Source: Escherichia coli (lineage in GTDB: Bacteria > Pseudomonadota > Gammaproteobacteria > Enterobacterales > Enterobacteriaceae). From it: a stretch of 64,000 nt of DNA. Shown one piece after another: positions 1 through 64,000 of this stretch. The notes beneath the pieces are model-generated. The model made no database searches and had not been told where the DNA came from. It worked only from the letters and a program-made list of their open reading frames with translations. Each line of letters begins with the position of its first letter. Positions within the stretch are counted from its first letter, which is position 1. The stretch is from the NCBI RefSeq assembly GCF_044647545.1, contig NZ_CP172818.1; one strand, written 5' to 3'. Position numbers and translations under genes: made by a program.

Positions 1-9800: not shown

Positions 9801-9962
9801 TCTCCCTCACAGAATGGCACATCACTGGACCTGCAGGCCGGACTGGAAGCCCGTGTCCGGGAAAATATCACCCTGGGCGTTCAGGCCGGTTATGCCCACA
9901 GCGTCAGCGGCAGCAGCGCTGAAGGGTATAACGGTCAGGCCACACTGAATGTGACCTTCTGA
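6843..9962 (+). CDS. flu: Antigen 43 self-associating autotransporter adhesin, 1039 aa
   Basis: Starts MKRHLNTCYRLVWNHMTGAFVVASELARARG (extended autotransporter signal); repetitive beta-helix passenger; C-terminal beta-barrel ending ...GQATLNVTF; track ORF 6687..9962 trimmed to the internal ATG. Confidence 0.92.
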   Translation: MKRHLNTCYRLVWNHMTGAFVVASELARARGKRGGVAVALSLAAVTSLPVLAADIVVHPGETVNGGTLANHDNQIVFGTTNGMTISTGLEYGPDNEANTGGQWVQDGGTANKTTVTSGGLQRVNPGGSVSDTVISAGGGQSLQGRAVNTTLNGGEQWMHEGAIATGTVINDKGWQVVKPGTVATDTVVNTGAEGGPDAENGDTGQFVRGDAVRTTINKNGRQIVRAEGTANTTVVYAGGDQTVHGHALDTTLNGGYQYVHNGGTASDTVVNSDGWQIVKNGGVAGNTTVNQKGRLQVDAGGTATNVTLKQGGALVTSTAATVTGINRLGAFSVVEGKADNVVLENGGRLDVLTGHTATNTRVDDGGTLDVRNGGTATTVSMGNGGVLLADSGAAVSGTRSDGKAFSIGGGQADALMLEKGSSFTLNAGDTATDTTVNGGLFTARGGTLAGTTTLNNGAILTLSGKTVNNDTLTIREGDALLQGGSLTGNGSVEKSGSGTLTVSNTTLTQKAVNLNEGTLTLNDSTVTTDVIAQRGTALKLTGSTVLNGAIDPTNVTLASGATWNIPDNATVQSVVDDLSHAGQIHFTSTRTGKFVPATLKVKNLNGQNGTISLRVRPDMAQNNADRLVIDGGRATGKTILNLVNAGNSASGLATSGKGIQVVEAINGATTEEGAFVQGNRLQAGAFNYSLNRDSDESWYLRSENAYRAEVPLYASMLTQAMDYDRIVAGSRSHQTGVNGENNSVRLSIQGGHLGHDNNGGIARGATPESSGSYGFVRLEGDLMRTEVAGMSVTAGVYGAAGHSSVDVKDDDGSRAGTVRDDAGSLGGYLNLVHTSSGLWADIVAQGTRHSMKASSDNNDFRARGWGWLGSLETGLPFSITDNLMLEPQLQYTWQGLSLDDGKDNAGYVKFGHGSAQHVRAGFRLGSHNDMTFGEGTSSRAPLRDSAKHSVSELPVNWWVQPSVIRTFSSRGDMRVGTSTAGSGMTFSPSQNGTSLDLQAGLEARVRENITLGVQAGYAHSVSGSSAEGYNGQATLNVTF

Positions 9963-9982
9963 CAGAACCATCGCCTCTCTGT

Positions 9983-10007
9983 GGTCCCGGTCATCATGAC
10001 CGGGACC
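9983..10007. repeat. Near-perfect palindrome ggtcccggtcat c atgaccgggacc immediately downstream of flu
   Basis: Read from sequence; 12-bp arms; no T-run follows. Confidence 0.6.
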
Positions 10008-10082
10008 CGGACCGGCGCAACGGATCTTCAACGCCACATTCGCTGGCATTAACAATAACATGATATTCATCACGGAGTGACT

Positions 10083-11615
10083 ATGTTACAGATAGTCGGC
10101 GCGCTGATCCTGCTGATCGCAGGATTTGCCATTCTTCGCCTTTTGTTCAGAGCATTAATCAGCACGGCTTCTGCGCTGGCAGGGCTCATATTGCTGTGTC
10201 TGTTCGGCCCGGCCTTACTGGCTGGCTATATCACCGAACGCATAACCCGGTTGTTCCATATTCGCTGGCTGGCAGGCGTATTTCTGACGATTGCCGGAAT
10301 GATCATCAGCTTCATGTGGGGACTTGATGGTAAACATATCGCGCTGGAGGCTCACACCTTTGACTCTGTGAAATTTATTCTGACCACCGCTCTCGCCGGT
10401 GGTCTGCTGGCTGTTCCCCTGCAGATCAAAAACATTCAGCAGAACGGGATCACACCAGAAGATATCAGCAAGGAAATTAACGGGTATTACTGCTGTTTTT
10501 ATACTGCCTTTTTCCTTATGGCGTGTTCTGCATGCGCACCATTGATCGCGTTACAGTACGATATTTCACCGTCACTGATGTGGTGGGGCGGGTTGTTGTA
10601 CTGGCTGGCTGCATTAGTGACGCTGCTATGGGCGGCCAGCCAGATCCAGGCGCTGAAAAAACTGACCTGTGCCATCAGCCAGACACTGGAAGAACAACCG
10701 GTGCTCAACAGTAAATCGTGGCTGACCAGTTTGCAAAACGATTACAGCCTTCCTGACTCACTGACGGAGCGCATCTGGCTGACGCTCATTTCTCAACGGA
10801 TTTCCCGGGGAGAGCTGAGGGAATTTGAACTGGCAGACGGAAACTGGTTACTGAACAATGCCTGGTATGAAAGAAACATGGCAGGGTTTAACGAACAGTT
10901 GAAAGAGAACCTGTCATTCACACCTGATGAACTGAAAACGCTCTTCCGGAACCGCCTGAATTTATCACCGGAAGCGAATGACGATTTTCTCGATCGTTGC
11001 CTGGACGGCGGTGACTGGTATCCCTTTTCAGAAGGTCGCCGTTTTGTATCATTCCATCACGTGGATGAGCTTCGTATCTGTGCCTCCTGCGGGCTGACAG
11101 AAGTACATCATGCCCCGGAAAATCATAAGCCGGATCCGGAATGGTACTGCTCCTCTCTTTGTCGCGAAACAGAAACACTGTGTCAGGAAATTTATGAACG
11201 CCCTTACAACAGCTTTATTTCCGATGCAACGGCGAATGGTCTGATTCTCATGAAACTGCCGGAAACCTGGAGTACAAATGAGAAAATGTTTGCTTCCGGA
11301 GGGCAGGGACATGGGTTTGCCGCTGAACGGGGAAACCATATTGTCGACAGAGTCCGTCTGAAAAACGCACGGATCCTCGGTGATAATAATGCCAGAAATG
11401 GAGCAGACAGACTGGTCAGCGGAACAGAAATCCAGACGAAATATTGTTCAACTGCAGCCCGTAGCGTCGGTGCGGCATTCGACGGACAAAACGGACAGTA
11501 TCGTTACATGGGAAATAATGGCCCCATGCAACTGGAAGTCCCCCGTGATCAGTATGCCGGCGCTGTTGAAACCATGAGGAATAAGATCCGCGAAGGTAAA
11601 GTAGAGGAGCGATGA
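10083..11615 (+). CDS. yeeR: Prophage-encoded membrane protein of unknown function, 510 aa
   Basis: Hydrophobic N-terminus MLQIVGALILLIAGFAILRLLF; Cys motif CASCGL-x17-CSSLC; overlaps yeeS by ATGA. Confidence 0.8.
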   Translation: MLQIVGALILLIAGFAILRLLFRALISTASALAGLILLCLFGPALLAGYITERITRLFHIRWLAGVFLTIAGMIISFMWGLDGKHIALEAHTFDSVKFILTTALAGGLLAVPLQIKNIQQNGITPEDISKEINGYYCCFYTAFFLMACSACAPLIALQYDISPSLMWWGGLLYWLAALVTLLWAASQIQALKKLTCAISQTLEEQPVLNSKSWLTSLQNDYSLPDSLTERIWLTLISQRISRGELREFELADGNWLLNNAWYERNMAGFNEQLKENLSFTPDELKTLFRNRLNLSPEANDDFLDRCLDGGDWYPFSEGRRFVSFHHVDELRICASCGLTEVHHAPENHKPDPEWYCSSLCRETETLCQEIYERPYNSFISDATANGLILMKLPETWSTNEKMFASGGQGHGFAAERGNHIVDRVRLKNARILGDNNARNGADRLVSGTEIQTKYCSTAARSVGAAFDGQNGQYRYMGNNGPMQLEVPRDQYAGAVETMRNKIREGKVEER

Positions 11616-12058
11616 CGCCCGGCGAGCGCAGTCTCATTCAGCGGGCCCTGAAAACCCTGGACCGCCATCTTCATGAACCCGGCGTGCCCTTCACCTCCAC
11701 CCGTGCGGCACGGGAATGGCTGATTCTGAACATGGCGGGACTGGAGCGTGAAGAATTCCGGGTGCTGTATCTGAATAACCAGAATCAGCTGATTGCCGGT
11801 GAAACCCTCTTCACCGGCACCATCAACCGCACGGAAGTCCATCCCCGGGAAGTGATTAAACGCGCCCTGTATCACAATGCCGCTGCCGTGGTGCTGGCAC
11901 ACAATCACCCGTCCGGTGAAGTCACACCCAGCAAGGCAGACTGCCTTATCACGGAACGTCTGGTACAGGCACTGGGCCTGGTGGATATCCGGGTGCCGGA
12001 CCATCTGATAGTCGGTGGCAACCAGGTTTTCTCCTTTGCCGAACATGGTCTGCTTTAA
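11612..12058 (+). CDS. yeeS: RadC-like JAB-domain protein, 148 aa
   Basis: Contains the JAMM-like segment VVLAHNHPSGEVTPSKAD; CP4-44 synteny. Confidence 0.85.
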   Translation: MTPGERSLIQRALKTLDRHLHEPGVPFTSTRAAREWLILNMAGLEREEFRVLYLNNQNQLIAGETLFTGTINRTEVHPREVIKRALYHNAAAVVLAHNHPSGEVTPSKADCLITERLVQALGLVDIRVPDHLIVGGNQVFSFAEHGLL

Positions 12059-12120
12059 CCCGTCACAACCACATCACACCTGTTTTCACTTTTATCTTCT
12101 GTCTTCAGAGGTATCCCACT

Positions 12121-12342
12121 ATGAAAATTATCACCCGTGGCGAAGCCATGCGTATTCACCGTCAGCATCCGGCATCCCGTCTTTTTCCGTTCTGTACCGG
12201 CAAATACCGCTGGCACGGCAGTGCTGAAGCTTATACCGGTCGTGAAGTGCAGGATATTCCCGGTGTGCTGGCCGTGTTTGCCGAACGCCGTAAGGACAGT
12301 TTTGGTCCGTATGTCCGGCTGATGAGCGTCACCCTGAACTGA
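12121..12342 (+). CDS. yeeT: DUF987-family small protein, 73 aa
   Basis: MKIITRGEAMRIHRQHPASRLFPFCTGKYRWHG...; position between yeeS and cbeA. Confidence 0.8.
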   Translation: MKIITRGEAMRIHRQHPASRLFPFCTGKYRWHGSAEAYTGREVQDIPGVLAVFAERRKDSFGPYVRLMSVTLN

Positions 12343-12416
12343 AAGTGGGAATTCTGCTCATCAGAATTATCACCACTACCGAACCATTCTTACCGATTTT
12401 CTGTAAGGATTTTATC

Positions 12417-12785
12417 GTGTCAGACACACTCTCCGGGACAACACATCCCGACGACAATCACGACCACCCCTGGTGGGGACTACCCTGCACCGTGACGCCC
12501 TGTTTCGGCGCCCGTCTGGTGCAGGAGGGTAACCGCTTGCATTACCTTGCCGACCGCGCCGGTAACAGAGGCCTGTTCAGCGATGCAGATGCGTACCCCC
12601 TGGACCAGGCCTTTCCGCTGCTGATGAAACAACTGGAACTCATGCTCACCAGCGGTGAACTGAATCCCCGCCATCAGCATACCGTCACACTGTATGCGAA
12701 GGGGCTGACCTGTGAAGCTGACACCCTCGGCAGCTGTGGTTACGTTTATCTGGCTGTTTATCCGACGCCCGAAACGAAAAATTAA
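12417..12785 (+). CDS. cbeA: Type IV antitoxin CbeA (YeeU), 122 aa, GTG start
   Basis: VSDTLSGTTHPDDNHDHPWWGLPCTVTPCFGARLVQEGNRLHYLADRAG...; track ORF 12345..12785 trimmed to the GTG. Confidence 0.8.
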   Translation: MSDTLSGTTHPDDNHDHPWWGLPCTVTPCFGARLVQEGNRLHYLADRAGNRGLFSDADAYPLDQAFPLLMKQLELMLTSGELNPRHQHTVTLYAKGLTCEADTLGSCGYVYLAVYPTPETKN

Positions 12786-12873
12786 CCCACCGGAATAACC
12801 TTCTGCTCCGGCCTGGTGCTTTCACCACGCCACTTTTCCATTTTTATCTCTGCATATCAGGAAAATCTTCAGT

Positions 12874-13247
12874 ATGAAAACATTACCCGTATTACCCGGG
12901 CAGGCGGCGTTCTCGCCCGTCTCCTGTTACCATCTGGCAGATACTGCTCACCCGATTACTGGACCAGCACTACAGCCTTACGCTGAATGACACACCGTTC
13001 GCCGATGAACGCGTGATTGAGCAGCATATTGAGGCAGGCATTTCACTGTGTGATGCAGTGAACTTTCTCGTGGAAAAATACGTACTGGTACAACTGACCA
13101 GCCGGGATTCAGCGCCGGAACCCGTCTCAGTTAATCAACAGCATTGATATCCTCCGGGCTCGCCGGGCAACCGGTCTGATGACCCGCAGCAACTACAGAA
13201 CGGTAAATAACATTACCCTGGGTAAGTATCCGGAGGCGAAAAATGAA
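12874..13247 (+). pseudogene. cbtA: CbtA (YeeV)-like toxin gene with the reading frame split over three frames
   Basis: ATG at 12874 gives [12 protein letters not shown] then stops at 12988; CbtA-like residues [48 protein letters not shown] are in the +1 frame (stop 13145); [21 protein letters not shown]... is in the +2 frame. Confidence 0.6.
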
Positions 13248-13439
13248 ATGACGCTGGAAGCCGACAGCGTTAACGTACAGGCGCTGGATATGGGGCACAT
13301 TGTCGTTGACGTCGATGGTGTTAATCTCACTGAACTGATTAATAAAGCCGCTGAAAACGGTTATTCACTCCGCGTGGTGGATGACCGTGACACTACCGAA
13401 ACACCGGCAACTTCTGCCAGCCCTCATCAGTTGCCGTAA
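13248..13439 (+). CDS. yeeW: Small prophage protein YeeW-like (63 aa), here in frame with the last cbtA segment
   Basis: MTLEADSVNVQALDMGHIVVDVDGVNLTELINKAAENGYSLRVVDDRDTTETPATSASPHQLP; part of track ORF 13179..13439. Confidence 0.5.
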   Translation: MTLEADSVNVQALDMGHIVVDVDGVNLTELINKAAENGYSLRVVDDRDTTETPATSASPHQLP

Positions 13440-13604
13440 GACAATACAGTGATACAGAGTATAATGCCATTAGCCACAGAAAAAAAAAAAAACAGCACTG
13501 TTGTCCTGTATTAAACAGGCAAGAGAAGATATCCATACCCTGCGCCATCTGCAGCTTCTGCACCAGAACCGGTGAATCTCACTCAACAGACTTCATTTCC
13601 CCTG

Positions 13605-13636
13605 ACGCCAGCCTGAATACAGCTGGCGTTTTCATT
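13605..13636 (+). terminator. Intrinsic terminator (acgccagc ctgaatac agctggcgt tttcattt) downstream of yeeW
   Basis: GC-rich stem followed by a T-rich run. Confidence 0.6.
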
Positions 13637-13733
13637 TATATACAGAAAGGAAAACCGATAATAATGGAATGGACGCCCCGACCATGAAGCAACGGTAGGA
13701 TATTACTGATAAACCTTCCAGTGGAGGTGCGTT

Positions 13734-13814
13734 ATGGCCGTTTTAACGATTAGCATTGACCTGACAAAAAATGAATTCCAAATCCACGGTCTGGGTAGGA
13801 ACAGAAAAATCTAA
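13734..13814 (+). pseudogene. 26-codon remnant resembling the N-terminus of an IS110-family transposase
   Basis: MAVLTISIDLTKNEFQIHGLGRNRKI then stop; the ISIDLTK pattern resembles the IGIDxAK start of IS110-type transposases; weak. Confidence 0.25.
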
Positions 13815-13889
13815 GCTCAGAAAACGGATTAAAGTAAGCGTCAACGGAGCACCATATTGACGCTTATTTATTGGTGAGAACTACGTTCC

Positions 13890-14246
13890 ATGGCAGGAGT
13901 TCGTCAACACGGTTGGAGGGCCATTCCGGCAGTATGCTCAGAATATGGCGCAGATACGCTTCCGGATCGATACCGTTCAGACGGCAGGTGCCTGCTTTTC
14001 CGGCAACAAGCAGGAATCTCAGCGCTGAAGCAGGAATTAGAGGTAAAAACGCCCTACCGGGCCATGAATCACCCGGTCATTGGAGTAGTAACCAAAGCAG
14101 ATTTAGCCAGCATGGAACAAATATCTTTGGTGAAATGTTGGTTACGGGAAGCTGGAGCGCACAACGTGTTAGTAACCAGTGCGGTTAATAACAATGGAGT
14201 TACAGAACTTTTTGCCTTGCTGCATACAGAAGAAGGCTGCCGCTAA
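13890..14246 (+). pseudogene. yoeF: C-terminal fragment of an EutP/PduV-family small GTPase
   Basis: ...NHPVIGVVTKADLASMEQISLVKCWLREAGAHNVLVTSAVNNNGVTELFALLHTEE; no P-loop upstream; upstream part of the track ORF is unlikely to be native. Confidence 0.45.
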
Positions 14247-14346
14247 TTTCGATAGGTTCTCAGATGAGAATGATGACGGTGATACACAGATAAGAATCAA
14301 TGAGCAATGAGGGTTGCCGGGCAACCCTCATTGAATAAAACAGGAA

Positions 14347-14676
14347 TTACTTCGCTTCGCCGTTTTTCATTTCGCCCATAGCTTTCAGCTTTTTGGAGAT
14401 ATCGCGGCGTTCTTTGGAGAGCTCGGCATTTTTGATGATGTAATCGTCAACGCGATCTTCATAGTCACCTTTCATGCTGGCGATGATGCCCTGGATTGCT
14501 TCAACGCTCATCCCTGGCTTGATGTAATCGCTCAGGTTGTCCAGCAACAGGACGCGCTTCTGGTTGTCACGGATCTTTTTCTCAACGTCCTGAATTTCAC
14601 GTTGCAGTTTGTTCTTACGACGGAACAGACGAACAAATTCCAGTACGTCCTGGAATGAAGGCTTGGTAGTTTCCAT
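14347..14676 (-). CDS. yeeX: UPF0265/DUF496 protein YeeX, 109 aa
   Basis: [41 protein letters not shown]...; track ORF trimmed to the internal ATG. Confidence 0.85.
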
Positions 14677-14847
14677 TTTTATACCCCTGATAATGTGAGA
14701 GTCGGATTCGTTTAAGCAACCGCTATTCGATAGGGCCAACATTACTCATAGCTGCCGCAGATGACAATGCTTTTATCCCTTTTCACTATCATACCCTTTA
14801 TCCTTGCTGAATCGAAGCAGCAGCAAGATGATTCTGAAGTTCAGGAA

Positions 14848-15906
14848 TTATTTGCGCAAGGCCCGGCAAATCAGATTCGATAGCAACTCAAGCTGATGCG
14901 CCGTTTCCATGTTCAGCCACACATAACCATAGATTGGTGTTTCCACAACCTTCAGGTCATGGTGGTTATTAAGCAACAGACGCAGCTCTTCCACAGCATC
15001 GTTCAATTTTTCCGTATTGGCAAAAACCGGCTGCGGATTACCTTCGTACAGCGCATGAACAAGGCTCAGCAGTATTTGCTGCATCATGTGCTGGGTATCA
15101 CGAAGTTTTTGCGCGTTCAATAACACGAAATGGCTGGGGCGCGTGGCCCAGTATGCATTGATTTGCAACTCCAGCATACAAACCAGATTGCGGTTAATGG
15201 TCTGGATACCTTCATATATCGATTTTGGAATACGGGTTTCTTTGCTGGCGGGCGCAATCAGCCCACGCATTTTCACGGCATCGGTCAGCAGTTTTTGTAG
15301 ATGGCTTTCCAGACGTGGGCGTTCGAGTAAGTTCGGTGAGAATGCAGATTGATAGACCCGATTATACTCGGTCAGACTTTTCGCCAGTTGAATGCGCCAG
15401 TGGATGAACGCCCGTTGTGGCCAGATACCGGTAAACAACATTGCCAGTAAAGAGCCGAGGATCACATCGCCGCTTCGCCATAACGCCGTATCAATTTCAC
15501 CTGTCGGGGAACCCACAACAATTGCCAGCGTCACCCCAATCAATAATCCTTGATACGGTTTCTTGCCCAGCGCCAGCCAACCGCAAAGAAACATCGCCGC
15601 CGCGCACCAGACTAACATCAGCGGTAACGAAATTAACTCCAGTTGCAGAGCGATAAGACCTAAAATCGAACCCAACACCGTACCGCCAATACGTTCGAAG
15701 GCACGAGGGACAACGTTCCCCCAGAACGAGATTGGCCCCATAATCACCACCATGGTGACCAGCGGCCAGGTGCTTTCCGGGATAGTAAACAGGCGGATAA
15801 TGAGAAAAGTGAGCAGGAATGCCAGCGCGACCCGAGTACCATGCACAATGCGGTAATGGCGGTATACCCGGATTTCAAACGGGCTTAATGACTTATCGGC
15901 ACGCAC
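14848..15906 (-). CDS. yeeA: Inner-membrane protein YeeA (FUSC-like putative transporter), 352 aa
   Basis: Multi-pass hydrophobic N-terminal half; size and synteny. Confidence 0.85.
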   Translation of the reverse strand: MRADKSLSPFEIRVYRHYRIVHGTRVALAFLLTFLIIRLFTIPESTWPLVTMVVIMGPISFWGNVVPRAFERIGGTVLGSILGLIALQLELISLPLMLVWCAAAMFLCGWLALGKKPYQGLLIGVTLAIVVGSPTGEIDTALWRSGDVILGSLLAMLFTGIWPQRAFIHWRIQLAKSLTEYNRVYQSAFSPNLLERPRLESHLQKLLTDAVKMRGLIAPASKETRIPKSIYEGIQTINRNLVCMLELQINAYWATRPSHFVLLNAQKLRDTQHMMQQILLSLVHALYEGNPQPVFANTEKLNDAVEELRLLLNNHHDLKVVETPIYGYVWLNMETAHQLELLSNLICRALRK

Positions 15907-16103
15907 GCAGAAACTCCGTAATGAAGATTAAAAGCGCTCATAACACATCTGTCGGCCAGAAGGCGCGCCTCTGAGTTATCCGACGGACATACCGGGAACA
16001 GTGTAATTTCCCGGCAGGAGCGAAAAATTTGAAAGGCGCATCTTACTCTTTTCGCTTTCAAAAAAAGAGTGGTCTTCGCGTCAACACACCGCCCTGAGAT
16101 GAA

Positions 16104-16577
16104 TTAGTGATGTTTTGGCTGCACCGCAACATACATTTCGATATCCCAGTACCCATCTTCCGCGCCATTGTTCAAGTAAACCTCGAAGCAGGGCTTTGGT
16201 AACATTTCATAGGCACTGTCCTGCAAGAGGCTATTAAAGAACTGATACCAGGGTTTAGCAAAATCATCACCGACTACACGAGCCACCGCCACCGCATACT
16301 GACCACCTGAAATTTCTGTCAGAATGACGCCCTCACTGTTTTCGGGGAGCGTAAAGTTATTCGGCACCGTCACGACGGTGTCGCAGCGTAATTTTTCGGC
16401 GGGTGTTTCATCTGGATTGTCGTAATAGACAGCAACCCACTCCTTCGGCACAATATTTTTGCTATCTATCCACATCATCAACTGCTCAAAGCCTTTCTTT
16501 ACCGTCTGTTCCCACGGGCCAACGAGATGGAAACCTGCAACGGTACGTTTATCTTCCTGCTTAATCTCGTAGTTCAT
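16104..16577 (-). CDS. sbmC: DNA gyrase inhibitor SbmC (GyrI), 157 aa
   Basis: [41 protein letters not shown]...; LexA box upstream. Confidence 0.9.
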
Positions 16578-16591
16578 GACGCCCCCATTAA

Positions 16592-16611
16592 TACTGTTTT
16601 TATATACAGTA
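16592..16611 (-). promoter_or_regulatory. LexA (SOS) box tactgtttttatatacagta upstream of sbmC
   Basis: Perfect CTGT-N8-ACAG palindrome 15 bp upstream of the sbmC start. Confidence 0.75.
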
Positions 16612-16695
16612 TAGTTGCAATATTAAAACCACAAGGAATGAGTGTTGATTATGCGAGCAGACTCGCACTCCTGCCAGTCTGCTGCAAAAGAAAGG

Positions 16696-17862
16696 TCAGG
16701 CCTTATGGTGGAAATAATCACTCAGCCGGGAAAACATGCTGCCTTCCCCGACAGATTCCAGGGTAACCAGCGGCCAGTGCGCCACCTGTTTATCACGGTC
16801 GTAAAGTTCAATTTCCCCTACCCGCTGATGGGCGCTAATTGGCGCGGTGAGTTCTTTACCATCAAGGGTATATTTGGCTTTGATATGTGGAATTTCGGCT
16901 TTCGGTAGCACCATCCAGAACTCTTGTTCCGTTCCCAGGGCGATATTTTCTTTATCGCCATACCAGATGCGTTCCGTACCAACCTTTTTCCCACGGTGCA
17001 AAATTTGCACCGTAGTAAAGTTTTGTTGACCCCAACGCAGTAATTTTCTTGCCTCTTCCTCACGACCTTTTGCGCTGTCAGCCCCCATTACCACTGCAAT
17101 GAGACGACGCTGCCCATCTACAGCCGAAGCAATGAGATTAAACCCGGCACCAGAAGTATGACCCGTTTTCAGGCCGTCAACATTCATGGTTTTATCCCAC
17201 AATAACCCGTTACGGTTTTGCTGGGTGATACCGTTCCAGGTGAGGCTTTTCTCACTGTACATATGATAAAACTCGGGCTCGCCGTGGATGATAGCGCGAG
17301 AAAGCACAGCTAAATCATAAGCCGAGCTATGCTGGCCAGGTGCATCCAGACCATGCACTGTTTCAAAATGCGTATCCTTGAGATGCAGCTTCTCGGCATA
17401 GTTGTTCATCATTTCAACAAACTGCCGTTGCCCACCGGCAATATAGTCAGCCAGTGCAACACAAGCGTCATTTCCGGAATCCACAATTAAACCACGGCTT
17501 AAATCACGTACCGATACGCGATCGCCCTCTTTCAAAAACATCAGTGAAGAACCGACAAACACCGGATTATCTTTCGCCCACGCATCACGCCCCACGGTGA
17601 CAATATCGTCTGGCGTAATGCGATGACTATCGATAGCACGATCCACGACATAGCCCGTCATCAGCTTTGTCAGGCTGGCGGGATTGCGCTGTTGATGCTC
17701 ATTACCCGCGGTGAGAATCTGACCGGTGGTGTAATCCATCAATACCCAGGACCCGGCATGAATCTCTGGAGGCTGAGGTGAAAAAGGAATGTTTTCCGCC
17801 GCAAAACCAGACGATAAATTAAAAACGAACAAAGAAGCAGCAATAATAAGACGGCGTTTCAA
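16696..17862 (-). CDS. dacD: D-alanyl-D-alanine carboxypeptidase DacD (PBP6b), 388 aa, probable TTG start
   Basis: SxxK motif PASLTKLMT, SGN motif DSGND; signal peptide; start uncertain by two codons. Confidence 0.88.
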   Translation of the reverse strand: MKRRLIIAASLFVFNLSSGFAAENIPFSPQPPEIHAGSWVLMDYTTGQILTAGNEHQQRNPASLTKLMTGYVVDRAIDSHRITPDDIVTVGRDAWAKDNPVFVGSSLMFLKEGDRVSVRDLSRGLIVDSGNDACVALADYIAGGQRQFVEMMNNYAEKLHLKDTHFETVHGLDAPGQHSSAYDLAVLSRAIIHGEPEFYHMYSEKSLTWNGITQQNRNGLLWDKTMNVDGLKTGHTSGAGFNLIASAVDGQRRLIAVVMGADSAKGREEEARKLLRWGQQNFTTVQILHRGKKVGTERIWYGDKENIALGTEQEFWMVLPKAEIPHIKAKYTLDGKELTAPISAHQRVGEIELYDRDKQVAHWPLVTLESVGEGSMFSRLSDYFHHKA

Positions 17863-18070
17863 CAGCAAACCCTCAGGTGTTTCAAATAGCTGTTCTTTTT
17901 ACGGAAATACTTATGAACTGGCTGGAATAAAGTGCAAGAAAATGTGACTACTATCTCATTTTTATCTGACATGATCTGTTGCCACTCGCTGCCAAATTGT
18001 CGCGCTAAAGCTGATTAGCACGGTGATATTTGATACTCTGGCAGACAGCAGAAATAACGGATTTAACCTA

Positions 18071-19498
18071 ATGATGAATGACGGTAAGCAACAACCTACC
18101 TTTTTCTTTCACGATTACGAAACCTTTGGAACGCACCCCGCGTTAGATCGCCCTGCACAGTTCGCAGCCATTCGCACTGATAACGAATTCAATGTCATCG
18201 GCGAACCCGAAGTCTTTTACTGCAAGCCCGCGGATGACTATTTACCCCAGCCTGGAGCAGTATTAATTACCGGTATTACCCCGCAGGAAGCACGGGCGAA
18301 AGGAGAAAACGAAGCCGCGTTTGCCGCCCGTATTCACTCGCTTTTTACCGTACCGAAGACCTGTATTCTGGGCTACAACAATGTGCGTTTCGACGATGAA
18401 GTCACACGCAACGTTTTTTATCGTAATTTCTACGATCCTTACGCCTGGAGCTGGCAGCATGATAACTCGCGCTGGGATTTACTGGATGTTATGCGTGCCT
18501 GTTATGCCCTGCGCCCGGAAGGAATAAACTGGCCTGAAAATGATGACGGTCTACCGAGCTTTCGCCTTGAGCATTTAACCAAAGCGAATGGTATTGAACA
18601 TAGCAACGCCCACGATGCGATGGCTGATGTGTACGCCACTATTGCGATGGCGAAACTGGTAAAAACGCGTCAGCCACGCCTGTTTGATTATCTCTTTACC
18701 CATCGTAATAAACACAAACTGATGGCGTTGATTGATGTTCCGCAGATGAAACCCCTGGTTCACGTTTCCGGAATGTTTGGGGCATGGCGTGGCAATACCA
18801 GCTGGGTGGCACCGCTGGCGTGGCATCCTGAAAATCGCAATGCCGTAATTATGGTGGATTTGGCAGGAGACATTTCACCATTACTGGAGCTGGATAGCGA
18901 CACATTGCGCGAGCGTTTATATACCGCAAAAGCCGATCTTGGCGATAACGCCGCCGTTCCGGTTAAGCTGGTGCATATCAATAAATGTCCGGTACTGGCC
19001 CAGGCGAATACGCTACGCCCGGAAGACGCTGAGCGTTTAGGGATTGCTCGTCAACACTGCCTGGATAACCTGAAAGTGTTGCGCGAAAACCCGCAAGTAC
19101 GCGACAAAGTTGTGGCAATTTTTGCAGAAGCTGAACCGTTTACACCATCAGATAATGTAGATGCACAGCTTTATAATGGCTTTTTTAGCGACGCCGATCG
19201 TGCAGCAATGAAAATCGTGCTGGAGACTGAACCGCGTAATTTACCGGCTCTGGATATCACCTTTGTTGATAAGCGTATCGAGAAACTCCTGTTCAACTAC
19301 CGCGCCCGCAACTTCCCCGGCACGTTAGATGACAACGAGCAGCAACGCTGGCTTGAGCACCGCCGCCAGGTCTTCACACCCGAGTTTTTACAAGGCTATG
19401 CAGAAGAGATTCAGATGCTGGCGCAGCTGTATGCCGACGATAAAGAAAAAGTGGCGCTGTTAAAAGCGCTTTGGCAGTACGCGGAAGAGATTGTCTAA
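18071..19498 (+). CDS. sbcB: Exodeoxyribonuclease I, 475 aa
   Basis: MMNDGKQQPTFFFHDYETFG... DEDD exonuclease motifs; track ORF trimmed to the internal ATG. Confidence 0.9.
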   Translation: MMNDGKQQPTFFFHDYETFGTHPALDRPAQFAAIRTDNEFNVIGEPEVFYCKPADDYLPQPGAVLITGITPQEARAKGENEAAFAARIHSLFTVPKTCILGYNNVRFDDEVTRNVFYRNFYDPYAWSWQHDNSRWDLLDVMRACYALRPEGINWPENDDGLPSFRLEHLTKANGIEHSNAHDAMADVYATIAMAKLVKTRQPRLFDYLFTHRNKHKLMALIDVPQMKPLVHVSGMFGAWRGNTSWVAPLAWHPENRNAVIMVDLAGDISPLLELDSDTLRERLYTAKADLGDNAAVPVKLVHINKCPVLAQANTLRPEDAERLGIARQHCLDNLKVLRENPQVRDKVVAIFAEAEPFTPSDNVDAQLYNGFFSDADRAAMKIVLETEPRNLPALDITFVDKRIEKLLFNYRARNFPGTLDDNEQQRWLEHRRQVFTPEFLQGYAEEIQMLAQLYADDKEKVALLKALWQYAEEIV

Positions 19499-19505
19499 TG
19501 TGAAG

Positions 19506-19537
19506 CCTCCGCCGCTGGTACGGCGGAGGACAATTTT
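19506..19537 (+). terminator. Hairpin cctccgccg ctggta cggcggagg followed by a T-rich run, between convergent sbcB and yeeD
   Basis: Read from sequence. Confidence 0.55.
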
Positions 19538-19540
19538 GAG

Positions 19541-19768
19541 TCAGGCTTTTTGAACGGTGATGCTCCACGCTGCATCGCCAATCTGCTGATAATCGGTGAT
19601 GGCATGTCCTTCTTCTGCCGCCCACTGTGGGATTGCTTCAGTTGCCTGGGTGCAATCAAACTCAATTACCAACTCATCGCCGCTGGCCATTTCTGCCAGT
19701 GCTGCTTTTGCTTCTATGAGTGGAAACGGACAGACCTGCGTCACCACATCCAGCTTTTTAATCGCCAT
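19541..19768 (-). CDS. yeeD: TusA-like sulfur-carrier protein YeeD, 75 aa
   Basis: CPFP motif in MAIKKLDVVTQVCPFPLIEAKAALAEMASGDELVI. Confidence 0.88.
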   Translation of the reverse strand: MAIKKLDVVTQVCPFPLIEAKAALAEMASGDELVIEFDCTQATEAIPQWAAEEGHAITDYQQIGDAAWSITVQKA

Positions 19769-19781
19769 CTTTACACCTTAC

Positions 19782-20840
19782 TTAATTTGCCGCAGCAGTT
19801 GCCAGTCGCGCCTTACGCTGCGGTCGAACATACACAAGCCAGGACGCAGTCCAGACTCCGAGAATCATAAATACAAGGCCAATCCAGCCCTGCCAGGTCA
19901 TCATTGCAGTCATGACCAGTCCATTACCGATAGAGCAACCACCTGCAATGCTGGCACCGAAGCCCATCAGTACACCACCTAACCCGCTACGTAATGTTGT
20001 TTGTGCATCAGCAGCGCGAACGCGGAACTCACGGCTCGCTTTGGCGGCAATAAATGACCCCACGAAGCTCCCTAACACCAGGAAAACGCCCCAGTTAATG
20101 TATTTCACGTCACCCGCGACCAGAAATTGCAGAATATTGGCCGTTGGGGAAGTGATGCCTAACCCAAACATACGTCCGGTTGCTTCACTCAGGGGCCAGG
20201 CTAAAAGCGCAATCAAACCGATGAGTACAGCTGTGACAAAGGGATGCCAGCGTTTTTCAAACAGAATATGAGCGATCCCGGTTCGGCGCGGCGGTAAGGT
20301 CGCGACTTTGAGTTTTGGCTTCTTCAACTCTTTCATCACCACCCAGAGCGTTATCACCAGCAAAACGGCAACCAACGGCCACACAGACAAATTAAAAGTA
20401 TCAGCAATAGAGTTATGTTCAGTAGTGTAGTGCTGCAAGGTTTGATTTAAACCACTGGCGTGTGGAGAACGCATCACCGCACTCATCACCATATAAGTGA
20501 AAAGCGCGATCCAACTGCCGATCAATCCCTCACCCGCGCGATACCAGGTCCCGGTGGCACATCCACCCGCCAGAACAATTCCCAGCCCGAAAAGATACCC
20601 ACCTATAACAGTACCAAGCCACGGGAACGCCCCGGCTTCGTAAGTCAGTAGGCCCGCCTGAATTAACGCAAAAACCCCCACGCTTTGTACCGAAATTGCA
20701 ATCAGCAAGGCGTAAAACATGCGATTATTTTTCGCGACATACATATCGCGAAAACCACCTGTCAGGCAAAAACGCCCACGCTGCATGACAAATCCCAGCA
20801 GAGCACCACAAATTAGCCCGCTTAATATCATTGAAAACAT
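19782..20840 (-). CDS. yeeE: YeeE/YedE-family membrane transporter (thiosulfate uptake), 352 aa
   Basis: Polytopic membrane protein directly upstream of yeeD. Confidence 0.88.
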   Translation of the reverse strand: MFSMILSGLICGALLGFVMQRGRFCLTGGFRDMYVAKNNRMFYALLIAISVQSVGVFALIQAGLLTYEAGAFPWLGTVIGGYLFGLGIVLAGGCATGTWYRAGEGLIGSWIALFTYMVMSAVMRSPHASGLNQTLQHYTTEHNSIADTFNLSVWPLVAVLLVITLWVVMKELKKPKLKVATLPPRRTGIAHILFEKRWHPFVTAVLIGLIALLAWPLSEATGRMFGLGITSPTANILQFLVAGDVKYINWGVFLVLGSFVGSFIAAKASREFRVRAADAQTTLRSGLGGVLMGFGASIAGGCSIGNGLVMTAMMTWQGWIGLVFMILGVWTASWLVYVRPQRKARLATAAAN

Positions 20841-21018
20841 AAATTAATTAACCAGATGAATGTTAATAAGGAAATTATTCATGACTGGTGGAATGCAGAC
20901 CAATAACCAAATTCTCTAAATTAGAACAAATGGTTATTAATGAGGATTTCGATAAAAAAGAATAAAAAAACCGGAGCCAAATATTCATTCGACTCCGGTT
21001 GATTATTAGAAAAGATGA

Positions 21019-22377
21019 TTATGCTACGTCTTCGTACTGCGGAACCGGGTTACGGAAGCTCTTGGTTACGCATGCCAGGTAAATCAGACCGATAGCAGCC
21101 CAGATCAGACCCAGAACCATTGAGCTTTCTTCCAGGTTAACCCACAGCGCACCAACGGTCAGCGCACCACACATCGGCAGGAACAGATACTGGAAGTGAT
21201 CTTTCAGCGTCTTGTTACGCTTCTCACGGATCCAGAACTGCGAGATGACCGACAGGTTAACGAAGGTGAACGCCACCAACGCACCAAAGTTAATCAGCGC
21301 CGTTGCCATTACCAGGTCAAAGTTGATTGCCAGCAGGGCAATCGCGCCAACCAGGATGATATTCATCGCCGGAGTACGCCATTTCGGGTGTACATAACCG
21401 AAGAAGCTTTTCGGGAACACGCCGTCACGACCCATTACGTACATCAGACGCGCAACGCCTGCGTGCGCCGCCATACCGGACGCCAGTACGGTAATGGTGG
21501 AGAAGATCAGCGCGCCAACCTGGAACGCTTTACCCGCAACGTACAGCATGATTTCAGGCTGTGACGCATCCGGATCTTTAAAGCGAGAGATATCCGGGAA
21601 GTACAGCTGCAGGAAGTAAGTTGCAAAGATGAAGATCATGCCGCCAATCAGCGCGGTCAGGAAAATCGCACGCGGGATCACGCGCTCTGCATCTTTGGTT
21701 TCTTCCGACAGGTTGCTGATGCCGTCAAAGCCGGTAAAGGAGAAGCACAGGATTGTCGCCCCGGTAATCATCGGGATAACATGCGCATCGCCAGACCAGA
21801 ACGGACGAGTGCTCGCCAGCGTACCCGCTCCTTCACCTTCAAATACGCCATAAACAACCATGCCCAGGATCACCGCGATCAGCACTACCTGCAACACGAC
21901 GATTACAGTGTTGAAGTTCGCTACGGATTTCAGACTACGCAGGTTAAAGGCGGTCATAAAGGCCACCAGCGCCACCACAAACATCCACGATGGAATGGAA
22001 GGCACCAGAGCTTCAAAATAGATTTTCGCCAGCAGAATGTTGATCATCGGCGCGAACAGATAGTCGAGCAGAGAAGACCAACCCACCATAAAGCCGACAG
22101 TCGGGCTAATGGATTTCTGGGCGTAAGTGTATGCAGAGCCAGCAGAAGGATAGCGGCGGACCAGCTTCCCGTAGCTCAGAGCCGTAAACAGGATCGCAAT
22201 CAATGCGAACGCATAGGCTGTCGGCACATGACCATCCGTGAGGCCTGAAACGATACCAAAAGTATCAAACAGCGTCATCGGCTGCATATAGGCAAGACCC
22301 ATCATTACAACCGGAACTAACGTAAGCGTTTTACGCAATTCCACGCGAGAGGTGTTTGGAGTAACGTTATGCGACAT
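21019..22377 (-). CDS. plaP: Putrescine importer PlaP (APC family), 452 aa
   Basis: [33 protein letters not shown]...; 12 predicted TM helices. Confidence 0.88.
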
Positions 22378-22643
22378 GGTCATTCTCCTTTACGGTGATA
22401 ACCGTCGCGTAAGCAAAAAATTGCCCCATTTTTTTGGATTCCTCAGCGACAACAACTGTCGATTTTTAGTAAATATCTATCCGGTACGAAGCCCGGCCTC
22501 TTGGTATGAATGATTGGTTTGAAGCAAAAAATAACCGACGCTGATGAAACGTCGGTTTTTAGTCATTTTTTGACAGCGGCGCATTGTGCCTAAATGGGGG
22601 GGAAATGACAAGAGAATGAGAGGCTTGTCATAATAATTTTTCT

Positions 22644-23573
22644 TTAAATGGCTGATTTTCCGTCATCAGATTTTGCATAAACACCGGCGATCGCACTATT
22701 TGCTAAAATTTCATCCCGCCACCAGCCGCTGGCAAGCCCTGCGGTCTGTTCATTCCAGCCAATCCAGACGGGTTCAAAGAGAGTTTGGGCGACCACTTTC
22801 TTCTCGATTAACGCGCCACTATCGAGAAAACGTTGCGCCAGATAACGGGGTAAATAGCCGCAGCCGAGGCCGCTAATTTGCAGCTCCAGCTTGGTTTTAA
22901 AATCGAAAACGGTAATGGCTTCTTGTTCGTCGAGAAGTTGTGAGGCCGTAGAAGCGCCTGCCTGCGCAGTGTCCCCCACCACAATCGCCCGATATCGCTT
23001 AATGATACGACGGTTTAACGGCTCTTCTTCCTGGGCTAACGGATGATGAGGCGCGACCGCAAAGACTTGTTCCAGATCGCCCAACCGCGAGAAACCAAAT
23101 TCACTGGAAGATGGTGGCTCATGCATCGCGCCAACAATAATATCCGCTCGCCCCTGAGTCAGGGCATCCCAGGAACCACCGAGTACGCCATTGATAAACT
23201 TCAGGCGCGTCACGCTATGATGTTGATAAAAAGCTTCAATCAGTGGCGCAAGCAGAGAAAAAGGAAACGTGTCGTCCACGCCAATCACCAGCTCGTTTTC
23301 CCAGCCTTCATGCAGTTTGATCGCCTGCTTTTCCAGTTCCCGCACGGTATGCAGAACTTCCCGCCCTTTCTCTAATAACATTTTTCCGGTGCGGGTGAAT
23401 TTAGCGCGGTGACCGCTACGATCAAGCAATTGAATATTAAGGTCGCTTTCCAGCTTGTGAACGGTGTAACTCAGAGCGGACGGCGTCTTGTAGAGTTTGG
23501 CCGACGCCGCCGCAAAACTGCCTTCTTTTTCTAAGGCATCGAGGATCATCAACACATCCAGCAGTGGTTTCAT
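22644..23573 (-). CDS. yeeY: LysR-family transcriptional regulator YeeY, 309 aa
   Basis: N-terminal HTH MKPLLDVLMILDALEKEGSFAAASAKLYKTPSALSYTVHKLE. Confidence 0.88.
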   Translation of the reverse strand: MKPLLDVLMILDALEKEGSFAAASAKLYKTPSALSYTVHKLESDLNIQLLDRSGHRAKFTRTGKMLLEKGREVLHTVRELEKQAIKLHEGWENELVIGVDDTFPFSLLAPLIEAFYQHHSVTRLKFINGVLGGSWDALTQGRADIIVGAMHEPPSSSEFGFSRLGDLEQVFAVAPHHPLAQEEEPLNRRIIKRYRAIVVGDTAQAGASTASQLLDEQEAITVFDFKTKLELQISGLGCGYLPRYLAQRFLDSGALIEKKVVAQTLFEPVWIGWNEQTAGLASGWWRDEILANSAIAGVYAKSDDGKSAI

Positions 23574-23618
23574 ACACGCCCCCTTGCAGTGCATGCGGCG
23601 TCCTGCTGGCGTGATCGT

Positions 23619-24443
23619 TTACTCCAGCGGCATTACCAGCGGATCGGGATACTGGTATTCAAACCCCAGTTCATTACAAATCCGACTGCCATCAATAATC
23701 TTACCTTTGCCGCTGTCCAGACTATTTCTGAACTGCGGAGGTTCCAGCCCCAGTAAACGGGCCATCTGCGGATAGAAAACATTACGCGCAGGGTGAGCTG
23801 GCGCACATATATTATAGATGTGTCCGCCTTTAGGTGCCTGTAACAACAGAGTGATAGCGCCAATAACATCTTCTAAATGGACTAAATTAACACCATGTTC
23901 ACCATCAGGCGCGGTTTTTCCGGCAAAGAAGCGTCCGGGATGACGTCCCGGTCCGACAAGGCCCGCAAGACGCAGAATATCGACCGAAGTACCGGGTAAA
24001 TTGTGCAGCCAGTCTTCGAGTTCTTCTAATACTCTTCCACTGTTGGTTACCGGATTACGCGGGGTAGTTTCTTTCACCGTGCCTTGCGCGTCGCCATAGA
24101 CAGACGTTGAGCTGGTGAAAATAATGCGGGGAATACGATGAGCCAGCGCGCTATCCACTAACTCTTGTACCGCTTGTAAATAGAACTCATCGCCGGGGCC
24201 GCTACGACGTGCCGGAAGCGTAATGACCAGCGCATCGGCATCCATCAGGGCATCCAGATCGTCAGAATCGCAAACTAACTCAGGCTCCATGCGAAGCAGA
24301 TAGCTATCAATGCCACTCATTCGGGCCGCTTCGACACCATCTTGTGTGGTTTTACTCCCGGTGACTTGCCAGCCTCGCGCTGAAAGTGACATCGCCAGCG
24401 GCATGCCTAACCACCCTAACCCGACAATTGCGACCTTTTTCAT
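23619..24443 (-). CDS. yeeZ: NAD(P)-binding epimerase/dehydratase-like protein YeeZ, 274 aa
   Basis: Rossmann motif MKKVAIVGLGWLGMPLAMSL. Confidence 0.88.
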   Translation of the reverse strand: MKKVAIVGLGWLGMPLAMSLSARGWQVTGSKTTQDGVEAARMSGIDSYLLRMEPELVCDSDDLDALMDADALVITLPARRSGPGDEFYLQAVQELVDSALAHRIPRIIFTSSTSVYGDAQGTVKETTPRNPVTNSGRVLEELEDWLHNLPGTSVDILRLAGLVGPGRHPGRFFAGKTAPDGEHGVNLVHLEDVIGAITLLLQAPKGGHIYNICAPAHPARNVFYPQMARLLGLEPPQFRNSLDSGKGKIIDGSRICNELGFEYQYPDPLVMPLE

Positions 24444-24593
24444 CCGTTATCTCCTGATACACCTAAGATCTATAAGGCTACGCTAGCGTATCAAAACTGA
24501 CAATTCATTCTATGAATGAGACGTTCATACCACACAAGAAAATTATGAGAGAAAGATCAATATTGAACTTTACCAACATTTGTAGACCAGATA

Positions 24594-24626
24594 AGGCATT
24601 CACGCCGCATCCGGCAGGAACCAAAG
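24594..24626 (-). repeat. REP (repetitive extragenic palindromic) element
   Basis: Reverse complement cctgccggatgcggcgtgaatgccttatctg matches the REP consensus. Confidence 0.7.
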
Positions 24627-24794
24627 CCCACTTTAGTTACAGAACACAATGTTCTTGAGGGTTTTAAAGACATATTTTCACGATTTCTTTTCTAACGTAG
24701 TCAAAACCACCTAACGCCAGTCACTCCAGGCCCCCTCCTTTCCCCGCTCATTCATTAAACAAATCCATTGCCATAAAATATATAAAAAAGCCCT

Positions 24795-24823
24795 TGCTTT
24801 CTAACGTGAAAGTGGTTTAGGTT
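24795..24823 (+). promoter_or_regulatory. his operon promoter candidate: -35 ttgctt (24795-24800), 17-bp spacer, -10 taggtt (24818-24823)
   Basis: Hexamers and spacing read from sequence about 40 bp upstream of hisL. Confidence 0.45.
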
Positions 24824-24861
24824 AAAAGACATCAGTTGAATAAACATTCACAGAGACTTTT

Positions 24862-24912
24862 ATGACACGCGTTCAATTTAAACACCACCATCATCACCAT
24901 CATCCTGACTAG
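24862..24912 (+). CDS. hisL: his operon leader peptide (16 aa, seven consecutive His codons)
   Basis: atgacacgcgttcaatttaaacaccaccatcatcaccatcatcctgactag = MTRVQFKHHHHHHHPD. Confidence 0.97.
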   Translation: MTRVQFKHHHHHHHPD

Positions 24913-24975
24913 TCTTTCAGGCGATGTGTGCTGGAAGACATTCAGATCTTCCAGTGGTGCATGAACGCATGAGAA

Positions 24976-25012
24976 AGCCCCCGGAAGATCACCTTCCGGG
25001 GGCTTTTTTATT
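24976..25012 (+). terminator. his attenuator terminator (agcccccggaag atcac cttccgggggct tttttatt)
   Basis: Perfect 12-bp GC-rich stem followed by a T-run between hisL and hisG. Confidence 0.9.
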
Positions 25013-25057
25013 GCGCGGTTGATAACGGTTCAGACAGGTTTAAAGAGGAATAACAAA

Positions 25058-25957
25058 ATGACAGACAACACTCGTTTACGCATAGCTATGCAGAAATCCG
25101 GCCGTTTAAGTGATGATTCACGCGAATTGCTGGCGCGCTGTGGCATTAAAATCAATCTTCACACCCAGCGCCTGATCGCGATGGCAGAAAACATGCCGAT
25201 TGATATTCTGCGCGTGCGTGACGACGACATTCCCGGTCTGGTAATGGATGGCGTGGTAGACCTTGGGATTATCGGCGAAAACGTGCTGGAAGAAGAGCTG
25301 CTTAACCGCCGCGCCCAGGGTGAAGATCCGCGCTACTTTACCCTGCGTCGTCTGGATTTTGGCGGCTGCCGACTTTCACTGGCAACGCCGGTTGATGAAG
25401 CCTGGGACGGCCCGCTCTCCTTAAACGGTAAACGTATCGCCACCTCTTATCCTCACCTGCTCAAGCGTTATCTCGACCAGAAAGGCATCTCTTTTAAATC
25501 CTGCTTACTGAACGGTTCTGTTGAAGTCGCCCCGCGTGCCGGACTGGCGGATGCGATTTGCGATCTGGTTTCCACCGGTGCCACGCTGGAAGCAAACGGC
25601 CTGCGCGAAGTCGAAGTTATCTACCGCTCGAAAGCTTGCCTGATCCAACGCGATGGCGAAATGGAAGAATCCAAACAGCAACTGATCGACAAACTGCTGA
25701 CCCGTATTCAGGGTGTGATCCAGGCGCGCGAATCAAAATACATCATGATGCACGCACCGACCGAACGTCTGGATGAAGTCATCGCCCTGCTGCCAGGTGC
25801 CGAACGCCCAACTATTCTGCCGCTGGCGGGTGATCAACAGCGCGTAGCGATGCACATGGTCAGCAGCGAAACCCTGTTCTGGGAAACCATGGAAAAACTG
25901 AAAGCGCTGGGTGCCAGTTCAATCCTGGTCCTGCCGATTGAGAAGATGATGGAGTGA
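25058..25957 (+). CDS. hisG: ATP phosphoribosyltransferase, 299 aa
   Basis: [31 protein letters not shown]; operon order. Confidence 0.95.
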
Positions 25958-25962
25958 TCGCC

Positions 25963-28333
<2,371 letters not shown>

Positions 28334-28334
<1 letters not shown>

Positions 28335-29400
28335 TGAGTCAGAAGTATCTTTTTATCGATCGCGATGGAACCCTGATTAGCGAACCGCCGAGTGATTTTC
28401 AGGTGGACCGTTTTGACAAACTCGCCTTTGAACCGGGCGTGATCCCGGAACTGCTGAAGCTGCAAAAAGCGGGCTACAAACTGGTGATGATCACTAATCA
28501 GGATGGTCTGGGAACACAAAGTTTCCCGCAGGCGGATTTTGATGGACCGCACAACCTGATGATGCAGATCTTCACCTCGCAAGGCGTGCAGTTTGATGAA
28601 GTGCTGATTTGTCCGCACCTGCCCGCAGATGAGTGCGACTGCCGTAAACCGAAAGTAAAACTGGTGGAGCGTTATCTCGCTGAGCAAGCGATGGATCGTG
28701 CCAACAGTTATGTGATTGGCGATCGCGCGACCGATATTCAACTGGCGGAAAACATGGGTATTAATGGTTTACGCTACGACCGCGAAACCCTGAACTGGCC
28801 GATGATTGGCGAGCAACTCACTAAACGAGACCGTTACGCCCACGTAGTGCGCAACACCAAAGAGACGCAAATTGACGTCCAGGTGTGGCTGGATCGTGAA
28901 GGTGGCAGCAAGATTAACACCGGCGTTGGCTTCTTTGATCACATGCTGGATCAGATCGCCACCCACGGCGGTTTCCGCATGGAAATCAACGTCAAAGGCG
29001 ACCTCTATATCGACGATCACCACACCGTCGAAGATACCGGCCTGGCGCTGGGCGAAGCGTTAAAAATTGCCCTCGGCGATAAACGCGGTATTTGTCGCTT
29101 TGGTTTTGTGCTGCCGATGGACGAATGCCTTGCCCGCTGCGCGCTGGATATCTCTGGTCGCCCGCACCTGGAATATAAAGCCGAATTTACCTACCAGCGC
29201 GTGGGCGATCTCAGCACTGAAATGATCGAGCACTTCTTCCGTTCGCTCTCTTACACTATGGGCGTGACGCTACACCTGAAAACCAAAGGTAAAAACGATC
29301 ATCACCGTGTAGAGAGCCTGTTCAAAGCCTTTGGTCGCACCCTGCGCCAGGCCATCCGCGTGGAAGGCGACACCCTGCCCTCGTCAAAAGGAGTGCTGTA

Positions 29401-29401
<1 letters not shown>
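28334..29401 (+). CDS. hisB: Bifunctional histidinol-phosphatase / imidazoleglycerol-phosphate dehydratase, 355 aa
   Basis: [18 protein letters not shown] motif at N-terminus; dehydratase half at C-terminus. Confidence 0.95.
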
Positions 29402-31479
<2,078 letters not shown>

Positions 31480-31486
<7 letters not shown>

Positions 31487-32091
31487 CAGAACAACAACGT
31501 CGCGAACTGGACTGGGAAAAAACCGACGGACTTATGCCGGTGATTGTGCAACACGCGGTATCCGGCGAAGTGCTAATGCTGGGCTATATGAACCCGGAAG
31601 CCTTAGACAAAACCCTCGAAAGCGGCAAAGTCACCTTCTTCTCGCGCACTAAACAGCGACTGTGGACCAAAGGCGAAACGTCGGGCAATTTCCTCAACGT
31701 AGTGAGTATTGCCCCGGACTGCGACAACGACACGTTACTGGTGCTGGCGAATCCCATCGGGCCAACCTGCCACAAAGGCACCAGCAGCTGCTTCGGCGAC
31801 ACCGCTCACCAGTGGCTGTTCCTGTATCAACTGGAACAACTGCTCGCCGAACGTAAATCTGCCGACCCGGAAACCTCCTACACTGCCAAACTGTATGCCA
31901 GCGGCACCAAACGCATTGCGCAGAAAGTAGGCGAAGAAGGCGTGGAAACCGCGCTGGCCGCGACGGTACATGACCGCTTTGAGCTGACCAACGAGGCATC
32001 TGATTTGATGTATCACCTGCTGGTGTTGTTGCAGGATCAGGGGCTGGATTTAACGACGGTAATTGAGAACCTGCGTAAACGGCATCAGTGA
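31480..32091 (+). CDS. hisI: Phosphoribosyl-AMP cyclohydrolase / phosphoribosyl-ATP pyrophosphatase, 203 aa
   Basis: Last gene of the operon; bifunctional size. Confidence 0.95.
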
Positions 32092-32133
32092 GTTGCGGGG
32101 TAAGCGGATGCGATATTGTTGCCGCATCCGGCA

Positions 32134-32172
32134 AAAAAACGGGCAAGGTGTCACCACCCTGCCCTTTTTCTT
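32134..32172. terminator. Bidirectional intrinsic terminator between convergent hisI and wzzB (A-run, gggcaaggtg tcacc accctgccc, T-run)
   Basis: Hairpin flanked by an A-tract 5' and a T-tract 3'; a REP-like palindrome gcggatgcg..cgcatccg lies just upstream at 32106-32130. Confidence 0.75.
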
Positions 32173-32186
32173 TAAAACCGAAAAGA

Positions 32187-33167
32187 TTACTTCGCGTTGT
32201 AATTGCGTAGAGCATTACGCCCCAGCACAATCCCCGCGCCAACCATGCCACCCAGCAGCACCGCCAGAATCAAGGTAATTGCCTTTTTCGGGCTATCACG
32301 ACGAATAGGTAACGTCGGTTTCATTACATAGCGGTAAGCATGAATATCAAGATCATCAACCTTTAAGCTTTCGATATCAAACAGGTTTTGACGAGTCTGA
32401 TAGTAGTTTGGTGAGAACACCAACGGACGGGTCGCCTCATGCTTAATCATCGACTCCAGCGCTTCGCTCCCCAAAAGGAACAACGTATCTTGTGTGATAT
32501 CTTCGCCAGTCTGTTGAATCTGCGGTTTTGTCACCTGCGCCTGATTCGCATACTGCAACGCTTCCTGAATCTGACGGATACGCAGATCTTTCTGCTCCTG
32601 CGCAACCACTTCCTGCGTTCTTAAAGAGTCCTGCAAGTTTTTCCGTCCCAGAGCAATGTTGTCCTTGAGATCCTTTTCTAACTCTTGATTCACTTTATCG
32701 TCAACTTGCTGAATGTATTGGGCCAACTTCATTTGTGCGCCCTCTGCAGTTTGCCCAACATAAGAAACAGTCAATGGTAATTGCTGGTTCTTAACAGAAG
32801 GTTCGATGGTAAGTTTTTCTGGTTCTTCCTGATTATCCAGCGTTTCTGCTAATGCAGAGAAGGCAGAACTGAAGCGACCAATTAACGTCTCCTGCAAATC
32901 CGATACTTTCGGTGCAGCCTGACCATAGATAACATTCATGGCATTGTTATAGCCAGCAATTTGCCCCACATCGGGCTGAGTGATAATTGCTGTTGACGTC
33001 CATTTCTCCTTCGCTACTGCCAAATATCCAATAGCCAGGGCAATAGCCACAATGACGGAAATGATGATTGTCATCTTGCCACGCCACAACTGCACTAGTA
33101 AATCAATCAAATCAATCTGTTCCGGGTCATGGTTTTGCCCAGAAACATTATTATTTTCTACTCTCAT
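32187..33167 (-). CDS. wzzB: O-antigen chain-length determinant Wzz (Cld), 326 aa
   Basis: MRVENNNVSGQNHDPEQIDLIDLLVQLWRGK...; two TM segments flanking a coiled-coil periplasmic domain. Confidence 0.9.
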   Translation of the reverse strand: MRVENNNVSGQNHDPEQIDLIDLLVQLWRGKMTIIISVIVAIALAIGYLAVAKEKWTSTAIITQPDVGQIAGYNNAMNVIYGQAAPKVSDLQETLIGRFSSAFSALAETLDNQEEPEKLTIEPSVKNQQLPLTVSYVGQTAEGAQMKLAQYIQQVDDKVNQELEKDLKDNIALGRKNLQDSLRTQEVVAQEQKDLRIRQIQEALQYANQAQVTKPQIQQTGEDITQDTLFLLGSEALESMIKHEATRPLVFSPNYYQTRQNLFDIESLKVDDLDIHAYRYVMKPTLPIRRDSPKKAITLILAVLLGGMVGAGIVLGRNALRNYNAK

Positions 33168-33312
33168 CATTACCCTAACTGACGGAAATTTCCAAGTCCG
33201 CATAGTTTAGCGATAATCCTCATGAATGCTATAGGATAATTGATAAAAATAATGAATTGTTACGCAAGTAACAAAAGACAATCAGGGCGTAAATAGCCCT
33301 GATAACAGGATG

Positions 33313-34488
<1,176 letters not shown>

Positions 34489-34669
34489 TCAGAATTAACT
34501 TAACTGTGAATCATGATGTTTTTAGCATCCTGATAAGAGTTAAAAGTTTTAACGCTACGTTGTAAGATGGTCAACGCAACGAAAAACAATTCAGAATTTC
34601 TTTATAAGAATAGCTGATATTTATTAAGTTAATATTAAGCAGTGAAATTTAGTCTATAAGATAATTGGT

Positions 34670-34700
34670 AAAAAAAACCCGGCATAATATACGCCGGGCC
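34670..34700 (-). terminator. Intrinsic terminator downstream of gnd (cccggc ataatatac gccggg, T8 on the minus strand)
   Basis: Read from sequence. Confidence 0.7.
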
Positions 34701-34726
34701 TCAATTTTATTGTTGATTAAATCAGA

Positions 34727-48043: not shown

Positions 48044-48301
48044 CATGCATTCCTACGATGTGACGAGCGTTACCCACTCGCGCTTAACTCGAAAAATTCA
48101 AGCGCTAATTGTCTTACCAATCCGCTCTGGAAACAAGGAAAATCCTGGAAAACTTTGACTAAAATCCTATTGCTAAGTCGTTGTTATTCTGATTGTTTAT
48201 ATAAAACAACGGCAGGAAAATTCGCAACAAATTACTTTCGCCGCTAATCTTCACTGCCGTTATAATTTTCTTATCAACCGTTACATCCGGTCAGATTTTC
48301 A

Positions 48302-49195
48302 TTATTCGCTTAACAGCTTCTCAATCCCTTTACGGAACTTCGCCCCTTCTTTGAGGTTGCGTAGTCCATACTTCACGAACGCTTGCATATAACCCATTTT
48401 TTTACCGCAGTCGTAGCTGTCGCCGGTCATCAGCATGGCATCAACGGACTGTTTTTTCGCCAGTTCGGCAATGGCATCAGTCAGCTGAATACGCCCCCAT
48501 GCACCAGGCTGAGTGCGTTCAAGTTCCGGCCAAATATCGGCAGAAAGCACATAGCGACCAACGGCCATGATGTCTGAGTCCAGCGTCTGCGGCTGATCCG
48601 GTTTTTCGATGAATTCAACAATGCGGCTGACTTTACCTTCGCGGTCCAGCGGCTCTTTGGTCTGGATGACAGAGTATTCAGAGAGGTCACCCGGCATACG
48701 TTTTGCCAGCACCTGGCTGCGGCCCGTTTCGTTGAAGCGCGCAATCATGGCAGCAAGGTTGTAGCGCAGCGGGTCGGCGCTGGCGTCGTCGATCACAACG
48801 TCTGGCAGCACCACGACAAATGGATTGTCACCAATGGCAGGTCGTGCACATAAAATGGAGTGGCCCAAACCTAAAGGTTCGCCCTGACGCACGTTCATAA
48901 TTGTCACGCCCGGCGGGCAAATGGACTGTACTTCCGCCAGCAGTTGACGCTTCACGCGCTGTTCAAGGAGAGATTCTAATTCATAAGAGGTGTCGAAGTG
49001 GTTTTCGACCGCGTTCTTGGAAGCGTGAGTTACCAGGAGGATTTCTTTGATCCCTGCAGCCACAATCTCGTCAACGATGTACTGAATCATTGGCTTGTCG
49101 ACGATCGGTAGCATCTCTTTGGGAATCGCCTTAGTGGCAGGCAACATATGCATCCCAAGACCCGCTACAGGAATAACTGCTTTTAAATTCGTCAT
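48302..49195 (-). CDS. galF: UTP--glucose-1-phosphate uridylyltransferase-like regulatory subunit GalF, 297 aa
   Basis: [41 protein letters not shown]. Confidence 0.92.
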
Positions 49196-49369
49196 TATTT
49201 CATCCACCTGTAAAATGGTTGCTGAATTATAGCTTGTTCGATTTTTTTCGCCAGCATCAATTACCCTGAATTGATTACTGAATTACTTGTGATGTTACGC
49301 CGCTTCGTTGTGGATTGCAGTAGCATTGTTCCTAAGTATGGCTCCATTTTTCCAGGAATGGTCGCAAAT

Positions 49370-50764
49370 CTACTCTCTCCGTTCCGGCAATCTAAAGTTA
49401 ATCTTTGCCACATTAACAATATGGTGATTAATCCTGTCGATATCGACGGAGCTTTGCCCTCTTTCATTCACCGCATGAACATTTGCAAGAGACAGCAGTG
49501 TTTCTTTTTTCGCCATAAACACGCCGCGAACGTCTTTGCGCATGTCGAAGTTCATGCTCAATGCGGGTCCAACTGAGGATTCCTGCATCACATTGATATT
49601 ACGCATAAAAAGATGTTGCGGTTTGTTGTGTAACTCCAGCGACGCACGCTTCATCTCAATGTTAGTCAGCGCCACAAAGGAGACAGCATTCCCGGCGGAG
49701 ATTTGAATGCCGTGCAATTTATAAGCAAGATGAGTATTATCCAGTTGAATATTATTCACCCGGAAATTCTGCGGTATCGAGAGATATTTGCCTTTAATTA
49801 CCCCATAGCCGATTAACATCCCGGCACTATTAATCATTTCAATATTATCAATCACAAAGTTGTCACAACCATAAATAGCAACTGTGGCGTTATCAATACC
49901 TGCTTTCTTACTGAAATCCGGCGTGATATTACGGGCTTTGATATTACGAATAACAAAATGTTTACCATTTTCAACATGGATCAGTTGCCGACAATCCGAT
50001 CCCGTGATATTCGCCACGACAAAGTTTTTCACTGCCTGGTCTTCCGGGTAGTTGTTATCATAAGTGCTTCCCGCAAGACCTATGCCAATGCCCCAGTTGA
50101 TTTTGCCGTTAGTACAGTTGATGCGCTCGATGACATGGTCAGATATCAAAATATCACGGTCGTTAATCGCCACGTTCCATTCAATAGCGTCGCCCTGTAA
50201 GTCACTGAACTTACAGTTGGTGATGTTGGCACCGATAATCTGATTATGAAATCCCTGGCGTAAGATGGCGTAATTAGCGTGGCTGACAGTGAGGTTATCG
50301 ATGGTCAGGTTGCGCATGACCCGTTTGTTTTTGCCGCCGATATAAATCTGCGTTACCGGACCAAAGCCGCTCATCGCCAGCCCTTTGATGGTGCAGTCAG
50401 AGCCGCGCACATCCAGGGTGATGTTATGCATACTGCCGCCCTCCTCCCCTGTCACCTGGCTGCCGTCCTGTAAGACAAATCGCCCTCTGCCGTTGCCGCG
50501 CAAGCTTCCAAGAATGTGTAACGTTTTACCGGGAGGGATAAAGATGCCGGTGTTGATATTGTCACAAACCAATCCGCCAGGCACGACAACCGTTTGCCCT
50601 TCGCTGAAGGCTTGTTTAAATGAGGCGATCCAGTCGTGAGGGTTGTAGTCGTTAATGTTTACGCTTTGTCGGGCGGATAGTGCGCGAGCGAAAGGGGTAT
50701 GAAGGAAGGCAAGCGCGGAGCTTGCCGTCAGGAAGGTGCGTCGGGAGAGTGTTTTAAATGGCAT
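49370..50764 (-). CDS. wcaM: Colanic acid biosynthesis protein WcaM, 464 aa, signal peptide plus beta-helix-like repeats
   Basis: [28 protein letters not shown]at-like signal; last gene of the colanic acid cluster. Confidence 0.88.
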
Positions 50765-50774
50765 ACGTTCTCCT

Positions 50775-51995
50775 CTATAAAGCCTGCAGCAAGCTGGCGA
50801 GTTCTCGATTAATCACCTGCTGGTTAAAATCGTGTTCGACTTTTTCGCGAGCACGTTTGACGACAGGAGCCAGTTCGTCGGTGTCCAGTTGGCTAAACGC
50901 CGCCAGTCGTTGCGCCAGTGCGCGAGCATCGTTCTCAGGCACCAGCCAGCCGGATTTATCGGCCTCCACCAGTTCCGGTATTCCGCTATGCAGAGTAGAA
51001 ACCACCGGAATGCCGACCGCCATCGCTTCCATTAGCGCCACCGGGATGCCTTCCATATCGCCGTCCGCACCCGTTACCGAAGGCAACAGGAAGACATCCG
51101 CGTCGTCGAGCATCGCCTTCACTTCGTGGCTTGGTTTAAAGCCCGGCATCTCCACCACATCTTCCAGTTGATATTGTTCGATGAGGGTGCGCAGGCGTCG
51201 TTCCCACGGGCCAATGCCGAGGATGCGATAGCGAAATGCCACGCCCTGCTCTTTCAACTGACGGCAGGCTTCGATCGCCACATGCAGGCCTTTTTTCTCG
51301 GTTAAGCGTGCGACGGAAATGATTTCCAGCGGCGTTGCGGGCGCTTTCACCGGACGCGGGCTAAAACGCGTCATGTCCACGCCCATGCGCGATACGGCGA
51401 TTTTTTCCCTCGGGCAGCCCATTTTTTGCAGCCTTCCGGCCCACAGATTGCTTATTGGTAACATCAGGTCGCCACGGCGAAACAGTTGTTGATATTCGGG
51501 AGTGTAGTGGTTGAGCACTTCCCGACTGGAGATATCAATACCGTGGAAGATAGTGGCAATTTTGCCGCGAATGACACCCAGTTCGCGTAGTTTTGCCGCG
51601 GTTACCCCAGCAGGGCCAAAATGAGCGATAAACACATCGGCATGAAACGGTGTTGCGACCTGGCCGCAAATGGCAGACAAAATCAGGTTCCGCGACTCGG
51701 CACCATAGCGTTTGAGGTTAAGCGCCTGCCAGGTATTTTTACGATGAATGCCGCGTAAGGTCTGACTGGCTCGGTGGCGCAGTTTCGCCACTTTGCCCGT
51801 AGGTTCGTCCTGTAACCAGCGGGTTCTGGCGGCAAGGTTGTATTTCGTCCATGCCGCGTGGGTGTTCTGGGTGTCGCCTTTTTGCAGCGCGAGAATCTCC
51901 ACCTCAAATCCCATATCAATAAACGCGGTAATTTGGTTAAGGACGAAGGTTTCTGAAGACAGCGGGAATTTCAGTAAAAAGAAGCCAACCTTCAT
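50775..51995 (-). CDS. wcaL: Colanic acid glycosyltransferase WcaL (GT1 family), 406 aa
   Basis: GT1 C-terminal signature; cluster position. Confidence 0.88.
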
Positions 51996-53272
51996 TTCAC
52001 TTCCCCGATGCGTTCAAGCACAGATTGCACCATCTGCATTCCTGTCTGACGCTCACGACTGACGGCTTCGTTAAGTCGTGTATTCAGCGCAGGAAGCTGG
52101 CCTAAGGTATCCGCAACCATCGCTTGCAGGCTGCCGTCTAATAAATGACGGATATCAATTGCCATCTCTGGTAGCCCCAGTTGTTGCATAATCCCGGCGG
52201 ATTTATGTTCATAGTTGATGGCAATCGCTGGAGTGGCAAAGTTCATCGAGATAATGGCAGAGTGCAAGCGCGTACCGACGGTGAGTTCACAGGCCGCCAG
52301 AATTTTGCCCATTTCCAGATCATTGAGTTCATCCATCACTACGTGGTAACGGGCAGGATCGCTGATGTGCTGGCGCAGGTTGAGCGCCACCATGCGGTCG
52401 TCTTTGTTATAGCTGTCGATGCCCGTACAGGTGGAGAGCGCAATCACCTGATACCCTTCATCGAGAATGCGATTGACCACCCCGGCAAAGGCTTTTTCAT
52501 ACGCTTGTTGGGTGGTGCCGAGACGTTTGTCAAACGGTGCCAGTTCGCGCAGGGTAATGGCCACCGTTTTCTGTTGTGCGGCAACGTCCAGCCAGTGTTG
52601 AACGGCATAGCTGGCGGTGAAGTCTTCGGTGTGGTGATCGACCAGCCACGCGGTATCGACGCCATGTTCGACTTTTGCGGTGGTGATATTGCTGCGTTTC
52701 ATCAGTTCAAGGCTGACCGATTCGCGCAGGATCAGCGCGTCGCAGTGACCGAATACGTAGTTCACCAGTTGGTTAAATTGCTCATCCTGGAACGGGCCGA
52801 CGCTGTGACCAATCATAAACAGCGGCTTTTTCGCCATAAACGTGCAAAGCGCATGTTCAAACTGCGGAACGCCGTAGAGATCGACAAAAAACGATCCGCC
52901 GACCTGAATAATGGCGTCGTAACCTGACAGCAGGCGCACGAAGTCGGTGAATCCCTGGGCGATGGCGATATTACGCAGCTTGCCAGTGTCGGTGACGCGT
53001 GAGAGCAATACCTGGTGCTGGTAGCGGCGACGGAGAACTTTTTTAACGCGCCCAACCACGCCCGCCGCGCTGTTGTGTTGTTTCATTTGCAGGAACAGCG
53101 GATCGCCCATTACCGGACGGTTGAGCAGCCAGGAAGAACTGACCGGATAGCGACTCATCACGTCCACTTCGGCGTGTGGATTGAGGATGTTGATGGCATC
53201 AAGTAAGCCGCGCAAGATGGCGCTGTCGCCGCGATTGCCGCAAGTGTGGTTGCCCAGAATAAGTAATTTCAT
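51992..53272 (-). CDS. wcaK: Colanic acid pyruvyl transferase WcaK, 426 aa
   Basis: MKLLILGNHTCGNRGDSAILRGL; track ORF 525 aa trimmed to the internal start. Confidence 0.88.
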   Translation of the reverse strand: MKLLILGNHTCGNRGDSAILRGLLDAINILNPHAEVDVMSRYPVSSSWLLNRPVMGDPLFLQMKQHNSAAGVVGRVKKVLRRRYQHQVLLSRVTDTGKLRNIAIAQGFTDFVRLLSGYDAIIQVGGSFFVDLYGVPQFEHALCTFMAKKPLFMIGHSVGPFQDEQFNQLVNYVFGHCDALILRESVSLELMKRSNITTAKVEHGVDTAWLVDHHTEDFTASYAVQHWLDVAAQQKTVAITLRELAPFDKRLGTTQQAYEKAFAGVVNRILDEGYQVIALSTCTGIDSYNKDDRMVALNLRQHISDPARYHVVMDELNDLEMGKILAACELTVGTRLHSAIISMNFATPAIAINYEHKSAGIMQQLGLPEMAIDIRHLLDGSLQAMVADTLGQLPALNTRLNEAVSRERQTGMQMVQSVLERIGEVK

Positions 53273-53343
53273 TTTTTCCTCATAAATTTGATGCCAGGTG
53301 AGGCTATGTTTGTTGTGTTCGTTGCGGAACCGAAAACAGCCAT

Positions 53344-54822
53344 TCACCCCGCCCGTAAAAGCATTTTCATTTTTTCGCTGCGACAAAACTGACGCTTCAC
53401 TTCCACTACCAGCGGATGGCGTGACAGCACAATCATCACCACAAACGCCAGCACGCCTGCGGCTATTTGCACCGCCAGCAGCATCCCCAGCGCCAGTTGC
53501 CCTTTCAGCACAATGCCCAGCGCATAACTGACCGCCAGCGTCGGCAGCGAGAGATAAAACGGCAGCCATAAACTCAGGATGTACTGGCGATAACTGGAAC
53601 CGAGCACCGGTTTAATCATCACGAAATAGCTCAGAATGGTGTTGATAATCTGCACCAGCAGGAAGCCAAGCGTGACGCCGATTGCGCCCGCCATCTGCCC
53701 ACCAATAACAATCGCCGGAATAAACAGAAAGGTTTTGAATACGTTGAATTTAAAGCTGATATCGACCCGCGCTTTCGCCATCAGCAGCGAACCAATCGGG
53801 TTCCCCACTGAGCGCAGCAGCCCCACCACACACAGCAATTGCAGCACCGGAATAATGCTGTTCCACTTCTCACCAAAGACCAGCGGTACAAAGTTATTCG
53901 ACACCACCATCAGCCCCAGCAGCGCCGGAAAGTTGATAATCCCCACTACCGACAGCAGCTTGTAGAAGTTAACGCGCAGCTTTTCGGTGTCGTCCTGAAT
54001 TTTGGCAAATGCCGGAAACAACACGCGGGTGATGATTGGGTTCAGCTTCATCGGCGGCACAACGGCCACGTTGTACGCCAGGTTGTATCCCCCTGCCACG
54101 CCCGCGCCGAGAATACGCGCCAGCACCAGCGTTGAAAGGTTGGTATTGAGATAGTTGATGATGCTGTCCGCCGTCAGCCAGGCACCAAAGCGTAAGTTCG
54201 GTGCCACCGACGCCAGCGAGAAATGCAGACCGGGGCGATAAATTTTGCGACCAAAGTAGCCAAACAGCAGCGTTCTTACCGCACTATTGACCAGATAACC
54301 GAGGATCGCGGTCATCGCCAGTGGCCAGAAATGGGCGCTAACCACCGTAAAAGTGAAGCCCGCCAGCACCGCGCTGGTTTCGATCATGCCGATTTTGTTG
54401 AACTCCAGCTCTTTTTGCATCAACGCGCGGAACTGCTGCCCGTGGGGGATCACCACAAACGCCAGCGACAATGTTTTAATCAACGGTGCCAGGTCCGGGT
54501 TATTCAGCACGTCACCGATGAGATCACTCAACAAAAACACCGCCACGCACACCACAAGCCCCAGCCCAACGTTCAGCCAGTACAGCGTGGTGAGTTCAAG
54601 GTGGCTGATTTCTTTTCGCTGAATAATCGAGTTAGCGATACCGAAGTCAGAAAGTGTATCTGCCAACGCGATAATCACCAGCGACACAGTCAGCAAACCG
54701 AACTGGTGGTTGTCGATAATCCGCGCCAGCACGGTCATTTGCACCAGCCCGAGGCCGATGATGATCACCGTGGCAATCGCCGACCACTTCGCGCCGCTGA
54801 TGGTTTTTTCACGTAAGCTCAT
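53344..54822 (-). CDS. wzxC: Colanic acid repeat-unit flippase WzxC, 492 aa
   Basis: Polytopic membrane protein of the Wzx (PST) family. Confidence 0.9.
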   Translation of the reverse strand: MSLREKTISGAKWSAIATVIIIGLGLVQMTVLARIIDNHQFGLLTVSLVIIALADTLSDFGIANSIIQRKEISHLELTTLYWLNVGLGLVVCVAVFLLSDLIGDVLNNPDLAPLIKTLSLAFVVIPHGQQFRALMQKELEFNKIGMIETSAVLAGFTFTVVSAHFWPLAMTAILGYLVNSAVRTLLFGYFGRKIYRPGLHFSLASVAPNLRFGAWLTADSIINYLNTNLSTLVLARILGAGVAGGYNLAYNVAVVPPMKLNPIITRVLFPAFAKIQDDTEKLRVNFYKLLSVVGIINFPALLGLMVVSNNFVPLVFGEKWNSIIPVLQLLCVVGLLRSVGNPIGSLLMAKARVDISFKFNVFKTFLFIPAIVIGGQMAGAIGVTLGFLLVQIINTILSYFVMIKPVLGSSYRQYILSLWLPFYLSLPTLAVSYALGIVLKGQLALGMLLAVQIAAGVLAFVVMIVLSRHPLVVEVKRQFCRSEKMKMLLRAG

Positions 54823-54823
54823 A

Positions 54824-56218
54824 TCAATATGCCGCTTTGTTAACGAAGCCCTTGAATACCGTCAGGAAAACGATTTTGATATCGAACCAGACGCTCCATT
54901 CGCGGATGTACTCAAGGTCGAACTCGACGCGTTTTTCCATTTTCTCCAGCGTGTCGGTTTCGCCGCGCCAGCCGTTAATCTGCGCCCAACCGGTAATGCC
55001 CGGTTTCACTTTATGGCGCAGCATGTAGCCTTCAATGAGCTGGCGATACTGTTCGTTATGCGCCACCGCGTGCGGACGTGGACCGACAATCGACATCCCC
55101 CCGGTCAGCACATTGATAAACTGCGGCAATTCATCCAGCGAGGTGCGGCGCAGAAAGTTCCCCACTTTGGTGACGCGCGGATCGTTCTGCGTCGCCTGGG
55201 TCACCACTTTGTCGTTCTCCATCACTTTCATCGAACGGAACTTCCACACTTTGATCGGCTTGCCATCCATGCCATAGCGAGTCTGGCGGAAAATAACCGG
55301 TCCTGGTGAACTGAGTTTTACCGCCAGCGCAATACAGCACAGCACCGGGGAGATCAGCAGCAGAATAAGCGTCGCCAGCACAATATCTTCCGCACGTTTT
55401 AGCAGGCGGTTAACCCCGGAAAGCGGCGTGTCATACAGCGGCACCACCGGTACGCCGTTCATCTCTTCGAGACGGGAATGGAGAATGTTGAAGGTAAAGA
55501 CATCGGGGATCAGCAGCACCGAACAGGTGGTGTCCGCCAGTTGATGGACCAGTTTTTTCACTCGCGCGCCGTCGCACATCTGCATCGCGATATAGACGTT
55601 ATGAATCTTGCCCGCTTTCGCATCCTCGACCAGTTGTTGCAGATTGCCCGCCCAGTCGTTAGAAACGCCGCCCGGTTTCGGGTCGTGGTAAACGCCCACC
55701 ACTTCAAACCCTAACCACGGCTGATTACGGAAGCTTTCCATCAGCATTTGTCCGGCGGCTAAATCCCCCGCTACGGCGACCATGCGTTTGTTATAGCCAT
55801 GATTACGCAGCCAGCCCGCCCCAATGCGAATACACGAACGGCAAACCACCAGTCCGATGCTGGTCAGTCCATACCACGCCAGCCAGATTTTCAGTTGCGT
55901 GTCGAAATCATTGTTAAACGCCACCAGTCCGGCGCTGAAAATCACGCTTAACGTCCAGTTTTGTAGCAACAGAGCAAATTCTGTCGATGCCCGAACACCG
56001 CGCCATGAGCGATAAAAATCGGTGATGCCGCCCAGCATCTGGAACACCACCAGCGTAATCAGCGCCACCAACAGGTGCATGTAGAGGAATGACAGTCCGC
56101 TCACTTCGCAAACCAGCCATAGTCCGGCAAACATGATGGTGATATCTGAAAAGCGTTGCACCATAGAGATTAACGATGCATTGGTTTTCGCTCGCTCGCG
56201 CTTTTTTAGATTTGTCAT
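54824..56218 (-). CDS. wcaJ: Undecaprenyl-phosphate glucose phosphotransferase WcaJ, 464 aa
   Basis: N-terminal TM bundle and C-terminal sugar-transferase domain (..DELPQFINVLTGGMSIVGPRP..). Confidence 0.9.
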   Translation of the reverse strand: MTNLKKRERAKTNASLISMVQRFSDITIMFAGLWLVCEVSGLSFLYMHLLVALITLVVFQMLGGITDFYRSWRGVRASTEFALLLQNWTLSVIFSAGLVAFNNDFDTQLKIWLAWYGLTSIGLVVCRSCIRIGAGWLRNHGYNKRMVAVAGDLAAGQMLMESFRNQPWLGFEVVGVYHDPKPGGVSNDWAGNLQQLVEDAKAGKIHNVYIAMQMCDGARVKKLVHQLADTTCSVLLIPDVFTFNILHSRLEEMNGVPVVPLYDTPLSGVNRLLKRAEDIVLATLILLLISPVLCCIALAVKLSSPGPVIFRQTRYGMDGKPIKVWKFRSMKVMENDKVVTQATQNDPRVTKVGNFLRRTSLDELPQFINVLTGGMSIVGPRPHAVAHNEQYRQLIEGYMLRHKVKPGITGWAQINGWRGETDTLEKMEKRVEFDLEYIREWSVWFDIKIVFLTVFKGFVNKAAY

Positions 56219-56272
56219 CGTTGTTCCTGTTTTTAACCCCTTACCCGCAGTGGGGTAAGGGAAGATCCGACA

Positions 56273-57643
56273 TTACTCGTTCAGCAACGTCAGCAGAGTT
56301 CGCGTTCGCGCTTCCATCAGCGGCACATCACCGCGTGATTCCACATTCAACCGCACCACCGGTTCGGTGTTGGAGGAGCGCAGATTAAAGCGCCAGTCGG
56401 CAAAGGTCATGCTGATGCCATCGGTACGATCCACCGCCAGCGCCTCGCGGCTAAAGTGCTGTTCCACGCGGTTAATCGCCTCAACAGGTTGTGCCAGTTT
56501 GCTGTTGATCTCACCGCTTGCCGGAAACGCCGCCATCCGGTCGCGCACCAGTTCGCCCAGCGTTTTTCCTTTCAGGCACACCAGTTCGGCGACCAGCAGC
56601 CACGGGATCATGCCGCTGTCGCAGTAAGCGAAATCACGGAAGTAATGGTGGGCGCTCATTTCGCCACCGTAGATGGCGTCTTCCTTGCGCATACGTTCTT
56701 TAATAAAGGCGTGTCCGGTTTTCGACATTACCGGCGTACCGCCTGCGGCAGTCACCACATCAACGGTGTTCCAGGAGAGACGCGGATCGTGGATGATCTT
56801 CGCGCCGGGATTTTTTTCGAGGAACGCTTCTGCCAGCAAACCGACAATGTAGTAACCCTCGATAAACTGCCCTTTTTCGTCAAACAGGAAACAGCGGTCA
56901 AAATCGCCATCAAAGGCAATGCCCATATCCGCGCCGTGTTTAATGACCGCATTGCGAGTGTCGTCGCGACATTCTGGCAGCAGCGGGTTAGGAATACCGT
57001 TGGGGAAATTGCCGTCCGGCGTGTTGTGCACTTTGATCAATTCCACAGGTGCGCCGAGGGCGTTAAAGCGGGCTTCGATGGCGTCCACCACCGGACCCGC
57101 TGCGCCGTTCCCGGAGTTGATCACCAGCTTGAGCGGCGTGAGGTTTTTGACGTTGATATAACCGAACAGGTGATCAACGTAAGCGTCACGCAGATTGATT
57201 TGCTGATAGCGACCGCGTTTGGTTTCATCAACGGGAGGGAAGTCGTTGGCTTCTGCCAGACGCTGGACATCGCGCAGTCCGGTATCACCGCTGATCGGGC
57301 GGGCCCCCTCGCGCACCAGCTTCATGCCGTTGTAATCCATCGGGTTATGGCTGGCGGTAACTTCAATGCCACCATCCACGCCGAGATGGAACGTGGCGAA
57401 ATAGATCTCTTCGGTGCCGGACATGCCAATATCCAGCACATCGACGCCCGCATCCTGTAAACCTTTCGCCAGCGCCAGTTTTAAGGTTTCGCTGGTGAGG
57501 CGGACATCACAGCCTAACACAATGGTTTTCGGTTTGAGAAATTCGCCATAGGCGCGACCAATGCGCCAGGCGATATCTTCATTCAGTTCTTCGCCTAATT
57601 TCCCGCGAATATCATAGGCTTTAAAGCAGGTTAATTTTTTCAT
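56273..57643 (-). CDS. cpsG: Phosphomannomutase, 456 aa
   Basis: [29 protein letters not shown]; active-site TASHNP. Confidence 0.93.
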
Positions 57644-57743
57644 GTCGTTACCCTTTTTCAGGCAATAGTTGGCCCTGACCGAAACGGCCAATTTTGTTTT
57701 TTCGTTATTTACCGGAGAATTAATCCGGTTGATTATTCAACGG

Positions 57744-59180
57744 CTACACCCGTCCGTAGCGATCCGCGAAGCGCACCACATCATCCTCTTCGAGATAAGA
57801 GCCGGAGCGCACTTCAATTAAATCGAGCGGAATTTTCCCCGGGTTTTCCAGGCAGTGCGTCGCCCCCAGCGGAATATAAATGGACTCGTTTTCACCAAGC
57901 AGTTTGATATCACCGTCAATAGTGACTTTTGCCGTTCCCGCGACCACTACCCAGTGTTCCGCGCGGTGATGGTGCATCTGTACTGACAAGCCTTCGCCCG
58001 GTTTCACGGTGATGCGTTTCACCTGATAGCGGTCGCCCGCGTCGATAGAGTCATATTTGCCCCACGGACGATACACTTCGCGATGCACCCGATGCTCATG
58101 GCGACCATCAGCTTTGATCTGCTCGACCACTTTTTTCACATCCTGCACCGCATTACGGTCGGCAATCAGCACCGCATCTTTGGTCTGCACTACCACCAAA
58201 TCTTTCACCCCGACGGTGGTGACCAGGCCAGATTCGGCATACACATAGCTGTTTTCAGTTTTGTGATTAATCACATCGCCATGGCAAACGTTGCCCTCGG
58301 CGGTGTGGGCGCTGATCTCCCATAAAGAGGACCAGGAGCCGACATCGCTCCAGCCTGCATCCATCGGCACCACAACGGCATCTGCCGTGCGTTCCATGAC
58401 CGCGTAATCCACCGACTCTTCCGGGCAGGCCAGAAACGCTTCTTCATCCACACGAATAAAATCGAGATCCGGATCGACGGCGCTCATCGCTTTTTCGCAG
58501 GCATCGAGAATATCCGGGCGATATTTTTTCAGTTCTTCGAGATAGCGTCCGGCACGGAACAGGAACATACCGCTGTTCCAGTAATATTCGCCGCTTGCCA
58601 CATAGGCCTGAGCGGTTTCCAGATTCGGTTTTTCGACAAACTGCGCCACTTCAAAGGCCACCGTATCCTGCTCGCCCGCCGACACTTCACCGCGACGAAT
58701 ATAGCCATATCCGGTTTCAGGTAGATCCGGCACAATGCCGAAGGTGACCAGCTTACCCGCTTCGGCATACGGCATGGCATTACGCACGGCGGCACGGAAC
58801 GCGTCTTCGTCGGCAATCACATGATCCGCCGCCAAGACCAGCATTAACGGGTCGCTCTCCGGGCTATGACGTTTTGCCGCCAGCGCCGCCAGCGCAATGG
58901 CAGGTGCAGTGTTACGCCCTGCCGGTTCGAGAATAATGTTCTCGGTGAGTTTATTCAGTTGACGCAGCTGTTCCGCGACAATAAAGCGGTGCTGCTCATT
59001 GCAAATCACCACCGGGCTTTCGCACTCCACGCCGTTCAGGCGGCAGATGGTGGTTTGCAGCATGGTGAGATCGCCTTTCAGGCATAAAAACTGCTTGGGG
59101 TAAAGTACGCGGGAAAGCGGCCATAAGCGGCTACCGGAGCCACCTGCCATCACAACTGGATAGAGTTTCGACTGCGCCAT
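57744..59180 (-). CDS. cpsB: Mannose-1-phosphate guanylyltransferase, 478 aa
   Basis: [24 protein letters not shown] nucleotidyltransferase motif; C-terminal cupin. Confidence 0.93.
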
Positions 59181-59182
59181 AA

Positions 59183-60406
59183 TTATCCCCGAATATCATT
59201 TATAAATTGACGTAACACGTTCTCTTTATCGAGCGTGCGTTCGGCATATTCACGTGCCACCGTGTTGTGTTTGGGCAGCAGGAGCGCCTGACGAATCCCC
59301 GCCACCAGCGCCTCGACCGATTCCGGTTCCACGCAAACCGCAATGCCCGGAAAGGTTTCGCAAAGCTGTCCCAGTTCTGTGTGGGCTTCAGCAGTAATCA
59401 CCGCGTTACCGCCTACCGCCAGAATATTGGTCAGTTTCGACGGCAATACGGCATCTGCCGCGCCGCGTTTTTGCACCACCAGATGGCAATCGCCCATCTT
59501 CAGCAGTGCGGGTAAAGCGTCATATGATTGCAGCGGAAAAAATTGCATGTTGCGCAGTCCACGCTGCTGCGCCATTTTTTCCAGCCGCGCTTTGCCGCCG
59601 CCCTGCCCGACAATGGCAAAAATAAGCGGTTCATCGCGCAGGCGATCGGCAGCTTCAATAACGTTTTCCAGCCCCTGCTTTTCACCAATATTGCCGGAGT
59701 AAAGAATGATTTTTTTGTTATCCGGCAGGGCAAGCTGGTTACGAAGGTCGTCAACATCGGCGTCTGCAACATGTTGAAAACGGGCGATTTCCGACCAGTT
59801 GGGGAAGAAGATGACGTTTTCTGCCGCCACGCCTTTTTCGATGGCTTTATTCATCATCGAACGCGAAATCGTGGAGACGTTATCGACGTTATGCAGTCCG
59901 CTACGTTCGAACGCCGTCGCCAGCTGTGCCACTTTGCCGCCTTTGCCTTTTCCGGCAAGGCCCAGCCCCAGCATGGCGTCCACTTCGTAATCCTGAATAT
60001 GCAGCACCGTGCGCGCACCAGACAGTTTCGCCAGCAGGCGCATTCCCGGCGTGCAAAACAGCGTTGGCACCACGCCGATAATGCGATCCGGCTTCCAGCG
60101 ACGTTGCGCCATCAGCGGAAAGAAACTGCTGGCGGCAAAACTGCCGAGATGCAACAGGCGTTTCAGGGTGCTCGGCTGTTTTGGCACGTACAGCGGGCAG
60201 CGCCACACCGTGGCGGCCCCCTCTTCTCGTTTGTACCGCCAGGCGGAATAGTTCTCGCCCACCTGCCATTGCGGGTAGTAAGGCGGTGCGGTAATAACCC
60301 GCACCTCATGACCTTGTGCCGCCAGCCATTCCACCATCTCGCCGGTGTACTTGCCGATGCCGGTTAACTCCGGCGAGTAGTTAATGCCGTAGACCAGTAT
60401 TTTCAT
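59183..60406 (-). CDS. wcaI: Colanic acid glycosyltransferase WcaI, 407 aa
   Basis: GT1/GT4 fold; cluster position. Confidence 0.88.
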
Positions 60407-60882
60407 AATCCGGGAACTCCGGCACGCTTCTCAGCGAGAAAATAGGCGCGGCTGTTAGCGTGAACATTGTCACTGGCGAGCAACGCGTCCGGCGTCAGCC
60501 AGCGGTAATCGTCATGCTGCTCATCCGGCAGTAACAGATCTTCTTCAGCGACTCTGAAGCGAAAACCGAGCACCACATAGTGAGTGGTGAAATCCGTGTC
60601 GGAGAAGTTATCGTCATAAAAGTGCTGCCAGACACCGTAAAACTGGCCTACTGTTATCGGCAGACGCAGCCCCAGTTCCTCCATCGTCAGCCGCTCAAAT
60701 GCGGCTTCCAGCGTTTCGTCTTTCTGCACGCGCCCTCCCGGCACAAACCAGTAACCCTGCGCCGGGCGGTTGGTTCTTTTGCCAAGCAGAAACTCGCCGC
60801 GACTGTTCTCGACAATAAAGTCGAGAGAGACAAGCGGAGTAGAGCGCACTACCGTGGCAAAGTCTTCCTGACGTAAAAACAT
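60403..60882 (-). CDS. gmm: GDP-mannose mannosyl hydrolase (Nudix), 159 aa
   Basis: Nudix box region [23 protein letters not shown]. Confidence 0.9.
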
Positions 60883-60884
60883 CA

Positions 60885-64000: not shown

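What the first reader, a model, noticed from the sequence alone, without database searches (positions are those of the whole stretch)
9963..10082. GC-rich palindrome immediately after the flu stop codon without a T-run
ggtcccggtcat c atgaccgggacc (9983-10007) forms a 12-bp-arm inverted repeat 20 bp past the flu stop; no T-run follows. It could be a Rho-independent-like pause site, a partial terminator allowing read-through into yeeR, or a protein-binding site.
Basis: seen in the sequence. Interest (0 to 1): 0.25.

Follow-up and report, generated by a model that had tools for sequence, protein, structure and literature searches.

The report
Hairpin ending the Ag43 (flu) message
The palindrome is a conserved RNA hairpin that marks the 3' end of the Ag43 adhesin message; in this version of the locus it has lost the run of U's that makes a full terminator, so part of transcription leaks into the next gene, which is an ordinary and largely explained feature.

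Summary
GGTCCCGGTCAT-C-ATGACCGGGACC lies at 9983-10007, 20 nt after the flu/agn43 stop codon, and no T-run follows it. It folds into an 11-bp hairpin, or 15 bp with the flanking UCUG/CGGA (-26.6 kcal/mol, z about -5).

It is an island of conservation after agn43 genes. Two stem positions show compensatory changes, and most one-sided changes (five of the seven varying stem positions) are G·U wobbles on the plus strand. About half of E. coli genomes carry a sister version followed by TTTTTACTTTC, a canonical terminator whose next gene is DUF905. The version here replaces that T-run with CGGACC and is always followed by yeeR.

Published MG1655 long-read data place the flu transcript's 3' end at window 10012, just past the hairpin, with 20-38% read-through. 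Term-seq finds a minus-strand 3' end at 9976. agn43-yeeR-irmA co-transcription is published for UPEC.

Best reading: a former intrinsic-terminator hairpin, kept as a 3'-end-defining and protective stem-loop that passes only part of the transcription into yeeR. Whether the 3' end comes from termination or from exonuclease trimming is not resolved.

This is a new member of a known kind and of low to moderate interest.

The parts
9960..9962 (+). TGA stop codon of flu/agn43
   Evidence: The ORF 6687-9962 and the RefSeq annotation of identical loci as agn43.
9983..10007 (+). Core palindrome GGTCCCGGTCAT-C-ATGACCGGGACC, which forms an 11-bp RNA stem with a 3-nt loop
   Evidence: In 27 distinct variants 98.7% of cells are paired, with compensatory changes at two pairs.
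9978..10011 (+). Extended hairpin: UCUG (9978-9981) pairs with CGGA (10008-10011), and U9982 is bulged
   Evidence: Minimum-energy and centroid folds. The only variant seen in the extension is C9979 to T, which gives U·G.
10008..10013 (+). CGGACC, the segment that sits where sister alleles carry the T-run TTTT(T)ACTTTCAG
   Evidence: Alignments. The terminator scan is positive in L006 and negative in the window.
10012..10012 (+). Steady-state 3' end of flu transcripts, mapped from MG1655 coordinate 2074708 (a second entry gives 2074706)
   Evidence: SMRT-Cappable-seq Supplementary Data 1 of PMC6131387. The coordinate offset of 2064696 comes from an exact 61-nt match.
9976..9976 (-). 3' end of a minus-strand RNA, 7 nt after the hairpin (...GGGACCACAGAGA-3'), mapped from MG1655 coordinate 2074672
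   Evidence: Term-seq Supplementary file 1 of PMC7815308, present on two growth-condition sheets with about 24,000 and 27,000 reads.
10060..10089 (-). Promoter-like site GTAACA-18-TATCAT on the minus strand; a start near 10053 would give an RNA of about 78 nt ending at 9976
   Evidence: Consensus scan only. No start-site data could be obtained, so this part is hypothetical.
10075..10085 (+). yeeR ribosome-binding site GGAG and ATG start codon
   Evidence: Sequence, ORF list and RefSeq annotation of identical loci.
10106..10126 (+). Second, weaker hairpin GAUCCUGC-UGAUC-GCAGGAUU inside yeeR codons 8-15; the median read-through transcript ends about here
   Evidence: Fold. The median read-through is 113-114 nt beyond the main 3' end in both media. 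A median is not a mapped end, so this is tentative.

Best explanation
The palindrome is transcribed as the last structured element of the flu/agn43 mRNA and acts at the RNA level on the plus strand. It is the hairpin of the ancestral agn43 intrinsic terminator. In alleles followed by a DUF905 gene it still carries the U-tract (GGCCCCGGUCAUCAUGACCGGGGCUUUUUACUUUC).

In yeeR-linked alleles, including this window, the U-tract has been replaced by CGGACC, which lengthens the stem instead. Without a U-tract, RNA polymerase is not expected to release efficiently at the hairpin. I infer that transcription runs on into the yeeR leader and 5' coding region, where most of it stops by an undetermined route (Rho or weak sites). 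3'-to-5' exonucleases then trim the RNA back to the foot of the hairpin.

The result is a stable flu mRNA ending at about 10012, with a minority of transcripts (20-38% in MG1655) extending towards yeeR, and towards irmA in strains that have it. The hairpin therefore sets the ratio of abundant Ag43 message to scarce downstream message, and it protects the Ag43 message.

Shown: the structure, its conservation and covariation, the link between T-run presence and the downstream gene, 3' ends next to the hairpin on both strands, partial read-through, and co-transcription. Inferred: that the 3' end arises by trimming rather than release at the hairpin, any involvement of Rho, and the selective benefit.
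For: - **Structure.** The hairpin is very stable and far beyond shuffled controls.
- **Conservation.** The hairpin is 100% identical between the A1 and A2 subtypes and 88% identical to class B, while flanks are only 48-79% identical (alignments).
- **Covariation.** Stem pair 3 is U-A in the no-T-run class and C-G in the T-run class. Stem pair 8 runs G-C to G·U to A-U entirely within the no-T-run class. The central loop base varies C/A/T. Overall 98.7% of cells are paired, and 0 of 500 shuffles reach the observed covariation score.
- **Strand.** One-sided changes at five stem positions give G·U or U·G on the plus strand, and four of them are recurrent. Only two singletons would be wobbles on the minus strand. 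The plus-strand fold is also stronger (-26.6 against -22.7 kcal/mol).
- **Natural comparison.** The T-run version is always followed by the DUF905 start (59/59), and the no-T-run version by yeeR (60/66; the other 6 have a deletion of the yeeR 5' end). Each version occurs in about half of 5,426 complete E. coli genomes. The terminator scan flags only the T-run version.
- **Transcript ends.** MG1655 long reads from the flu promoter end at 2074708, which is window 10012. In M9, 403 of 1006 reads end there and 103 pass. In rich medium, 112 of 588 end there and 69 pass. The end lies 1 nt after the extended stem and has no U's. This matches the class described by Dar and Sorek 2018, in which stable stem-loops without U-tracts sit at the ends of Rho-dependent transcripts and protect against PNPase and RNase II.
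- **Other strand.** The same hairpin also defines a minus-strand 3' end at 9976 without any U-tract, showing that it stops 3' ends in vivo whatever its context.
- **Read-through.** agn43-yeeR-irmA are co-transcribed in EC958, and an IS insertion between agn43 and yeeR abolishes IrmA in CFT073. flu rises 63.6-fold against 4.6-fold for yeeR in a K-12 gcvB mutant, and both rise in an oxyR mutant.
Against: - There is no direct evidence that the 3' end is made by trimming, and no data from bicyclomycin treatment or exonuclease mutants for this site.
- The Adams 2021 bicyclomycin dataset lists no plus-strand Rho region at flu-yeeR, and its Term-seq lists no plus-strand 3' end at the hairpin. Possibly flu was poorly expressed in those cultures.
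- The C:G ratio downstream is only 1.1-1.3, which is a weak signature for a Rho loading site.
- Reads ending at the site outnumber reads that pass it by 1.6 to 4 fold. If polymerase does not stop at the hairpin, downstream termination and trimming must both be efficient.
- Long-read libraries under-represent very long transcripts, so read-through may be underestimated.
- In EAEC 042, irmA is transcribed from its own promoter rather than from flu.
- All transcript data come from MG1655 or other strains. They are transferred to the window by exact identity of 9966-10026 and 100% identity of 9900-10140 to K-12 strains. The window itself is not MG1655.
- Covariation counts rest on two compensatory positions and on related sequences.
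Confidence: 0.55

Rival explanations
1. The hairpin is a genuine, partly efficient transcription terminator that works without a U-tract. The long GC-rich hairpin, possibly helped by NusA, NusG or a pause, would release RNA polymerase at about 10010-10012. The 20-38% read-through would then be true terminator leakage.
For: A sharp 3' end occurs at the same nucleotide in two media, and 62-80% of the transcripts that reach it end there. 3' ends form on both strands. The hairpin descends from a canonical terminator.
Against: By established knowledge of intrinsic termination, E. coli polymerase needs a weak rU:dA hybrid, and release occurs 7-9 nt after the stem. Here the last 9 nt are GACCCGGAC and the end lies 1 nt after the extended stem. 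The terminator scan is negative. Stem-loops without U-tracts at steady-state 3' ends are explained by trimming in Dar and Sorek 2018.
Confidence: 0.2
2. The hairpin is a relic. It is simply what remains of the agn43 terminator after the T-run was lost when yeeR-irmA became linked. It would have no selected role in this allele, and the 3' ends would be an incidental result of any stable hairpin blocking exonucleases.
For: The T-run version is the canonical form. Any stable hairpin can block exonucleases. The alleles are closely related, so some of the conservation may reflect recent ancestry.
Against: Within the no-T-run class the hairpin is 100% conserved between subtypes whose flanks are 68-79% identical. 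A complete G-C to G·U to A-U replacement occurred within this class. The replacement sequence CGGA extends the stem rather than being neutral.
Confidence: 0.12
3. The palindrome's main role is on the minus strand. It would end or stabilise a short antisense RNA that starts in the yeeR leader (near 10053) and finishes at 9976.
For: Term-seq shows a 3' end at 9976 on the minus strand in two conditions with about 24,000-27,000 reads. A promoter-like site is correctly placed at 10089-10060. The predicted 78-nt RNA folds well (z = -3.4).
Against: No start site has been documented. The promoter-like hexamers overlap the yeeR start codon and ribosome-binding region, so their conservation is uninformative. 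Wobble variants pair on the plus strand and would be A·C mismatches on the minus strand. The hairpin is equally conserved in T-run alleles that lack yeeR and this promoter. The minus-strand fold is weaker.
Confidence: 0.08
4. The palindrome is a DNA-level element: a binding site for a dimeric protein, or a recombination or cruciform site marking a module boundary.
For: The 12-bp arms have perfect dyad symmetry. Homology between allele classes drops at the edges of the palindrome, and recombinant alleles exist (L013 and L028).
Against: The variation follows RNA pairing rules, including strand-specific G·U intermediates and a free central base, rather than conserving a recognition sequence. RNA 3' ends map to its foot on both strands. 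The same core palindrome serves as an ordinary terminator hairpin in unrelated phage contigs. No protein is known to bind it.
Confidence: 0.03

Closest known systems
[quoted passage not shown]
   Same: It is a stable GC-rich stem-loop with no U-rich tail. A precise steady-state 3' end lies immediately downstream (window 10012 on plus, 9976 on minus). A longer, diffuse population of transcripts extends beyond it.
   Different: Rho dependence, a Rho loading site directly downstream, and dependence on PNPase or RNase II are not shown for this site. The C:G ratio downstream is only 1.1-1.3. This hairpin also has a clear origin as an intrinsic terminator.
Canonical Rho-independent (intrinsic) terminator, as still present after agn43 alleles followed by DUF905
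   Same: The hairpin is homologous (22 of 25 nt identical, with a compensatory change) and sits at the same position after the agn43 stop codon.
   Different: The window lacks the U-tract altogether (CGGACC instead of UUUUUACUUUC). The mapped 3' end is too close to the stem for the canonical mechanism.
Intercistronic stabiliser hairpins that set differential expression within operons (for example the REP elements between malE and malF; from general knowledge)
   Same: A stable hairpin lies between an abundant upstream cistron and scarce downstream cistrons. The upstream message ends at the hairpin while some transcripts continue.
   Different: It is not a REP sequence and is essentially single-copy per agn43 locus. 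No half-life measurements exist for flu mRNA with and without the hairpin.
Bidirectional terminators shared by convergent or overlapping transcripts (for example can/hpt, described in PMC6131387)
   Same: 3' ends are documented on both strands at one palindromic hairpin.
   Different: There is no A-tract upstream or U-tract downstream. The two flanking genes are co-directional, not convergent, and the minus-strand RNA is an unannotated antisense transcript.

Membership tests
Intrinsic (Rho-independent) terminator | GC-rich stem-loop shortly after the stop codon | tested here: met
   An 11-bp core stem (15 bp extended), -26.6 kcal/mol, 20 nt after the TGA.
Intrinsic (Rho-independent) terminator | U-rich tract immediately 3' of the stem | tested here: not met
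   CGGACCGGCGCAACGG follows the stem, and the scan finds no terminator. The feature is met in the sister allele L006.
Intrinsic (Rho-independent) terminator | RNA 3' end about 7-9 nt after the stem, within the U-tract | tested here: not met
   The plus-strand end at 10012 is 5 nt after the core stem and 1 nt after the extended stem, with no U's.
Intrinsic (Rho-independent) terminator | Factor-independent release of RNA polymerase in vitro | not testable with these tools
   This needs in vitro transcription.
Protective stem-loop at the 3' end of Rho-dependent transcripts (Dar and Sorek 2018) | Stable stem-loop not followed by U-rich sequence | tested here: met
Protective stem-loop at the 3' end of Rho-dependent transcripts (Dar and Sorek 2018) | Precise steady-state 3' end immediately downstream of the stem-loop | tested here: met
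   Published MG1655 data show 2074708 on plus (window 10012) and 2074672 on minus (window 9976).
Protective stem-loop at the 3' end of Rho-dependent transcripts (Dar and Sorek 2018) | Transcript termination depends on Rho (bicyclomycin-sensitive) | tested here: inconclusive
   The bicyclomycin table of PMC7815308 has no plus-strand entry for flu or yeeR, only a minus-strand region inside flu. flu expression in those cultures is unknown, and no other bicyclomycin data were found.
Protective stem-loop at the 3' end of Rho-dependent transcripts (Dar and Sorek 2018) | C-rich, G-poor Rho loading site just downstream | tested here: inconclusive
   C:G is 1.31 over 10008-10082 and 1.11 over 10013-10130, which is a weak bias.
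Protective stem-loop at the 3' end of Rho-dependent transcripts (Dar and Sorek 2018) | 3' end position depends on PNPase or RNase II | not testable with these tools
   This needs 3'-end mapping in exonuclease mutants.
REP/BIME repeated extragenic palindromes | Many dispersed copies per genome | tested here: not met
   There is one site in the 64-kb window, even allowing 3 mismatches. The median is 1 place per genome across 2,563 genomes. In the flu-anchored sample it always lies after an agn43 gene.
Bidirectional intrinsic terminator | Hairpin flanked by an A-tract upstream and a U-tract downstream | tested here: not met
   The flanks are CCTCTCTGT and CGGACCGG.
Any curated RNA family (Rfam 15) | Match to a covariance model | tested here: not met
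   No hit at 9963-10082 at E of 1 or less. The only real hit in 5-16 kb is IS102/IsrC at 6619-6822.

The most novel reading that the evidence does not exclude
The hairpin is a U-tract-independent element that forms 3' ends on both strands, and it is used by two overlapping RNAs. One is the phase-variable flu mRNA. The other is an antisense RNA of about 78 nt that starts in the yeeR leader (about 10053) and ends at 9976. That antisense RNA is fully complementary to the flu-yeeR spacer of read-through transcripts. By pairing with them, and perhaps by triggering duplex cleavage, it could control how much flu transcription reaches yeeR (and irmA in pathogens).
Probability: 0.08. Interest if true: 0.55.

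Novelty: new member of a known kind. Interest (0 to 1): 0.27.

Why it matters
Ag43 is a major phase-variable adhesin, and in uropathogenic strains its transcript also carries yeeR and the immune-mimic gene irmA. This hairpin is the point where the amount of message passed to those downstream genes is set.

The two natural versions of the site, with and without the U-tract, each occur in about half of sequenced E. coli. Each is tied to a different downstream gene. Together they form a ready-made natural experiment on how a terminator is converted into a leaky, stabilising hairpin when an operon gains genes.

For genome annotation the point is practical. The flu 3' end in K-12 is real but will be missed by terminator predictors that require a U-tract.

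Tried and rejected
- **Rfam.** A search of 5-16 kb at E of 1 or less found nothing at the site.
- **Genome-contig scan.** The same anchor on metagenome contigs worked.
- **Minus-strand start site.**
  - Thomason 2015 is not held.
  - The Cappable-seq start-site table is truncated in storage and does not reach this region.
  - The SMRT-Cappable-seq files have no reverse-strand entry here.
  - The antisense promoter therefore remains a consensus match only.
- **Rho dependence.**
  - Peters 2012 is not held.
  - No paper combines bicyclomycin and yeeR.
  - The Dar and Sorek supplements are not held.
  - The TERMITe supplements have no entry.
- **Rho loading signature.** Base composition downstream was examined and the bias is too weak to use.
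- **Diffuse-end argument.** I considered using the share of long reads ending within 50 bp downstream of the site as evidence for trimming. I rejected it because known terminators in the same table show similar ratios.
- **REP element.** Rejected on copy number.
- **Protein operator.** Rejected because variation follows RNA pairing.
- **Cah/dynamin alleles.** They have no comparable hairpin (-4.3 kcal/mol, z = +0.3), so the hairpin is not universal to the Ag43/Cah family.

Full report
**Observation.** The window reads TGA (9960-9962, end of the flu/agn43 ORF), then 20 nt, then GGTCCCGGTCAT-C-ATGACCGGGACC at 9983-10007, then CGGACCGGCGCAACGGATCTTCAAC.
- The repeat finder reports 12-nt arms, 100% complementary, 1 nt apart.
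- As RNA the sequence forms an 11-bp stem with a 3-nt loop. UCUG (9978-9981) pairing with CGGA (10008-10011) lengthens the stem.
- The energy is -26.4 to -26.6 kcal/mol, z about -5, and 0 of 200 shuffles fold as well.
- No T-run follows, and the terminator scan finds nothing here.
- Only one other perfect hairpin with arms of 12 nt or more exists in the 64 kb.
- yeeR starts at ATG 10083 behind GGAG.

**Comparative anatomy.** A 241-nt query across the site matches 4,111 of 5,426 complete E. coli genomes. In the divergent hits, homology stops at the 3' edge of the palindrome. I fetched twelve loci, aligned them, and then scanned metagenome contigs with a degenerate anchor on the last codons of agn43. 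This gave 135 post-stop sequences, which fall into three classes.

| Class | Sequence after the stop codon | Next gene |
|---|---|---|
| A (includes the window) | GGTCCCGGTCAT-C-ATGACCGGGACC + CGGAC... | yeeR in 60 of 66; the other 6 have a yeeR 5' deletion |
| B | GGCCCCGGTCAT-[C/A/T]-ATGACCGGGGC[C/T] + TTTTACTTTCAGGGAG...ATG | DUF905 in 59 of 59 |
| C (Cah-type, followed by a dynamin-family gene) | No comparable hairpin (-4.3 kcal/mol, z = +0.3) | dynamin-family gene |

- The class B sequence is a textbook intrinsic terminator. The scan flags it in L006.
- Class A occurs in 2,561 complete genomes and class B in 2,668.
- The hairpin is an island of conservation. It is 100% identical between class A subtypes and 88% identical between classes A and B. 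The 20 nt upstream and 50 nt downstream are only 48-79% identical.
- Past the T-run position, a short stretch (GGCGCAACGGATAT against GGAGCAACAGATAT) suggests the two classes stay homologous. If so, the T-run itself was locally replaced: 12 nt became the 6 nt CGGACC. This is my reading of the alignment.

**The variation follows RNA pairing on the plus strand.** Among 27 distinct variants, 98.7% of stem cells form standard pairs.
- Pair 3 is U-A in class A and C-G in class B.
- Pair 8 goes G-C, then G·U (ATGATC variants, 14 sequences), then A-U (GATCAT/ATGATC, 7 sequences), all within class A.
- None of 500 shuffles reaches the observed covariation score, and sliding the partners by 1-3 columns destroys the pairing.
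- The central loop base is free to be C, A or T.
- One-sided changes at five stem positions (GGGATC, GGTTCC, GGGGCT, the ATGATC intermediate, and a single GGT/GGGGCT variant at pair 3) are G·U or U·G on the plus strand. They would be A·C mismatches on the minus strand.
- Only two singletons go the other way.
- The one variant in the stem extension (C9979 to T) is also a plus-strand wobble.
- By count of events the bias is modest. By frequency it is clear.

This argues for a selected RNA structure in the flu mRNA, including in the alleles that have no T-run. It argues against a protein-recognition palindrome.

**Published transcript data.** The window is not MG1655; for example, it has a SNP in the yeeX 3' region. 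However, 9966-10026 matches MG1655 exactly, and 9900-10140 is 100% identical to K-12 strains. Anchoring on a 61-nt Term-seq sequence gives genome = window + 2,064,696.

| Data set (MG1655) | Reads from the flu start site | End at 2074708 (window 10012) | Pass the site | End within 50 bp downstream | Median read-through |
|---|---|---|---|---|---|
| SMRT-Cappable-seq, M9 | 1006 | 403 | 103 | 103 | 114 nt |
| SMRT-Cappable-seq, rich medium | 588 | 112 | 69 | 64 | 113 nt |

- These figures come from Yan et al. 2018, PMC6131387, Supplementary Data 1. The start site is 2071316/7, and the site is labelled 'novelTTS'.
- Read-through is therefore about 20% in M9 and 38% in rich medium.
- The end lies 5 nt after the core stem and 1 nt after the extended stem.
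- The median read-through end falls at about window 10126, the foot of a second, weaker hairpin at 10106-10126 inside yeeR. A median is not a mapped end, so this is tentative.
- Term-seq (Adams et al. 2021, PMC7815308, Supplementary file 1) lists no plus-strand end here. It does list a minus-strand 3' end at 2074672, which is window 9976, on two condition sheets (about 24,000 and 27,000 reads).
- That minus-strand end is 7 nt after the hairpin, reading ...GGGACCACAGAGA-3'.
- The same paper's bicyclomycin table lists a Rho-dependent region on the minus strand inside flu (2072596). It lists nothing on the plus strand at flu-yeeR.

**Read-through in the literature.**
- Moriel et al. 2016 (PMC4807369) showed by RT-PCR that agn43-yeeR-irmA form one transcript in EC958 oxyR. 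They also showed that an IS insertion between agn43a and yeeR in CFT073 abolishes IrmA.
- In K-12 NCM3722, deleting gcvB raises flu 63.6-fold but yeeR only 4.6-fold. Both rise in an oxyR mutant (PMC8614746).
- In EAEC 042, irmA uses its own promoter (PMC9431211).

Transcription therefore does cross the hairpin, but it is strongly attenuated.

**Mechanism.** Intrinsic termination in E. coli needs a U-rich hybrid, and release occurs 7-9 nt after the stem (established knowledge). Here the last nine nucleotides are GACCCGGAC and the end abuts the stem.

This is the pattern described by Dar and Sorek 2018 (PMC6061677). [quoted passage not shown]

My preferred account has three steps:
1. The hairpin is the old agn43 terminator hairpin.
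2. In yeeR-linked alleles its U-tract was replaced, which opened the way into yeeR-irmA.
3. The hairpin was kept, and even lengthened, because it defines and protects the 3' end of the abundant flu message after downstream termination and exonuclease trimming.

The structure, conservation, covariation, allele association, 3' ends and read-through are shown. The trimming step and any role of Rho are inferred. The C:G bias downstream is weak, and no bicyclomycin or exonuclease data exist for the plus strand.

**Rivals.**
- True U-tract-independent termination is the main rival. Only in vitro transcription or nascent-RNA mapping can separate it from trimming.
- A functionless relic is unlikely, given conservation and compensatory change within class A.
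- A primary minus-strand role is suggested by the Term-seq end and a promoter-like site at 10089-10060. It is weakened by the plus-strand wobble bias, by the hairpin's conservation in class B loci that lack yeeR, and by the absence of start-site data.
- A DNA-level protein or recombination site is not supported.

**Comparison with the known, and novelty.** The element works like the protective 3' stem-loops of Rho-dependent transcripts and like intercistronic stabiliser hairpins.
- It fails two defining tests for an intrinsic terminator: the U-tract and the position of the end.
- It is not a REP element.
- It matches no Rfam family.
- The 3' end was already catalogued as an unnamed 'novelTTS' in 2018. 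I found no description of the hairpin, its allelic T-run polymorphism or its covariation.

It is best called a new member of a known kind. Interest is low to moderate. The appealing part is the natural pair of alleles, which shows a terminator converted into a leaky stabilising hairpin when the operon was extended.

Noticed in passing
window 9976 (minus strand) and 10060-10089 (minus strand): Published Term-seq shows a minus-strand RNA 3' end 7 nt after the hairpin. A consensus promoter-like site (GTAACA-18-TATCAT) overlapping the yeeR start could give an antisense RNA of about 78 nt spanning 10053 to 9976. No start-site data could be obtained.
   Followed up: partly
window about 7900 (minus strand; MG1655 2072596): The bicyclomycin data set of PMC7815308 lists a Rho-dependent termination region antisense inside flu. 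An antisense transcript therefore runs through part of the flu coding region.
   Followed up: no
window 10106-10126 (+): A second hairpin, GAUCCUGC-UGAUC-GCAGGAUU, followed by UGCCAUUCUUCGCCUUUUG, lies inside yeeR codons 8-15. The median read-through of flu transcripts (113-114 nt) ends at about its foot.
   Followed up: partly
window 6619-6822 (+): There is a strong Rfam match to IS102 RNA (IsrC; 252.6 bits, E = 9e-49) in the flu leader. The long-read operon entry lists b4435 and b2000 on one transcript from start site 2071316.
   Followed up: no
window 14305-14333: The only other perfect long hairpin in the window (14-nt arms, CAATGAGGGTTGCC-C-GGCAACCCTCATTG) is the yeeX 3' hairpin, which has Term-seq 3' ends in MG1655. 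It too lacks a clean U-tract. The window differs from MG1655 by a SNP just upstream (TTCCTG against TTCCCG), so the window strain is not MG1655.
   Followed up: partly
window 10077-11615 compared with L001, L002 and L012: yeeR in the window is the short K-12 form (a 512-aa ORF), whereas E7, WB61 and ST131 loci have a 2,517-nt (838-aa) gene. irmA is absent and yeeS follows directly. This agrees with the deletion noted by Moriel et al.
   Followed up: partly
L003, L057, L082, L091, L102, L132 (strain 4/4 type): The allele carrying the fully compensated A-U pair (GATCAT/ATGATC) always has a deletion that removes the yeeR 5' end about 45 nt after the hairpin.
   Followed up: no
L016 2213-2520 (IMG/VR UViG_3300036647_000057): Five tandem copies of a roughly 36-nt repeat, GTTTTCCCGGTCATCATGACCGGGCTCCGTTGTGGC, are spaced 71-74 nt apart. 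This looks like a CRISPR array whose repeat happens to contain the same palindrome core. It is unrelated to agn43.
   Followed up: no
L018 10830-10848; L017 41-59; L020 5588-5606: Unrelated viral contigs use the same core CCCGGTCAT-N-ATGACCGGG followed by TTTTTT or TTTTCTC. In those contexts it is an ordinary intrinsic terminator hairpin.
   Followed up: no
L013 (JAHAYL010000019.1, labelled Oxalobacter sp. MAG): This 4-kb contig carries an E. coli-type agn43 3' end with a recombinant arrangement (class B upstream flank, class A hairpin and downstream flank). It is probably a mis-binned Escherichia contig.
   Followed up: no

What the first reader, a model, noticed from the sequence alone, without database searches (positions are those of the whole stretch)
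10083..12785. Tightly coupled yeeR-yeeS-yeeT-cbeA module downstream of flu
yeeR and yeeS overlap by ATGA and the remaining genes are spaced by 2-75 bp on one strand, suggesting one operon. YeeR has a hydrophobic N-terminus plus a Cys4 motif (CASCGL-x17-CSSLC). It is followed by a RadC-like JAB protein with the HNHPSG motif, a DUF987 protein and the antitoxin. This co-occurrence recurs in cryptic prophages, and the function of the first three genes is not established.
Basis: partly seen in the sequence, partly recalled or inferred. Interest (0 to 1): 0.4.

Follow-up and report, generated by a model that had tools for sequence, protein, structure and literature searches.

The report
Deletion scar fusing yeeR to yeeS
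The four genes are real, annotated E. coli CP4-44 island genes, but the tight overlap between the first two is the scar of a 3.35-kb deletion that truncated both genes, so this is not an evolved four-gene machine and the locus is largely ordinary.

Summary
yeeR (10083-11615), yeeS (11612-12058), yeeT (12121-12342) and cbeA (12417-12785) lie on one strand, with an ATGA overlap, the Cys4 motif and the HNHPSG motif.

The yeeR/yeeS overlap is a deletion scar. Intact islands read agn43, yeeR (838 aa), irmA, DUF905, DUF932, antirestriction, yeeS (158 aa), yeeT, cbeA, cbtA. Here about 3,353 bp are missing:
- YeeR is cut after residue 507. Its last three codons and its stop codon are yeeS sequence read out of frame.
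- YeeS starts at the ancestral Met11.
- The usual promoter region of the antirestriction-radC-DUF987-TA operon is gone.

Only 359 of 5,426 complete E. coli genomes carry this junction. The yeeS-to-yeeW cassette occurs in 4,709 of them, with a median of 3 matching places per genome. The truncation in K-12 is already published, as is the agn43-yeeR-irmA operon. MG1655 RNA-seq shows flu, yeeR and yeeS co-varying.

cbtA is frameshifted here, so cbeA is an orphan antitoxin.

New side result: full-length YeeR is modelled as membrane helices, two winged helices, a Cys4 zinc ribbon, a restriction-endonuclease-like core (invariant E415, D442, Q451, K453) and a glycine-zipper membrane tail. This assignment has moderate confidence.

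Interest is low.

The parts
6843..9962 (+). flu/agn43 (Ag43 autotransporter). It is the first gene of the phase-variable transcription unit that now runs into yeeR' and yeeS'.
   Evidence: The K-12 annotation was mapped onto the window. There are 0 differences from K-12 across 6500-11609. The agn43-yeeR-irmA operon is shown in PMC4807369.
9983..10007 (+). Perfect 12+12-nt GC-rich palindrome in the flu-yeeR spacer, with no U tract. It may be an mRNA 3' stabiliser or a partial attenuator.
   Evidence: The spacer RNA folds at -43.1 kcal/mol, z = -4.15.
10083..11615 (+). yeeR' (510 aa), a truncated YeeR-family gene. Residues 1-507 are ancestral. The last three codons (EER) and the TGA are yeeS sequence read out of frame.
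   Evidence: Full-length relatives are 820-850 aa.
11079..11162 (+). Cys4 zinc-ribbon motif of YeeR (residues 333-360, CASCGL-x17-CSSLC).
   Evidence: One search gives the motif. C333, C336, C356 and C360 are invariant. Weak zf-MYND and treble-clef hits appear. It resembles YacG (probability 0.51, not significant).
11295..11603 (+). Part of the restriction-endonuclease-like core of YeeR retained here (residues ~405-507), including invariant E415, D442, Q451 and K453.
11603..11606 (.). Deletion junction. The last ancestral yeeR base is 11603, two unassigned bases (GA) occupy 11604-11605, and the first ancestral yeeS base is 11606. About 3,353 bp are missing relative to the intact locus L007.
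   Evidence: In one search, other genomes match only query positions 1-60 or 62/63-120 of a junction-spanning probe.
11612..12058 (+). yeeS' (148 aa), a RadC-like JAB protein that lacks the first 10 ancestral codons. The JAB domain and the HxH-x7-S-x2-D site are intact.
   Evidence: It is 77% identical to LfgB/YfjY. dN/dS is 0.10 against K-12.
12121..12342 (+). yeeT (73 aa), DUF987.
   Evidence: E = 1.5e-40; phrog_14887. It is 66% identical to YpjJ. dN/dS is 0.13.
12417..12785 (+). cbeA (122 aa, GTG start), the type IV antitoxin. It is an orphan here.
   Evidence: (E = 4.6e-53). dN/dS is 0.22.
12874..13246 (+). cbtA pseudogene, with several frameshifts relative to K-12. The end coordinate is approximate.
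   Evidence: One search gives the translation with stops. One search lists indels at 12908, 13092, 13124 and 13242-13247.

Best explanation
This locus is a composite made by one deletion.

**Ancestral arrangement.** It is still present in many E. coli. Two separate units lie in series.
1. The first unit is the OxyR/Dam phase-variable operon agn43-yeeR-irmA.
2. After DUF905 and DUF932 comes the island cassette: antirestriction, radC-like yeeS, DUF987 yeeT, cbeA, cbtA, yeeW. In the CP4-57 paralogue, the promoter of this cassette lies upstream of the antirestriction gene.

**What the deletion removed (~3,353 bp).**
- Codons 508-838 of yeeR, which encode its C-terminal helical and glycine-zipper membrane half.
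- irmA, the DUF905 gene, the DUF932 gene and the antirestriction gene, together with that promoter region.
- The first 10 codons of yeeS.

**Consequences shown by the sequence.**
- YeeR now ends in three out-of-frame codons and a TGA that overlaps ancestral Met11 of yeeS. This is the ATGA.
- YeeS starts at Met11, behind a GAGG Shine-Dalgarno-like sequence that the junction partly creates.

**Consequences inferred.**
- yeeS', and with decreasing strength yeeT and cbeA, are now transcribed by read-through from the agn43 promoter.
- YeeS' is still a competent JAB metallohydrolase. Its paralogue was reported to be a protease; comparative genomics predicts a nucleic-acid-processing role instead.
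- YeeS' may act together with the small YeeT protein.
- CbeA is an orphan antitoxin because cbtA is frameshifted.
- YeeR' is a membrane-anchored fragment that keeps the winged helices, the zinc ribbon and most of a nuclease-like core but lacks the C-terminal membrane module. It is probably non-functional or hypomorphic.
For: **Deletion mapping.**
- Window 9800-11603 equals intact locus L007 6278-8081 at 99.9% identity.
- Window 11606-12342 equals L007 11435-12171 at 96.2% identity. L007 8082-11434 is absent from the window.
- Intact gene orders were seen in five loci.
- YeeS homologues of 158 aa begin MQQLSFLPG(A/E)MTPGER. The window protein begins MTPGER.

**The long form of YeeR is ancestral.**
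- Homologues from Serratia, Pseudomonas, Methylomonas, Shewanella, Herbaspirillum, Dyella and others are 805-882 aa.
- They align along the whole length, with invariant residues out to R811.

**Other independent deletions in the same interval.** These include a yeeR-DUF932 fusion (P0002) and a 691-aa internally deleted yeeR (P0009).

**Rarity of the junction.** It is present in 359 of 5,426 genomes. The cassette is present in 4,709 of 5,426.

**Literature.**
- MG1655 carries a large deletion that disrupts yeeR and lacks irmA (PMC4807369; PMC6480617).
- agn43-yeeR-irmA is co-transcribed and repressed by OxyR.
- flu, yeeR and yeeS co-vary in MG1655 RNA-seq.
- The promoter of the lfgABCDE operon lies upstream of the antirestriction gene.

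**Other sequence evidence.**
- No + strand terminator is predicted between 6810 and 13042.
- The JAB motif is intact.
- dN/dS values are 0.10, 0.13 and 0.22 for yeeS, yeeT and cbeA.
Against: - The junction is not a clean microhomology product. Both ancestral breakpoints carry CCCGG, but the junction reads GAGG with two bases I could not assign to either side. The exact event, or later mutation, is unresolved.
- Transcription of yeeT and cbeA from the agn43 promoter is not shown. The RNA-seq study flagged only flu, yeeR and yeeS. An internal promoter could exist that the simple scan missed.
- The low dN/dS may reflect alleles imported by gene conversion from intact copies rather than selection on this locus. 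Window yeeS is identical over 11700-12100 to the intact SMS-3-5 allele.
- The protease activity of the paralogue LfgB rests on a poorly soluble preparation. The authors state they cannot strictly rule out contaminating proteases.
- Translation of YeeS' from Met11 was not tested.
Confidence: 0.88

Rival explanations
1. yeeR-yeeS-yeeT-cbeA is an evolved, translationally coupled operon whose four products act together, for example as a phage-defence or stabilisation module.
For: - The genes are co-oriented with an ATGA overlap.
- No terminator is predicted between them.
- flu, yeeR and yeeS are co-expressed.
- Full-length YeeR has weak similarity to the PADLOC candidate PDC-M09B.
Against: - The overlap is a deletion junction found in only 359 of 5,426 genomes.
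- In intact loci four genes separate yeeR from yeeS.
- Distant yeeR homologues have no RadC, DUF987 or CbeA neighbours.
- Both overlapping genes are truncated.
- The toxin partner is dead.
- The four window proteins give no PADLOC hits.
Confidence: 0.04
2. The whole stretch is inert, decaying island remnant. YeeR' is non-functional, YeeS' is not translated, and yeeT and cbeA are drifting towards pseudogenes.
For: - Both yeeR and yeeS are truncated.
- cbtA is frameshifted here and also in SMS-3-5.
- The neighbouring yeeP, the TonB-receptor gene and the DUF957 gene are pseudogenes in K-12.
- The native promoter region was deleted.
Against: - yeeS, yeeT and cbeA remain open, with dN/dS of 0.10-0.22.
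- The JAB domain is complete (Pfam profile positions 2-121 of 121) and its metal site is intact.
- yeeR and yeeS transcripts are detected and regulated in MG1655.
- A plausible Shine-Dalgarno sequence precedes each start codon.
Confidence: 0.3
3. The right-hand cassette, originally DUF932-antirestriction-RadC-DUF987, is an establishment or anti-defence set of a mobilisable island, analogous to plasmid leading-region genes. YeeS and YeeT would act on incoming DNA or on host immunity proteins, not on host stress physiology.
For: - The cassette sits next to a KlcA/ArdB-type antirestriction gene in every intact copy seen.
- RadC-type JAB domains are fused to ArdC, primases and helicases in conjugative elements and are predicted to process nucleic acids (PMC3239186, PMC5512222).
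- RadC pairs with a small DUF protein on broad-host-range plasmids (PMC12826799).
Against: - There is no experimental support here.
- In this window the antirestriction gene and its promoter region are deleted, so any such role is crippled.
- The paralogue was instead reported to be a stress-response protease.
Confidence: 0.3

Closest known systems
E. coli K-12 CP4-44 locus flu-yeeR-yeeS-yeeT-cbeA-cbtA-yeeW (b2000-b2006)
   Same: - Same genes, order, chromosomal site and deletion junction.
- flu and yeeR' are 100% identical over about 5.1 kb.
   Different: - From base 11610 onward the window differs from K-12 by 2-13 mismatches per 100 bases.
- Its yeeS-yeeT allele matches the SMS-3-5 type.
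- cbtA is frameshifted here but intact in K-12.
Intact agn43-yeeR-irmA operon and downstream island genes of UPEC, EAEC and ETEC strains (e.g. strain 90-9280, locus L007)
   Same: The left flank up to yeeR codon 507 and the right flank from yeeS codon 9/10 are collinear, at 99.9% and 96.2% identity.
   Different: The window lacks 3,353 bp: yeeR codons 508-838, irmA, DUF905, DUF932, the antirestriction gene and the start of yeeS.
CP4-57 lfgABCDE operon (yfjX-yfjY-ypjJ-yfjZ-ypjF)
   Same: - The order RadC-like JAB, DUF987, CbeA-family antitoxin is the same.
- YeeS is 77% identical to LfgB and YeeT is 66% identical to YpjJ.
   Different: - The window copy lacks the antirestriction gene and its upstream promoter region and has a dead toxin.
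- MqsA regulation and protease activity were shown only for the CP4-57 copy.
PD-(D/E)xK restriction-endonuclease-like fold (Hjc, XisH-like 2okf, CdiA-CT toxins, HamA, FokI cleavage domain)
   Same: - The YeeR core (residues ~405-525) is modelled as alpha-beta-beta-beta-alpha-beta.
- Invariant E415 sits on the first helix, D442 at the second strand and Q451-x-K453 on the third.
   Different: - Foldseek is not significant.
- No Pfam, NCBIfam or PDB sequence-profile hit to any nuclease family.
- The third motif is QxK rather than (D/E)xK.
- No activity is known.

Membership tests
YeeR family (Pfam PF27347 YeeR_C; NCBI 'YeeR family protein') | Full-length architecture of ~820-850 aa that includes the conserved C-terminal half | tested here: not met
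   The window protein is 510 aa. It is identical to the 838-aa P0003 over residues 1-507 except at 4 positions, then diverges to EER-stop. The family alignment has invariant residues out to R811.
YeeR family (Pfam PF27347 YeeR_C; NCBI 'YeeR family protein') | Conserved Cys4 motif and GGQGHGFAAE...NGADR...IQTKY core | tested here: met
   C333, C336, C356, C360, E415, D442, Q451 and K453 are all present in the window protein.
RadC-like JAB domain (PF04002) | Pfam domain match above the gathering score, covering the whole domain | tested here: met
   151.4 bits against a cut-off of 22.1, covering profile positions 2-121 of 121.
RadC-like JAB domain (PF04002) | JAMM metal-binding motif HxH-x7-S-x2-D | tested here: met
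   HNHPSGEVTPSKAD at residues 97-110.
Chromosomal RadC/YicR equivalog (NCBIfam NF000642) | [quoted passage not shown] | tested here: not met
   159.5 bits is below the cut-off of 180. Only profile positions 89-211 are matched. This is the short, JAB-only version found on mobile elements.
DUF987 (PF06174) | Pfam domain match above the gathering score | tested here: met
   137.4 bits against a cut-off of 25, covering profile positions 1-65 of 65.
CbtA/CbeA type IV toxin-antitoxin system | CbeA-family antitoxin gene | tested here: met
   PF06154, 178.4 bits against a cut-off of 27.
CbtA/CbeA type IV toxin-antitoxin system | Intact CbtA toxin gene immediately downstream | tested here: not met
   Translation from 12874 reaches stop codons after 38 codons. 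There are four indel sites relative to K-12.
agn43-yeeR-irmA operon (PMC4807369) | agn43 upstream, then yeeR, then irmA, on one transcript | tested here: not met
   agn43 and the 5' 60% of yeeR are present, but irmA is deleted. Co-transcription was not testable here. Published K-12 RNA-seq supports flu-yeeR-yeeS co-variation.
PD-(D/E)xK nuclease superfamily (for the YeeR core) | Restriction-endonuclease-like alpha-beta-beta-beta-alpha-beta fold with acidic and lysine catalytic residues on helix 1, strand 2 and strand 3 | tested here: inconclusive
   [not shown]
Known or candidate anti-phage defence systems (PADLOC-DB v2) | Significant match to a PADLOC protein model | tested here: not met
   None of the four window proteins hits at E <= 0.01. 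Only full-length YeeR relatives hit the candidate PDC-M09B weakly, at E = 1e-5 to 1e-6.

The most novel reading that the evidence does not exclude
Full-length YeeR, of which this window keeps the N-terminal 60%, could be an uncharacterised membrane-anchored DNA sensor and nuclease.

- Its modelled parts are N-terminal transmembrane helices, two winged helices, a zinc ribbon, a restriction-endonuclease-like core and a glycine-zipper membrane tail.
- It could be a single-gene defence or DNA-entry exclusion factor that E. coli co-expresses with the aggregation adhesin Ag43.
- It is related to the PADLOC candidate PDC-M09B.
- In other Proteobacteria it is found alone among toxin-antitoxin, TIR and IS genes.
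- The core domain occurs in about 1,000 protein clusters (at 50% identity) with varied architectures.
Probability: 0.2. Interest if true: 0.6.

Novelty: already known. Interest (0 to 1): 0.2.

Why it matters
**Mainly a caution.** A 4-base gene overlap in a degraded genomic island can be a deletion scar rather than evidence of co-evolved, translationally coupled genes. Work on K-12 yeeR studies a fragment, and K-12 yeeS lacks its first 10 codons.

**Consequence of the fusion.** It places a JAB enzyme and a type IV antitoxin cassette behind the phase-variable agn43 promoter. This explains why yeeR and yeeS track flu in K-12 transcriptomes.

**Side result.** Full-length YeeR may carry a nuclease-like core between two membrane modules. 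This gives a testable starting point for a widespread, uncharacterised protein that is co-expressed with Ag43 and IrmA in pathogenic E. coli.

Tried and rejected
- **Family scans of the 510-aa YeeR.** Pfam, NCBIfam, PHROGs and PADLOC gave nothing. The local Pfam copy lacks PF27347.
- **PDB sequence-profile search with the YeeR alignment.** It found only a glycine-rich similarity to a tape-measure protein, which I rejected as compositional.
- **Foldseek on the full-length model.** It found only tandem winged-helix matches (ESCRT-II, probability 0.99) and spurious membrane-protein hits.
- **Rfam scan of 5500-14500.** No radC, STAXI or other structured RNA lies between the genes. The only hit is IS102 RNA in the flu leader.
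- **Promoter scan.** No strong + strand promoter was found in the yeeS-yeeT or yeeT-cbeA spacers. This is weak negative evidence.
- **Pfam on ten other architectures that carry the YeeR core.** Only Sel1, TPR and beta-helix repeats appeared, with no functional clue.
- **A simple CCCGG microhomology deletion.** Considered and rejected as a complete explanation, because the junction sequence does not contain CCCGG.
- **The 146-aa cbeA ORF starting at 12345.** Considered and rejected, because K-12 has frame-breaking indels there.
- **Source of the window.** Not pinned down. No complete E. coli genome in the collection matches better than ~97-98% in the regions tested.
Full report
**1. What is there**

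The window between about 2,650 and 22,500 is collinear with the E. coli K-12 CP4-44 region: cobU side, IS2, yeeP', flu, yeeR, yeeS, yeeT, cbeA, cbtA, yeeW, tmaR, yeeA, sbmC and onward. Overall identity is 98.1%.

The four ORFs of the finding are exactly as described:
- yeeR, 10083-11615, 510 aa.
- yeeS, 11612-12058, 148 aa, overlapping yeeR in ATGA.
- yeeT, 12121-12342, 73 aa, 62 bp further on.
- cbeA, 12417-12785, 122 aa, GTG start, 74 bp further on.

K-12 has frame-breaking indels in that stretch and annotates the shorter gene, so the extension is not coding.

Pfam assigns the following:
- YeeS to RadC-like JAB, E = 1.3e-44.
- YeeT to DUF987, E = 1.5e-40.
- CbeA to CbeA_antitoxin, E = 4.6e-53.

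The CASCGL-x17-CSSLC motif (YeeR 333-360) and the HNHPSG motif are present. The latter is part of a complete HxH-x7-S-x2-D JAMM site at YeeS 97-110. cbtA downstream is broken by several frameshifts.

**2. The overlap is a deletion scar**

A protein search with YeeR showed that the family is normally 805-882 aa. An E. coli form of 838 aa is the representative of a cluster with 15,556 member sequences. The window protein matches its first 507 residues (4 substitutions) and then diverges to EER-stop.

Loci encoding longer forms carry irmA, a DUF905 gene, a DUF932 gene and an antirestriction gene after yeeR. In E. coli 90-9280 (locus L007) the complete series is agn43, yeeR (838 aa), irmA, DUF905, DUF932, antirestriction, yeeS (158 aa), yeeT, cbeA, cbtA, DUF5983, DUF957, DUF4942.

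Aligning the window to L007 gives two blocks:
- Window 9800-11603 equals L007 6278-8081, at 99.9% identity.
- Window 11606-12342 equals L007 11435-12171, at 96.2% identity.

About 3,353 bp are therefore missing.

At the junction the window reads ...AAAGTA|GA|GGAGCGATGACG...:
- The left ancestral sequence continues ...AAAGTACCCGGTGTA.
- The right ancestral sequence is ...CTGCCCGGAGCGATGACG.
- YeeR's last three codons and its TGA are yeeS sequence read in another frame.
- The yeeS ATG is the ancestral Met11. Intact YeeS begins MQQLSFLPG(A/E)MTPGER.
- Both ancestral breakpoints carry CCCGG, but the junction reads GAGG, so a simple microhomology event does not fully explain it.

A 120-nt probe centred on the junction is contiguous in only 359 of 5,426 complete E. 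coli genomes. All other genomes match only positions 1-60 or 62/63-120. By contrast, the yeeS-to-yeeW segment is present in 4,709 genomes, with a median of 3 matching places per genome.

Other independent deletions hit the same interval:
- A yeeR-DUF932 fusion protein (P0002).
- A 691-aa internally deleted yeeR (P0009).
- An in-frame yeeR-yeeS fusion (P0001). This is a single Logan assembly, so it may be a sequencing error or a 1-nt variant.

**3. This is already in the literature**

- Moriel et al. 2016 (PMC4807369) defined the OxyR-repressed agn43-yeeR-irmA operon. They state that a large region is deleted in MG1655, disrupting yeeR.
- Bernabeu et al. 2019 (PMC6480617) state that K-12 yeeR is truncated and that irmA, aec70 and aec71 are missing.
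- In EAEC 042, irmA has its own promoter (PMC9431211).
- I did not find a base-pair description of the junction in these papers, or the point that yeeS is also truncated. These are details, not a new kind of thing.

**4. Expression**

- No intrinsic terminator is predicted on the + strand between the flu leader (6782) and a weak site inside cbtA (13042).
- A strong hairpin without a U tract lies 21 nt after the flu stop codon (9983-10007). The spacer RNA folds with z = -4.15.
- In MG1655 derivatives, flu, yeeR and yeeS rise together 6-, 3- and 2-fold. The authors cite them as one transcription unit.
- In the paralogous CP4-57 operon (yfjX-yfjY-ypjJ-yfjZ-ypjF, renamed lfgABCDE), the promoter and the MqsA-binding site lie upstream of the antirestriction gene.
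- The equivalent region is inside the deleted segment here. I therefore infer that the cassette lost its own promoter and that yeeS' is now driven by agn43 read-through.
- Whether yeeT and cbeA are also driven this way is not shown.

**5. What the proteins are**

*YeeS'*
- It keeps the entire JAB domain and metal site.
- It is the short mobile-element type of RadC, not the chromosomal HhH-RadC.
- It is 77% identical to YfjY/LfgB. LfgB was reported to degrade antitoxin MqsA and to protect against oxidative, acid and heat stress. The authors caution that the preparation was poorly soluble and that contaminating proteases cannot be strictly excluded.

*YeeT (DUF987)*
- It is 66% identical to YpjJ.
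- It was tested as a possible DicA antirepressor and had no effect.
- The paralogous upstream genes do not neutralise the CbtA-family toxins.

*Selection*
- dN/dS between the window and K-12 alleles is 0.10 for yeeS, 0.13 for yeeT and 0.22 for cbeA.
- This is consistent with purifying selection. It is confounded by gene conversion (section 7).

**6. YeeR itself (side result)**

An AlphaFold2 model of the 838-aa protein, built with 89 homologues, has mean pLDDT 77.9. It shows the following parts:
- Long hydrophobic helices in residues 1-204, with about five to six transmembrane-like segments.
- Two winged-helix domains at ~205-325. Foldseek matches ESCRT-II winged helices with probability 0.99 but E = 0.06.
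- The Cys4 ribbon at 333-360.
- A helical linker.
- An alpha-beta-beta-beta-alpha-beta domain at ~405-525.
- A helical C-terminal half with glycine-zipper hydrophobic segments at 550-568, 683-701 and 719-737. This region is poorly modelled.

The family's invariant residues E415, D442, Q451 and K453 fall on the helix and strands where that fold carries its catalytic residues.

Evidence against the fold assignment:
- Foldseek is not significant.
- No sequence profile connects the domain to a nuclease family.

I put the fold assignment at roughly 0.55.

Further observations on the family:
- Full-length relatives weakly match the PADLOC candidate PDC-M09B, at E = 1e-5 to 1e-6.
- Distant homologues are stand-alone genes among RES-Xre, HicAB, TIR and IS66 genes.
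- The core domain is found in 995 cluster representatives (50% identity) with varied architectures.

The window's fragment keeps everything up to the last helix of the core but none of the C-terminal membrane module.

**7. Mosaicism around the scar**

- Window and K-12 are identical over 6500-11609 (flu plus yeeR').
- Differences begin at 11610, four bases after the junction, and run at 2-13 per 100 bases through yeeW.
- Flanking core genes differ by about 1.8%.
- The window's yeeS and most of yeeT are identical or nearly so to the allele of strain SMS-3-5. That strain has, at the same chromosomal site, an intact 158-aa yeeS behind an antirestriction gene and no flu or yeeR.
- The simplest reading is repeated gene conversion of the cassette from allelic or paralogous copies. 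The left limit of conversion would be the scar, because homology ends there. This is an inference.

**8. Verdict**

The module is not a co-evolved four-gene unit. [quoted passage not shown]

Novelty is 'already known' and interest is low. The one lead worth keeping is the predicted architecture of full-length YeeR.

Noticed in passing
window 9983-10007: A perfect 12+12-nt GC-rich palindrome (GGTCCCGGTCAT / ATGACCGGGACC) lies 21 nt after the flu stop codon, with no U tract. The 120-nt flu-yeeR spacer folds at -43.1 kcal/mol (z = -4.15). It could stabilise the flu 3' end or partly attenuate read-through into yeeR.
   Followed up: partly
window 6500-11609 versus 11610-13500: flu and yeeR' are 100% identical to K-12 over ~5.1 kb, while core flanks differ by ~1.8%. 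Divergence starts 4 bases after the deletion junction. The yeeS-yeeT allele matches strain SMS-3-5, not K-12. This suggests recent import of flu-yeeR' plus gene conversion of the cassette bounded by the scar.
   Followed up: partly
window 12874-13246; L006 10263-10636: cbtA is frameshifted in this window and, independently annotated, in E. coli SMS-3-5, while cbeA stays intact in both. Loss of the toxin with retention of the antitoxin may be recurrent.
   Followed up: no
P0003 residues ~405-525 (window 11295-11603 for the retained part): The conserved YeeR core (GGQGHGFAAE...NGADR...IQTKY) occurs in 995 protein clusters at 50% identity. It is often at the N-terminus of 450-700-aa proteins, or is joined to Sel1, TPR or beta-helix regions. 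The local Pfam copy has no model for this domain.
   Followed up: partly
L009 10765-13635 (Methylomonas paludis); L008 10032-11011 (Pseudomonas nunensis): Distant yeeR homologues sit next to a TIR-domain gene (CAP12-PCTIR_TIR), DUF6399, HicAB, RES-Xre and IS66 genes. This is variable, defence-island-like context with no Ag43, RadC or CbeA.
   Followed up: no
window 6619-6822: Rfam IS102 RNA (RF00124, 252.6 bits) lies in the flu leader. It overlaps a terminator-like hairpin with a U tract at 6782-6809.
   Followed up: no
window 2656 and window 36000-52000: The IS5 copy present in K-12 next to the cobU side is absent here. The window carries an O16-family O-antigen/colanic acid region that is at best 98.0% identical to any complete E. 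coli genome in the collection. The source strain is therefore not K-12 and is not represented in that collection.
   Followed up: partly
P0001 (658 aa, one Logan assembly): An in-frame YeeR'-YeeS' fusion protein (…REGKVEGEMTPGER…) exists in the protein database, differing by one extra base at the junction. It is either a real variant of the scar or an assembly error.
   Followed up: no

What the first reader, a model, noticed from the sequence alone, without database searches (positions are those of the whole stretch)
12417..13439. Toxin gene cbtA is frame-disrupted while the antitoxin cbeA is intact; the last toxin segment is fused in frame to yeeW
The ATG at 12874 opens [12 protein letters not shown] and then stops after 38 codons (TGA 12988-12990). 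Recognisably CbtA-like residues continue in the +1 frame ([48 protein letters not shown], stop 13145-13147) and then in the +2 frame ([39 protein letters not shown]), which runs without a stop into the yeeW-like sequence to 13439. The upstream antitoxin (122 aa from GTG 12417) is uninterrupted. A cytoskeleton-targeting toxin inactivated by at least two frameshifts next to a retained antitoxin is either real toxin decay or indel errors in a multi-copy paralog family.
Basis: partly seen in the sequence, partly recalled or inferred. Interest (0 to 1): 0.6.

Follow-up and report, generated by a model that had tools for sequence, protein, structure and literature searches.

The report
Broken cbtA is a paralog-blend artefact
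The many-times-frameshifted toxin gene is almost certainly not biology: this stretch is a base-by-base blend of two related toxin-antitoxin copies from one E. coli lineage, and only one 1-bp deletion, already annotated in related genomes, is a real inactivating mutation.

Summary
cbeA (12417-12785) is an open 122-codon ORF. cbtA (from 12874) is broken and its last piece runs in frame into yeeW (to 13439). There are three deletions, not two, plus a garbled cbtA/yeeW junction.

The 64-kb window is a composite. Shared core DNA is 99.99-100% identical to ST648 genomes such as ECONIH1. DNA that K-12 has and ECONIH1 lacks at these loci (flu-yeeR, and the O16 rfb genes with the IS5 in wbbL) is 100% K-12. 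The switches fall exactly at the homology borders.

Inside this, 12100-13641 is a site-by-site blend of the ST648 lineage's two paralogous copies:
- E is the copy at this locus; P lies about 1.15 Mb away in ECONIH1.
- Of 174 sites where E and P differ, the window matches E at 94, P at 79 and neither at 1.
- It has no private substitution where E and P agree, and it switches parent 66 times.
- Its private indels sit where E and P differ by indels or dense mismatches.

No 28-mer of 12880-12960 occurs in 5,426 complete E. coli genomes. Only the 1-bp deletion at 13091/13092 is shared, with ECONIH1, MS6198 and SMS-3-5, where cbtA is already annotated as frameshifted. Verdict: an assembly or consensus artefact over a known pseudogene. 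Low interest.

The parts
12417..12785 (+). cbeA (yeeU) ORF, 122 codons, GTG start. Open, but a chimera of the two parental alleles.
   Evidence: ORF. PF06154 over the full length. Every residue equals either the E allele (WP_001285585.1 type) or the P allele (ECONIH1 second copy): S6, H10, H17, N50, P61, E100, G105 and T120 come from P; L53, S55, E74, C107 and N122 come from E. This exact protein is on one contig only among about 15 billion proteins.
12874..12990 (+). cbtA start and first ORF (38 codons plus TGA). Only codons 1-12 (12874-12908) are native CbtA reading.
12908..12909 (+). 2-bp deletion (CA) relative to K-12, ECONIH1-E and all other copies seen. Private to this record.
   Evidence: It lies in the most E/P-divergent segment, with 12 differing columns within +-10 nt. 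The 81-nt query 12880-12960 has no megablast match in 5,426 genomes.
12909..13091 (+). cbtA codons about 13-73, read in the +1 frame ([10 protein letters not shown]...VEKYVLV).
   Evidence: PF06755, E 1e-34.
13091..13092 (+). 1-bp deletion (G of the Arg74 codon). This is the one genuine, inherited frameshift.
   Evidence: The same gap is present in ECONIH1, MS6198 and SMS-3-5. PGAP annotates cbtA as 'frameshifted' (374 nt) in all three. In ECONIH1 it gives an 87-codon truncated product.
13092..13124 (+). Short cbtA piece back in the ATG frame ([11 protein letters not shown]).
13124..13125 (+). 1-bp deletion (C). Private to this record.
   Evidence: It sits in a cluster of E/P mismatches, with 8 differing columns within +-10 nt. 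The best match of 13092-13175 in 5,426 genomes is 92.8%.
13125..13241 (+). cbtA 3' piece in the +2 frame ([14 protein letters not shown]...GKYPEAK).
   Evidence: PF06755 model positions 86-112.
13242..13248 (+). Garbled cbtA/yeeW junction, AATGAAA. It is a partial copy of P's longer junction (CAATGAAACTGGCCC) in place of E's TGA. It removes the cbtA stop.
13248..13439 (+). yeeW (DUF5983), 63 codons from ATG 13248. The 86-codon ORF from ATG 13179 is only its upstream extension.
   Evidence: 63-aa WP_400165328.1 and the 86-aa ORF, each on one contig; PF25638.
12100..13641 (.). The blended block, a per-site mixture of paralog E (the ECONIH1 copy at this locus) and paralog P (ECONIH1 3518377-3519385).
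   Evidence: In 12395-13645 there are 94 E sites, 79 P sites and 1 neither, with no private substitution where E and P agree. There are 66 switches and a mean run of 2.6 informative sites.
13480..13492 (.). Run of 13 A. Ten extra A sit exactly where P carries a 93-nt insertion relative to E.
6523..11609 (.). flu (Ag43) and yeeR, 100% identical to K-12 MG1655. This replaces the 7.4 kb that ECONIH1 carries here.
36157..44911 (.). O16 rfb genes including wbbL::IS5, 100% identical to K-12 MG1655. It is flanked on both sides by ECONIH1-identical DNA, and the switches fall within 7 nt and 2 nt of the homology borders.

Best explanation
The multi-frameshift cbtA, the in-frame run into yeeW and the 'intact' cbeA allele come from how this record was built. 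They are not features of a living chromosome.

The record looks like the genome of an ST648-like (phylogroup F) isolate laid onto the K-12 MG1655 reference. Where isolate and reference share DNA, the isolate's bases were written. Where only K-12 has DNA, the reference was left untouched.

The isolate's lineage carries two paralogous yeeS-yeeT-cbeA-cbtA-yeeW modules, called E and P here. E is at this locus. P is about 1.15 Mb away in ECONIH1. Over the stretch where the two can be aligned (about 12100-13641), data from both copies were piled on one template and each base was called independently. This is an inference.

The result takes E or P alleles almost at random from site to site. Spurious partial indels appear where E and P differ in length or very densely. 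cbeA and yeeW stay open only because E and P are collinear there.

The true locus in this lineage most likely looks like ECONIH1, MS6198 and SMS-3-5: an intact cbeA, a cbtA with a single 1-bp deletion in codon 74 (87-codon truncated product), and an intact yeeW. The P copy keeps an intact toxin-antitoxin pair.

What is shown: the composite structure, the two-parent origin of every substitution, the placement of the indels, the uniqueness of the sequence, and the shared real deletion. What is inferred: the exact software route (reference-guided consensus, polishing or patching).
For: 1. Composite window.
- 13650-36164 and 44910-64000 are 99.99-100% identical to ECONIH1.
- 1405-5258, 6523-11609 and 36157-44911 have almost no mismatch to K-12 MG1655 (one in 1405-5258, none in the other two) and include the IS5 in wbbL.
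- The switches coincide with the ends of K-12/ECONIH1 homology.

2. The P paralog belongs to the same lineage as the backbone. It is at 99% identity or more in only 45 of 5,426 genomes. The listed 99.9% hits include the genomes that best match the window's flanks: ECONIH1, MS6198, FDAARGOS_497, Ecol_881, WP5-S18-ESBL-08, MINF_9A and DFL.5.

3. With ECONIH1's own E and P copies as parents:
- At the 174 sites where they differ (12395-13645), the window matches E at 94, P at 79 and neither at 1.
- It has no private substitution where E and P agree anywhere in 11700-13900.
- There are 66 switches, against 86 +- 6.5 for random assignment, and the mean run is 2.6 informative sites.

4. Five of the six private indel events have 8 or more E/P-differing columns within +-10 nt, and the sixth has 7. 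The background median is 3, and 13% of columns reach 8. Two are partial copies of P insertions: 7 of 15 nt at the junction, and ten A for a 93-nt insert.

5. The deletion at 13091/13092 is E's, yet the substitutions on both sides of it (13090, 13092) are P's.

6. Uniqueness.
- The best identity of the block to 13,570 homologous places in 5,426 complete genomes is 93.7%. For cbtA alone it is 91.9%.
- 12880-12960 has no 28-mer match at all.
- The CbeA and YeeW proteins occur on one 4,499,902-bp contig among about 15 billion proteins.

7. The choice of allele depends on the base. G was chosen at 23 of 80 sites where it was one of the two options (p = 2e-4).

8. A second multi-copy element shows the same thing. 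The end of IS2 at 5259-5569 sits at K-12's insertion site, yet it is only 94-95% identical to any full-length match. The BS-04 record is second best.
Against: - No reads are available, so the artefact is inferred from the sequence pattern alone.
- Alternation between E and P alleles is not diagnostic by itself. A natural third paralog (L016) also alternates, with 51 switches. The argument rests on the absence of private substitutions and on the indel placement.
- The window is not a pure SNP-on-K-12 consensus. It lacks K-12's yefM-yoeB and one IS5, and it has its own REP-region sequence at 24520-24730. The pipeline must therefore have included some de novo or local reassembly, and I cannot name it.
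- There are fewer switches than pure chance predicts (P = 0.001). This is mainly due to one run of 19 E sites.
Confidence: 0.86

Rival explanations
1. The mosaic is real. Repeated gene conversion between the two paralogous islands in one cell produced a patchwork, destroying the toxin and making a chimeric antitoxin.
For: Both parents exist in the same lineage. The blend is confined to the stretch where they are homologous. Natural alleles of this family are visibly mosaic; VE-V11-M, for example, has P-like tracts.
Against: - A mean run of 2.6 informative sites and 66 switches in 1.25 kb is far finer than the tract-like P segments seen in natural alleles such as VE-V11-M. Known conversion or mismatch-repair tracts are also longer (my own knowledge).
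- Indels were inherited in part: 7 of 15 nt, and ten A for 93 nt.
- Allele choice is base-biased.
- The same record carries reference-identical K-12 filler and a second odd multi-copy element.
- No other genome has any piece of it.
Confidence: 0.06
2. The toxin decayed in place. After the first frameshift, further deletions and substitutions accumulated in cbtA while cbeA was kept by selection.
For: One deletion is truly inherited, and cbtA is a pseudogene in related genomes. No indels fall in cbeA or yeeW.
Against: - All 86 substitutions match the P paralog and none is new. Neutral decay would give new mutations.
- The flanks are 100% identical to ECONIH1, so there has been no time for 6.5% divergence.
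- cbeA and yeeW carry as many changes as cbtA.
- The absence of indels there is explained by E and P being collinear.
Confidence: 0.02
3. These are ordinary random sequencing indel errors (homopolymer-type) in an otherwise correct copy.
For: Multi-copy regions are error-prone. There is one odd 13-A run at 13480-13492.
Against: The three cbtA deletions are not in homopolymers. They come with 86 ordered substitutions that all derive from one paralog. 41 kb of flanking core DNA differs from ECONIH1 by only about 5 bases and one indel outside one REP-region difference.
Confidence: 0.03
4. A genuinely divergent third paralog, already decayed, was imported by horizontal transfer and replaced the local copy.
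For: The transition:transversion ratio of 57:28 and the use of natural amino-acid variants look like natural divergence. Family diversity is large.
Against: An independent lineage would carry private substitutions, as L016 does. The window has none. Nothing closer than 93.7% exists among 13,570 copies. E's 1-bp deletion is embedded among P alleles.
Confidence: 0.03

Closest known systems
CbtA/CbeA (YeeV/YeeU) type IV toxin-antitoxin module of cryptic prophage CP4-44, E. coli K-12
   Same: Same locus and gene order: flu-yeeR-yeeS-yeeT-cbeA-cbtA-yeeW, then tmaR/yeeA/sbmC/dacD. Pfam CbtA_toxin and CbeA_antitoxin both match. CbtA is the 124-aa toxin that blocks FtsZ and MreB (PMC5624674). Homologous pairs YkfI/YafW and YpjF/YfjZ exist in other cryptic prophages (PMC5371832).
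   Different: There is no 124-codon ORF here. Three deletions and a lost stop break it. The block is only about 92.6% identical to K-12.
Phylogroup-F cbtA pseudogene allele (ECONIH1, MS6198, SMS-3-5), annotated 'frameshifted' in RefSeq
   Same: Identical flanks. The same 1-bp deletion in codon 74. An intact cbeA and yeeW lie next to it.
   Different: Those genomes have only that one lesion, and their cbeA (WP_001285585.1) and yeeW (WP_000988600.1) alleles recur in all three genomes. The window adds 86 substitutions and 6 further indel events, all traceable to the second paralog.
Second CbtA-family module of ST648 genomes (ECONIH1 3518377-3519385: YeeU WP_038432125.1, toxin WP_001564063.1)
   Same: It supplies every non-E allele in the block. 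It has the same gene order, and its 125-aa toxin is intact.
   Different: It lies about 1.15 Mb away, in a different island next to kpsF. Its toxin has a different N-terminus, its junction to the DUF5983 gene is longer, and it has a 93-nt insert downstream.
Collapsed-paralog or reference-guided consensus chimeras in genome assemblies (general artefact class; from my own knowledge)
   Same: Per-site mixing of two copies, no new substitutions, garbled indels at parental length differences, and reference-identical filler in reference-only DNA.
   Different: The pipeline is unknown. Some non-K-12 structure was recovered, so this was not a plain SNP-only consensus.

Membership tests
CbtA_toxin (PF06755), type IV TA toxin | Sequence matches the family profile | tested here: met
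   The +1-frame piece matches model positions 16-78 (E 1e-34). The +2-frame piece matches positions 86-112 (E 3e-6).
CbtA_toxin (PF06755), type IV TA toxin | A single uninterrupted ORF of about 124 codons | tested here: not met
   The first ORF stops after 38 codons. The native reading is split over four pieces in three frames.
CbtA_toxin (PF06755), type IV TA toxin | Lies immediately downstream of a cbeA/yeeU-family gene | tested here: met
   cbeA is at 12417-12785 and the cbtA ATG at 12874, the same spacing as in K-12.
CbtA_toxin (PF06755), type IV TA toxin | Toxicity through FtsZ and MreB binding | not testable with these tools
   Function is known for K-12 CbtA (PMC5624674). R15 and F65, which that paper implicates, both lie before the real frameshift at codon 74.
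CbeA_antitoxin (PF06154) | Full-length profile match and an open ORF | tested here: met
   E 6e-53 over model positions 1-100 of 101. 122-codon ORF.
CbeA_antitoxin (PF06154) | The allele exists in nature, in independent genomes | tested here: not met
   The exact protein is on one contig only. Every residue is from E or from P, alternating five times along the protein.
Genuine inherited pseudogene lesion | The same lesion is present in independently sequenced relatives | tested here: met
   This holds for the 13091/13092 deletion only: ECONIH1, MS6198 and SMS-3-5.
Genuine inherited pseudogene lesion | The same lesion is present in independently sequenced relatives (the other indels) | tested here: not met
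   12880-12960 has no match in 5,426 genomes. 13092-13175 reaches 92.8% at best. The junction and the A-run are absent from all loci examined.
Natural gene-conversion mosaic | A few contiguous donor tracts, with indels inherited whole | tested here: not met
   66 switches, mean run 2.6 informative sites, and partial indels.
Paralog-blend / reference-patched assembly artefact | Every variant is traceable to another copy in the same lineage, and none is new | tested here: met
   94 E, 79 P, 1 neither, and no private substitution. The P copy is present in the ST648 genomes that best match the window's flanks.
Paralog-blend / reference-patched assembly artefact | Reference-identical sequence in reference-only DNA, switching at the homology borders | tested here: met
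   Three K-12-identical segments, one of them including wbbL::IS5.
Paralog-blend / reference-patched assembly artefact | Reads phase into two pure haplotypes, and K-12-only segments have no read depth | not testable with these tools
   Raw reads and the record's accession are not available here. Look-ups for the encoding contig failed.

The most novel reading that the evidence does not exclude
The block is a genuine in-vivo hyper-mosaic. Very short-patch exchange between two toxin-antitoxin islands 1.15 Mb apart scrambled them base by base, killing the toxin and creating a new chimeric antitoxin, in a strain that also truly carries K-12-type flu-yeeR and O16 wbbL::IS5 segments.
Probability: 0.04. 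Interest if true: 0.55.

Novelty: not a real feature. Interest (0 to 1): 0.07.

Why it matters
The biology adds little. A frameshifted cbtA beside an intact cbeA is already annotated in phylogroup-F genomes.

The practical value is data hygiene. The record behind this window appears to be a K-12-templated composite, and it has put artificial proteins into public databases. The CbeA chimera WP_400165261.1 and the YeeW allele WP_400165328.1 each occur on a single contig. Anyone counting 'decayed toxins with retained antitoxins', typing O-antigens or inferring recombination from this record would be misled.

The case also gives a simple sequence-only test for such artefacts. Take the lineage's own paralogs as parents. 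Then check for no private substitutions, near-random parent switching, and indels that sit at the parents' length differences.

Tried and rejected
- **Selection on the antitoxin.** I first read the absence of indels in cbeA and yeeW as purifying selection, and so as real decay. I rejected this once E and P proved collinear there while differing by indels and dense mismatch clusters in and around cbtA.
- **Alternation as proof of artefact.** A natural third paralog (L016) also alternates, with 51 switches, as any third lineage must. The decisive measures were the absence of private substitutions and the indel placement.
- **Exact-match tiling.** Against 20 loci, the window's longest exact match is 82 nt, versus 249 nt or more for the controls. 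The panel is too small for the segment counts to mean much.
- **Local E/P mismatch density as a predictor of which allele was written.** The effect is weak overall (Spearman p = 0.07). It is clear only at very dense clusters, where E is almost always kept.
- **Finding the record.** The look-up of encoding contigs found no gene on record for the record's unique CbeA or for its YeeS allele.
- **Finding the sequencing study.** A literature search turned up nothing useful.
- **NCBIfam.** It has no HMM for these families. One call failed on a pseudogene translation.
- **K-12 derivative.** I considered a K-12 derivative carrying a transferred fragment. I rejected it because the core DNA differs from K-12 by 2-5% across the window, and because K-12 identity is confined to DNA that ECONIH1 lacks at these loci, ending within a few bases of the homology borders.

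Full report
**1. The observation**

The window around the finding is the CP4-44-type island of E. coli. Its genes are flu (6687-9962), yeeR (10077-11615), yeeS (11612-12058), yeeT (12121-12342) and cbeA (12417-12785). A broken cbtA starts at 12874 and yeeW ends at 13439. Then come tmaR, yeeA, sbmC and dacD.

Pfam confirms CbtA_toxin on the +1 and +2 frame pieces, DUF5983_N on the yeeW part, and a full-length CbeA_antitoxin.

Alignment to K-12 refines the picture:
- a 2-bp deletion between 12908/12909;
- a 1-bp deletion between 13091/13092;
- a 1-bp deletion between 13124/13125;
- a junction, GCGAAA-AATGAAA-TGACG, that is 4 nt longer than K-12's GCGAAA-TGA-TGACA and removes the stop.

Between the second and third deletions, a short piece ([11 protein letters not shown]) is back in the ATG frame.

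**2. The stretch is oddly unique**

The flanks are ordinary E. coli. Positions 14300-18000 are 100% identical to many genomes. Yet cbeA-cbtA-yeeW reaches only 93.7% identity to the best of 13,570 homologous places in 5,426 complete genomes. cbtA alone reaches 91.9%.

The exact CbeA protein (WP_400165261.1) and the 63-aa YeeW (WP_400165328.1) occur on a single 4,499,902-bp contig among about 15 billion proteins.

Compared with the closest genome, ECONIH1 (ST648), the differences are confined to a block with sharp edges. There are about 85 substitutions (57 transitions, 28 transversions) and 8 indel events between 12340 and 13645. On either side there are essentially none.

**3. The window is a composite**

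A comparison across all 64 kb gave an unexpected pattern.
- Against ECONIH1, 13650-36164 and 44910-64000 are 99.99-100% identical.
- Against K-12 MG1655, the same core DNA differs by 2-5%.
- Three segments are K-12-identical, with no mismatch in the last two and one in the first: 1405-5258, 6523-11609 (flu-yeeR), and 36157-44911. The last holds the O16 rfb genes, including the IS5 inside wbbL.
- These are stretches that K-12 has and ECONIH1 lacks at these loci. ECONIH1 carries an O1 cluster and a different island interior.
- The switches fall within 2-7 nt of where K-12/ECONIH1 homology ends.

Real recombination would leave crossovers scattered through the shared core. An IS5-disrupted wbbL is, to my knowledge, the laboratory K-12 rfb-50 lesion. 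The simplest reading is that an ST648-like isolate's data were laid on the K-12 reference and the reference was kept wherever the isolate had nothing to map.

It was not a pure SNP consensus. The window lacks K-12's yefM-yoeB and one IS5, and it has its own REP-region sequence.

**4. The block is a blend of the lineage's two paralogs**

All amino-acid variants of the window's CbeA exist in natural YeeU alleles. That led me to fetch paralog loci. Nearly every substitution in the block matched one paralog type.

That type is present at 99% identity or more in only 45 of the 5,426 genomes. The listed 99.9% hits include the ST648 genomes that best match the window's flanks. In ECONIH1 it sits at 3518377-3519385, about 1.15 Mb from the CP4-44 locus.

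I then used ECONIH1's own two copies as parents: E at this locus, and P as the second copy.
- At the 174 substitution sites where they differ (12395-13645), the window matches E at 94, P at 79 and neither at 1.
- Where E and P agree, the window has no private substitution at all between 11700 and 13900.
- The parent changes 66 times. The mean run is 2.6 informative sites, and random assignment would give 86 +- 6.5 switches.
- The CbeA protein alternates in the same way: P at residues 6, 10, 17, 50, 61, 100, 105 and 120; E at 53, 55, 74, 107 and 122.

Alternation alone proves nothing, because a natural third paralog (L016) also alternates. But a natural lineage carries private changes, and this one carries none.

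**5. The indels**

The window's private indels sit where the parents differ in length or very densely.
- The 2-bp deletion lies in the most divergent 30 nt of the toxin's N-terminus.
- The 13124/5 deletion lies in a mismatch cluster.
- The junction is 7 of the 15 nt of P's longer junction.
- Ten extra A (13480-13489) stand where P has a 93-nt insertion.
- 'AA' at 12342-3 stands at the start of another P insertion.

Five of the six events have 8 or more E/P-differing columns within +-10 nt. The background median is 3, and 13% of columns reach 8.

The remaining deletion, at 13091/13092, is E's own. In the window it is flanked on both sides by P alleles, which shows that each position was decided independently.

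Allele choice is also base-biased. G was written at only 23 of 80 sites where it was one of the two options (p = 2e-4). That is hard to ascribe to recombination.

An 81-nt query across the first deletion (12880-12960) has no match in 28 Gb of E. coli genomes. The segment around the third deletion reaches 92.8% at best.

A second multi-copy element in the window shows the same thing. The end of IS2 (5259-5569) sits at K-12's insertion site, yet it is only 94-95% identical to any full-length match.

**6. What is real**

The 1-bp deletion in codon 74 is identical in ECONIH1, MS6198 and SMS-3-5. In all three, RefSeq annotates cbtA as 'frameshifted' (374 nt), next to an intact cbeA (WP_001285585.1) and yeeW. 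It truncates the product to 87 codons.

The lineage's P copy keeps an intact 125-aa toxin and its antitoxin. So the true biology is an already-annotated toxin pseudogene next to a retained antitoxin, in a genome with at least one intact paralogous pair.

CbtA blocks FtsZ and MreB (PMC5624674), and cross-interaction among the K-12 paralog pairs has been studied (PMC5371832). Whether the truncated product keeps any activity was not tested. Residues R15 and F65, which PMC5624674 implicates, precede the frameshift.

**7. Explanations weighed**

| Explanation | Confidence | Main point |
|---|---|---|
| Paralog blend in a reference-patched assembly | 0.86 | Accounts for all the observations above |
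| Real fine-scale gene conversion | 0.06 | Contradicted by tract lengths, partial indels, base bias and the K-12 filler |
| In-place decay | 0.02 | Contradicted by the absence of new substitutions and by flanks identical to ECONIH1 |
| Random indel error | 0.03 | The deletions are not in homopolymers and come with 86 ordered substitutions |
| Imported third paralog | 0.03 | It would carry private substitutions, and E's deletion is embedded among P alleles |

No reads were available, so the artefact is an inference from pattern, and I cannot name the software.

**8. Verdict**

- The feature as described (three-frame toxin, fusion to yeeW, special retention of the antitoxin) is not real.
- What is real is already annotated.
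- Interest is low. The main use is to flag the record and its artificial proteins.

Noticed in passing
window 36157-44911: The O16 O-antigen genes, with IS5 inserted in wbbL, are 100% identical to K-12 MG1655. They sit between gnd and rfbC sequences that are 100% ECONIH1 (ST648, which carries O1). The switch points lie within 2-7 nt of the homology borders.
   Followed up: yes
window 6523-11609 and 1405-5258: flu-yeeR and an upstream segment (cobU/cobS side, IS2) are K-12-identical: no mismatch in flu-yeeR and one in the upstream segment. The DNA around them is ST648-like or diverged. ECONIH1 has a 7.4-kb dynamin/patatin island interior where this window has flu-yeeR.
   Followed up: yes
window 5259-5569: The end of IS2, at K-12's insertion site in a TonB-receptor pseudogene, differs at the same 20 or so positions from both K-12's and ECONIH1's IS2. 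No full-length match in 5,426 genomes exceeds 95.3%. This looks like a second blended multi-copy element.
   Followed up: partly
locus L004 (NZ_CP172819.1, strain BS-04, 2044440-2047846): BS-04 is a 4.52-Mb broiler isolate record whose CbeA/CbtA/YeeW accessions (WP_400165741-743) lie close to this window's. It shows isolated paralog-type alleles sprinkled on a K-12-type copy, a partial P-like junction insertion (CAATGAAAC), and the second-best match to the odd IS2 end. It may have been built the same way.
   Followed up: partly
window 13480-13492: This run of 13 A is the longest homopolymer in the window. K-12 and ECONIH1 have AAA here, and the P paralog has a 93-nt insertion.
   Followed up: yes
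window 24444-25018: The yefM-yoeB toxin-antitoxin pair that K-12 has between yeeZ and hisL is absent, as in ECONIH1. The REP-like intergenic sequence at about 24520-24730 differs from both K-12 and ECONIH1.
   Followed up: partly
locus L025 (ECONIH1 3515860-3521916): The ST648 lineage's second CbtA-family module has an intact 125-aa toxin and a 122-aa antitoxin. Its DUF5983 and DUF4942 genes are annotated as broken. It lies next to kpsF.
   Followed up: partly
locus L001 (VE-V11-M) 6001-6368 and locus L005 1515-1888: Other complete genomes show the opposite or a similar state: cbeA frameshifted with cbtA intact (VE-V11-M), and cbtA frameshifted in a different island (Z1323CEC0019). Pseudogenes in this family are common in annotations.
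   Followed up: no
window 11605-11650: The yeeR/yeeS boundary is where K-12-identical sequence gives way to ECONIH1-type sequence. The resulting 148-aa YeeS (WP_211487520.1) is recorded on only two contigs.
   Followed up: no

What the first reader, a model, noticed from the sequence alone, without database searches (positions are those of the whole stretch)
13480..13492. A13 homopolymer downstream of yeeW
Thirteen consecutive A residues (acag a13 cagcactg) in non-coding DNA at the decayed right flank of the prophage. Runs this long are rare in E. coli and are hotspots for slipped-strand mutation and for long-read indel errors; the run could also be a relic of an integration or recombination junction.
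Basis: seen in the sequence. Interest (0 to 1): 0.35.

Follow-up and report, generated by a model that had tools for sequence, protein, structure and literature searches.

The report
Private A13 run, likely assembly artefact
The run of thirteen A's beside a prophage toxin-antitoxin module is really in this sequence, but every other E. coli genome checked has three A's there and the surrounding 1.5 kb looks like a mis-built consensus of several gene copies, so it is most likely an assembly artefact with no biological role.

Summary
A13 is present at 13480-13492 and is rare: shuffles expect 0.01 per window, and the next-longest run is A9. It is not in plain non-coding DNA. It occupies codons 6-10 of a remnant 'DUF957' ORF at the right end of prophage CP4-44, exactly at the junction of an old 93-bp in-frame deletion. 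In 3,895 complete E. coli genomes that junction reads CCACAG-AAA-CAGCACTG, and none has a longer tract. Scans of metagenomes and GTDB species representatives found no insertion at the site. The proteins encoded by the window's allele occur on one contig only among about 15 billion proteins. The +10 A lies inside a private 1.5-kb patch (12119-13641) that blends at least four paralogous island alleles. The window as a whole is identical to K-12 in K-12-only accessory DNA, including the laboratory IS5 in wbbL, yet its core matches phylogroup-F strains. Its odd patches fall only in multi-copy sequence. This is the signature of a K-12-templated or polished consensus of another strain. Best reading (about 0.65): a consensus artefact at a site where paralogs differ structurally. 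Rivals: a real strain-private insertion in a pseudogene (about 0.2), or a 10-base gap placeholder (about 0.1). There is no polymorphism and no sign of function. Interest is low.

The parts
13480..13492 (+). A13 homopolymer: the A3 of the normal junction plus 10 extra A's
   Evidence: K-12, SMS-3-5, 30EVA1 and the E-class copies all read CCACAG-AAA-CAGCACTG.
13464..13514 (+). Truncated remnant ORF created by the +10 frameshift (MPLATEKKKNSTVVLY*)
   Evidence: The K-12-type equivalent is a 33-codon ORF, V/MPLTTETALLSCIKQAREDVLTLRHLQLLHQNR*.
13464..13575 (+). Remnant of the 'DUF957' gene: start codon through the original TGA at 13573-13575. It carries the 93-bp in-frame deletion shared with K-12-type CP4-44.
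   Evidence: The intact gene is 65 codons in CE10 (L002:1562-1759).
13604..13639 (+). Intrinsic-terminator-like hairpin (GACGCCAGC...GCTGGCGUC) followed by UUUUCAUUU, closing the DUF957 remnant. It is conserved in intact copies.
   Evidence: -16.1 kcal/mol, z = -5.6, 0 of 200 shuffles as good; alignment.
12119..13641 (.). Private mosaic patch covering yeeT end, cbeA, cbtA, yeeW and the DUF957 remnant. It holds 107 of the 113 differences from the nearest relative SMS-3-5. Nearly all the variant bases are alleles of paralogous island copies.
13179..13439 (+). 86-codon ORF fusing the cbtA tail to yeeW (DUF5983_N domain). It is allele-specific and is used here as a marker for the source genome.
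   Evidence: one contig only; PF25638, E = 5e-29.
12874..13178 (+). cbtA toxin gene, broken by several frameshifts in this allele
   Evidence: indels at 12908, 13124, 13242-13247.
12417..12785 (+). cbeA antitoxin gene, intact. The protein variant is known from one contig only.
   Evidence: WP_400165261.1.

Best explanation
The A13 is most likely not a feature of the organism's DNA at this locus. It looks like an error introduced when the source 'chromosome' was built. The window behaves like a K-12 MG1655 template onto which reads of a different strain, with a core like phylogroup F, were projected. Where K-12 has DNA the other strain lacks, the K-12 sequence was kept unchanged. Where the strain has single-copy homologues, its own alleles were written in. 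Where the sequence is multi-copy, reads from several paralogous CP4-like islands were piled together and produced a private blend. The blended segments are the cbeA-cbtA-yeeW-DUF957 module, the yeeP fragment and the IS2 end. The tract sits inside such a blend, at the one point where the paralogs differ structurally: a 93-bp segment is present in 'intact' copies and absent in 'deleted' copies. Read alignments break there, and consensus or local-reassembly software is most likely to write something spurious. Shown: the singleton status, the blend, the templating pattern and the junction. Inferred: that the extra 10 A's were produced by software rather than by the cell. Whatever its origin, the run has no detectable function. 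It frameshifts an already crippled 33-codon remnant ORF.
For: (1) Singleton. The junction is A3 in all top-ranked matches among 3,895 complete genomes, and any longer tract would have ranked higher. No genome exceeds 94.9% over 13150-13900. No insertion of 1-27 bp at this junction was found in JGI metagenomes or GTDB representatives, where all 51 hits were non-homologous. The allele's proteins occur on one contig of 4,499,902 bp among about 15 billion proteins. (2) The nearest relatives are 100% identical over 4 kb of adjacent core and differ by 3 substitutions over the next 11 kb. Those same strains carry A3. (3) The tract lies in a 1.5-kb patch with about 7% divergence from every one of 13,570 homologous places. 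Yet 95 of 103 variant positions are bases found in other paralog classes, with donor class changing every 10-30 bp and forming incompatible splits. Only about 14 private columns remain outside the tract, against 49-156 for natural allele classes. (4) Templating pattern. There are zero differences from K-12 across 6523-11609 (flu, yeeR) and 36157-~44900 (O16-specific rfb genes including the IS5 in wbbL), with 1-3% divergence in all core DNA and switches exactly at the edges of homology. The window is fully collinear with K-12. (5) Other differences inside the K-12-identical island occur only in multi-copy sequence: yeeP 5981-6522 is SMS-3-5-like, and the IS2 3' end plus yoeA at 5259-5569 has indels and is matched best by K-12 at only 95.8% among 21,788 places. 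(6) Alignment-based correction is known to be unreliable in repeats (abstract of PMC8812927). (7) There is no functional context. The tract is not part of a terminator on either strand, there is no Rfam match, and promoter-like sites are no more frequent than in shuffles.
Against: No reads or assembly metadata could be examined, so the artefact is inferred and not shown. Consensus callers normally copy bases from reads and do not invent ten A's, and I cannot name the exact software step that would. Single-copy parts of the window are clean, so the assembly is not generally noisy. The ~211 bp at 24519-24730 that replaces K-12's yefM-yoeB aligns to K-12 in neither comparison and is only partly matched in SMS-3-5. 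The pipeline must therefore have included some local assembly, or the strain could be a genuine K-12 hybrid. The source has RefSeq protein accessions, so it passed NCBI's checks.
Confidence: 0.65

Rival explanations
1. The A13 is real: a very recent, strain-private insertion of ten A's at the A3 of the DUF957 remnant. It is selectively neutral because the ORF is already a deletion remnant. Once present, it would be a hotspot for slippage.
For: The sequence as given contains it. If the consensus was built from reads, an insertion call normally needs reads that carry it. The site is a pseudogene remnant where any indel is tolerated. All three other small insertions in the patch relative to SMS-3-5 are also A's, though these match paralog alleles.
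Against: A3 is too short to expand by slipped-strand mispairing (own knowledge), and no intermediate length exists in 3,895 genomes. The closest relatives have A3. The surrounding patch is itself not credible as a natural allele. No mechanism for a one-step +10 homopolymer insertion is evident, and there is no new target-site duplication.
Confidence: 0.2
2. The ten extra letters stand for a fixed-length gap placeholder, such as 10 N's opened at an unresolved local misassembly, that was rendered as A somewhere between the assembler and this window.
For: The insertion is exactly 10 bases. It sits at the structural discrepancy between paralog classes. The source is not in the 'complete genome' set, as expected for an assembly with gaps. 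Ten is a common minimum gap size in assembly tools (own knowledge, not tested).
Against: Other data served by the same tools keep non-ACGT letters: 19 in the fetched loci. The flanks abut perfectly with no lost or duplicated base, which is unusual for a real gap. The attempt to confirm or exclude it through ORFs crossing the tract was inconclusive.
Confidence: 0.1
3. The tract is a functional element: a phase-variable switch for the small ORF or neighbouring genes, an UP-like A-tract for a promoter, or the T-run of a minus-strand terminator.
For: It lies near the 5' end of a small ORF. A promoter-like site (AAGACA-16-TATAAT, 10 of 12) lies 15 bp upstream.
Against: It is not conserved and not polymorphic, being A3 in all other genomes. 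The ORF is a deletion remnant. Promoter-like sites are at the chance level, 2 found against 2.1 expected, and the TATAAT overlaps the ORF's start codon. The minus-strand fold is no better than shuffles, z = -0.17, and no terminator was called at the tract. There is no Rfam match.
Confidence: 0.02

Closest known systems
K-12-type right end of prophage CP4-44: the DUF957 pseudogene remnant after yeeW (e.g. D8B36_RS08765 in MG1655 NZ_CP032667.1; ECSMS35_RS28710 in SMS-3-5)
   Same: Same locus, same 93-bp deletion junction, same downstream stop codon and terminator hairpin, and the same neighbours: cbeA, cbtA, yeeW, a transposase fragment, a eutP-like fragment and tmaR.
   Different: The known form has A3 and an open 33-codon frame. 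The window has A13, a frameshift to a 16-codon ORF, and about 7% blended substitutions around it.
Homopolymeric contingency loci, i.e. phase variation by slipped-strand mispairing as in Neisseria, Haemophilus and Campylobacter (own knowledge)
   Same: A long mononucleotide run within the first codons of an ORF. A run of 13 would be slippage-prone if real.
   Different: No length variation among isolates, no conservation of a long tract, and the host ORF is a pseudogene remnant. The tract is seen in a single genome.
Consensus or polishing errors in repeated sequence (Wick & Holt, Polypolish, PMC8812927)
   Same: The anomaly is confined to multi-copy sequence while single-copy DNA is clean. The result is a blend of paralog alleles seen in no real genome.
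   Different: Documented errors are mostly substitutions and short indels. A clean +10 homopolymer insertion is not a typical reported outcome. Here the template appears to be a foreign reference (K-12) and not a draft of the same strain.
Fixed-length gap placeholders in scaffolds (runs of 10 N; own knowledge)
   Same: Exactly ten extra positions, located at an unresolved structural difference.
   Different: The letters are A's, the flanks join without loss, and N's are kept elsewhere in the data.

Membership tests
Phase-variable homopolymer (contingency locus) | Tract length differs among isolates of the species | tested here: not met
   All top-ranked matches among 3,895 complete genomes span 140 of 150 query bases, which is A3. 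No longer tract was found. No insertion at the site was found in metagenomes or GTDB representatives.
Phase-variable homopolymer (contingency locus) | Tract lies in the promoter or 5' coding region of a functional, expressed gene | tested here: not met
   It lies in codons 6-10 of a remnant ORF that has lost 31 of 65 codons and is annotated as a pseudogene.
Intrinsic terminator (T-run on the minus strand) | A G+C-rich hairpin immediately precedes the T-run | tested here: not met
   The scan found no terminator at the tract. The minus-strand fold is -9.2 kcal/mol, z = -0.17, with a weak 5-bp stem 12 nt away from the T-run.
DUF957 protein family (for the ORF that holds the tract) | Significant match to the family profile | tested here: not met
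   Neither the intact 65-aa CE10 protein nor the 33-aa remnant hits any family in Pfam-A or NCBIfam. The name rests only on RefSeq annotation of the homologues. Homology of the remnant to the intact gene is shown directly by alignment.
Reference-templated consensus assembly | Identical to the reference in reference-specific accessory DNA, including laboratory-lineage mutations | tested here: met
   There are 0 differences from MG1655 across 6523-11609 and 36157-~44900, including the IS5 in wbbL.
Reference-templated consensus assembly | Core DNA carries the alleles of a different lineage, and the switch falls at the edges of homology | tested here: met
   The core at 14300-18300 is 100% identical to SMS-3-5, ECONIH1 and MS6198. 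Over that stretch one search counts roughly 75 differences from K-12, about 2%. The last difference is at 36156, just past gnd, and divergence jumps to about 11% at rfbA.
Reference-templated consensus assembly | Private blended sequence restricted to multi-copy segments | tested here: met
   TA patch 12119-13641, yeeP 5981-6522 and the IS2 end 5259-5569. Single-copy DNA is clean.
Reference-templated consensus assembly | Read pile-ups show mixed alleles or zero coverage at the affected places; the assembly method is stated in the record | not testable with these tools
   The source record could not be retrieved, and reads are not available.

The most novel reading that the evidence does not exclude
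The ten extra A's are real and arose in one step in a single strain by a mechanism other than slippage. Possibilities include untemplated or RNA/RT-mediated A-addition during repair or ectopic conversion between paralogous CP4-like islands, at the exact point where the paralogs differ by 93 bp. That would create a new hypermutable tract.
Probability: 0.05. Interest if true: 0.35.

Novelty: not a real feature. Interest (0 to 1): 0.06.

Why it matters
It matters mainly as quality control. The tract and the 1.5 kb around it should not be interpreted biologically. The same caution applies to other findings from this window, which looks like a K-12-templated construct: its flu-yeeR and O16 rfb segments are probably K-12 sequence and not the sequenced strain's. 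If the tract were real it would be a minor curiosity, a one-off 10-base homopolymer insertion in a pseudogene remnant, with no bearing on the CbtA/CbeA module.

Tried and rejected
(1) Small RNA gene reading: a TATAAT at 13460-13465 and a strong hairpin at 13604-13630 suggested it. I rejected it because the TATAAT overlaps the start codon of the DUF957 remnant, the hairpin is that gene's terminator and is conserved in intact copies, and there is no Rfam match. (2) A short 161-bp megablast census with the window's own flanks failed, because the blended flanks share almost no 28-base word with real genomes. I replaced it with a query of resident-type flanks plus A13. (3) Retrieving the source record through its unique proteins: not on record. 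(4) Confirming A versus N through ORFs that cross the tract: none is in the protein collection. (5) Counting mosaic switches as a test of artefact: not discriminating, because natural alleles stripped of their own class need 40-65 switches against 69 for the window. The private-site count was informative instead. (6) A fixed-weight majority-vote model of paralog reads: rejected by inspection, because sites shared only with class E are interleaved with sites where only class E differs. The paralog set of the source strain is unknown. (7) An A-specific mutational process (DGR-like, or A-insertion bias): the substitution spectrum is mixed, and the other inserted A's are paralog alleles. (8) An old independent allele lineage: rejected because there are very few private sites and the allele is a singleton. 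(9) A true K-12 x foreign hybrid strain: not excluded, but it would need crossovers flanking every K-12-specific segment plus three private micro-blends.

Full report
OBSERVATION. The window contains thirteen consecutive A's at 13480-13492 in the context ccacag-A13-cagcactg. This is well beyond chance. Dinucleotide-preserving shuffles of the window give 0.01 such runs on average, and the next-longest runs in the 64 kb are A9 and A8/T8.

WHERE IT SITS. The neighbourhood is the right end of the cryptic prophage CP4-44: yeeR, yeeS, yeeT, cbeA, cbtA and yeeW, then a transposase fragment, a eutP-like fragment, tmaR, yeeA and sbmC. I aligned the window with a K-12-type copy, SMS-3-5, strain 30EVA1 and a copy from strain CE10 that has an intact downstream gene. 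The alignment shows that the tract is not in anonymous spacer DNA. RefSeq annotates a small gene as 'DUF957' that starts about 25 bp after yeeW. In CE10 it encodes 65 residues, MPLTTETALDILIAWLQDN...LLYQNR. The K-12-type copy has lost 93 bp in frame between the near-repeats CAGCGCTG and CAGCACTG. That leaves a 33-codon ORF, V/MPLTTETALLSCIKQAREDVLTLRHLQLLHQNR, followed by the original terminator hairpin at window 13604-13630 (-16.1 kcal/mol, z = -5.6). The deletion junction reads CCACAG-AAA-CAGCACTG. The window has the same junction with ten additional A's. This shifts the frame and truncates the ORF to MPLATEKKKNSTVVLY*. Neither Pfam nor NCBIfam recognises the intact protein, so the family name rests on RefSeq annotation only.

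IS THE TRACT POLYMORPHIC? No. A 150-base query made of resident-type flanks with A13 in the middle matched 3,895 complete E. coli genomes at 80% coverage or more. Every top-ranked match spans 140 bases at 93.3% identity, which is A3 with perfect flanks. Any genome with a longer tract would have ranked above them. The broader searches agree: nothing exceeds 94.9% over 13150-13900. A pattern allowing any 1-27-base insertion at the junction returned only 51 non-homologous chance hits in JGI metagenomes and GTDB species representatives. The proteins specific to the window's allele occur on a single contig, an NCBI E. coli chromosome of 4,499,902 bp, among about 15 billion proteins. These are the 86-residue cbtA-tail/yeeW fusion, its 63-residue RefSeq version WP_400165328.1, and the CbeA variant WP_400165261.1. 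The tract is a singleton.

THE PATCH AROUND IT. The adjacent core (14300-18300) is 100% identical to phylogroup-F strains such as SMS-3-5, ECONIH1 and MS6198. Against SMS-3-5 the window shows 113 differences between 11605 and 24519. Of these, 107 lie within 12119-13641, and only three lie in the following 11 kb. No place among 13,570 homologous places in 5,426 genomes matches this patch at better than 92.8%. Yet the patch is not an old independent allele. 95 of 103 variant positions carry bases found in other paralogous CP4-like island copies. Outside the tract only about 14 alignment columns are private, against 49-156 for natural allele classes analysed the same way. The site-by-site table shows bases shared only with the resident class (for example 12350, 12377, 12391, 12405, 12443, 12459). 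These interleave at 10-30-bp spacing with bases shared only with a second class (12357-12361, 12372, 12382, 12432, 12466). Further along, the table shows bases specific to single sampled copies (L006 at 12956-13095, L007 at 13117-13136, L011 at 13188-13189) and to the intact-DUF957 class (13346-13458, 13531). At least four donor types are therefore blended in 1.5 kb, in one genome only. cbtA ends up with several frameshifts, because partial sets of paralog indels are combined.

THE WINDOW AS A WHOLE. Comparison with K-12 MG1655 over 58.8 kb shows full collinearity and a very particular pattern. There are zero differences across 6523-11609 (flu, yeeR). There are also zero differences across 36157 to about 44900, the O16-specific rfb genes including the IS5 insertion in wbbL, which is a laboratory-lineage mutation of K-12 by my own knowledge. 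All core DNA is 1-3% diverged from K-12. The switches fall at the edges of homology: the last difference is at 36156, just past gnd, and divergence jumps to about 11% at rfbA. Inside the K-12-identical island, differences occur only where the sequence is multi-copy. These are the yeeP GTPase fragment (5981-6522, SMS-3-5-like), the last ~225 bp of IS2 plus the yoeA fragment (5259-5569, with several indels, best matched by K-12 at only 95.8% among 21,788 places), and the TA patch. A true K-12 x foreign hybrid would need a crossover on each side of every K-12-specific segment plus three private micro-blends. A consensus built by projecting another strain's reads onto a K-12 template explains all of it simply. 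Uncovered K-12-only DNA stays as reference, single-copy homologues take the strain's alleles, clean deletions are applied (K-12's IS5 near cobU is absent at window 2656), and multi-copy segments collect reads from several paralogs. The chromosome size of 4.50 Mb, smaller than K-12, and the source's absence from the complete-genome collection fit this. Alignment-based correction is known to be unreliable in repeats (abstract of PMC8812927).

BEST EXPLANATION. The A13 lies in such a blended segment, at the one position where the paralogs differ structurally by the 93-bp segment. Read alignments must break there. I therefore think the ten extra A's were written by the assembly or consensus process, with confidence about 0.65. 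The singleton status, the blend, the templating pattern and the junction are shown. The software origin of the A's is inferred, and I cannot name the exact step. As a variant of this reading, the ten positions could be a fixed-length gap placeholder rendered as A (about 0.1). The number ten and the location fit. Against it, non-ACGT letters are kept elsewhere in the data, the flanks abut perfectly, and my attempt to check through ORFs crossing the tract was inconclusive.

RIVALS. A real, very recent, strain-private insertion (about 0.2) cannot be excluded without reads. If reads were the source of the consensus, an insertion call normally needs reads that contain it. But A3 is too short for slippage, no intermediate lengths exist, the closest relatives carry A3, and the surrounding sequence is not credible as a natural allele. 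A functional reading (about 0.02) has nothing in its favour. The tract is absent from all related genomes, the ORF is a remnant, the upstream TATAAT overlaps the ORF's start codon, promoter-like sites are at the chance level, the minus-strand T-run is not preceded by a usable hairpin, and Rfam finds nothing.

COMPARISON WITH WHAT IS KNOWN. The closest known object is the K-12-type DUF957 remnant itself, from which the window differs by the +10 A's and the blended substitutions. It resembles a contingency-locus homopolymer only in form, and it fails the defining tests of polymorphism and a functional host gene. It meets three testable features of a reference-templated consensus. The fourth, read evidence, is not testable here.

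VERDICT. Novelty: most likely not a real feature. Interest is low (0.06). The useful outcome is a warning that this window mixes K-12 reference sequence with another strain's alleles.

Noticed in passing
window 1-58800, especially 6523-11609 and 36157-44900: The window is collinear with K-12 MG1655. It is identical to K-12 in K-12-only accessory DNA (flu-yeeR, and the O16 rfb genes with the IS5 in wbbL), but its core is 1-3% diverged from K-12 and 100% identical to phylogroup-F strains. It looks like a K-12-templated consensus of another strain. Other findings from this window should be read with that in mind.
   Followed up: yes
window 5259-5569: The last ~225 bp of the IS2 copy and the adjoining yoeA fragment differ from K-12 by about 20 substitutions and 7 small indels, while the first ~1 kb of the same IS2 is identical. 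The best full-length match in 5,426 genomes is K-12 at 95.8%. 18 records have partial matches at 99% or more that I did not inspect.
   Followed up: partly
window 5981-6522: The yeeP GTPase pseudogene fragment inside the otherwise K-12-identical island carries 22 substitutions. Over 5963-6526 it is 99.8% identical to the intact GTPase gene of the SMS-3-5 island.
   Followed up: partly
window 13464-13640; L002:1562-1759: The K-12-type 'DUF957' pseudogene is an in-frame 93-bp deletion between CAGCGCTG and CAGCACTG. It leaves a 33-codon ORF with its start, stop and terminator intact, with perfect flanks in the 40 top-ranked genomes and at 90-95% (A3-type) in about 3,900. Whether this mini-ORF is expressed is unknown.
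   Followed up: partly
L002:1562-1759 (CE10); L008, L010: The intact 65-residue protein that RefSeq calls 'DUF957 domain-containing' hits no model in the Pfam-A (2025 copy) or NCBIfam (release 20) libraries available here.
   Followed up: no
L004:13722-14095 (SMS-3-5); L003:976-1349 (30EVA1): cbtA is annotated as a frameshifted pseudogene in the window's nearest natural relatives as well. Loss of the toxin in this lineage may therefore be genuine, independent of the blended patch.
   Followed up: no
window 24519-24730: K-12's yefM-yoeB toxin-antitoxin pair (660 bp) is absent and is replaced by about 211 bp. That stretch aligns to K-12 in neither comparison and is only partly matched in SMS-3-5, with a 20-base insertion (24699-24718) relative to SMS-3-5.
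   Followed up: no
window 2656 and 53320-53325: K-12's IS5 next to cobU is cleanly absent at 2656. About 198 bp of K-12 sequence between wcaK and wzxC is missing at 53320-53325.
   Followed up: no
window 12315-12371: A weak Rfam match to the archaeal snoRNA sR7 (19.8 bits against a gathering score of 37, E = 0.19). It is almost certainly a chance match.
   Followed up: no

What the first reader, a model, noticed from the sequence alone, without database searches (positions are those of the whole stretch)
13734..14246. Right flank of the prophage is gene debris: transposase N-terminal stub plus GTPase C-terminal fragment
A 26-codon ORF (MAVLTISIDLTKNEFQIHGLGRNRKI) resembles the start of IS110-family transposases. 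About 80 bp later comes a C-terminal-only fragment of an EutP/PduV-type GTPase (...VIGVVTKADLAS...VLVTSAVNNNGVTELFALLHTEE) with no P-loop. Together these suggest successive insertions and deletions eroded this end of the island.
Basis: partly seen in the sequence, partly recalled or inferred. Interest (0 to 1): 0.35.

Follow-up and report, generated by a model that had tools for sequence, protein, structure and literature searches.

The report
Gene debris at CP4-44 island edge
This is ordinary, largely already-annotated genome wreckage at the right edge of the E. coli CP4-44 island: four dead gene fragments (IS110 start, IS66 end, a DUF4942 piece, and the tail of the host's lost propanediol gene pduV) left by successive insertions and deletions.

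Summary
The 26-codon ORF (13734-13814) is the 5' end of an IS110-family transposase gene: about 600 E. coli genomes carry a 1029-bp pseudogene starting at the same ATG, and it matches NCBIfam transpos_IS110 (E=1.6e-65). The GTPase piece (14064-14246) is codons 87-147 of pduV, with no P-loop.

Two things were missed, and one interpretation needs correcting:
- Between the two fragments lie a 159-bp end of an IS66-family element on the minus strand (13834-13992, K-12 yoeD) and about 70 bp of the island gene DUF4942 (13993-14063).
- The pduV tail is not island debris. It is the stump of the host pdu operon. In pdu+ strains an intact pduV sits at this exact spot next to tmaR/yeeX.

The island/chromosome joint is a DUF4942::pduV fusion at an ATGAATC microhomology.

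Inferred order of events:
1. An IS110 element inserted at the DUF4942 start codon.
2. It decayed.
3. An IS66 element inserted into it.
4. A deletion of about 3.5 kb removed most of both.

The K-12 "protein" YoeF (118 aa) is an accidental chimera of three of these pieces. The window arrangement is the majority state (3333 of 5426 complete genomes). The finding is ordinary, non-functional and mostly already annotated.

The parts
13576..13662 (+). Island intergenic spacer between the DUF957 fragment (13483-13575) and the former DUF4942 start codon. It contains a terminator-like hairpin (stem 13605-13612 / 13622-13629, then TTTTCATTT).
   Evidence: 84-91% identical to sister CP4-type islands up to 13662, where their DUF4942 ATG lies. 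DUF957 fragment as annotated by PGAP.
13663..13733 (+). Left non-coding end (71 bp) of a decayed IS110-family element. The insertion junction is CCGATAAT|AATGG, with AT repeated at the other junction in strain N1229.
   Evidence: Similarity to sister islands stops at 13662. In N1229 the DUF4942 ATG resumes after 1370 bp (...CCATGT|ATGTCAGAT).
13734..13833 (+). First 100 nt of the IS110-family transposase gene. The 26-codon ORF (13734-13814) is closed by an old frameshift in the A-run GAAAAAT; the coding remnant continues in the +1 frame to 13833.
   Evidence: Identical to L006 6159-6258. The stitched N1229 pseudogene matches NF033542 at E=1.6e-65 and PF02371/PF01548. tblastn with the Photobacterium transposase. 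Frame analysis.
13834..13992 (-). Terminal 159 bp of an IS66-family element (K-12 pseudogene yoeD): the inverted repeat beginning GTAAGCG at 13834, and the last 42 codons plus stop of tnpC (13864-13992, minus strand).
   Evidence: PF13817 DDE_Tnp_IS66_C, E=5.3e-16. 98.7% identical to nt 1-159 of a 2378-bp copy flanked by an 8-bp target duplication. PGAP 'transposase, missing N-terminus'. K-12 yoeD.
13993..14063 (+). Internal piece (about nt 119-192) of the island gene DUF4942, in its native reading frame.
   Evidence: Identical to N1229 L006 7570-7640. N1229 7458-7657 aligns to nt 1-200 of the DUF4942 gene from its ATG (74%, E=2e-28); the window piece aligns at 80%, E=1e-15. 72-78% hits to annotated DUF4942 genes genome-wide.
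14064..14071 (+). Island/chromosome joint ATGAATCA, a microhomology shared by DUF4942 (sister allele ATGAAACA) and pduV (ATGAATCG). This is a deletion junction, not an att site.
   Evidence: Alignments.
14064..14246 (+). 3' stump of the chromosomal pduV gene (codons 87-147 plus stop). It lacks the P-loop and DTPG motif and keeps TKAD. PGAP calls it a 60-aa 'EutP/PduV family' protein.
   Evidence: 97-99% identical to the 3' end of intact pduV at the same locus in E2348/69 and D72. Present in 5417 of 5426 genomes.
13890..14246 (+). Accidental chimeric ORF (118 aa, K-12 YoeF): antisense of IS66 tnpC (codons 1-34), then the DUF4942 piece (35-58), then the PduV tail (59-118).
   Evidence: searches (ORF; K-12 yoeF coordinates), and the fragment map.
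14247..14346 (.). Conserved pduV-tmaR intergenic spacer with a perfect inverted repeat (14305-14318 / 14320-14333), probably a shared bidirectional terminator.
   Evidence: Read directly from the sequence. Invariant in the window and 7 of the other 10 loci compared; 3-5 differences per 100 nt in K-12, M6 and D72. The simple terminator scan did not call it.

Best explanation
The region 13663-14246 is non-functional debris made of four gene fragments. They mark the joint between the CP4-44 island and the E. coli chromosome.

Shown:
(a) The chromosome once carried the pdu operon here, ending in pduV next to tmaR.
(b) The island's DUF4942 gene is fused in frame to pduV codon 87 at an ATGAATC microhomology. 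A deletion therefore removed the island's right end and the pdu genes.
(c) A 1370-bp IS110-family element is inserted at an AT dinucleotide on the DUF4942 start codon, and has decayed through frameshifts and stops.
(d) In the window lineage, an IS66-family element end abuts IS110 nt 171. Its interior at nt 159 is joined directly to DUF4942 nt ~119.

Inferred:
- The IS66 element inserted whole, with an 8-bp duplication as it did at two other sites in the same pseudogene. A single deletion of about 3.5 kb then removed IS66 nt 160-2378, the rest of IS110 and DUF4942 nt 1-118.
- None of the fragments encodes a working protein.
- The only feature likely still in use is the hairpin that terminates tmaR.
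For: - Locus identity: the window is the E. coli cobU-yeeX/tmaR region (CP4-44 site named in PMC3032704).
- Intact pduV abuts tmaR in pdu+ strains. The identity break is at 14064.
- Less-eroded intermediate: N1229 and AH04 carry the IS110 pseudogene plus a 121-aa fusion ORF.
- IS110 family membership.
- IS66 fragment identity and boundaries.
- DUF4942 origin of the spacer and of the N-terminus of the N1229 ORF.
- Two full-length IS66-family insertions with target duplications at other sites in the same pseudogene.
- State frequencies among 5426 complete genomes: 3333 window type, at least 606 IS110 type, 644-816 pdu+, 498 empty.
- The empty form lacks 113 bp and 8 bp of flank that the island form shares with pdu+ strains, so it is derived.
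- Stub polymorphisms are mostly non-synonymous and the stub's N-terminus differs between arrangements.
Against: - No genome was found with a complete IS66 at the window's own site. Insertion followed by an internal deletion is therefore inferred, not observed. An IS66-mediated adjacent deletion plus a second deletion would give the same end product.
- No pre-deletion genome was found (island with full DUF4942 plus intact pdu).
- The relative order of the IS110 insertion and the DUF4942::pduV deletion is unknown.
- The stub carries no stop or frameshift in the 11 alleles compared. Loss of function rests on missing motifs, not on sequence decay.
- No expression data were examined.
Confidence: 0.88

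Rival explanations
1. One reading: both the transposase stub and the GTPase fragment are leftovers of genes that belonged to the prophage/island, whose own right end was eroded.
For: The IS110, IS66 and DUF4942 fragments do lie within the island side of the joint. K-12 lists yoeF among CP4-44 region genes (PMC11551758).
Against: Intact pduV, as the last gene of a full pdu operon, occupies the same chromosomal position with the same downstream spacer in strains that have no island between cobU and tmaR. The stub is single-copy and chromosomal in 5417 of 5426 genomes, whereas the island parts are multi-copy. The K-12 annotation ends CP4-44 at the base before PduV homology starts.
Confidence: 0.07
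2. The PduV tail, as the 60-aa PGAP ORF or the 118-aa YoeF chimera, is an expressed, selected small protein, which would explain its near-universal retention in E. coli.
For: It is present in 99.8% of complete genomes at 95-100% identity and is open in all 11 alleles inspected. PGAP and RefSeq give it protein accessions.
Against: - The adjacent non-coding spacer is at least as conserved as the ORF, and changes in the stub are mostly amino-acid changing.
- The N-terminus and start codon differ between arrangements: 118, 121, 60 and 45 aa.
- The G1 and G3 nucleotide-binding motifs are missing.
- The IS110 insertion separated the DUF4942 start codon from its upstream signals.
- Retention is explained by the stub's position between a deletion joint and the tmaR terminator.
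Confidence: 0.04
3. The island inserted into a pre-existing 'empty' cobU-pduV' deletion joint (M6 type), so the pdu loss is unrelated to the island.
For: 498 genomes have the empty joint. K-12's annotated CP4-44 limits are close to that joint.
Against: Island-bearing genomes retain 113 bp on the left and about 8 bp of pduV on the right that pdu+ strains have and the empty form lacks. A simple insertion cannot restore them. The right joint lies in a DUF4942/pduV microhomology.
Confidence: 0.03

Closest known systems
E. coli K-12 CP4-44 right-end pseudogenes yoeD (b4642) and yoeF (b4538)
   Same: Same locus, same fragments, same order next to tmaR(yeeX)-yeeA-sbmC-dacD. yoeD is the minus-strand IS66 tnpC tail and yoeF is the 118-aa ORF.
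   Different: The window is another strain, with a few SNPs relative to K-12. K-12 annotates neither the IS110 stub nor the DUF4942 piece, and lists YoeF as a protein rather than a chimera.
PduV (EutP/PduV family small GTPase of the propanediol-utilisation microcompartment operon)
   Same: Residues 87-147 are 97-99% identical in DNA to intact E. coli pduV at the same chromosomal position. Matches PF10662 and TIGR02528.
   Different: Only the C-terminal 41% is present. The P-loop (GPSQCGKT) and DTPG are missing, and the rest of the pdu operon is absent.
IS110-family insertion sequences (NCBIfam NF033542, 'RNA-guided transposase')
   Same: The syntenic long copy matches the family model end to end. 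The insertion has no target duplication beyond a shared AT dinucleotide. The window keeps the left end and the first 33 codons, including the first Asp (IDL) of the N-terminal catalytic domain.
   Different: Only 171 of 1370 bp remain in the window. Even the long copies are frameshifted pseudogenes. No guide RNA was identified.
IS66-family elements (ISEc23 / ISEc43 / ISEc47-like)
   Same: Terminal repeat GTAAGCG..., tnpC C-terminal element PF13817, and 94-99% DNA identity to full copies that make 8-bp duplications.
   Different: Only 159 of about 2378 bp remain; tnpA, tnpB and 92% of tnpC are gone.

Membership tests
IS110-family transposase | Full-length match to the family model (N-terminal DEDD/RuvC-like domain plus C-terminal Transposase_20 domain) | tested here: met
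   Met for the syntenic long pseudogene that shares the window's first 100 nt: NF033542 E=1.6e-65, 221 bits against a cut-off of 140, residues 6-328 against profile 2-342/343. PF02371 E=1e-13; PF01548 at 25 bits is below its cut-off.
IS110-family transposase | The window's 26-aa peptide itself is recognisable as the family N-terminus | tested here: inconclusive
   No Pfam hit. tblastn with an intact Photobacterium IS110 transposase aligns residues 1-25 at 44% identity, E=5e-5 in a very small search space. IS621 gave no hit. The assignment rests mainly on synteny.
IS110-family transposase | Insertion without a long target duplication, at a short conserved core | tested here: met
   The uninterrupted sister sequence is CCGATAATGTCAGAC. 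In N1229 the element lies between ...GATAAT and ATGTCAG..., with AT at both joints.
IS110-family transposase | Element-encoded guide (bridge/seek) RNA in a non-coding end | tested here: inconclusive
   No Rfam match at gathering threshold or at E<=1. The 270-bp right end is 73% conserved with a Photobacterium element, but it is deleted in the window.
IS66 family | TnpC C-terminal element and family-typical terminal repeat | tested here: met
   PF13817 E=5.3e-16, 59 bits against a cut-off of 30. The terminus GTAAGCG is aligned to the end of a 2378-bp copy with the 8-bp duplication GAACAATA.
IS66 family | Complete element with tnpA-tnpB-tnpC and both ends | tested here: not met
   Only nt 1-159 are present; identity stops at 13992.
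EutP/PduV family GTPase | Match to the family model | tested here: met
   PF10662 at 47.7 bits against a cut-off of 21, but only profile positions 86-142/143. TIGR02528 at 42 bits is below its full-length cut-off of 138, whereas intact E2348/69 PduV scores 186.
EutP/PduV family GTPase | Nucleotide-binding P-loop (GxxxxGK[ST]) and DxxG motif | tested here: not met
   Intact PduV has GPSQCGKT and DTPG in residues 8-46. The fragment aligns only from residue 87.
EutP/PduV family GTPase | Located in a microcompartment (pdu/eut) operon | tested here: not met
   The window has island and IS fragments upstream. The operon is present at this site only in pdu+ strains.
DUF4942 (CP4-type island gene) | Homology to the gene that follows DUF957 in sister islands | tested here: met
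   DNA: 74% over 201 nt from the ATG (N1229) and 80% over 81 nt (window), plus genome-wide hits to annotated DUF4942 genes. The Pfam domain covers residues 87-275, so the retained N-terminal part lies outside the model.

The most novel reading that the evidence does not exclude
The decayed IS110 element may be a genuine preferred target for other insertion sequences. Three independent IS66-family insertions, all in the same orientation, plus ISEc12 and IS100 insertions, fall within about 1.4 kb. This would imply that IS66-family elements recognise some sequence or structural feature of IS110 DNA, perhaps its conserved 270-bp right end or another structured non-coding region, rather than landing there by chance and being tolerated because the DNA is dead.
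Probability: 0.12. Interest if true: 0.3.

Novelty: already known. Interest (0 to 1): 0.12.

Why it matters
It matters little biologically, because this is dead DNA. Its uses are practical:
- It fixes the true right boundary of CP4-44 as a DUF4942::pduV deletion joint at 14064-14071.
- It shows that the pdu loss in most E. coli is physically tied to this island.
- It shows that the database "proteins" YoeF (118 aa) and the 121-aa and 60-aa "EutP/PduV family" entries are accidental chimeras or stumps. They should be annotated as pseudogenes and dropped from lists of uncharacterised genes.
- The series of states (pdu+, IS110 type, IS66 type, empty) is a convenient lineage marker.

Tried and rejected
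- Pfam on the 26-aa stub alone gave nothing.
- tblastn with the IS621 transposase from strain M6 against the stub and the N1229 pseudogene gave no meaningful hit; it is too distant.
- Rfam on the N1229 locus, at gathering threshold and then at E<=1 on the IS110 element, found no bridge-RNA or other family.
- I first guessed that 13993-14063 was diverged pduV, then that it was the IS110 right end. Both were rejected once it matched the 5' part of DUF4942.
- I first placed the IS66 repeat at 13836. Alignment corrected this to 13834.
- A chimeric probe for a genome with a complete IS66 at the window's own site found none. It found full IS66-family copies at two other sites in the same pseudogene instead.
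- The simple terminator scan missed both hairpins because of its loop and T-run rules.
- Literature searches found only gene lists mentioning yoeF and the named cobU-yeeX site, and no analysis of the fragments.
- I did not use the large protein or metagenome searches because the E. coli genome set answered the question.

Full report
**Locus.** The window is E. coli chromosome. The finding sits between the CP4-44 island genes (yeeR, yeeS, yeeT, cbeA, cbtA, yeeW and a DUF957 fragment) and tmaR(yeeX)-yeeA-sbmC-dacD. The literature names cobU-yeeX as the CP4-44 site (PMC3032704). It lists yoeF among uncharacterised genes of that region (PMC11551758).

The GTPase piece is significant. PF10662 gives E=1.7e-12 but matches only profile positions 86-142 of 143. 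BLASTP against an intact 147-aa E. coli PduV aligns residues 87-147 only. The P-loop GPSQCGKT and the DTPG motif are therefore missing.

The 26-aa stub alone is below detection by Pfam. However, in strains N1229 and AH04 the same ATG opens a 1029-bp "IS110 family (RNA-guided) transposase" pseudogene. Stitched across its frameshifts, that pseudogene matches NF033542 from end to end (E=1.6e-65). An intact Photobacterium IS110 transposase aligns residues 1-25 to the stub and continues in the +1 frame.

The stub's stop codon (13812-13814) is also present in the long pseudogene. It results from a frameshift in an A-run. The real truncation is at 13833/13834.

**What was missed.**
- **IS66 end.** On the minus strand, 13834-13992 is the terminal 159 bp of an IS66-family element. 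It has the terminal repeat starting GTAAGCG and the last 42 codons of tnpC (PF13817 E=5e-16). It is 98.7% identical to nt 1-159 of a 2378-bp copy that has an 8-bp target duplication. This is K-12 pseudogene yoeD.
- **DUF4942 piece.** From 13993 the window is again identical to N1229. That stretch is not pduV. It is the 5' part of the island gene DUF4942. N1229 7458-7657 aligns to nt 1-200 of DUF4942 starting at its ATG, and window 13994-14071 aligns to nt 120-200.

**Origin of the PduV piece.** In E2348/69 and D72 a complete pdu operon ends in a 147-aa pduV that abuts tmaR, with the same spacer and hairpin. DNA identity to the window is 97-99% from 14064 rightwards and collapses to the left of it. 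The stub is single-copy and chromosomal in 5417 of 5426 complete genomes. It is therefore the stump of the host operon, not island cargo.

The joint reads ATGAATCA|CCCGG. A sister DUF4942 allele has ATGAAACA and pduV has ATGAATCG|CCCGG. This indicates a microhomology-mediated deletion that fused DUF4942 to pduV codon 87 in frame. PGAP's 121-aa "EutP/PduV" protein in N1229-type strains is this fusion.

**IS110 element.** Sister islands read CCGATAATGTCAGAC across the DUF957-DUF4942 spacer. In N1229 a 1370-bp element lies between ...GATAAT and ATGTCAG.... This is a simple insertion at an AT core on the DUF4942 start codon. The element has a 71-bp left end, a 1029-bp ORF and a 270-bp right end. 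The right end is as conserved with a Photobacterium element as the ORF is (73%). No Rfam family matches it.

**Route to the window arrangement.** Relative to N1229, 1311 bp (L006 6259-7569) are replaced by the 159-bp IS66 end. Full-length IS66-family elements with target duplications sit at two other positions in the same pseudogene, in the same orientation (C288 and 17-07187).

The most economical history is a complete IS66 insertion at 13833/13834, followed by one deletion of about 3.5 kb running from inside IS66 to DUF4942 nt ~119. This step is inferred. A probe for the undeleted intermediate at this exact site found none, and the 13992|13993 joint shows no microhomology.

**Population picture** (5426 complete genomes).

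| State | Genomes |
|---|---|
| Window (IS66) type | 3333 |
| IS110 type | at least 606 |
| pdu+ | 644-816 |
| "Empty" cobU-stub type | 498 |

The empty form lacks 113 bp on the left and about 8 bp on the right that island strains share with pdu+ strains. It is therefore a later, larger deletion and not the ancestral site.

**Function.** None is expected. YoeF (13890-14246) is an accidental ORF made of antisense IS66, a DUF4942 piece and the PduV tail. Its N-terminus differs between arrangements (118, 121, 60 and 45 aa). Differences in the stub among 11 alleles are mostly non-synonymous, while the neighbouring spacer is at least as conserved. The conserved inverted repeat at 14305-14333 probably still terminates tmaR.

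**Verdict.** This is ordinary genome decay that is largely already annotated (yoeD, yoeF, PGAP pseudogenes). The added value is an exact fragment map and the corrected origin of the PduV piece.

Noticed in passing
L013 2864-5394; L014 3260-5801; L008 and L010 (same locus in other strains); window 13833/13834: The decayed IS110 element has been hit independently by IS66-family elements at three different sites, all in the same orientation. It has also been hit by ISEc12 and IS100. This looks like an IS pile-up or possible hotspot.
   Followed up: partly
L006 7188-7457 versus L015 2074-2319: The 270-bp non-coding right end of the IS110 element is 73% identical to that of a Photobacterium damselae plasmid element, as conserved as the ORF. 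It is a candidate element-encoded guide RNA region. Rfam has no match, and the region is deleted in the window.
   Followed up: partly
window 13890-14246; L006 7458-7823: Database 'proteins' at this locus are artefacts. K-12 YoeF (118 aa) is a triple chimera. The 121-aa 'EutP/PduV family' proteins of about 600 genomes are DUF4942(1-62)::PduV(87-147) fusions.
   Followed up: yes
L004 6818-7071 (strain M6); L002 3940-4061 (K-12): The island-free 'empty' arrangement (498 genomes) is missing 113 bp and 8 bp of chromosomal flank that island-bearing strains retain. It therefore derives from loss of the island rather than preceding it.
   Followed up: yes
L016 26255-28773 (E2348/69): pdu+ E. coli have cobU, a 146-aa remnant ORF, a cobalamin riboswitch and pocR. 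The cbi biosynthetic genes are already deleted while the riboswitch leader survives.
   Followed up: no
window 13479-13491: A run of 13 A residues lies between yeeW and the DUF957 C-terminal fragment. It is a slippage-prone tract in a region where PGAP reports a truncated DUF957 gene.
   Followed up: no
window 12345-12785; L001 5286-5659: The cbtA toxin gene of the island is annotated as frameshifted in the closest-matching genomes (FDAARGOS_497, O157 PV15-279). Its state in the window was not examined.
   Followed up: no
L004 7777-10114 (strain M6): In strain M6 an IS621 (IS110-family) element interrupts yeeA just downstream of tmaR. This is a second, unrelated IS110-family insertion in the neighbourhood.
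   Followed up: no

What the first reader, a model, noticed from the sequence alone, without database searches (positions are those of the whole stretch)
16578..16695. Canonical LexA box upstream of sbmC
tactgtttttatatacagta (16592-16611) is a perfect CTGT-N8-ACAG SOS operator 15 bp upstream of the sbmC start, consistent with SOS induction of the gyrase inhibitor.
Basis: partly seen in the sequence, partly recalled or inferred. Interest (0 to 1): 0.2.

Follow-up and report, generated by a model that had tools for sequence, protein, structure and literature searches.

The report
Known LexA operator of sbmC
The 20-base palindrome just upstream of the E. coli gyrase-inhibitor gene sbmC is the already documented binding site for the DNA-damage repressor LexA, so the finding is correct but ordinary; in other strains this same site is a landing pad for an insertion sequence and a group II intron that both home to LexA sites.

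Summary
Confirmed and already known. The window is E. coli chromosome. TACTGTATATAAAAACAGTA lies at 16611..16592 on the minus strand, with 14 nt between it and the ATG of sbmC (16577..16104, minus). The bare CTGT-N8-ACAG pattern is expected 0.69 times per window by chance. The full site is not chance: it scores 24-25 bits on a matrix of 16-17 published LexA boxes, against 12-13 for the next best site and at most 18.7 in shuffles. It is identical to the umuDC operator. A LexA-like site sits 33-43 nt before the ATG in 64 of 66 enterobacterial sbmC loci. Published work reports SOS or UV induction of sbmC. The same intergenic region carries the published Sxy-dependent CRP-S site (16667..16652), so sbmC has at least two inputs.

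Beyond the brief: the 8-bp spacer of this operator holds the ISL3-family element ISEc53 in 263 of 5426 complete E. coli genomes, in both orientations. In unbiased samples, 52 of 67 distinct flanks of this IS clade and 62 of 66 distinct flanks of a group II intron are LexA boxes. I found no paper linking these elements to LexA boxes in the held library.

The parts
16592..16611 (-). LexA operator (SOS box) of sbmC: TACTGTATATAAAAACAGTA. Core CTGT (16609-16606), 8-nt spacer, ACAG (16597-16594).
   Evidence: Identical to the published sbmC and umuD motifs. Conserved in 64 of 66 orthologous loci.
16598..16605 (-). 8-bp spacer ATATAAAA of the operator. It is unoccupied here. In other E. coli strains it is the exact target-site duplication of ISEc53.
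   Evidence: Junctions TACTGT ATATAAAA|IS|ATATAAAA ACAGT in IAI39 and others, in both orientations. Found in 101 + 162 genomes.
16104..16577 (-). sbmC (gyrI) coding sequence, 157 aa, DNA gyrase inhibitor.
   Evidence: NCBIfam NF007451 equivalog, 302 bits. RefSeq annotation of identical DNA.
16582..16586 (-). Shine-Dalgarno sequence. It reads GGGGG in this strain; K-12 and the other 65 aligned loci read GGAGG.
16608..16613 (-). -10-like hexamer TATACT overlapping the left arm of the operator (inferred).
   Evidence: Read from the sequence. Orthologs have TACACT or TATAGT at the aligned place. The published 5' boundary of the UV-induced transcript maps to about 16603 (PMC3009722 Table 8). The consensus scanner did not report this site because the -35 is weak.
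16629..16634 (-). -35-like TTGTGG (inferred). The TTG is conserved. The spacer to TATACT is 15 nt here and 17-18 nt in Citrobacter, Salmonella and Enterobacter.
   Evidence: Conservation profile and alignment.
16649..16670 (-). CRP-S site, 22 bp, with core TGCGA-GTCTGC-TCGCA at 16667..16652.
   Evidence: Conserved at -90 to -95 in most orthologs. Cameron & Redfield 2006 (PMC1635313): sbmC induction requires CRP, cAMP and Sxy, and the promoter works as class I.
16652..16686 (-). Predicted RNA/DNA hairpin right after the dacD stop codon, covering the CRP-S site. Function unknown.
   Evidence: intergenic fold -34.5 kcal/mol, z = -3.5. No T-tract follows, and no terminator was called in the intergenic region.
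16696..17868 (-). dacD (D-Ala-D-Ala carboxypeptidase), the co-directional upstream neighbour.
   Evidence: NCBIfam NF008489, 848.6 bits.

Best explanation
The palindrome at 16592-16611 is the LexA operator of the sbmC (gyrI) promoter in E. coli. A LexA dimer bound to the two CTGT/ACAG arms covers the -10 region and the transcription start and keeps RNA polymerase off. After DNA damage, RecA-stimulated self-cleavage of LexA frees the promoter and the gyrase inhibitor SbmC is made. The same promoter is also activated from a CRP-S site about 56 bp upstream (CRP-cAMP plus Sxy) and is reported to be induced in stationary phase, so LexA is one of several inputs.

Shown here: the presence, statistical strength, position and evolutionary conservation of the site. 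Taken from the literature: LexA and SOS dependence, and CRP/Sxy dependence. Inferred: the exact -10, -35 and start site, and therefore occlusion as the mode of repression.
For: The exact site and its geometry are. It scores 24-25 bits on the LexA matrix, against 12-13 for the runner-up and at most 18.7 in shuffles. No shuffle has a site within 3 mismatches of the consensus. The 20-mer is identical to the published sbmC and umuD boxes.

K-12 has the same 20-mer in a 118-nt intergenic region that differs at 3 positions, all outside the box. A LexA-like site lies at -33 to -43 in 64 of 66 Enterobacteriaceae sbmC loci, and conservation peaks on the two arms. One of the two exceptions supports the link: in L066, where sbmC is truncated, the box is also deleted.

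The 5' end of the UV-induced transcript maps inside the box. Literature: an SOS gene (PMID 8709849); a UV-responsive promoter reporter; the Salmonella ortholog induced 3.55-fold with one box; and the CRP-S/Sxy input.
Against: No binding or expression experiment can be run here. The transcription start is not mapped at base resolution in any paper I could read. The -35 is weak and the spacer to TATACT is only 15 nt in E. coli.

An alternative conserved promoter-like pair, CTGGCA-18-CATAAT at 16677..16648, would put the box at about +31 to +50, which would make it a roadblock rather than an occluder.

The Enterobacter, Lelliottia and Leclercia orthologs have GTG in place of CTG in the left arm, and the Klebsiella and Raoultella orthologs have ATG. 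LexA control may therefore be weaker in those genera. Culyba et al. excluded sbmC from their kinetic analysis because of a biphasic response that suggested another sigma factor.
Confidence: 0.95

Rival explanations
1. The palindrome is a chance AT-rich inverted repeat in a promoter region and is not bound by LexA.
For: CTGT-N8-ACAG alone occurs by chance about 0.69 times per 64 kb.
Against: The score of the full site is far outside the chance range. It is identical to a proven operator, that of umuDC. It is conserved by position in 64 of 66 orthologs across at least 15 genera while the flanking spacer sequence drifts. Published work reports SOS induction.
Confidence: 0.02
2. The box is a real LexA site but acts as a downstream roadblock. 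Transcription would start from the conserved upstream pair CTGGCA-18-CATAAT (16677..16648), with the box lying in the 5' leader at about +31 to +50.
For: The scanner reports this pair at 9 of 12 matches. Both hexamers are conserved across genera.
Against: The CRP-S site lies between these two hexamers, so CRP binding there should repress such a promoter. Published data instead show that CRP plus Sxy activates sbmC by a class I mechanism. The published 5' boundary of the UV-induced transcript falls at about 16603, not about 16641. The conservation of CATAAT may simply be the flank of the CRP site.
Confidence: 0.06
3. The palindrome serves mainly as an RNA or DNA hairpin, for example a dacD terminator or mRNA stabiliser, rather than as a protein operator.
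For: It is a perfect 6-bp inverted repeat downstream of dacD on the same strand. The predicted fold pairs the two arms.
Against: It is an AU-only, weak stem with an 8-nt loop and no U-tract. No terminator was called there and there is no Rfam match. In orthologs the arm bases that are kept are the LexA contact bases CTGT/ACAG, while the outer stem bases vary without compensation, for example TAC/GTG and CAC/GTG.
Confidence: 0.02

Closest known systems
umuDC LexA operator of E. coli
   Same: Identical 20-mer TACTGTATATAAAAACAGTA (PMC3009722 Table 4). It lies close to the start of an SOS gene.
   Different: A different gene and a different promoter context. The sbmC promoter also has a CRP-S site and a reported stationary-phase input.
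sbmC SOS box of Salmonella enterica
   Same: Orthologous gene with one box a similar distance from the start: 21 nt in PMC8072944, and -35/-36 in my loci L014 and L017.
   Different: The spacer sequence differs (ATATAAAT or ATATAAGT), and the outer bases are CAC...GTG in subsp. diarizonae. The reported heterology index of 6.32 implies a weaker site than the E. coli one.
CRP-S (Sxy-dependent) promoters such as ppdD and yrfD
   Same: The sbmC intergenic region carries TGCGA-N6-TCGCA, and sbmC induction needs CRP, cAMP and Sxy (PMC1635313).
   Different: In the material I read, sbmC is the only one of these promoters that also carries a strong LexA box over its core promoter. The Klebsiella and Raoultella orthologs have TGTGA (an ordinary CRP half-site) instead of TGCGA.
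Mobile elements that home to short structured or regulatory repeats, for example REP-targeting IS elements and class C group II introns inserting after terminators. This comparison is from my own knowledge and was not tested here.
   Same: ISEc53, ISKox3 and ISCfr12, and a group II intron, insert at one fixed position of a short palindromic motif found at many genomic sites.
   Different: The motif here is a transcription-factor operator, the LexA box. I found no paper in the held library linking these elements to it.

Membership tests
Gammaproteobacterial LexA (SOS) box | 16-bp core CTG-N10-CAG, usually CTGT-N8-ACAG, with an AT-rich spacer, matching TACTG(TA)5CAGTA | tested here: met
   2 mismatches to the 20-mer consensus. 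24-25 bits on a matrix of published boxes, within the training range of 16.8-26.3.
Gammaproteobacterial LexA (SOS) box | Located over or next to the core promoter of the regulated gene | tested here: inconclusive
   The box ends 15 nt before the ATG and overlaps a -10-like TATACT. The published transcript 5' boundary maps inside the box. No base-resolution start site was available to me, and the scanner did not call this promoter.
Gammaproteobacterial LexA (SOS) box | Conserved at the orthologous promoter in related species | tested here: met
   64 of 66 Enterobacteriaceae sbmC loci carry a LexA-like site at -33 to -43. 45 of them score at least 20 bits, and 40 have a perfect CTG-N10-CAG.
Gammaproteobacterial LexA (SOS) box | Bound by LexA in vitro or in vivo | not testable with these tools
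   Rests on the literature (Baquero 1995, PMID 8709849, title only; SOS-regulon lists) and on identity to the umuDC operator.
Gammaproteobacterial LexA (SOS) box | The gene is induced by DNA damage in a RecA- and LexA-dependent way | not testable with these tools
   Published: a UV-induced transcript (PMC3009722), a UV-responsive promoter-GFP fusion (PMC5999292), and 3.55-fold induction of the Salmonella ortholog (PMC8072944).
CRP-S (Sxy-dependent CRP) site | 22-bp CRP site whose core half-sites are TGCGA / TCGCA (C at position 6, G at position 17) | tested here: met
   TGCGAGTCTGCTCGCA at 16667..16652. Named as CRP-S-like for sbmC in PMC1635313.
CRP-S (Sxy-dependent CRP) site | Induction requires both CRP-cAMP and Sxy | not testable with these tools
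   Published qPCR: sbmC is induced 6-fold by Sxy, with absolute dependence on CRP and cAMP.
SbmC/GyrI protein | Full-length match to the SbmC equivalog model above its cutoff | tested here: met
   NF007451, 302.1 bits against a cutoff of 179, residues 1-157 of 157.

The most novel reading that the evidence does not exclude
The sbmC operator in this window is an unoccupied homing site. Two unrelated mobile elements specifically recognise gammaproteobacterial LexA boxes. One is a clade of ISL3-family insertion sequences (ISEc53, ISKox3, ISCfr12). The other is a group II intron whose 5' end is GTGCGCCGGGAGACCGGT.

The IS inserts in the exact centre of the box and duplicates the 8-bp spacer, which splits the operator. 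The intron inserts one base after the CAG arm, which leaves the operator core intact just upstream of itself. That position could give the intron SOS-inducible transcription when it lies in the sense orientation.

Whether the elements read the DNA sequence directly or use bound LexA as a guide is open. The probability given is for the targeting being real and specific. Whether it has already been described outside the held library I cannot tell.
Probability: 0.85. Interest if true: 0.65.

Novelty: already known. Interest (0 to 1): 0.2.

Why it matters
The finding itself adds nothing new: sbmC has been a documented SOS gene since 1995 and its box is in published tables. Its value is as a correct annotation and as a positive control for the scan.

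The part that could matter comes from related genomes. The same 20 bp is disrupted by ISEc53 in about 5% of complete E. coli genomes, including Nissle 1917 and ATCC 25922. In those strains sbmC is cut off from its LexA operator, and in one orientation from its whole native promoter as well. More generally, LexA boxes in front of umuD-like, dinI-like, dinD-like, colicin and sbmC genes appear to be dedicated insertion sites for an IS clade and for a group II intron. If confirmed, mobile elements would be rewiring or exploiting the SOS regulon at its operators. It would also explain the recurrent umuD-ISKox3 adjacency seen on the resistance plasmids sampled here.

Tried and rejected
1. Bare-pattern significance. 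CTGT-N8-ACAG is not rarer than chance, so I replaced it with the full-consensus and matrix tests.

2. The sigma-70 and terminator scan of 16400-16900 did not call the promoter that overlaps the box. It did call CTGGCA-18-CATAAT upstream and a + strand match inside the palindrome. I treat the + strand match as an artefact of the AT-rich palindrome and the upstream pair as a minor rival. No terminator was called between dacD and sbmC.

3. A sigma-54 reading of the conserved GACTGGCA was checked by eye and rejected, because the GG-N10-GC spacing is not met.

4. An Rfam scan of 15900-18100 at E <= 1 gave no match.

5. I tried to read Zheng et al. 2004 (PMC528793) for the mapped sbmC promoter, but it is not held. 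The class I statement is therefore second-hand, via PMC1635313.

6. The RefSeq K-12 record carries no regulatory features for this region.

7. Other LexA boxes in the window: none. The next best sites score 12.4 bits or less with the 17-site matrix.

8. I considered whether the CTGT/ACAG flanks of the IS might belong to the element itself. I rejected this because the empty site, with one copy of the 8-mer, exists in this window and in K-12, and because the 8-mers differ between sites and are duplicated at each site.

Full report
**Observation**

The window is E. coli chromosome. Positions 16000-17000 are 100% identical to several complete genomes (SMS-3-5, FDAARGOS_497 and others), and 5419 of 5426 complete E. 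coli genomes have a match to them.

The ORF at 16104..16577 on the minus strand is SbmC: NCBIfam equivalog NF007451, 302 bits against a cutoff of 179, full length. Its neighbours are:
- dacD, 16696..17868, minus strand
- sbcB, 18023..19498, plus strand
- yeeA, 14848..15906, minus strand

This is the same order as in K-12.

Read in the direction of sbmC it is TACTGTATATAAAAACAGTA. There are 14 nt between it and the ATG. The stated span 16578-16695 is the whole 118-nt dacD-sbmC intergenic region.

**Is it more than chance?**

It is expected 0.69 times per window, and half of the shuffles contain one. The complete site is:
- It differs from TACTG(TA)5CAGTA at two positions, and no shuffle had a site within three mismatches.
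- I built a symmetrised weight matrix from the 17 LexA boxes printed in PMC3009722 Tables 4 and 7, leaving sbmC out. The site scores 24.95 bits, or 24.3 with the identical umuD box also left out.
- The second-best site in 64 kb scores 12.4-12.8 bits. The best of 200 shuffles scores 18.7. The training sites score 16.8-26.3.
- There is no other credible LexA box in the window.

**Comparative test**

One scan of the species-representative genome collection with SbmC returned 69 loci. Of these, 66 are Enterobacteriaceae loci.
- 64 of the 66 have their best LexA-matrix hit 33-43 nt before the ATG. 45 of these score at least 20 bits.
- In a MAFFT alignment of 66 distinct upstream regions, conservation peaks on the two arms of the box. 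It also peaks on a TGCGA-N6-TC(G/A)CA element about 56 bp upstream with its flanks (GACTGGCA, CATAAT), on a TTG, and on the Shine-Dalgarno sequence. The sequence between these blocks is free to vary.
- The Enterobacter, Lelliottia and Leclercia loci have GTG for CTG in the left arm, and the Klebsiella and Raoultella loci have ATG. Control by LexA may be weaker there.

The two exceptions are informative. Intestinirhabdus alba has a box at -186 instead. Escherichia sp. MOD1-EC7003 (L066) has lost the centre and right arm of the box, and its sbmC is truncated after about 80 codons and fused to the yeeA upstream region. Gene and operator decayed together in that lineage.

**What is known**

- The K-12 sbmC motif is printed as TATACTGTATATAAAAACAGTATCA, next to the identical umuD box, in a UV tiling-array study in which sbmC was among the induced genes (PMC3009722).
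[quoted passage not shown] 1995 (PMID 8709849, cited) and is in standard SOS-regulon tables (PMC6590174).
- Its promoter-GFP fusion responds to UV with a biphasic profile that suggested a second sigma factor (PMC5999292).
- The Salmonella ortholog has one box 21 nt from the start and is induced 3.55-fold (PMC8072944).
- K-12 and the window differ at three intergenic positions, none inside the 20-mer. One change turns the otherwise invariant GGAGG Shine-Dalgarno sequence into GGGGG.

**Mechanism**

The left arm overlaps a -10-like TATACT (16613-16608). A conserved TTG (TTGTGG, 16634-16629) is a plausible weak -35. Its spacer to TATACT is 15 nt in E. coli and 17-18 nt in Citrobacter, Salmonella and Enterobacter.

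In PMC3009722 Table 8, the 100 nt upstream of the UV-induced sbmC transcript begin at AGGCCTGACC (window 16703). That puts the array-defined 5' boundary near 16603, inside the box. LexA would therefore cover roughly -10 to +10 and exclude RNA polymerase. This step is inferred, not shown.

The element TGCGAGTCTGCTCGCA (16667..16652) is the CRP-S site described by Cameron and Redfield. They report that sbmC is induced 6-fold by Sxy, that induction depends absolutely on CRP and cAMP, and that the promoter is class I (PMC1635313). Its centre lies about 58-61 bp upstream of a start at 16598-16601, which fits class I.

A rival reading uses the conserved pair CTGGCA-18-CATAAT as the promoter and makes the box a roadblock in the leader. 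This fits the CRP activation data and the transcript boundary poorly. I give it about 6%.

Nothing in Rfam matches the region. The intergenic RNA is predicted to form a hairpin at 16686..16652 over the CRP-S site (z = -3.5). Its role is unknown.

**Verdict on the finding**

The feature is already known, so its interest is low.

**Beyond the brief: an insertion sequence**

When I searched the 178-nt region against all complete E. coli genomes, about 287 genomes lacked a contiguous match.

In IAI39 the break is a 1885-bp ISL3-family element annotated as ISEc53. It carries a transposase and a ClbS/DfsB-family gene. It sits exactly in the spacer of the LexA box: TACTGT ATATAAAA | IS | ATATAAAA ACAGT. 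The same 8 bp is occupied in the opposite orientation in Nissle 1917, ATCC 25922 and others. Junction-specific queries find 101 genomes with one orientation and 162 with the other.

Other copies sit in other LexA boxes:
- ISEc53 lies in the box TACTGT|ATATACAT|ACAGCA upstream of a dinI-like-umuDC operon on IncF plasmids.
- Its relatives ISKox3 (84.7% identity) and ISCfr12 (87.8%) lie in five further CTGT-N8-ACAG boxes. Four of these are next to umuD or S24-peptidase genes, on IncX3, IncF and IncHI2 plasmids. The fifth, the ISCfr12 site, is next to hypothetical genes on an IncFIB/IncHI1B plasmid.
- In every case the target duplication equals the N8 spacer.
- Only the fimB insertion is in a half-box.

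An unbiased sample used the exact 20-nt IS end searched in metagenome contigs:
- It gave 98 junctions and 67 distinct flanks.
- 52 of the 67 distinct flanks have CTGT exactly 8 nt from the IS end. Chance would give 1 in 256. Most of the remainder are one-base variants.
- 20 of 22 distinct complete insertions have ACAG on the other side.
- Seven of nine reconstructed empty sites score 20-25 bits on the LexA matrix.
- Neighbouring genes tested against Pfam are DinI-like, Peptidase_S24 (UmuD-like), DinD-like, a pore-forming colicin and GyrI-like. These are families known to include LexA-regulated genes.

**Beyond the brief: a group II intron**

A second element behaves similarly. In strain 97.3 a group II intron abuts the sbmC side of the box, and its 5' exon is a different LexA box.

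I searched the intron's 5' end in IMG/VR. 62 of 66 distinct 5' flanks end in CTG-N10-CAG-N|intron, most often TACTGTATATAAAAACAGT|.

I then assembled the predicted sbmC-box/intron junction by hand. It exists at 100% identity (strain 44, two assemblies) and 99.2% (three others) in five E. coli genomes, and the 3' junction exists in seven. There the intron is in the sense orientation to sbmC, directly downstream of an intact operator core.

**Literature and status of the side observations**

Searches of the held library found no paper linking ISEc53, ISKox3 or ISL3 elements, or group II introns, to LexA boxes. That library omits most subscription journals and ISfinder, so prior description cannot be excluded.

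These observations concern related genomes, not this window, which carries the empty site. They are the only part of this case with real potential novelty.

Noticed in passing
window 16598-16605 (empty site); occupied in L071, L073-L075, L077, L079: ISEc53 is a 1885-bp ISL3-family IS carrying a ClbS/DfsB-family passenger gene. It is inserted exactly in the 8-bp spacer of the sbmC LexA box (TSD ATATAAAA), in both orientations, in 101 + 162 of 5426 complete E. coli genomes, including IAI39, CE10, Nissle 1917 and ATCC 25922. The operator is split in these strains.
   Followed up: yes
L076, L078, L080-L087; metagenome loci L088-L187: ISEc53, ISKox3 and ISCfr12 target LexA boxes in general. 8 of 9 hand-checked sites are CTGT-N8-ACAG with TSD equal to N8, and 52 of 67 distinct metagenome flanks have CTGT at -12..-9. 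Flanking genes include DinI-like, UmuD-like, DinD-like, colicin and SbmC. Elements of 1316, 1761, 1872, 1885, 2215 and 4013 bp share the same ends, which suggests different cargo. About ten copies have unequal flanks, as if recombined between boxes.
   Followed up: yes
L072 1091 and 2998; L085; IMG/VR loci L188-L275; E. coli hits H131-H142: A group II intron of about 1.9 kb (ltrA; 5' end GTGCGCCGGGAGACCGGT) is inserted one base after the CAG arm of LexA boxes in 62 of 66 distinct flanks. In 5-7 E. coli genomes it sits in the sbmC box, in the sense orientation to sbmC, leaving the operator core intact upstream of the intron. L229 holds a tandem array of four copies.
   Followed up: partly
window 16582-16586: The sbmC Shine-Dalgarno sequence is GGGGG in this strain. 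It is also GGGGG in E. coli strain 9, Nissle 1917 and strain 97.3. K-12 and the other 65 aligned enterobacterial loci have GGAGG.
   Followed up: partly
window 16652-16686 and 16672-16679: A predicted hairpin lies right after the dacD stop and covers the CRP-S site (z = -3.5). The block GACTGGCA just upstream of the CRP-S site is conserved across genera without a known role. The pair CTGGCA-18-CATAAT looks like a promoter that brackets the CRP-S site.
   Followed up: partly
L066 1380-1800 (Escherichia sp. MOD1-EC7003): The centre and right arm of the sbmC LexA box are deleted (CATACTG|ATTGGAGG). sbmC is cut after about 80 codons and joined to the yeeA upstream region. The operator and the gene are lost together.
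   Followed up: partly
L039, L041, L047, L050, L052-L054, L058-L061 upstream regions: In the Klebsiella, Raoultella and Pluralibacter-type sbmC loci the upstream CRP site has an ordinary TGTGA left half instead of the CRP-S TGCGA. The LexA-like site there has ATG for CTG and lies closer to the conserved TTG. This suggests the promoter was rewired in that branch.
   Followed up: no
L072 (E. coli 97.3) 1-3000: dacD and the sbmC upstream region are missing in this strain. Prophage-like genes (DUF2513, a partial S24 peptidase) adjoin the intron instead. This is consistent with a rearrangement between two intron copies sitting in different LexA boxes.
   Followed up: no

Follow-up and report, generated by a model that had tools for sequence, protein, structure and literature searches.

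The yeeZ–hisL spacer of an Escherichia coli sequence carries a REP-bearing segment, probably the older allele, at the site where K-12 carries yefM–yoeB

The ccdO157 module, located between folA and apaH, is a small toxin–antitoxin (TA) unit consisting of a promoter and two genes, which lies in a core-genome spacer and is present or absent according to lineage. In E. coli K-12, the yefM–yoeB module is located between the his operon and yeeZ with the spacing hisL-282-yefM and yoeB-82-yeeZ, and chromosomal TA modules of this kind have been described as horizontally moving promoter-plus-ORF units with which the downstream gene is probably co-transcribed (PMC5120126). O157 Sakai is reported to lack yoeB and yefM at this position (Iguchi et al. 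2011, PMC3158064). The same study reports REPs in the yeeZ–hisL spacer, which is one of four REP-containing indel regions, and a 2023 survey found YoeB to be absent from ST11 (PMC10790755). The TA-less spacer is an ordinary, common polymorphism, and with its REPs in yeeZ–hisL it has already been published for Sakai (PMC3158064). Here we analyze this spacer in a 64,000-nt stretch of E. coli DNA from contig NZ_CP172818.1, referred to below as the window.

In the window, the yeeZ–hisL spacer spans 24444–24861 (418 bp), between the yeeZ start codon (24441–24443, complement) and the hisL ATG at 24862. The ORF list and start codon positions show no ORF of ≥60 aa in this interval. The longest ORF that touches it encodes 58 aa and lies mostly within yeeZ, followed by ORFs of 48, 39, 38 and 30 aa, and a simple consensus scan of the spacer found no promoter-like site. 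Non-coding throughout, the interval separates the divergent promoters of yeeZ and hisL and represents the TA-less form of this spacer, with a REP. Its features are collected in Table 1. In an alignment, the left flank is identical between the window and FDAARGOS_497 and has one mismatch to K-12, and spacer positions ~25–70 are partly conserved in Citrobacter, Trabulsiella and Kluyvera. On the right side, identity to K-12 starts at 24730/24731, and spacer positions 341–418 match in most of 75 other species; this last segment is presumed to be the his promoter region. Two pairs of short direct repeats connect the REP-allele cassette with the his promoter, one exact over 10 nt (TTTCTAACGT, 24689–24698 and 24798–24807) and the other formed by 24663–24673 and 24822–24832 (TTTAAAGACAT/TTAAAAGACAT). 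These repeats could be due to chance, or they may hint that part of the Escherichia-specific insert arose from a duplication of promoter sequence.

Table 1. Features of the yeeZ–hisL spacer and adjoining genes, in window coordinates
Feature	Coordinates	Strand	Remarks
yeeZ, SDR family oxidoreductase, 274 aa	23619..24443	-	ORF; RefSeq annotation agrees; DNA identical to locus L007 and the ECONIH1 lineage
Left flank adjoining yeeZ, common to all alleles	24444..24519		ends ...CTATGAATGA
Variable cassette, 199 bp in the window	24520..24718		borders from alignment
Private 36 nt (GACGTTCATACCACACAAGAAAATTATGAGAGAAAG) in place of 62 nt with the first REP	24520..24555		
REP element, Y type; second REP of the usual pair	24582..24615	-	3 mismatches to consensus
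Unique part of the REP allele, with ECONIH1/L007-subtype SNPs and an extra C at 24621	24616..24698		
Private 20-nt insertion (AGTCAAAACCACCTAACGCC) exactly on the right cassette border	24699..24718		
Escherichia-only right flank, common to TA and REP alleles	24719..24783		
Presumed his promoter region, conserved across Enterobacteriaceae	24784..24861	+	100% identical to K-12
hisL leader peptide (MTRVQFKHHHHHHHPD)	24862..24912	+	annotated in homologous loci
His leader/attenuator RNA	24888..25011	+	Rfam RF00514, 131.6 bits vs gathering score 49
hisG	25058..25957	+	no amino-acid differences from K-12

Searches for yefM–yoeB gave negative results at both the protein and the DNA level. Comparison of K-12 YefM and YoeB with the whole window by tblastn returned chance matches only, the best of which (E = 0.10) lies inside hisD, with none in the spacer. 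When the 649-bp K-12 cassette was compared with the spacer by blastn (word size 7), the sole match was the 21-nt shared right flank. Thus, the spacer contains neither the arrangement of a yefM–yoeB type II TA module, in which a Phd/YefM antitoxin ORF lies directly upstream of a YoeB ORF, nor DNA homologous to the K-12 cassette with its promoter/operator. These results agree with the original prediction, made from the window sequence, that a 418-bp spacer without an ORF of ≥60 aa retains no YefM or YoeB remnant. The MG1655 order yeeZ–yoeB–yefM–hisL, which it named, is also correct, and the two findings that would have spoken against it, the same spacer in MG1655 and yefM/yoeB homology in the interval, were looked for and not encountered, the K-12 spacer being 867 bp in length. 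The absence of yefM–yoeB is real for the underlying isolate: REP-allele sequence stands in place of the K-12 cassette, and the flanks are those of the O1 lineage. Such a genome, which is without the YoeB mRNA interferase, would carry an allele that was never invaded, rather than having deleted the genes.

When the window is aligned with K-12 and with two genomes that lack the TA unit, the left border of the variable segment falls directly after ...CTATGAATGA (window 24519/24520) and the right border directly before AGTCAC...GCCCCCTCC (window 24718/24719). Between these borders, K-12 contains 649 bp, composed of 6 nt, yoeB, yefM and about 140 bp of promoter/operator sequence, while other TA-less strains contain ~207 bp with two inverted REPs and the window contains 199 bp. 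The TA cassette and the REP cassette have no sequence in common, and no target-site duplication or direct repeats were seen to flank either of them. Because the flanks are common, the middles are unrelated and direct repeats are absent, the polymorphism is best described as a segment replacement and not as DNA inserted into, or deleted from, a site that is otherwise the same. The locus accordingly does not have the structure of a precise deletion or of the empty site of a mobile insertion. A precise loss of the module had been one of the two origins proposed for the spacer at the outset, with short direct repeats at the junction as the feature to look for. This proposal did not hold: K-12 minus its cassette would measure about 218 bp, whereas the window holds 199 bp of unrelated sequence instead, and the repeats that were sought are found next to neither version of the cassette.

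For the same reasons, it is extremely improbable that yefM–yoeB was recently deleted, spontaneously or by engineering, from a K-12-type spacer. In favor of such an event there is no more than the lack of the genes and a surrounding gene order like that of K-12, whereas 143 of the 199 cassette bp share about 96% identity with the REP allele and show no relation to K-12, no TA remnants are present, and the flanks are of the ECONIH1 type and not of the K-12 type. An engineered deletion scar was considered separately and rejected, as inspection found no FRT-like sequence and the flanks are not those of K-12. At the right end of the K-12 cassette (locus L001, 2059–2081), the last 11 nt (GCTAAGAGGAC) and the flank next to them (GTCCTCTTAGC) are inverted complements of each other and form a perfect palindrome that spans the cassette/flank junction. 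This palindrome may be a trace of the route by which the cassette was inserted.

Both alleles are widespread. The complete E. coli genomes examined number 5,426, and 4,212 of them contain a full TA cassette, at 95.5–100% identity and on chromosomes only. The REP allele, counted where ≥80% of the window spacer was covered, is present in 1,192 of these genomes (22%), which include O157:H7, BL21/B strains and SMS-3-5; the best spacer identity among all 5,426 does not exceed 93.3%. Outgroups were sampled by a YeeZ scan of species-representative genomes, with one genome per species, and E. fergusonii was not among the recovered loci. A well conserved and colinear REP allele of 424–426 bp was found in E. 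coli E69, E. albertii, Escherichia sp. E1V33 and MOD1-EC7003. E. whittamii is the only one of the five Escherichia loci with yefM–yoeB and has a spacer of 866 bp. Its TA cassette is 96–98% identical to that of K-12, compared with about 94% in the flanks, which suggests a polymorphism shared across species or an interspecies transfer. The E. whittamii genes (locus L020, 4908–5407) occupy the same site as in K-12, with protein identities of 100% for YefM and 98.8% for YoeB. Outside the genus, all 75 species sampled have a spacer of 155–188 bp with neither TA nor REP, in which conservation is limited to the yeeZ-adjacent end and the his promoter end. Immediately right of the cassette, ~65 bp are Escherichia-specific, as they are present in both alleles and missing from the 155–188-bp spacers.

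Because outgroup Escherichia, each represented by one genome per species, share the same REP allele at the same site and the 75 other species have neither element, the most economical reading is that the TA-less REP allele would be the older state. The TA cassette is also old, with up to 4.5% divergence within E. coli and the same site in E. whittamii, and hence this polarity rests on parsimony and on one genome per outgroup species. The second origin proposed at the outset, an ancestral empty site, is therefore half right: the allele appears ancestral, being found without TA genes in Escherichia outgroups, but the site is not empty, as 199 bp of unrelated DNA are present. In the sequence of events that we propose, an enterobacterial ancestor would have had a spacer of about 160–175 bp, to which the ancestor of the genus Escherichia would have added about 265 bp, the REP pair included. 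The TA unit would then have replaced the ~207 bp in part of E. coli and in E. whittamii, and would have spread by homologous recombination via its flanks. The 649-bp replacement, which took place without target duplication, would thus provide a clean example of the entry of chromosomal TA units into core-genome spacers.

A REP element had been predicted in the spacer, and one is indeed present. However, it does not lie at 24594–24626, as first thought, but at the position given in Table 1 on the minus strand, such that the two intervals overlap by about 22 nt. The 34-nt Y-type consensus used to locate it gave 0 matches in 100 shuffles. The element is conserved in all Escherichia REP alleles compared. 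An Rfam scan of the spacer gave a weak, sub-threshold match to the REP-derived naRNA4 (19.9 bits), and the predicted hairpin has a minimum free energy of −4.9 kcal/mol (z = −0.88), with 41 of 200 shuffles folding as well. The usual TA-less allele contains two REPs in inverted orientation and is thus a BIME. The window, with a single REP, lacks the arrangement of at least two REPs in alternating orientation and separated by a short linker that characterizes a BIME.

The single REP is one of several features by which the window's copy differs from every other TA-less genome. In the sequence around the spacer, the window matches locus L007 without a difference over 2,549 bp upstream, and downstream one site differs in 6.5 kb. 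Inside the cassette, the 62 nt with the first REP that all other TA-less genomes contain are replaced by 36 unrelated nt, the linker harbors small indels (an AT unit and C/G shifts) in addition to the extra C, and the 20-nt insertion begins with AGTCA, which occurs again directly after it. Both private strings fall exactly on the two cassette borders. The 36-nt string had no match in the 5,426 E. coli genomes, JGI metagenome contigs, plasmids, phages, 80 related species or the compared loci, and the 20-nt string had none in JGI metagenome contigs, the 80 related species or the compared loci. Because the retained centre of the cassette carries the SNPs of the ECONIH1/L007 subtype, the window copy can be taken to derive from this subtype and not from a deep lineage. 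A template switch from the inverted match between 24524–47 and 24645–68 was considered as a source of the new sequence and rejected, since the complementarity (71%) is no more than expected by chance.

On balance, the absence of the first REP, the shortening by 8 bp and the novel strings are probably artefacts, because they lie at the borders of the 649- versus 207-bp heterology and because the junctions of the window are imprecise elsewhere at such sites. The true spacer would then probably be the ordinary 426-bp form with two REPs. Two observations count against artefacts: no source of the two strings is offered by this reading, as their match to both parental cassettes under two scoring schemes is no better than that of shuffles, and smaller heterologies within the ECONIH1-like tracts are perfectly reproduced. 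With these points included, we have considerable confidence in the explanation as a whole, namely that the TA-less REP form is the older allele, was never invaded, and carries private features in the window that are most likely consensus artefacts.

We consider it unlikely that the 418-bp version is instead a genuine third allele, in which a private rearrangement, for example REP-associated breakage and repair, removed the first REP and altered both borders. REP/BIME sites are hot spots for indels. The presence of AGTCA both at the start of the 20-nt insertion and after it, as well as the AT and C-run changes, resembles slippage, and the remaining ECONIH1-like tracts are clean, with 0–2 differences per 11 kb, which shows that the sequence is not generally noisy. 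In addition, yeeZ–hisG is named among the REP-containing indel regions (PMC3158064). However, a third allele would require six or seven events within 200 bp in a background that is otherwise identical over >20 kb, and both novel strings, unmatched in the genomes, related species, plasmids, phages and metagenome contigs searched, would have to lie exactly at the borders of the K-12 heterology. Moreover, the window contains further imprecise junctions at K-12-specific insertions as well as a blended paralog (see below). That both borders were truly remodelled with such unmatched sequence seems to us quite improbable. If the 418-bp allele were true, its borders would be active points of exchange, and REP-associated breakage would allow short cassettes, among them the REP pair and the TA unit, to replace one another without target duplication.

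The preference for artefacts at the cassette borders draws on the make-up of the window as a whole. The window is 100.0% identical to K-12 MG1655 at about 1500–5000, 6500–11500 and 36165–44911, and about 100% identical to the O1 strain ECONIH1 at 13641–36164 and 44910–64000. Outside the cassette, it differs from ECONIH1 at 2 positions in 13641–24519 and at 0 in 24719–36164. The K-12-identical tracts coincide exactly with places where ECONIH1 has non-homologous DNA. The tract at 36165–44911 comprises the O16 O-antigen cluster (wbbL::IS5 through wzx and most of rfbC), with the wbbL IS5 that is the insertion of laboratory-lineage K-12, and is bordered on both sides by sequence 100% identical to ECONIH1. 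The switches occur at the last homologous bases, one in an 8-bp TCACCGCG microhomology upstream of gnd (~36157–36164) and the other at ~44911 in rfbC. At 53325, in the wcaK–wzxC spacer, the 197-bp K-12 array of four REPs is missing, as in ECONIH1, and a private deletion of 1 nt, a base that ECONIH1 retains, falls exactly at the site of the array. At ~2656, between cobU and yoeA, the MG1655 IS5 is absent and so are 9 nt (GACTATGCA) of the empty site found in CDE6306, in flanks that are 100% K-12.

The region 12392–13475 (cbeA/cbtA/yeeW) is a further anomaly. Here 149 sites separate the syntenic copy of ECONIH1 from its paralog at 3.52 Mb, and the window follows one copy at 73 of these, the other at 75 and neither at 1, in 60 alternating runs where a random order would give ~77. 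Among about 12,700 copies in the 5,426 E. coli genomes, the best identity to this region is ≤93.3%. Such a blend is what results when paralogs are collapsed, or reads mixed, into one consensus, and not what a recombinant would show. A two-way blend of K-12 and ECONIH1 had been considered for 11600–13640 and was rejected in view of 105 sites at which both parents agree and the window differs; these sites were later explained by the blend with the ECONIH1 paralog. Taken together, the border-exact switches, the imprecise junctions and the site-by-site blend of paralogs make the window look like a K-12 reference into which data of an ECONIH1-like isolate were patched. The gene-position collection has no record of SbcB with either of two start choices; YeeR as called and three spacer ORFs are likewise unrecorded, and these proteins and ORFs fit the same reading. 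The HisD and Gnd proteins are too widespread to point to a single genome, and RfbC is shared with two other genomes, which are only 97.3–97.6% identical to the window over the shared region. Features unique to the window at borders between K-12 and non-K-12 sequence may thus be artefacts, and caution with this sequence is advised.

The mosaic could also be viewed as a real hybrid, in which a K-12-like recipient acquired O1 DNA by conjugation or transduction and lost yefM–yoeB through a TA-less donor tract of at least 22 kb. Consistent with such an origin, K-12-identical accessory tracts alternate with ECONIH1-identical core tracts, the switches are located at heterology borders, where strand exchange would stop, and the IS5 junction is compatible with descent from the K-12 configuration. 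Yet within the 1.1 kb of cbeA/cbtA the sequence changes about 60 times from one ECONIH1 paralog to the other, a pattern for which no history of recombination accounts, RecA crossover within 8 bp of homology is improbable, and the SbcB variant and the spacer ORFs are nowhere on record. We therefore give a hybrid little credence and continue to favor the patched reference. E. coli B was rejected as a donor of the his–gnd tract, to which it is only 97.9% identical. A recoded or synthetic genome, suggested by colinearity with K-12 at ~97%, including the wbbL IS5, was rejected as well, the substitutions in the his operon being bidirectional and mostly synonymous and the divergence patchy.

Several other private or displaced sequences were noted in the window. 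Two non-synonymous changes in sbcB, at 18095 and 18106 (codons 9 and 12), result in S9P and L12F next to the HDYETF exonuclease motif, and a change at 52764 results in A170V at wcaK codon 170; in both cases the tract is otherwise identical to ECONIH1. A run of 13 A residues at 13480–13492, at the end of a CP4-44-like prophage, includes a 10-nt poly-A insertion that is absent from K-12 and ECONIH1. The segment 5963–6526 contains a yeeP-like GTPase pseudogene in K-12 context, between IS2 and flu, but its sequence is that of a GTPase gene located on another island in ECONIH1 (99.8% identity).

The functional consequences of the TA-less allele are likely to be small. As the window and K-12 do not differ in the his promoter region, hisL or the attenuator, his regulation should be unaffected. 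As there is no TA unit, yeeZ cannot be co-transcribed from a yefM promoter, and we infer that it must use its own promoter, with no read-through from yefM–yoeB. The strain lacks one of several redundant mRNA-interferase toxins, which matters little.

Comparison with the described systems places the locus among known forms of this spacer. With Sakai and other TA-less strains, the window shares the absence of yoeB/yefM, the presence of a spacer REP, the cassette borders and the right flank. However, these strains have a spacer of 425–426 bp with two inverted REPs, whereas the spacer of the window measures 418 bp and contains a single REP along with the two private strings. Compared with the K-12 yefM–yoeB locus (b2017/b4539), the site and both flanks (76 bp on the left and ~131 bp on the right), with the his promoter and hisL, are the same, but the window contains no YefM, YoeB or operator sequence, and unrelated non-coding DNA stands in place of the 649-bp unit. 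The window element resembles the REP/BIME elements of Enterobacteriaceae in its match to the Y-type consensus, but only one REP is retained and its hairpin is no more stable than those of shuffles. Finally, the yeeZ–hisL site resembles that of ccdO157 in that a TA unit is present in some lineages and missing from others, but its TA-less allele is an alternative, REP-bearing segment and not a short empty spacer.
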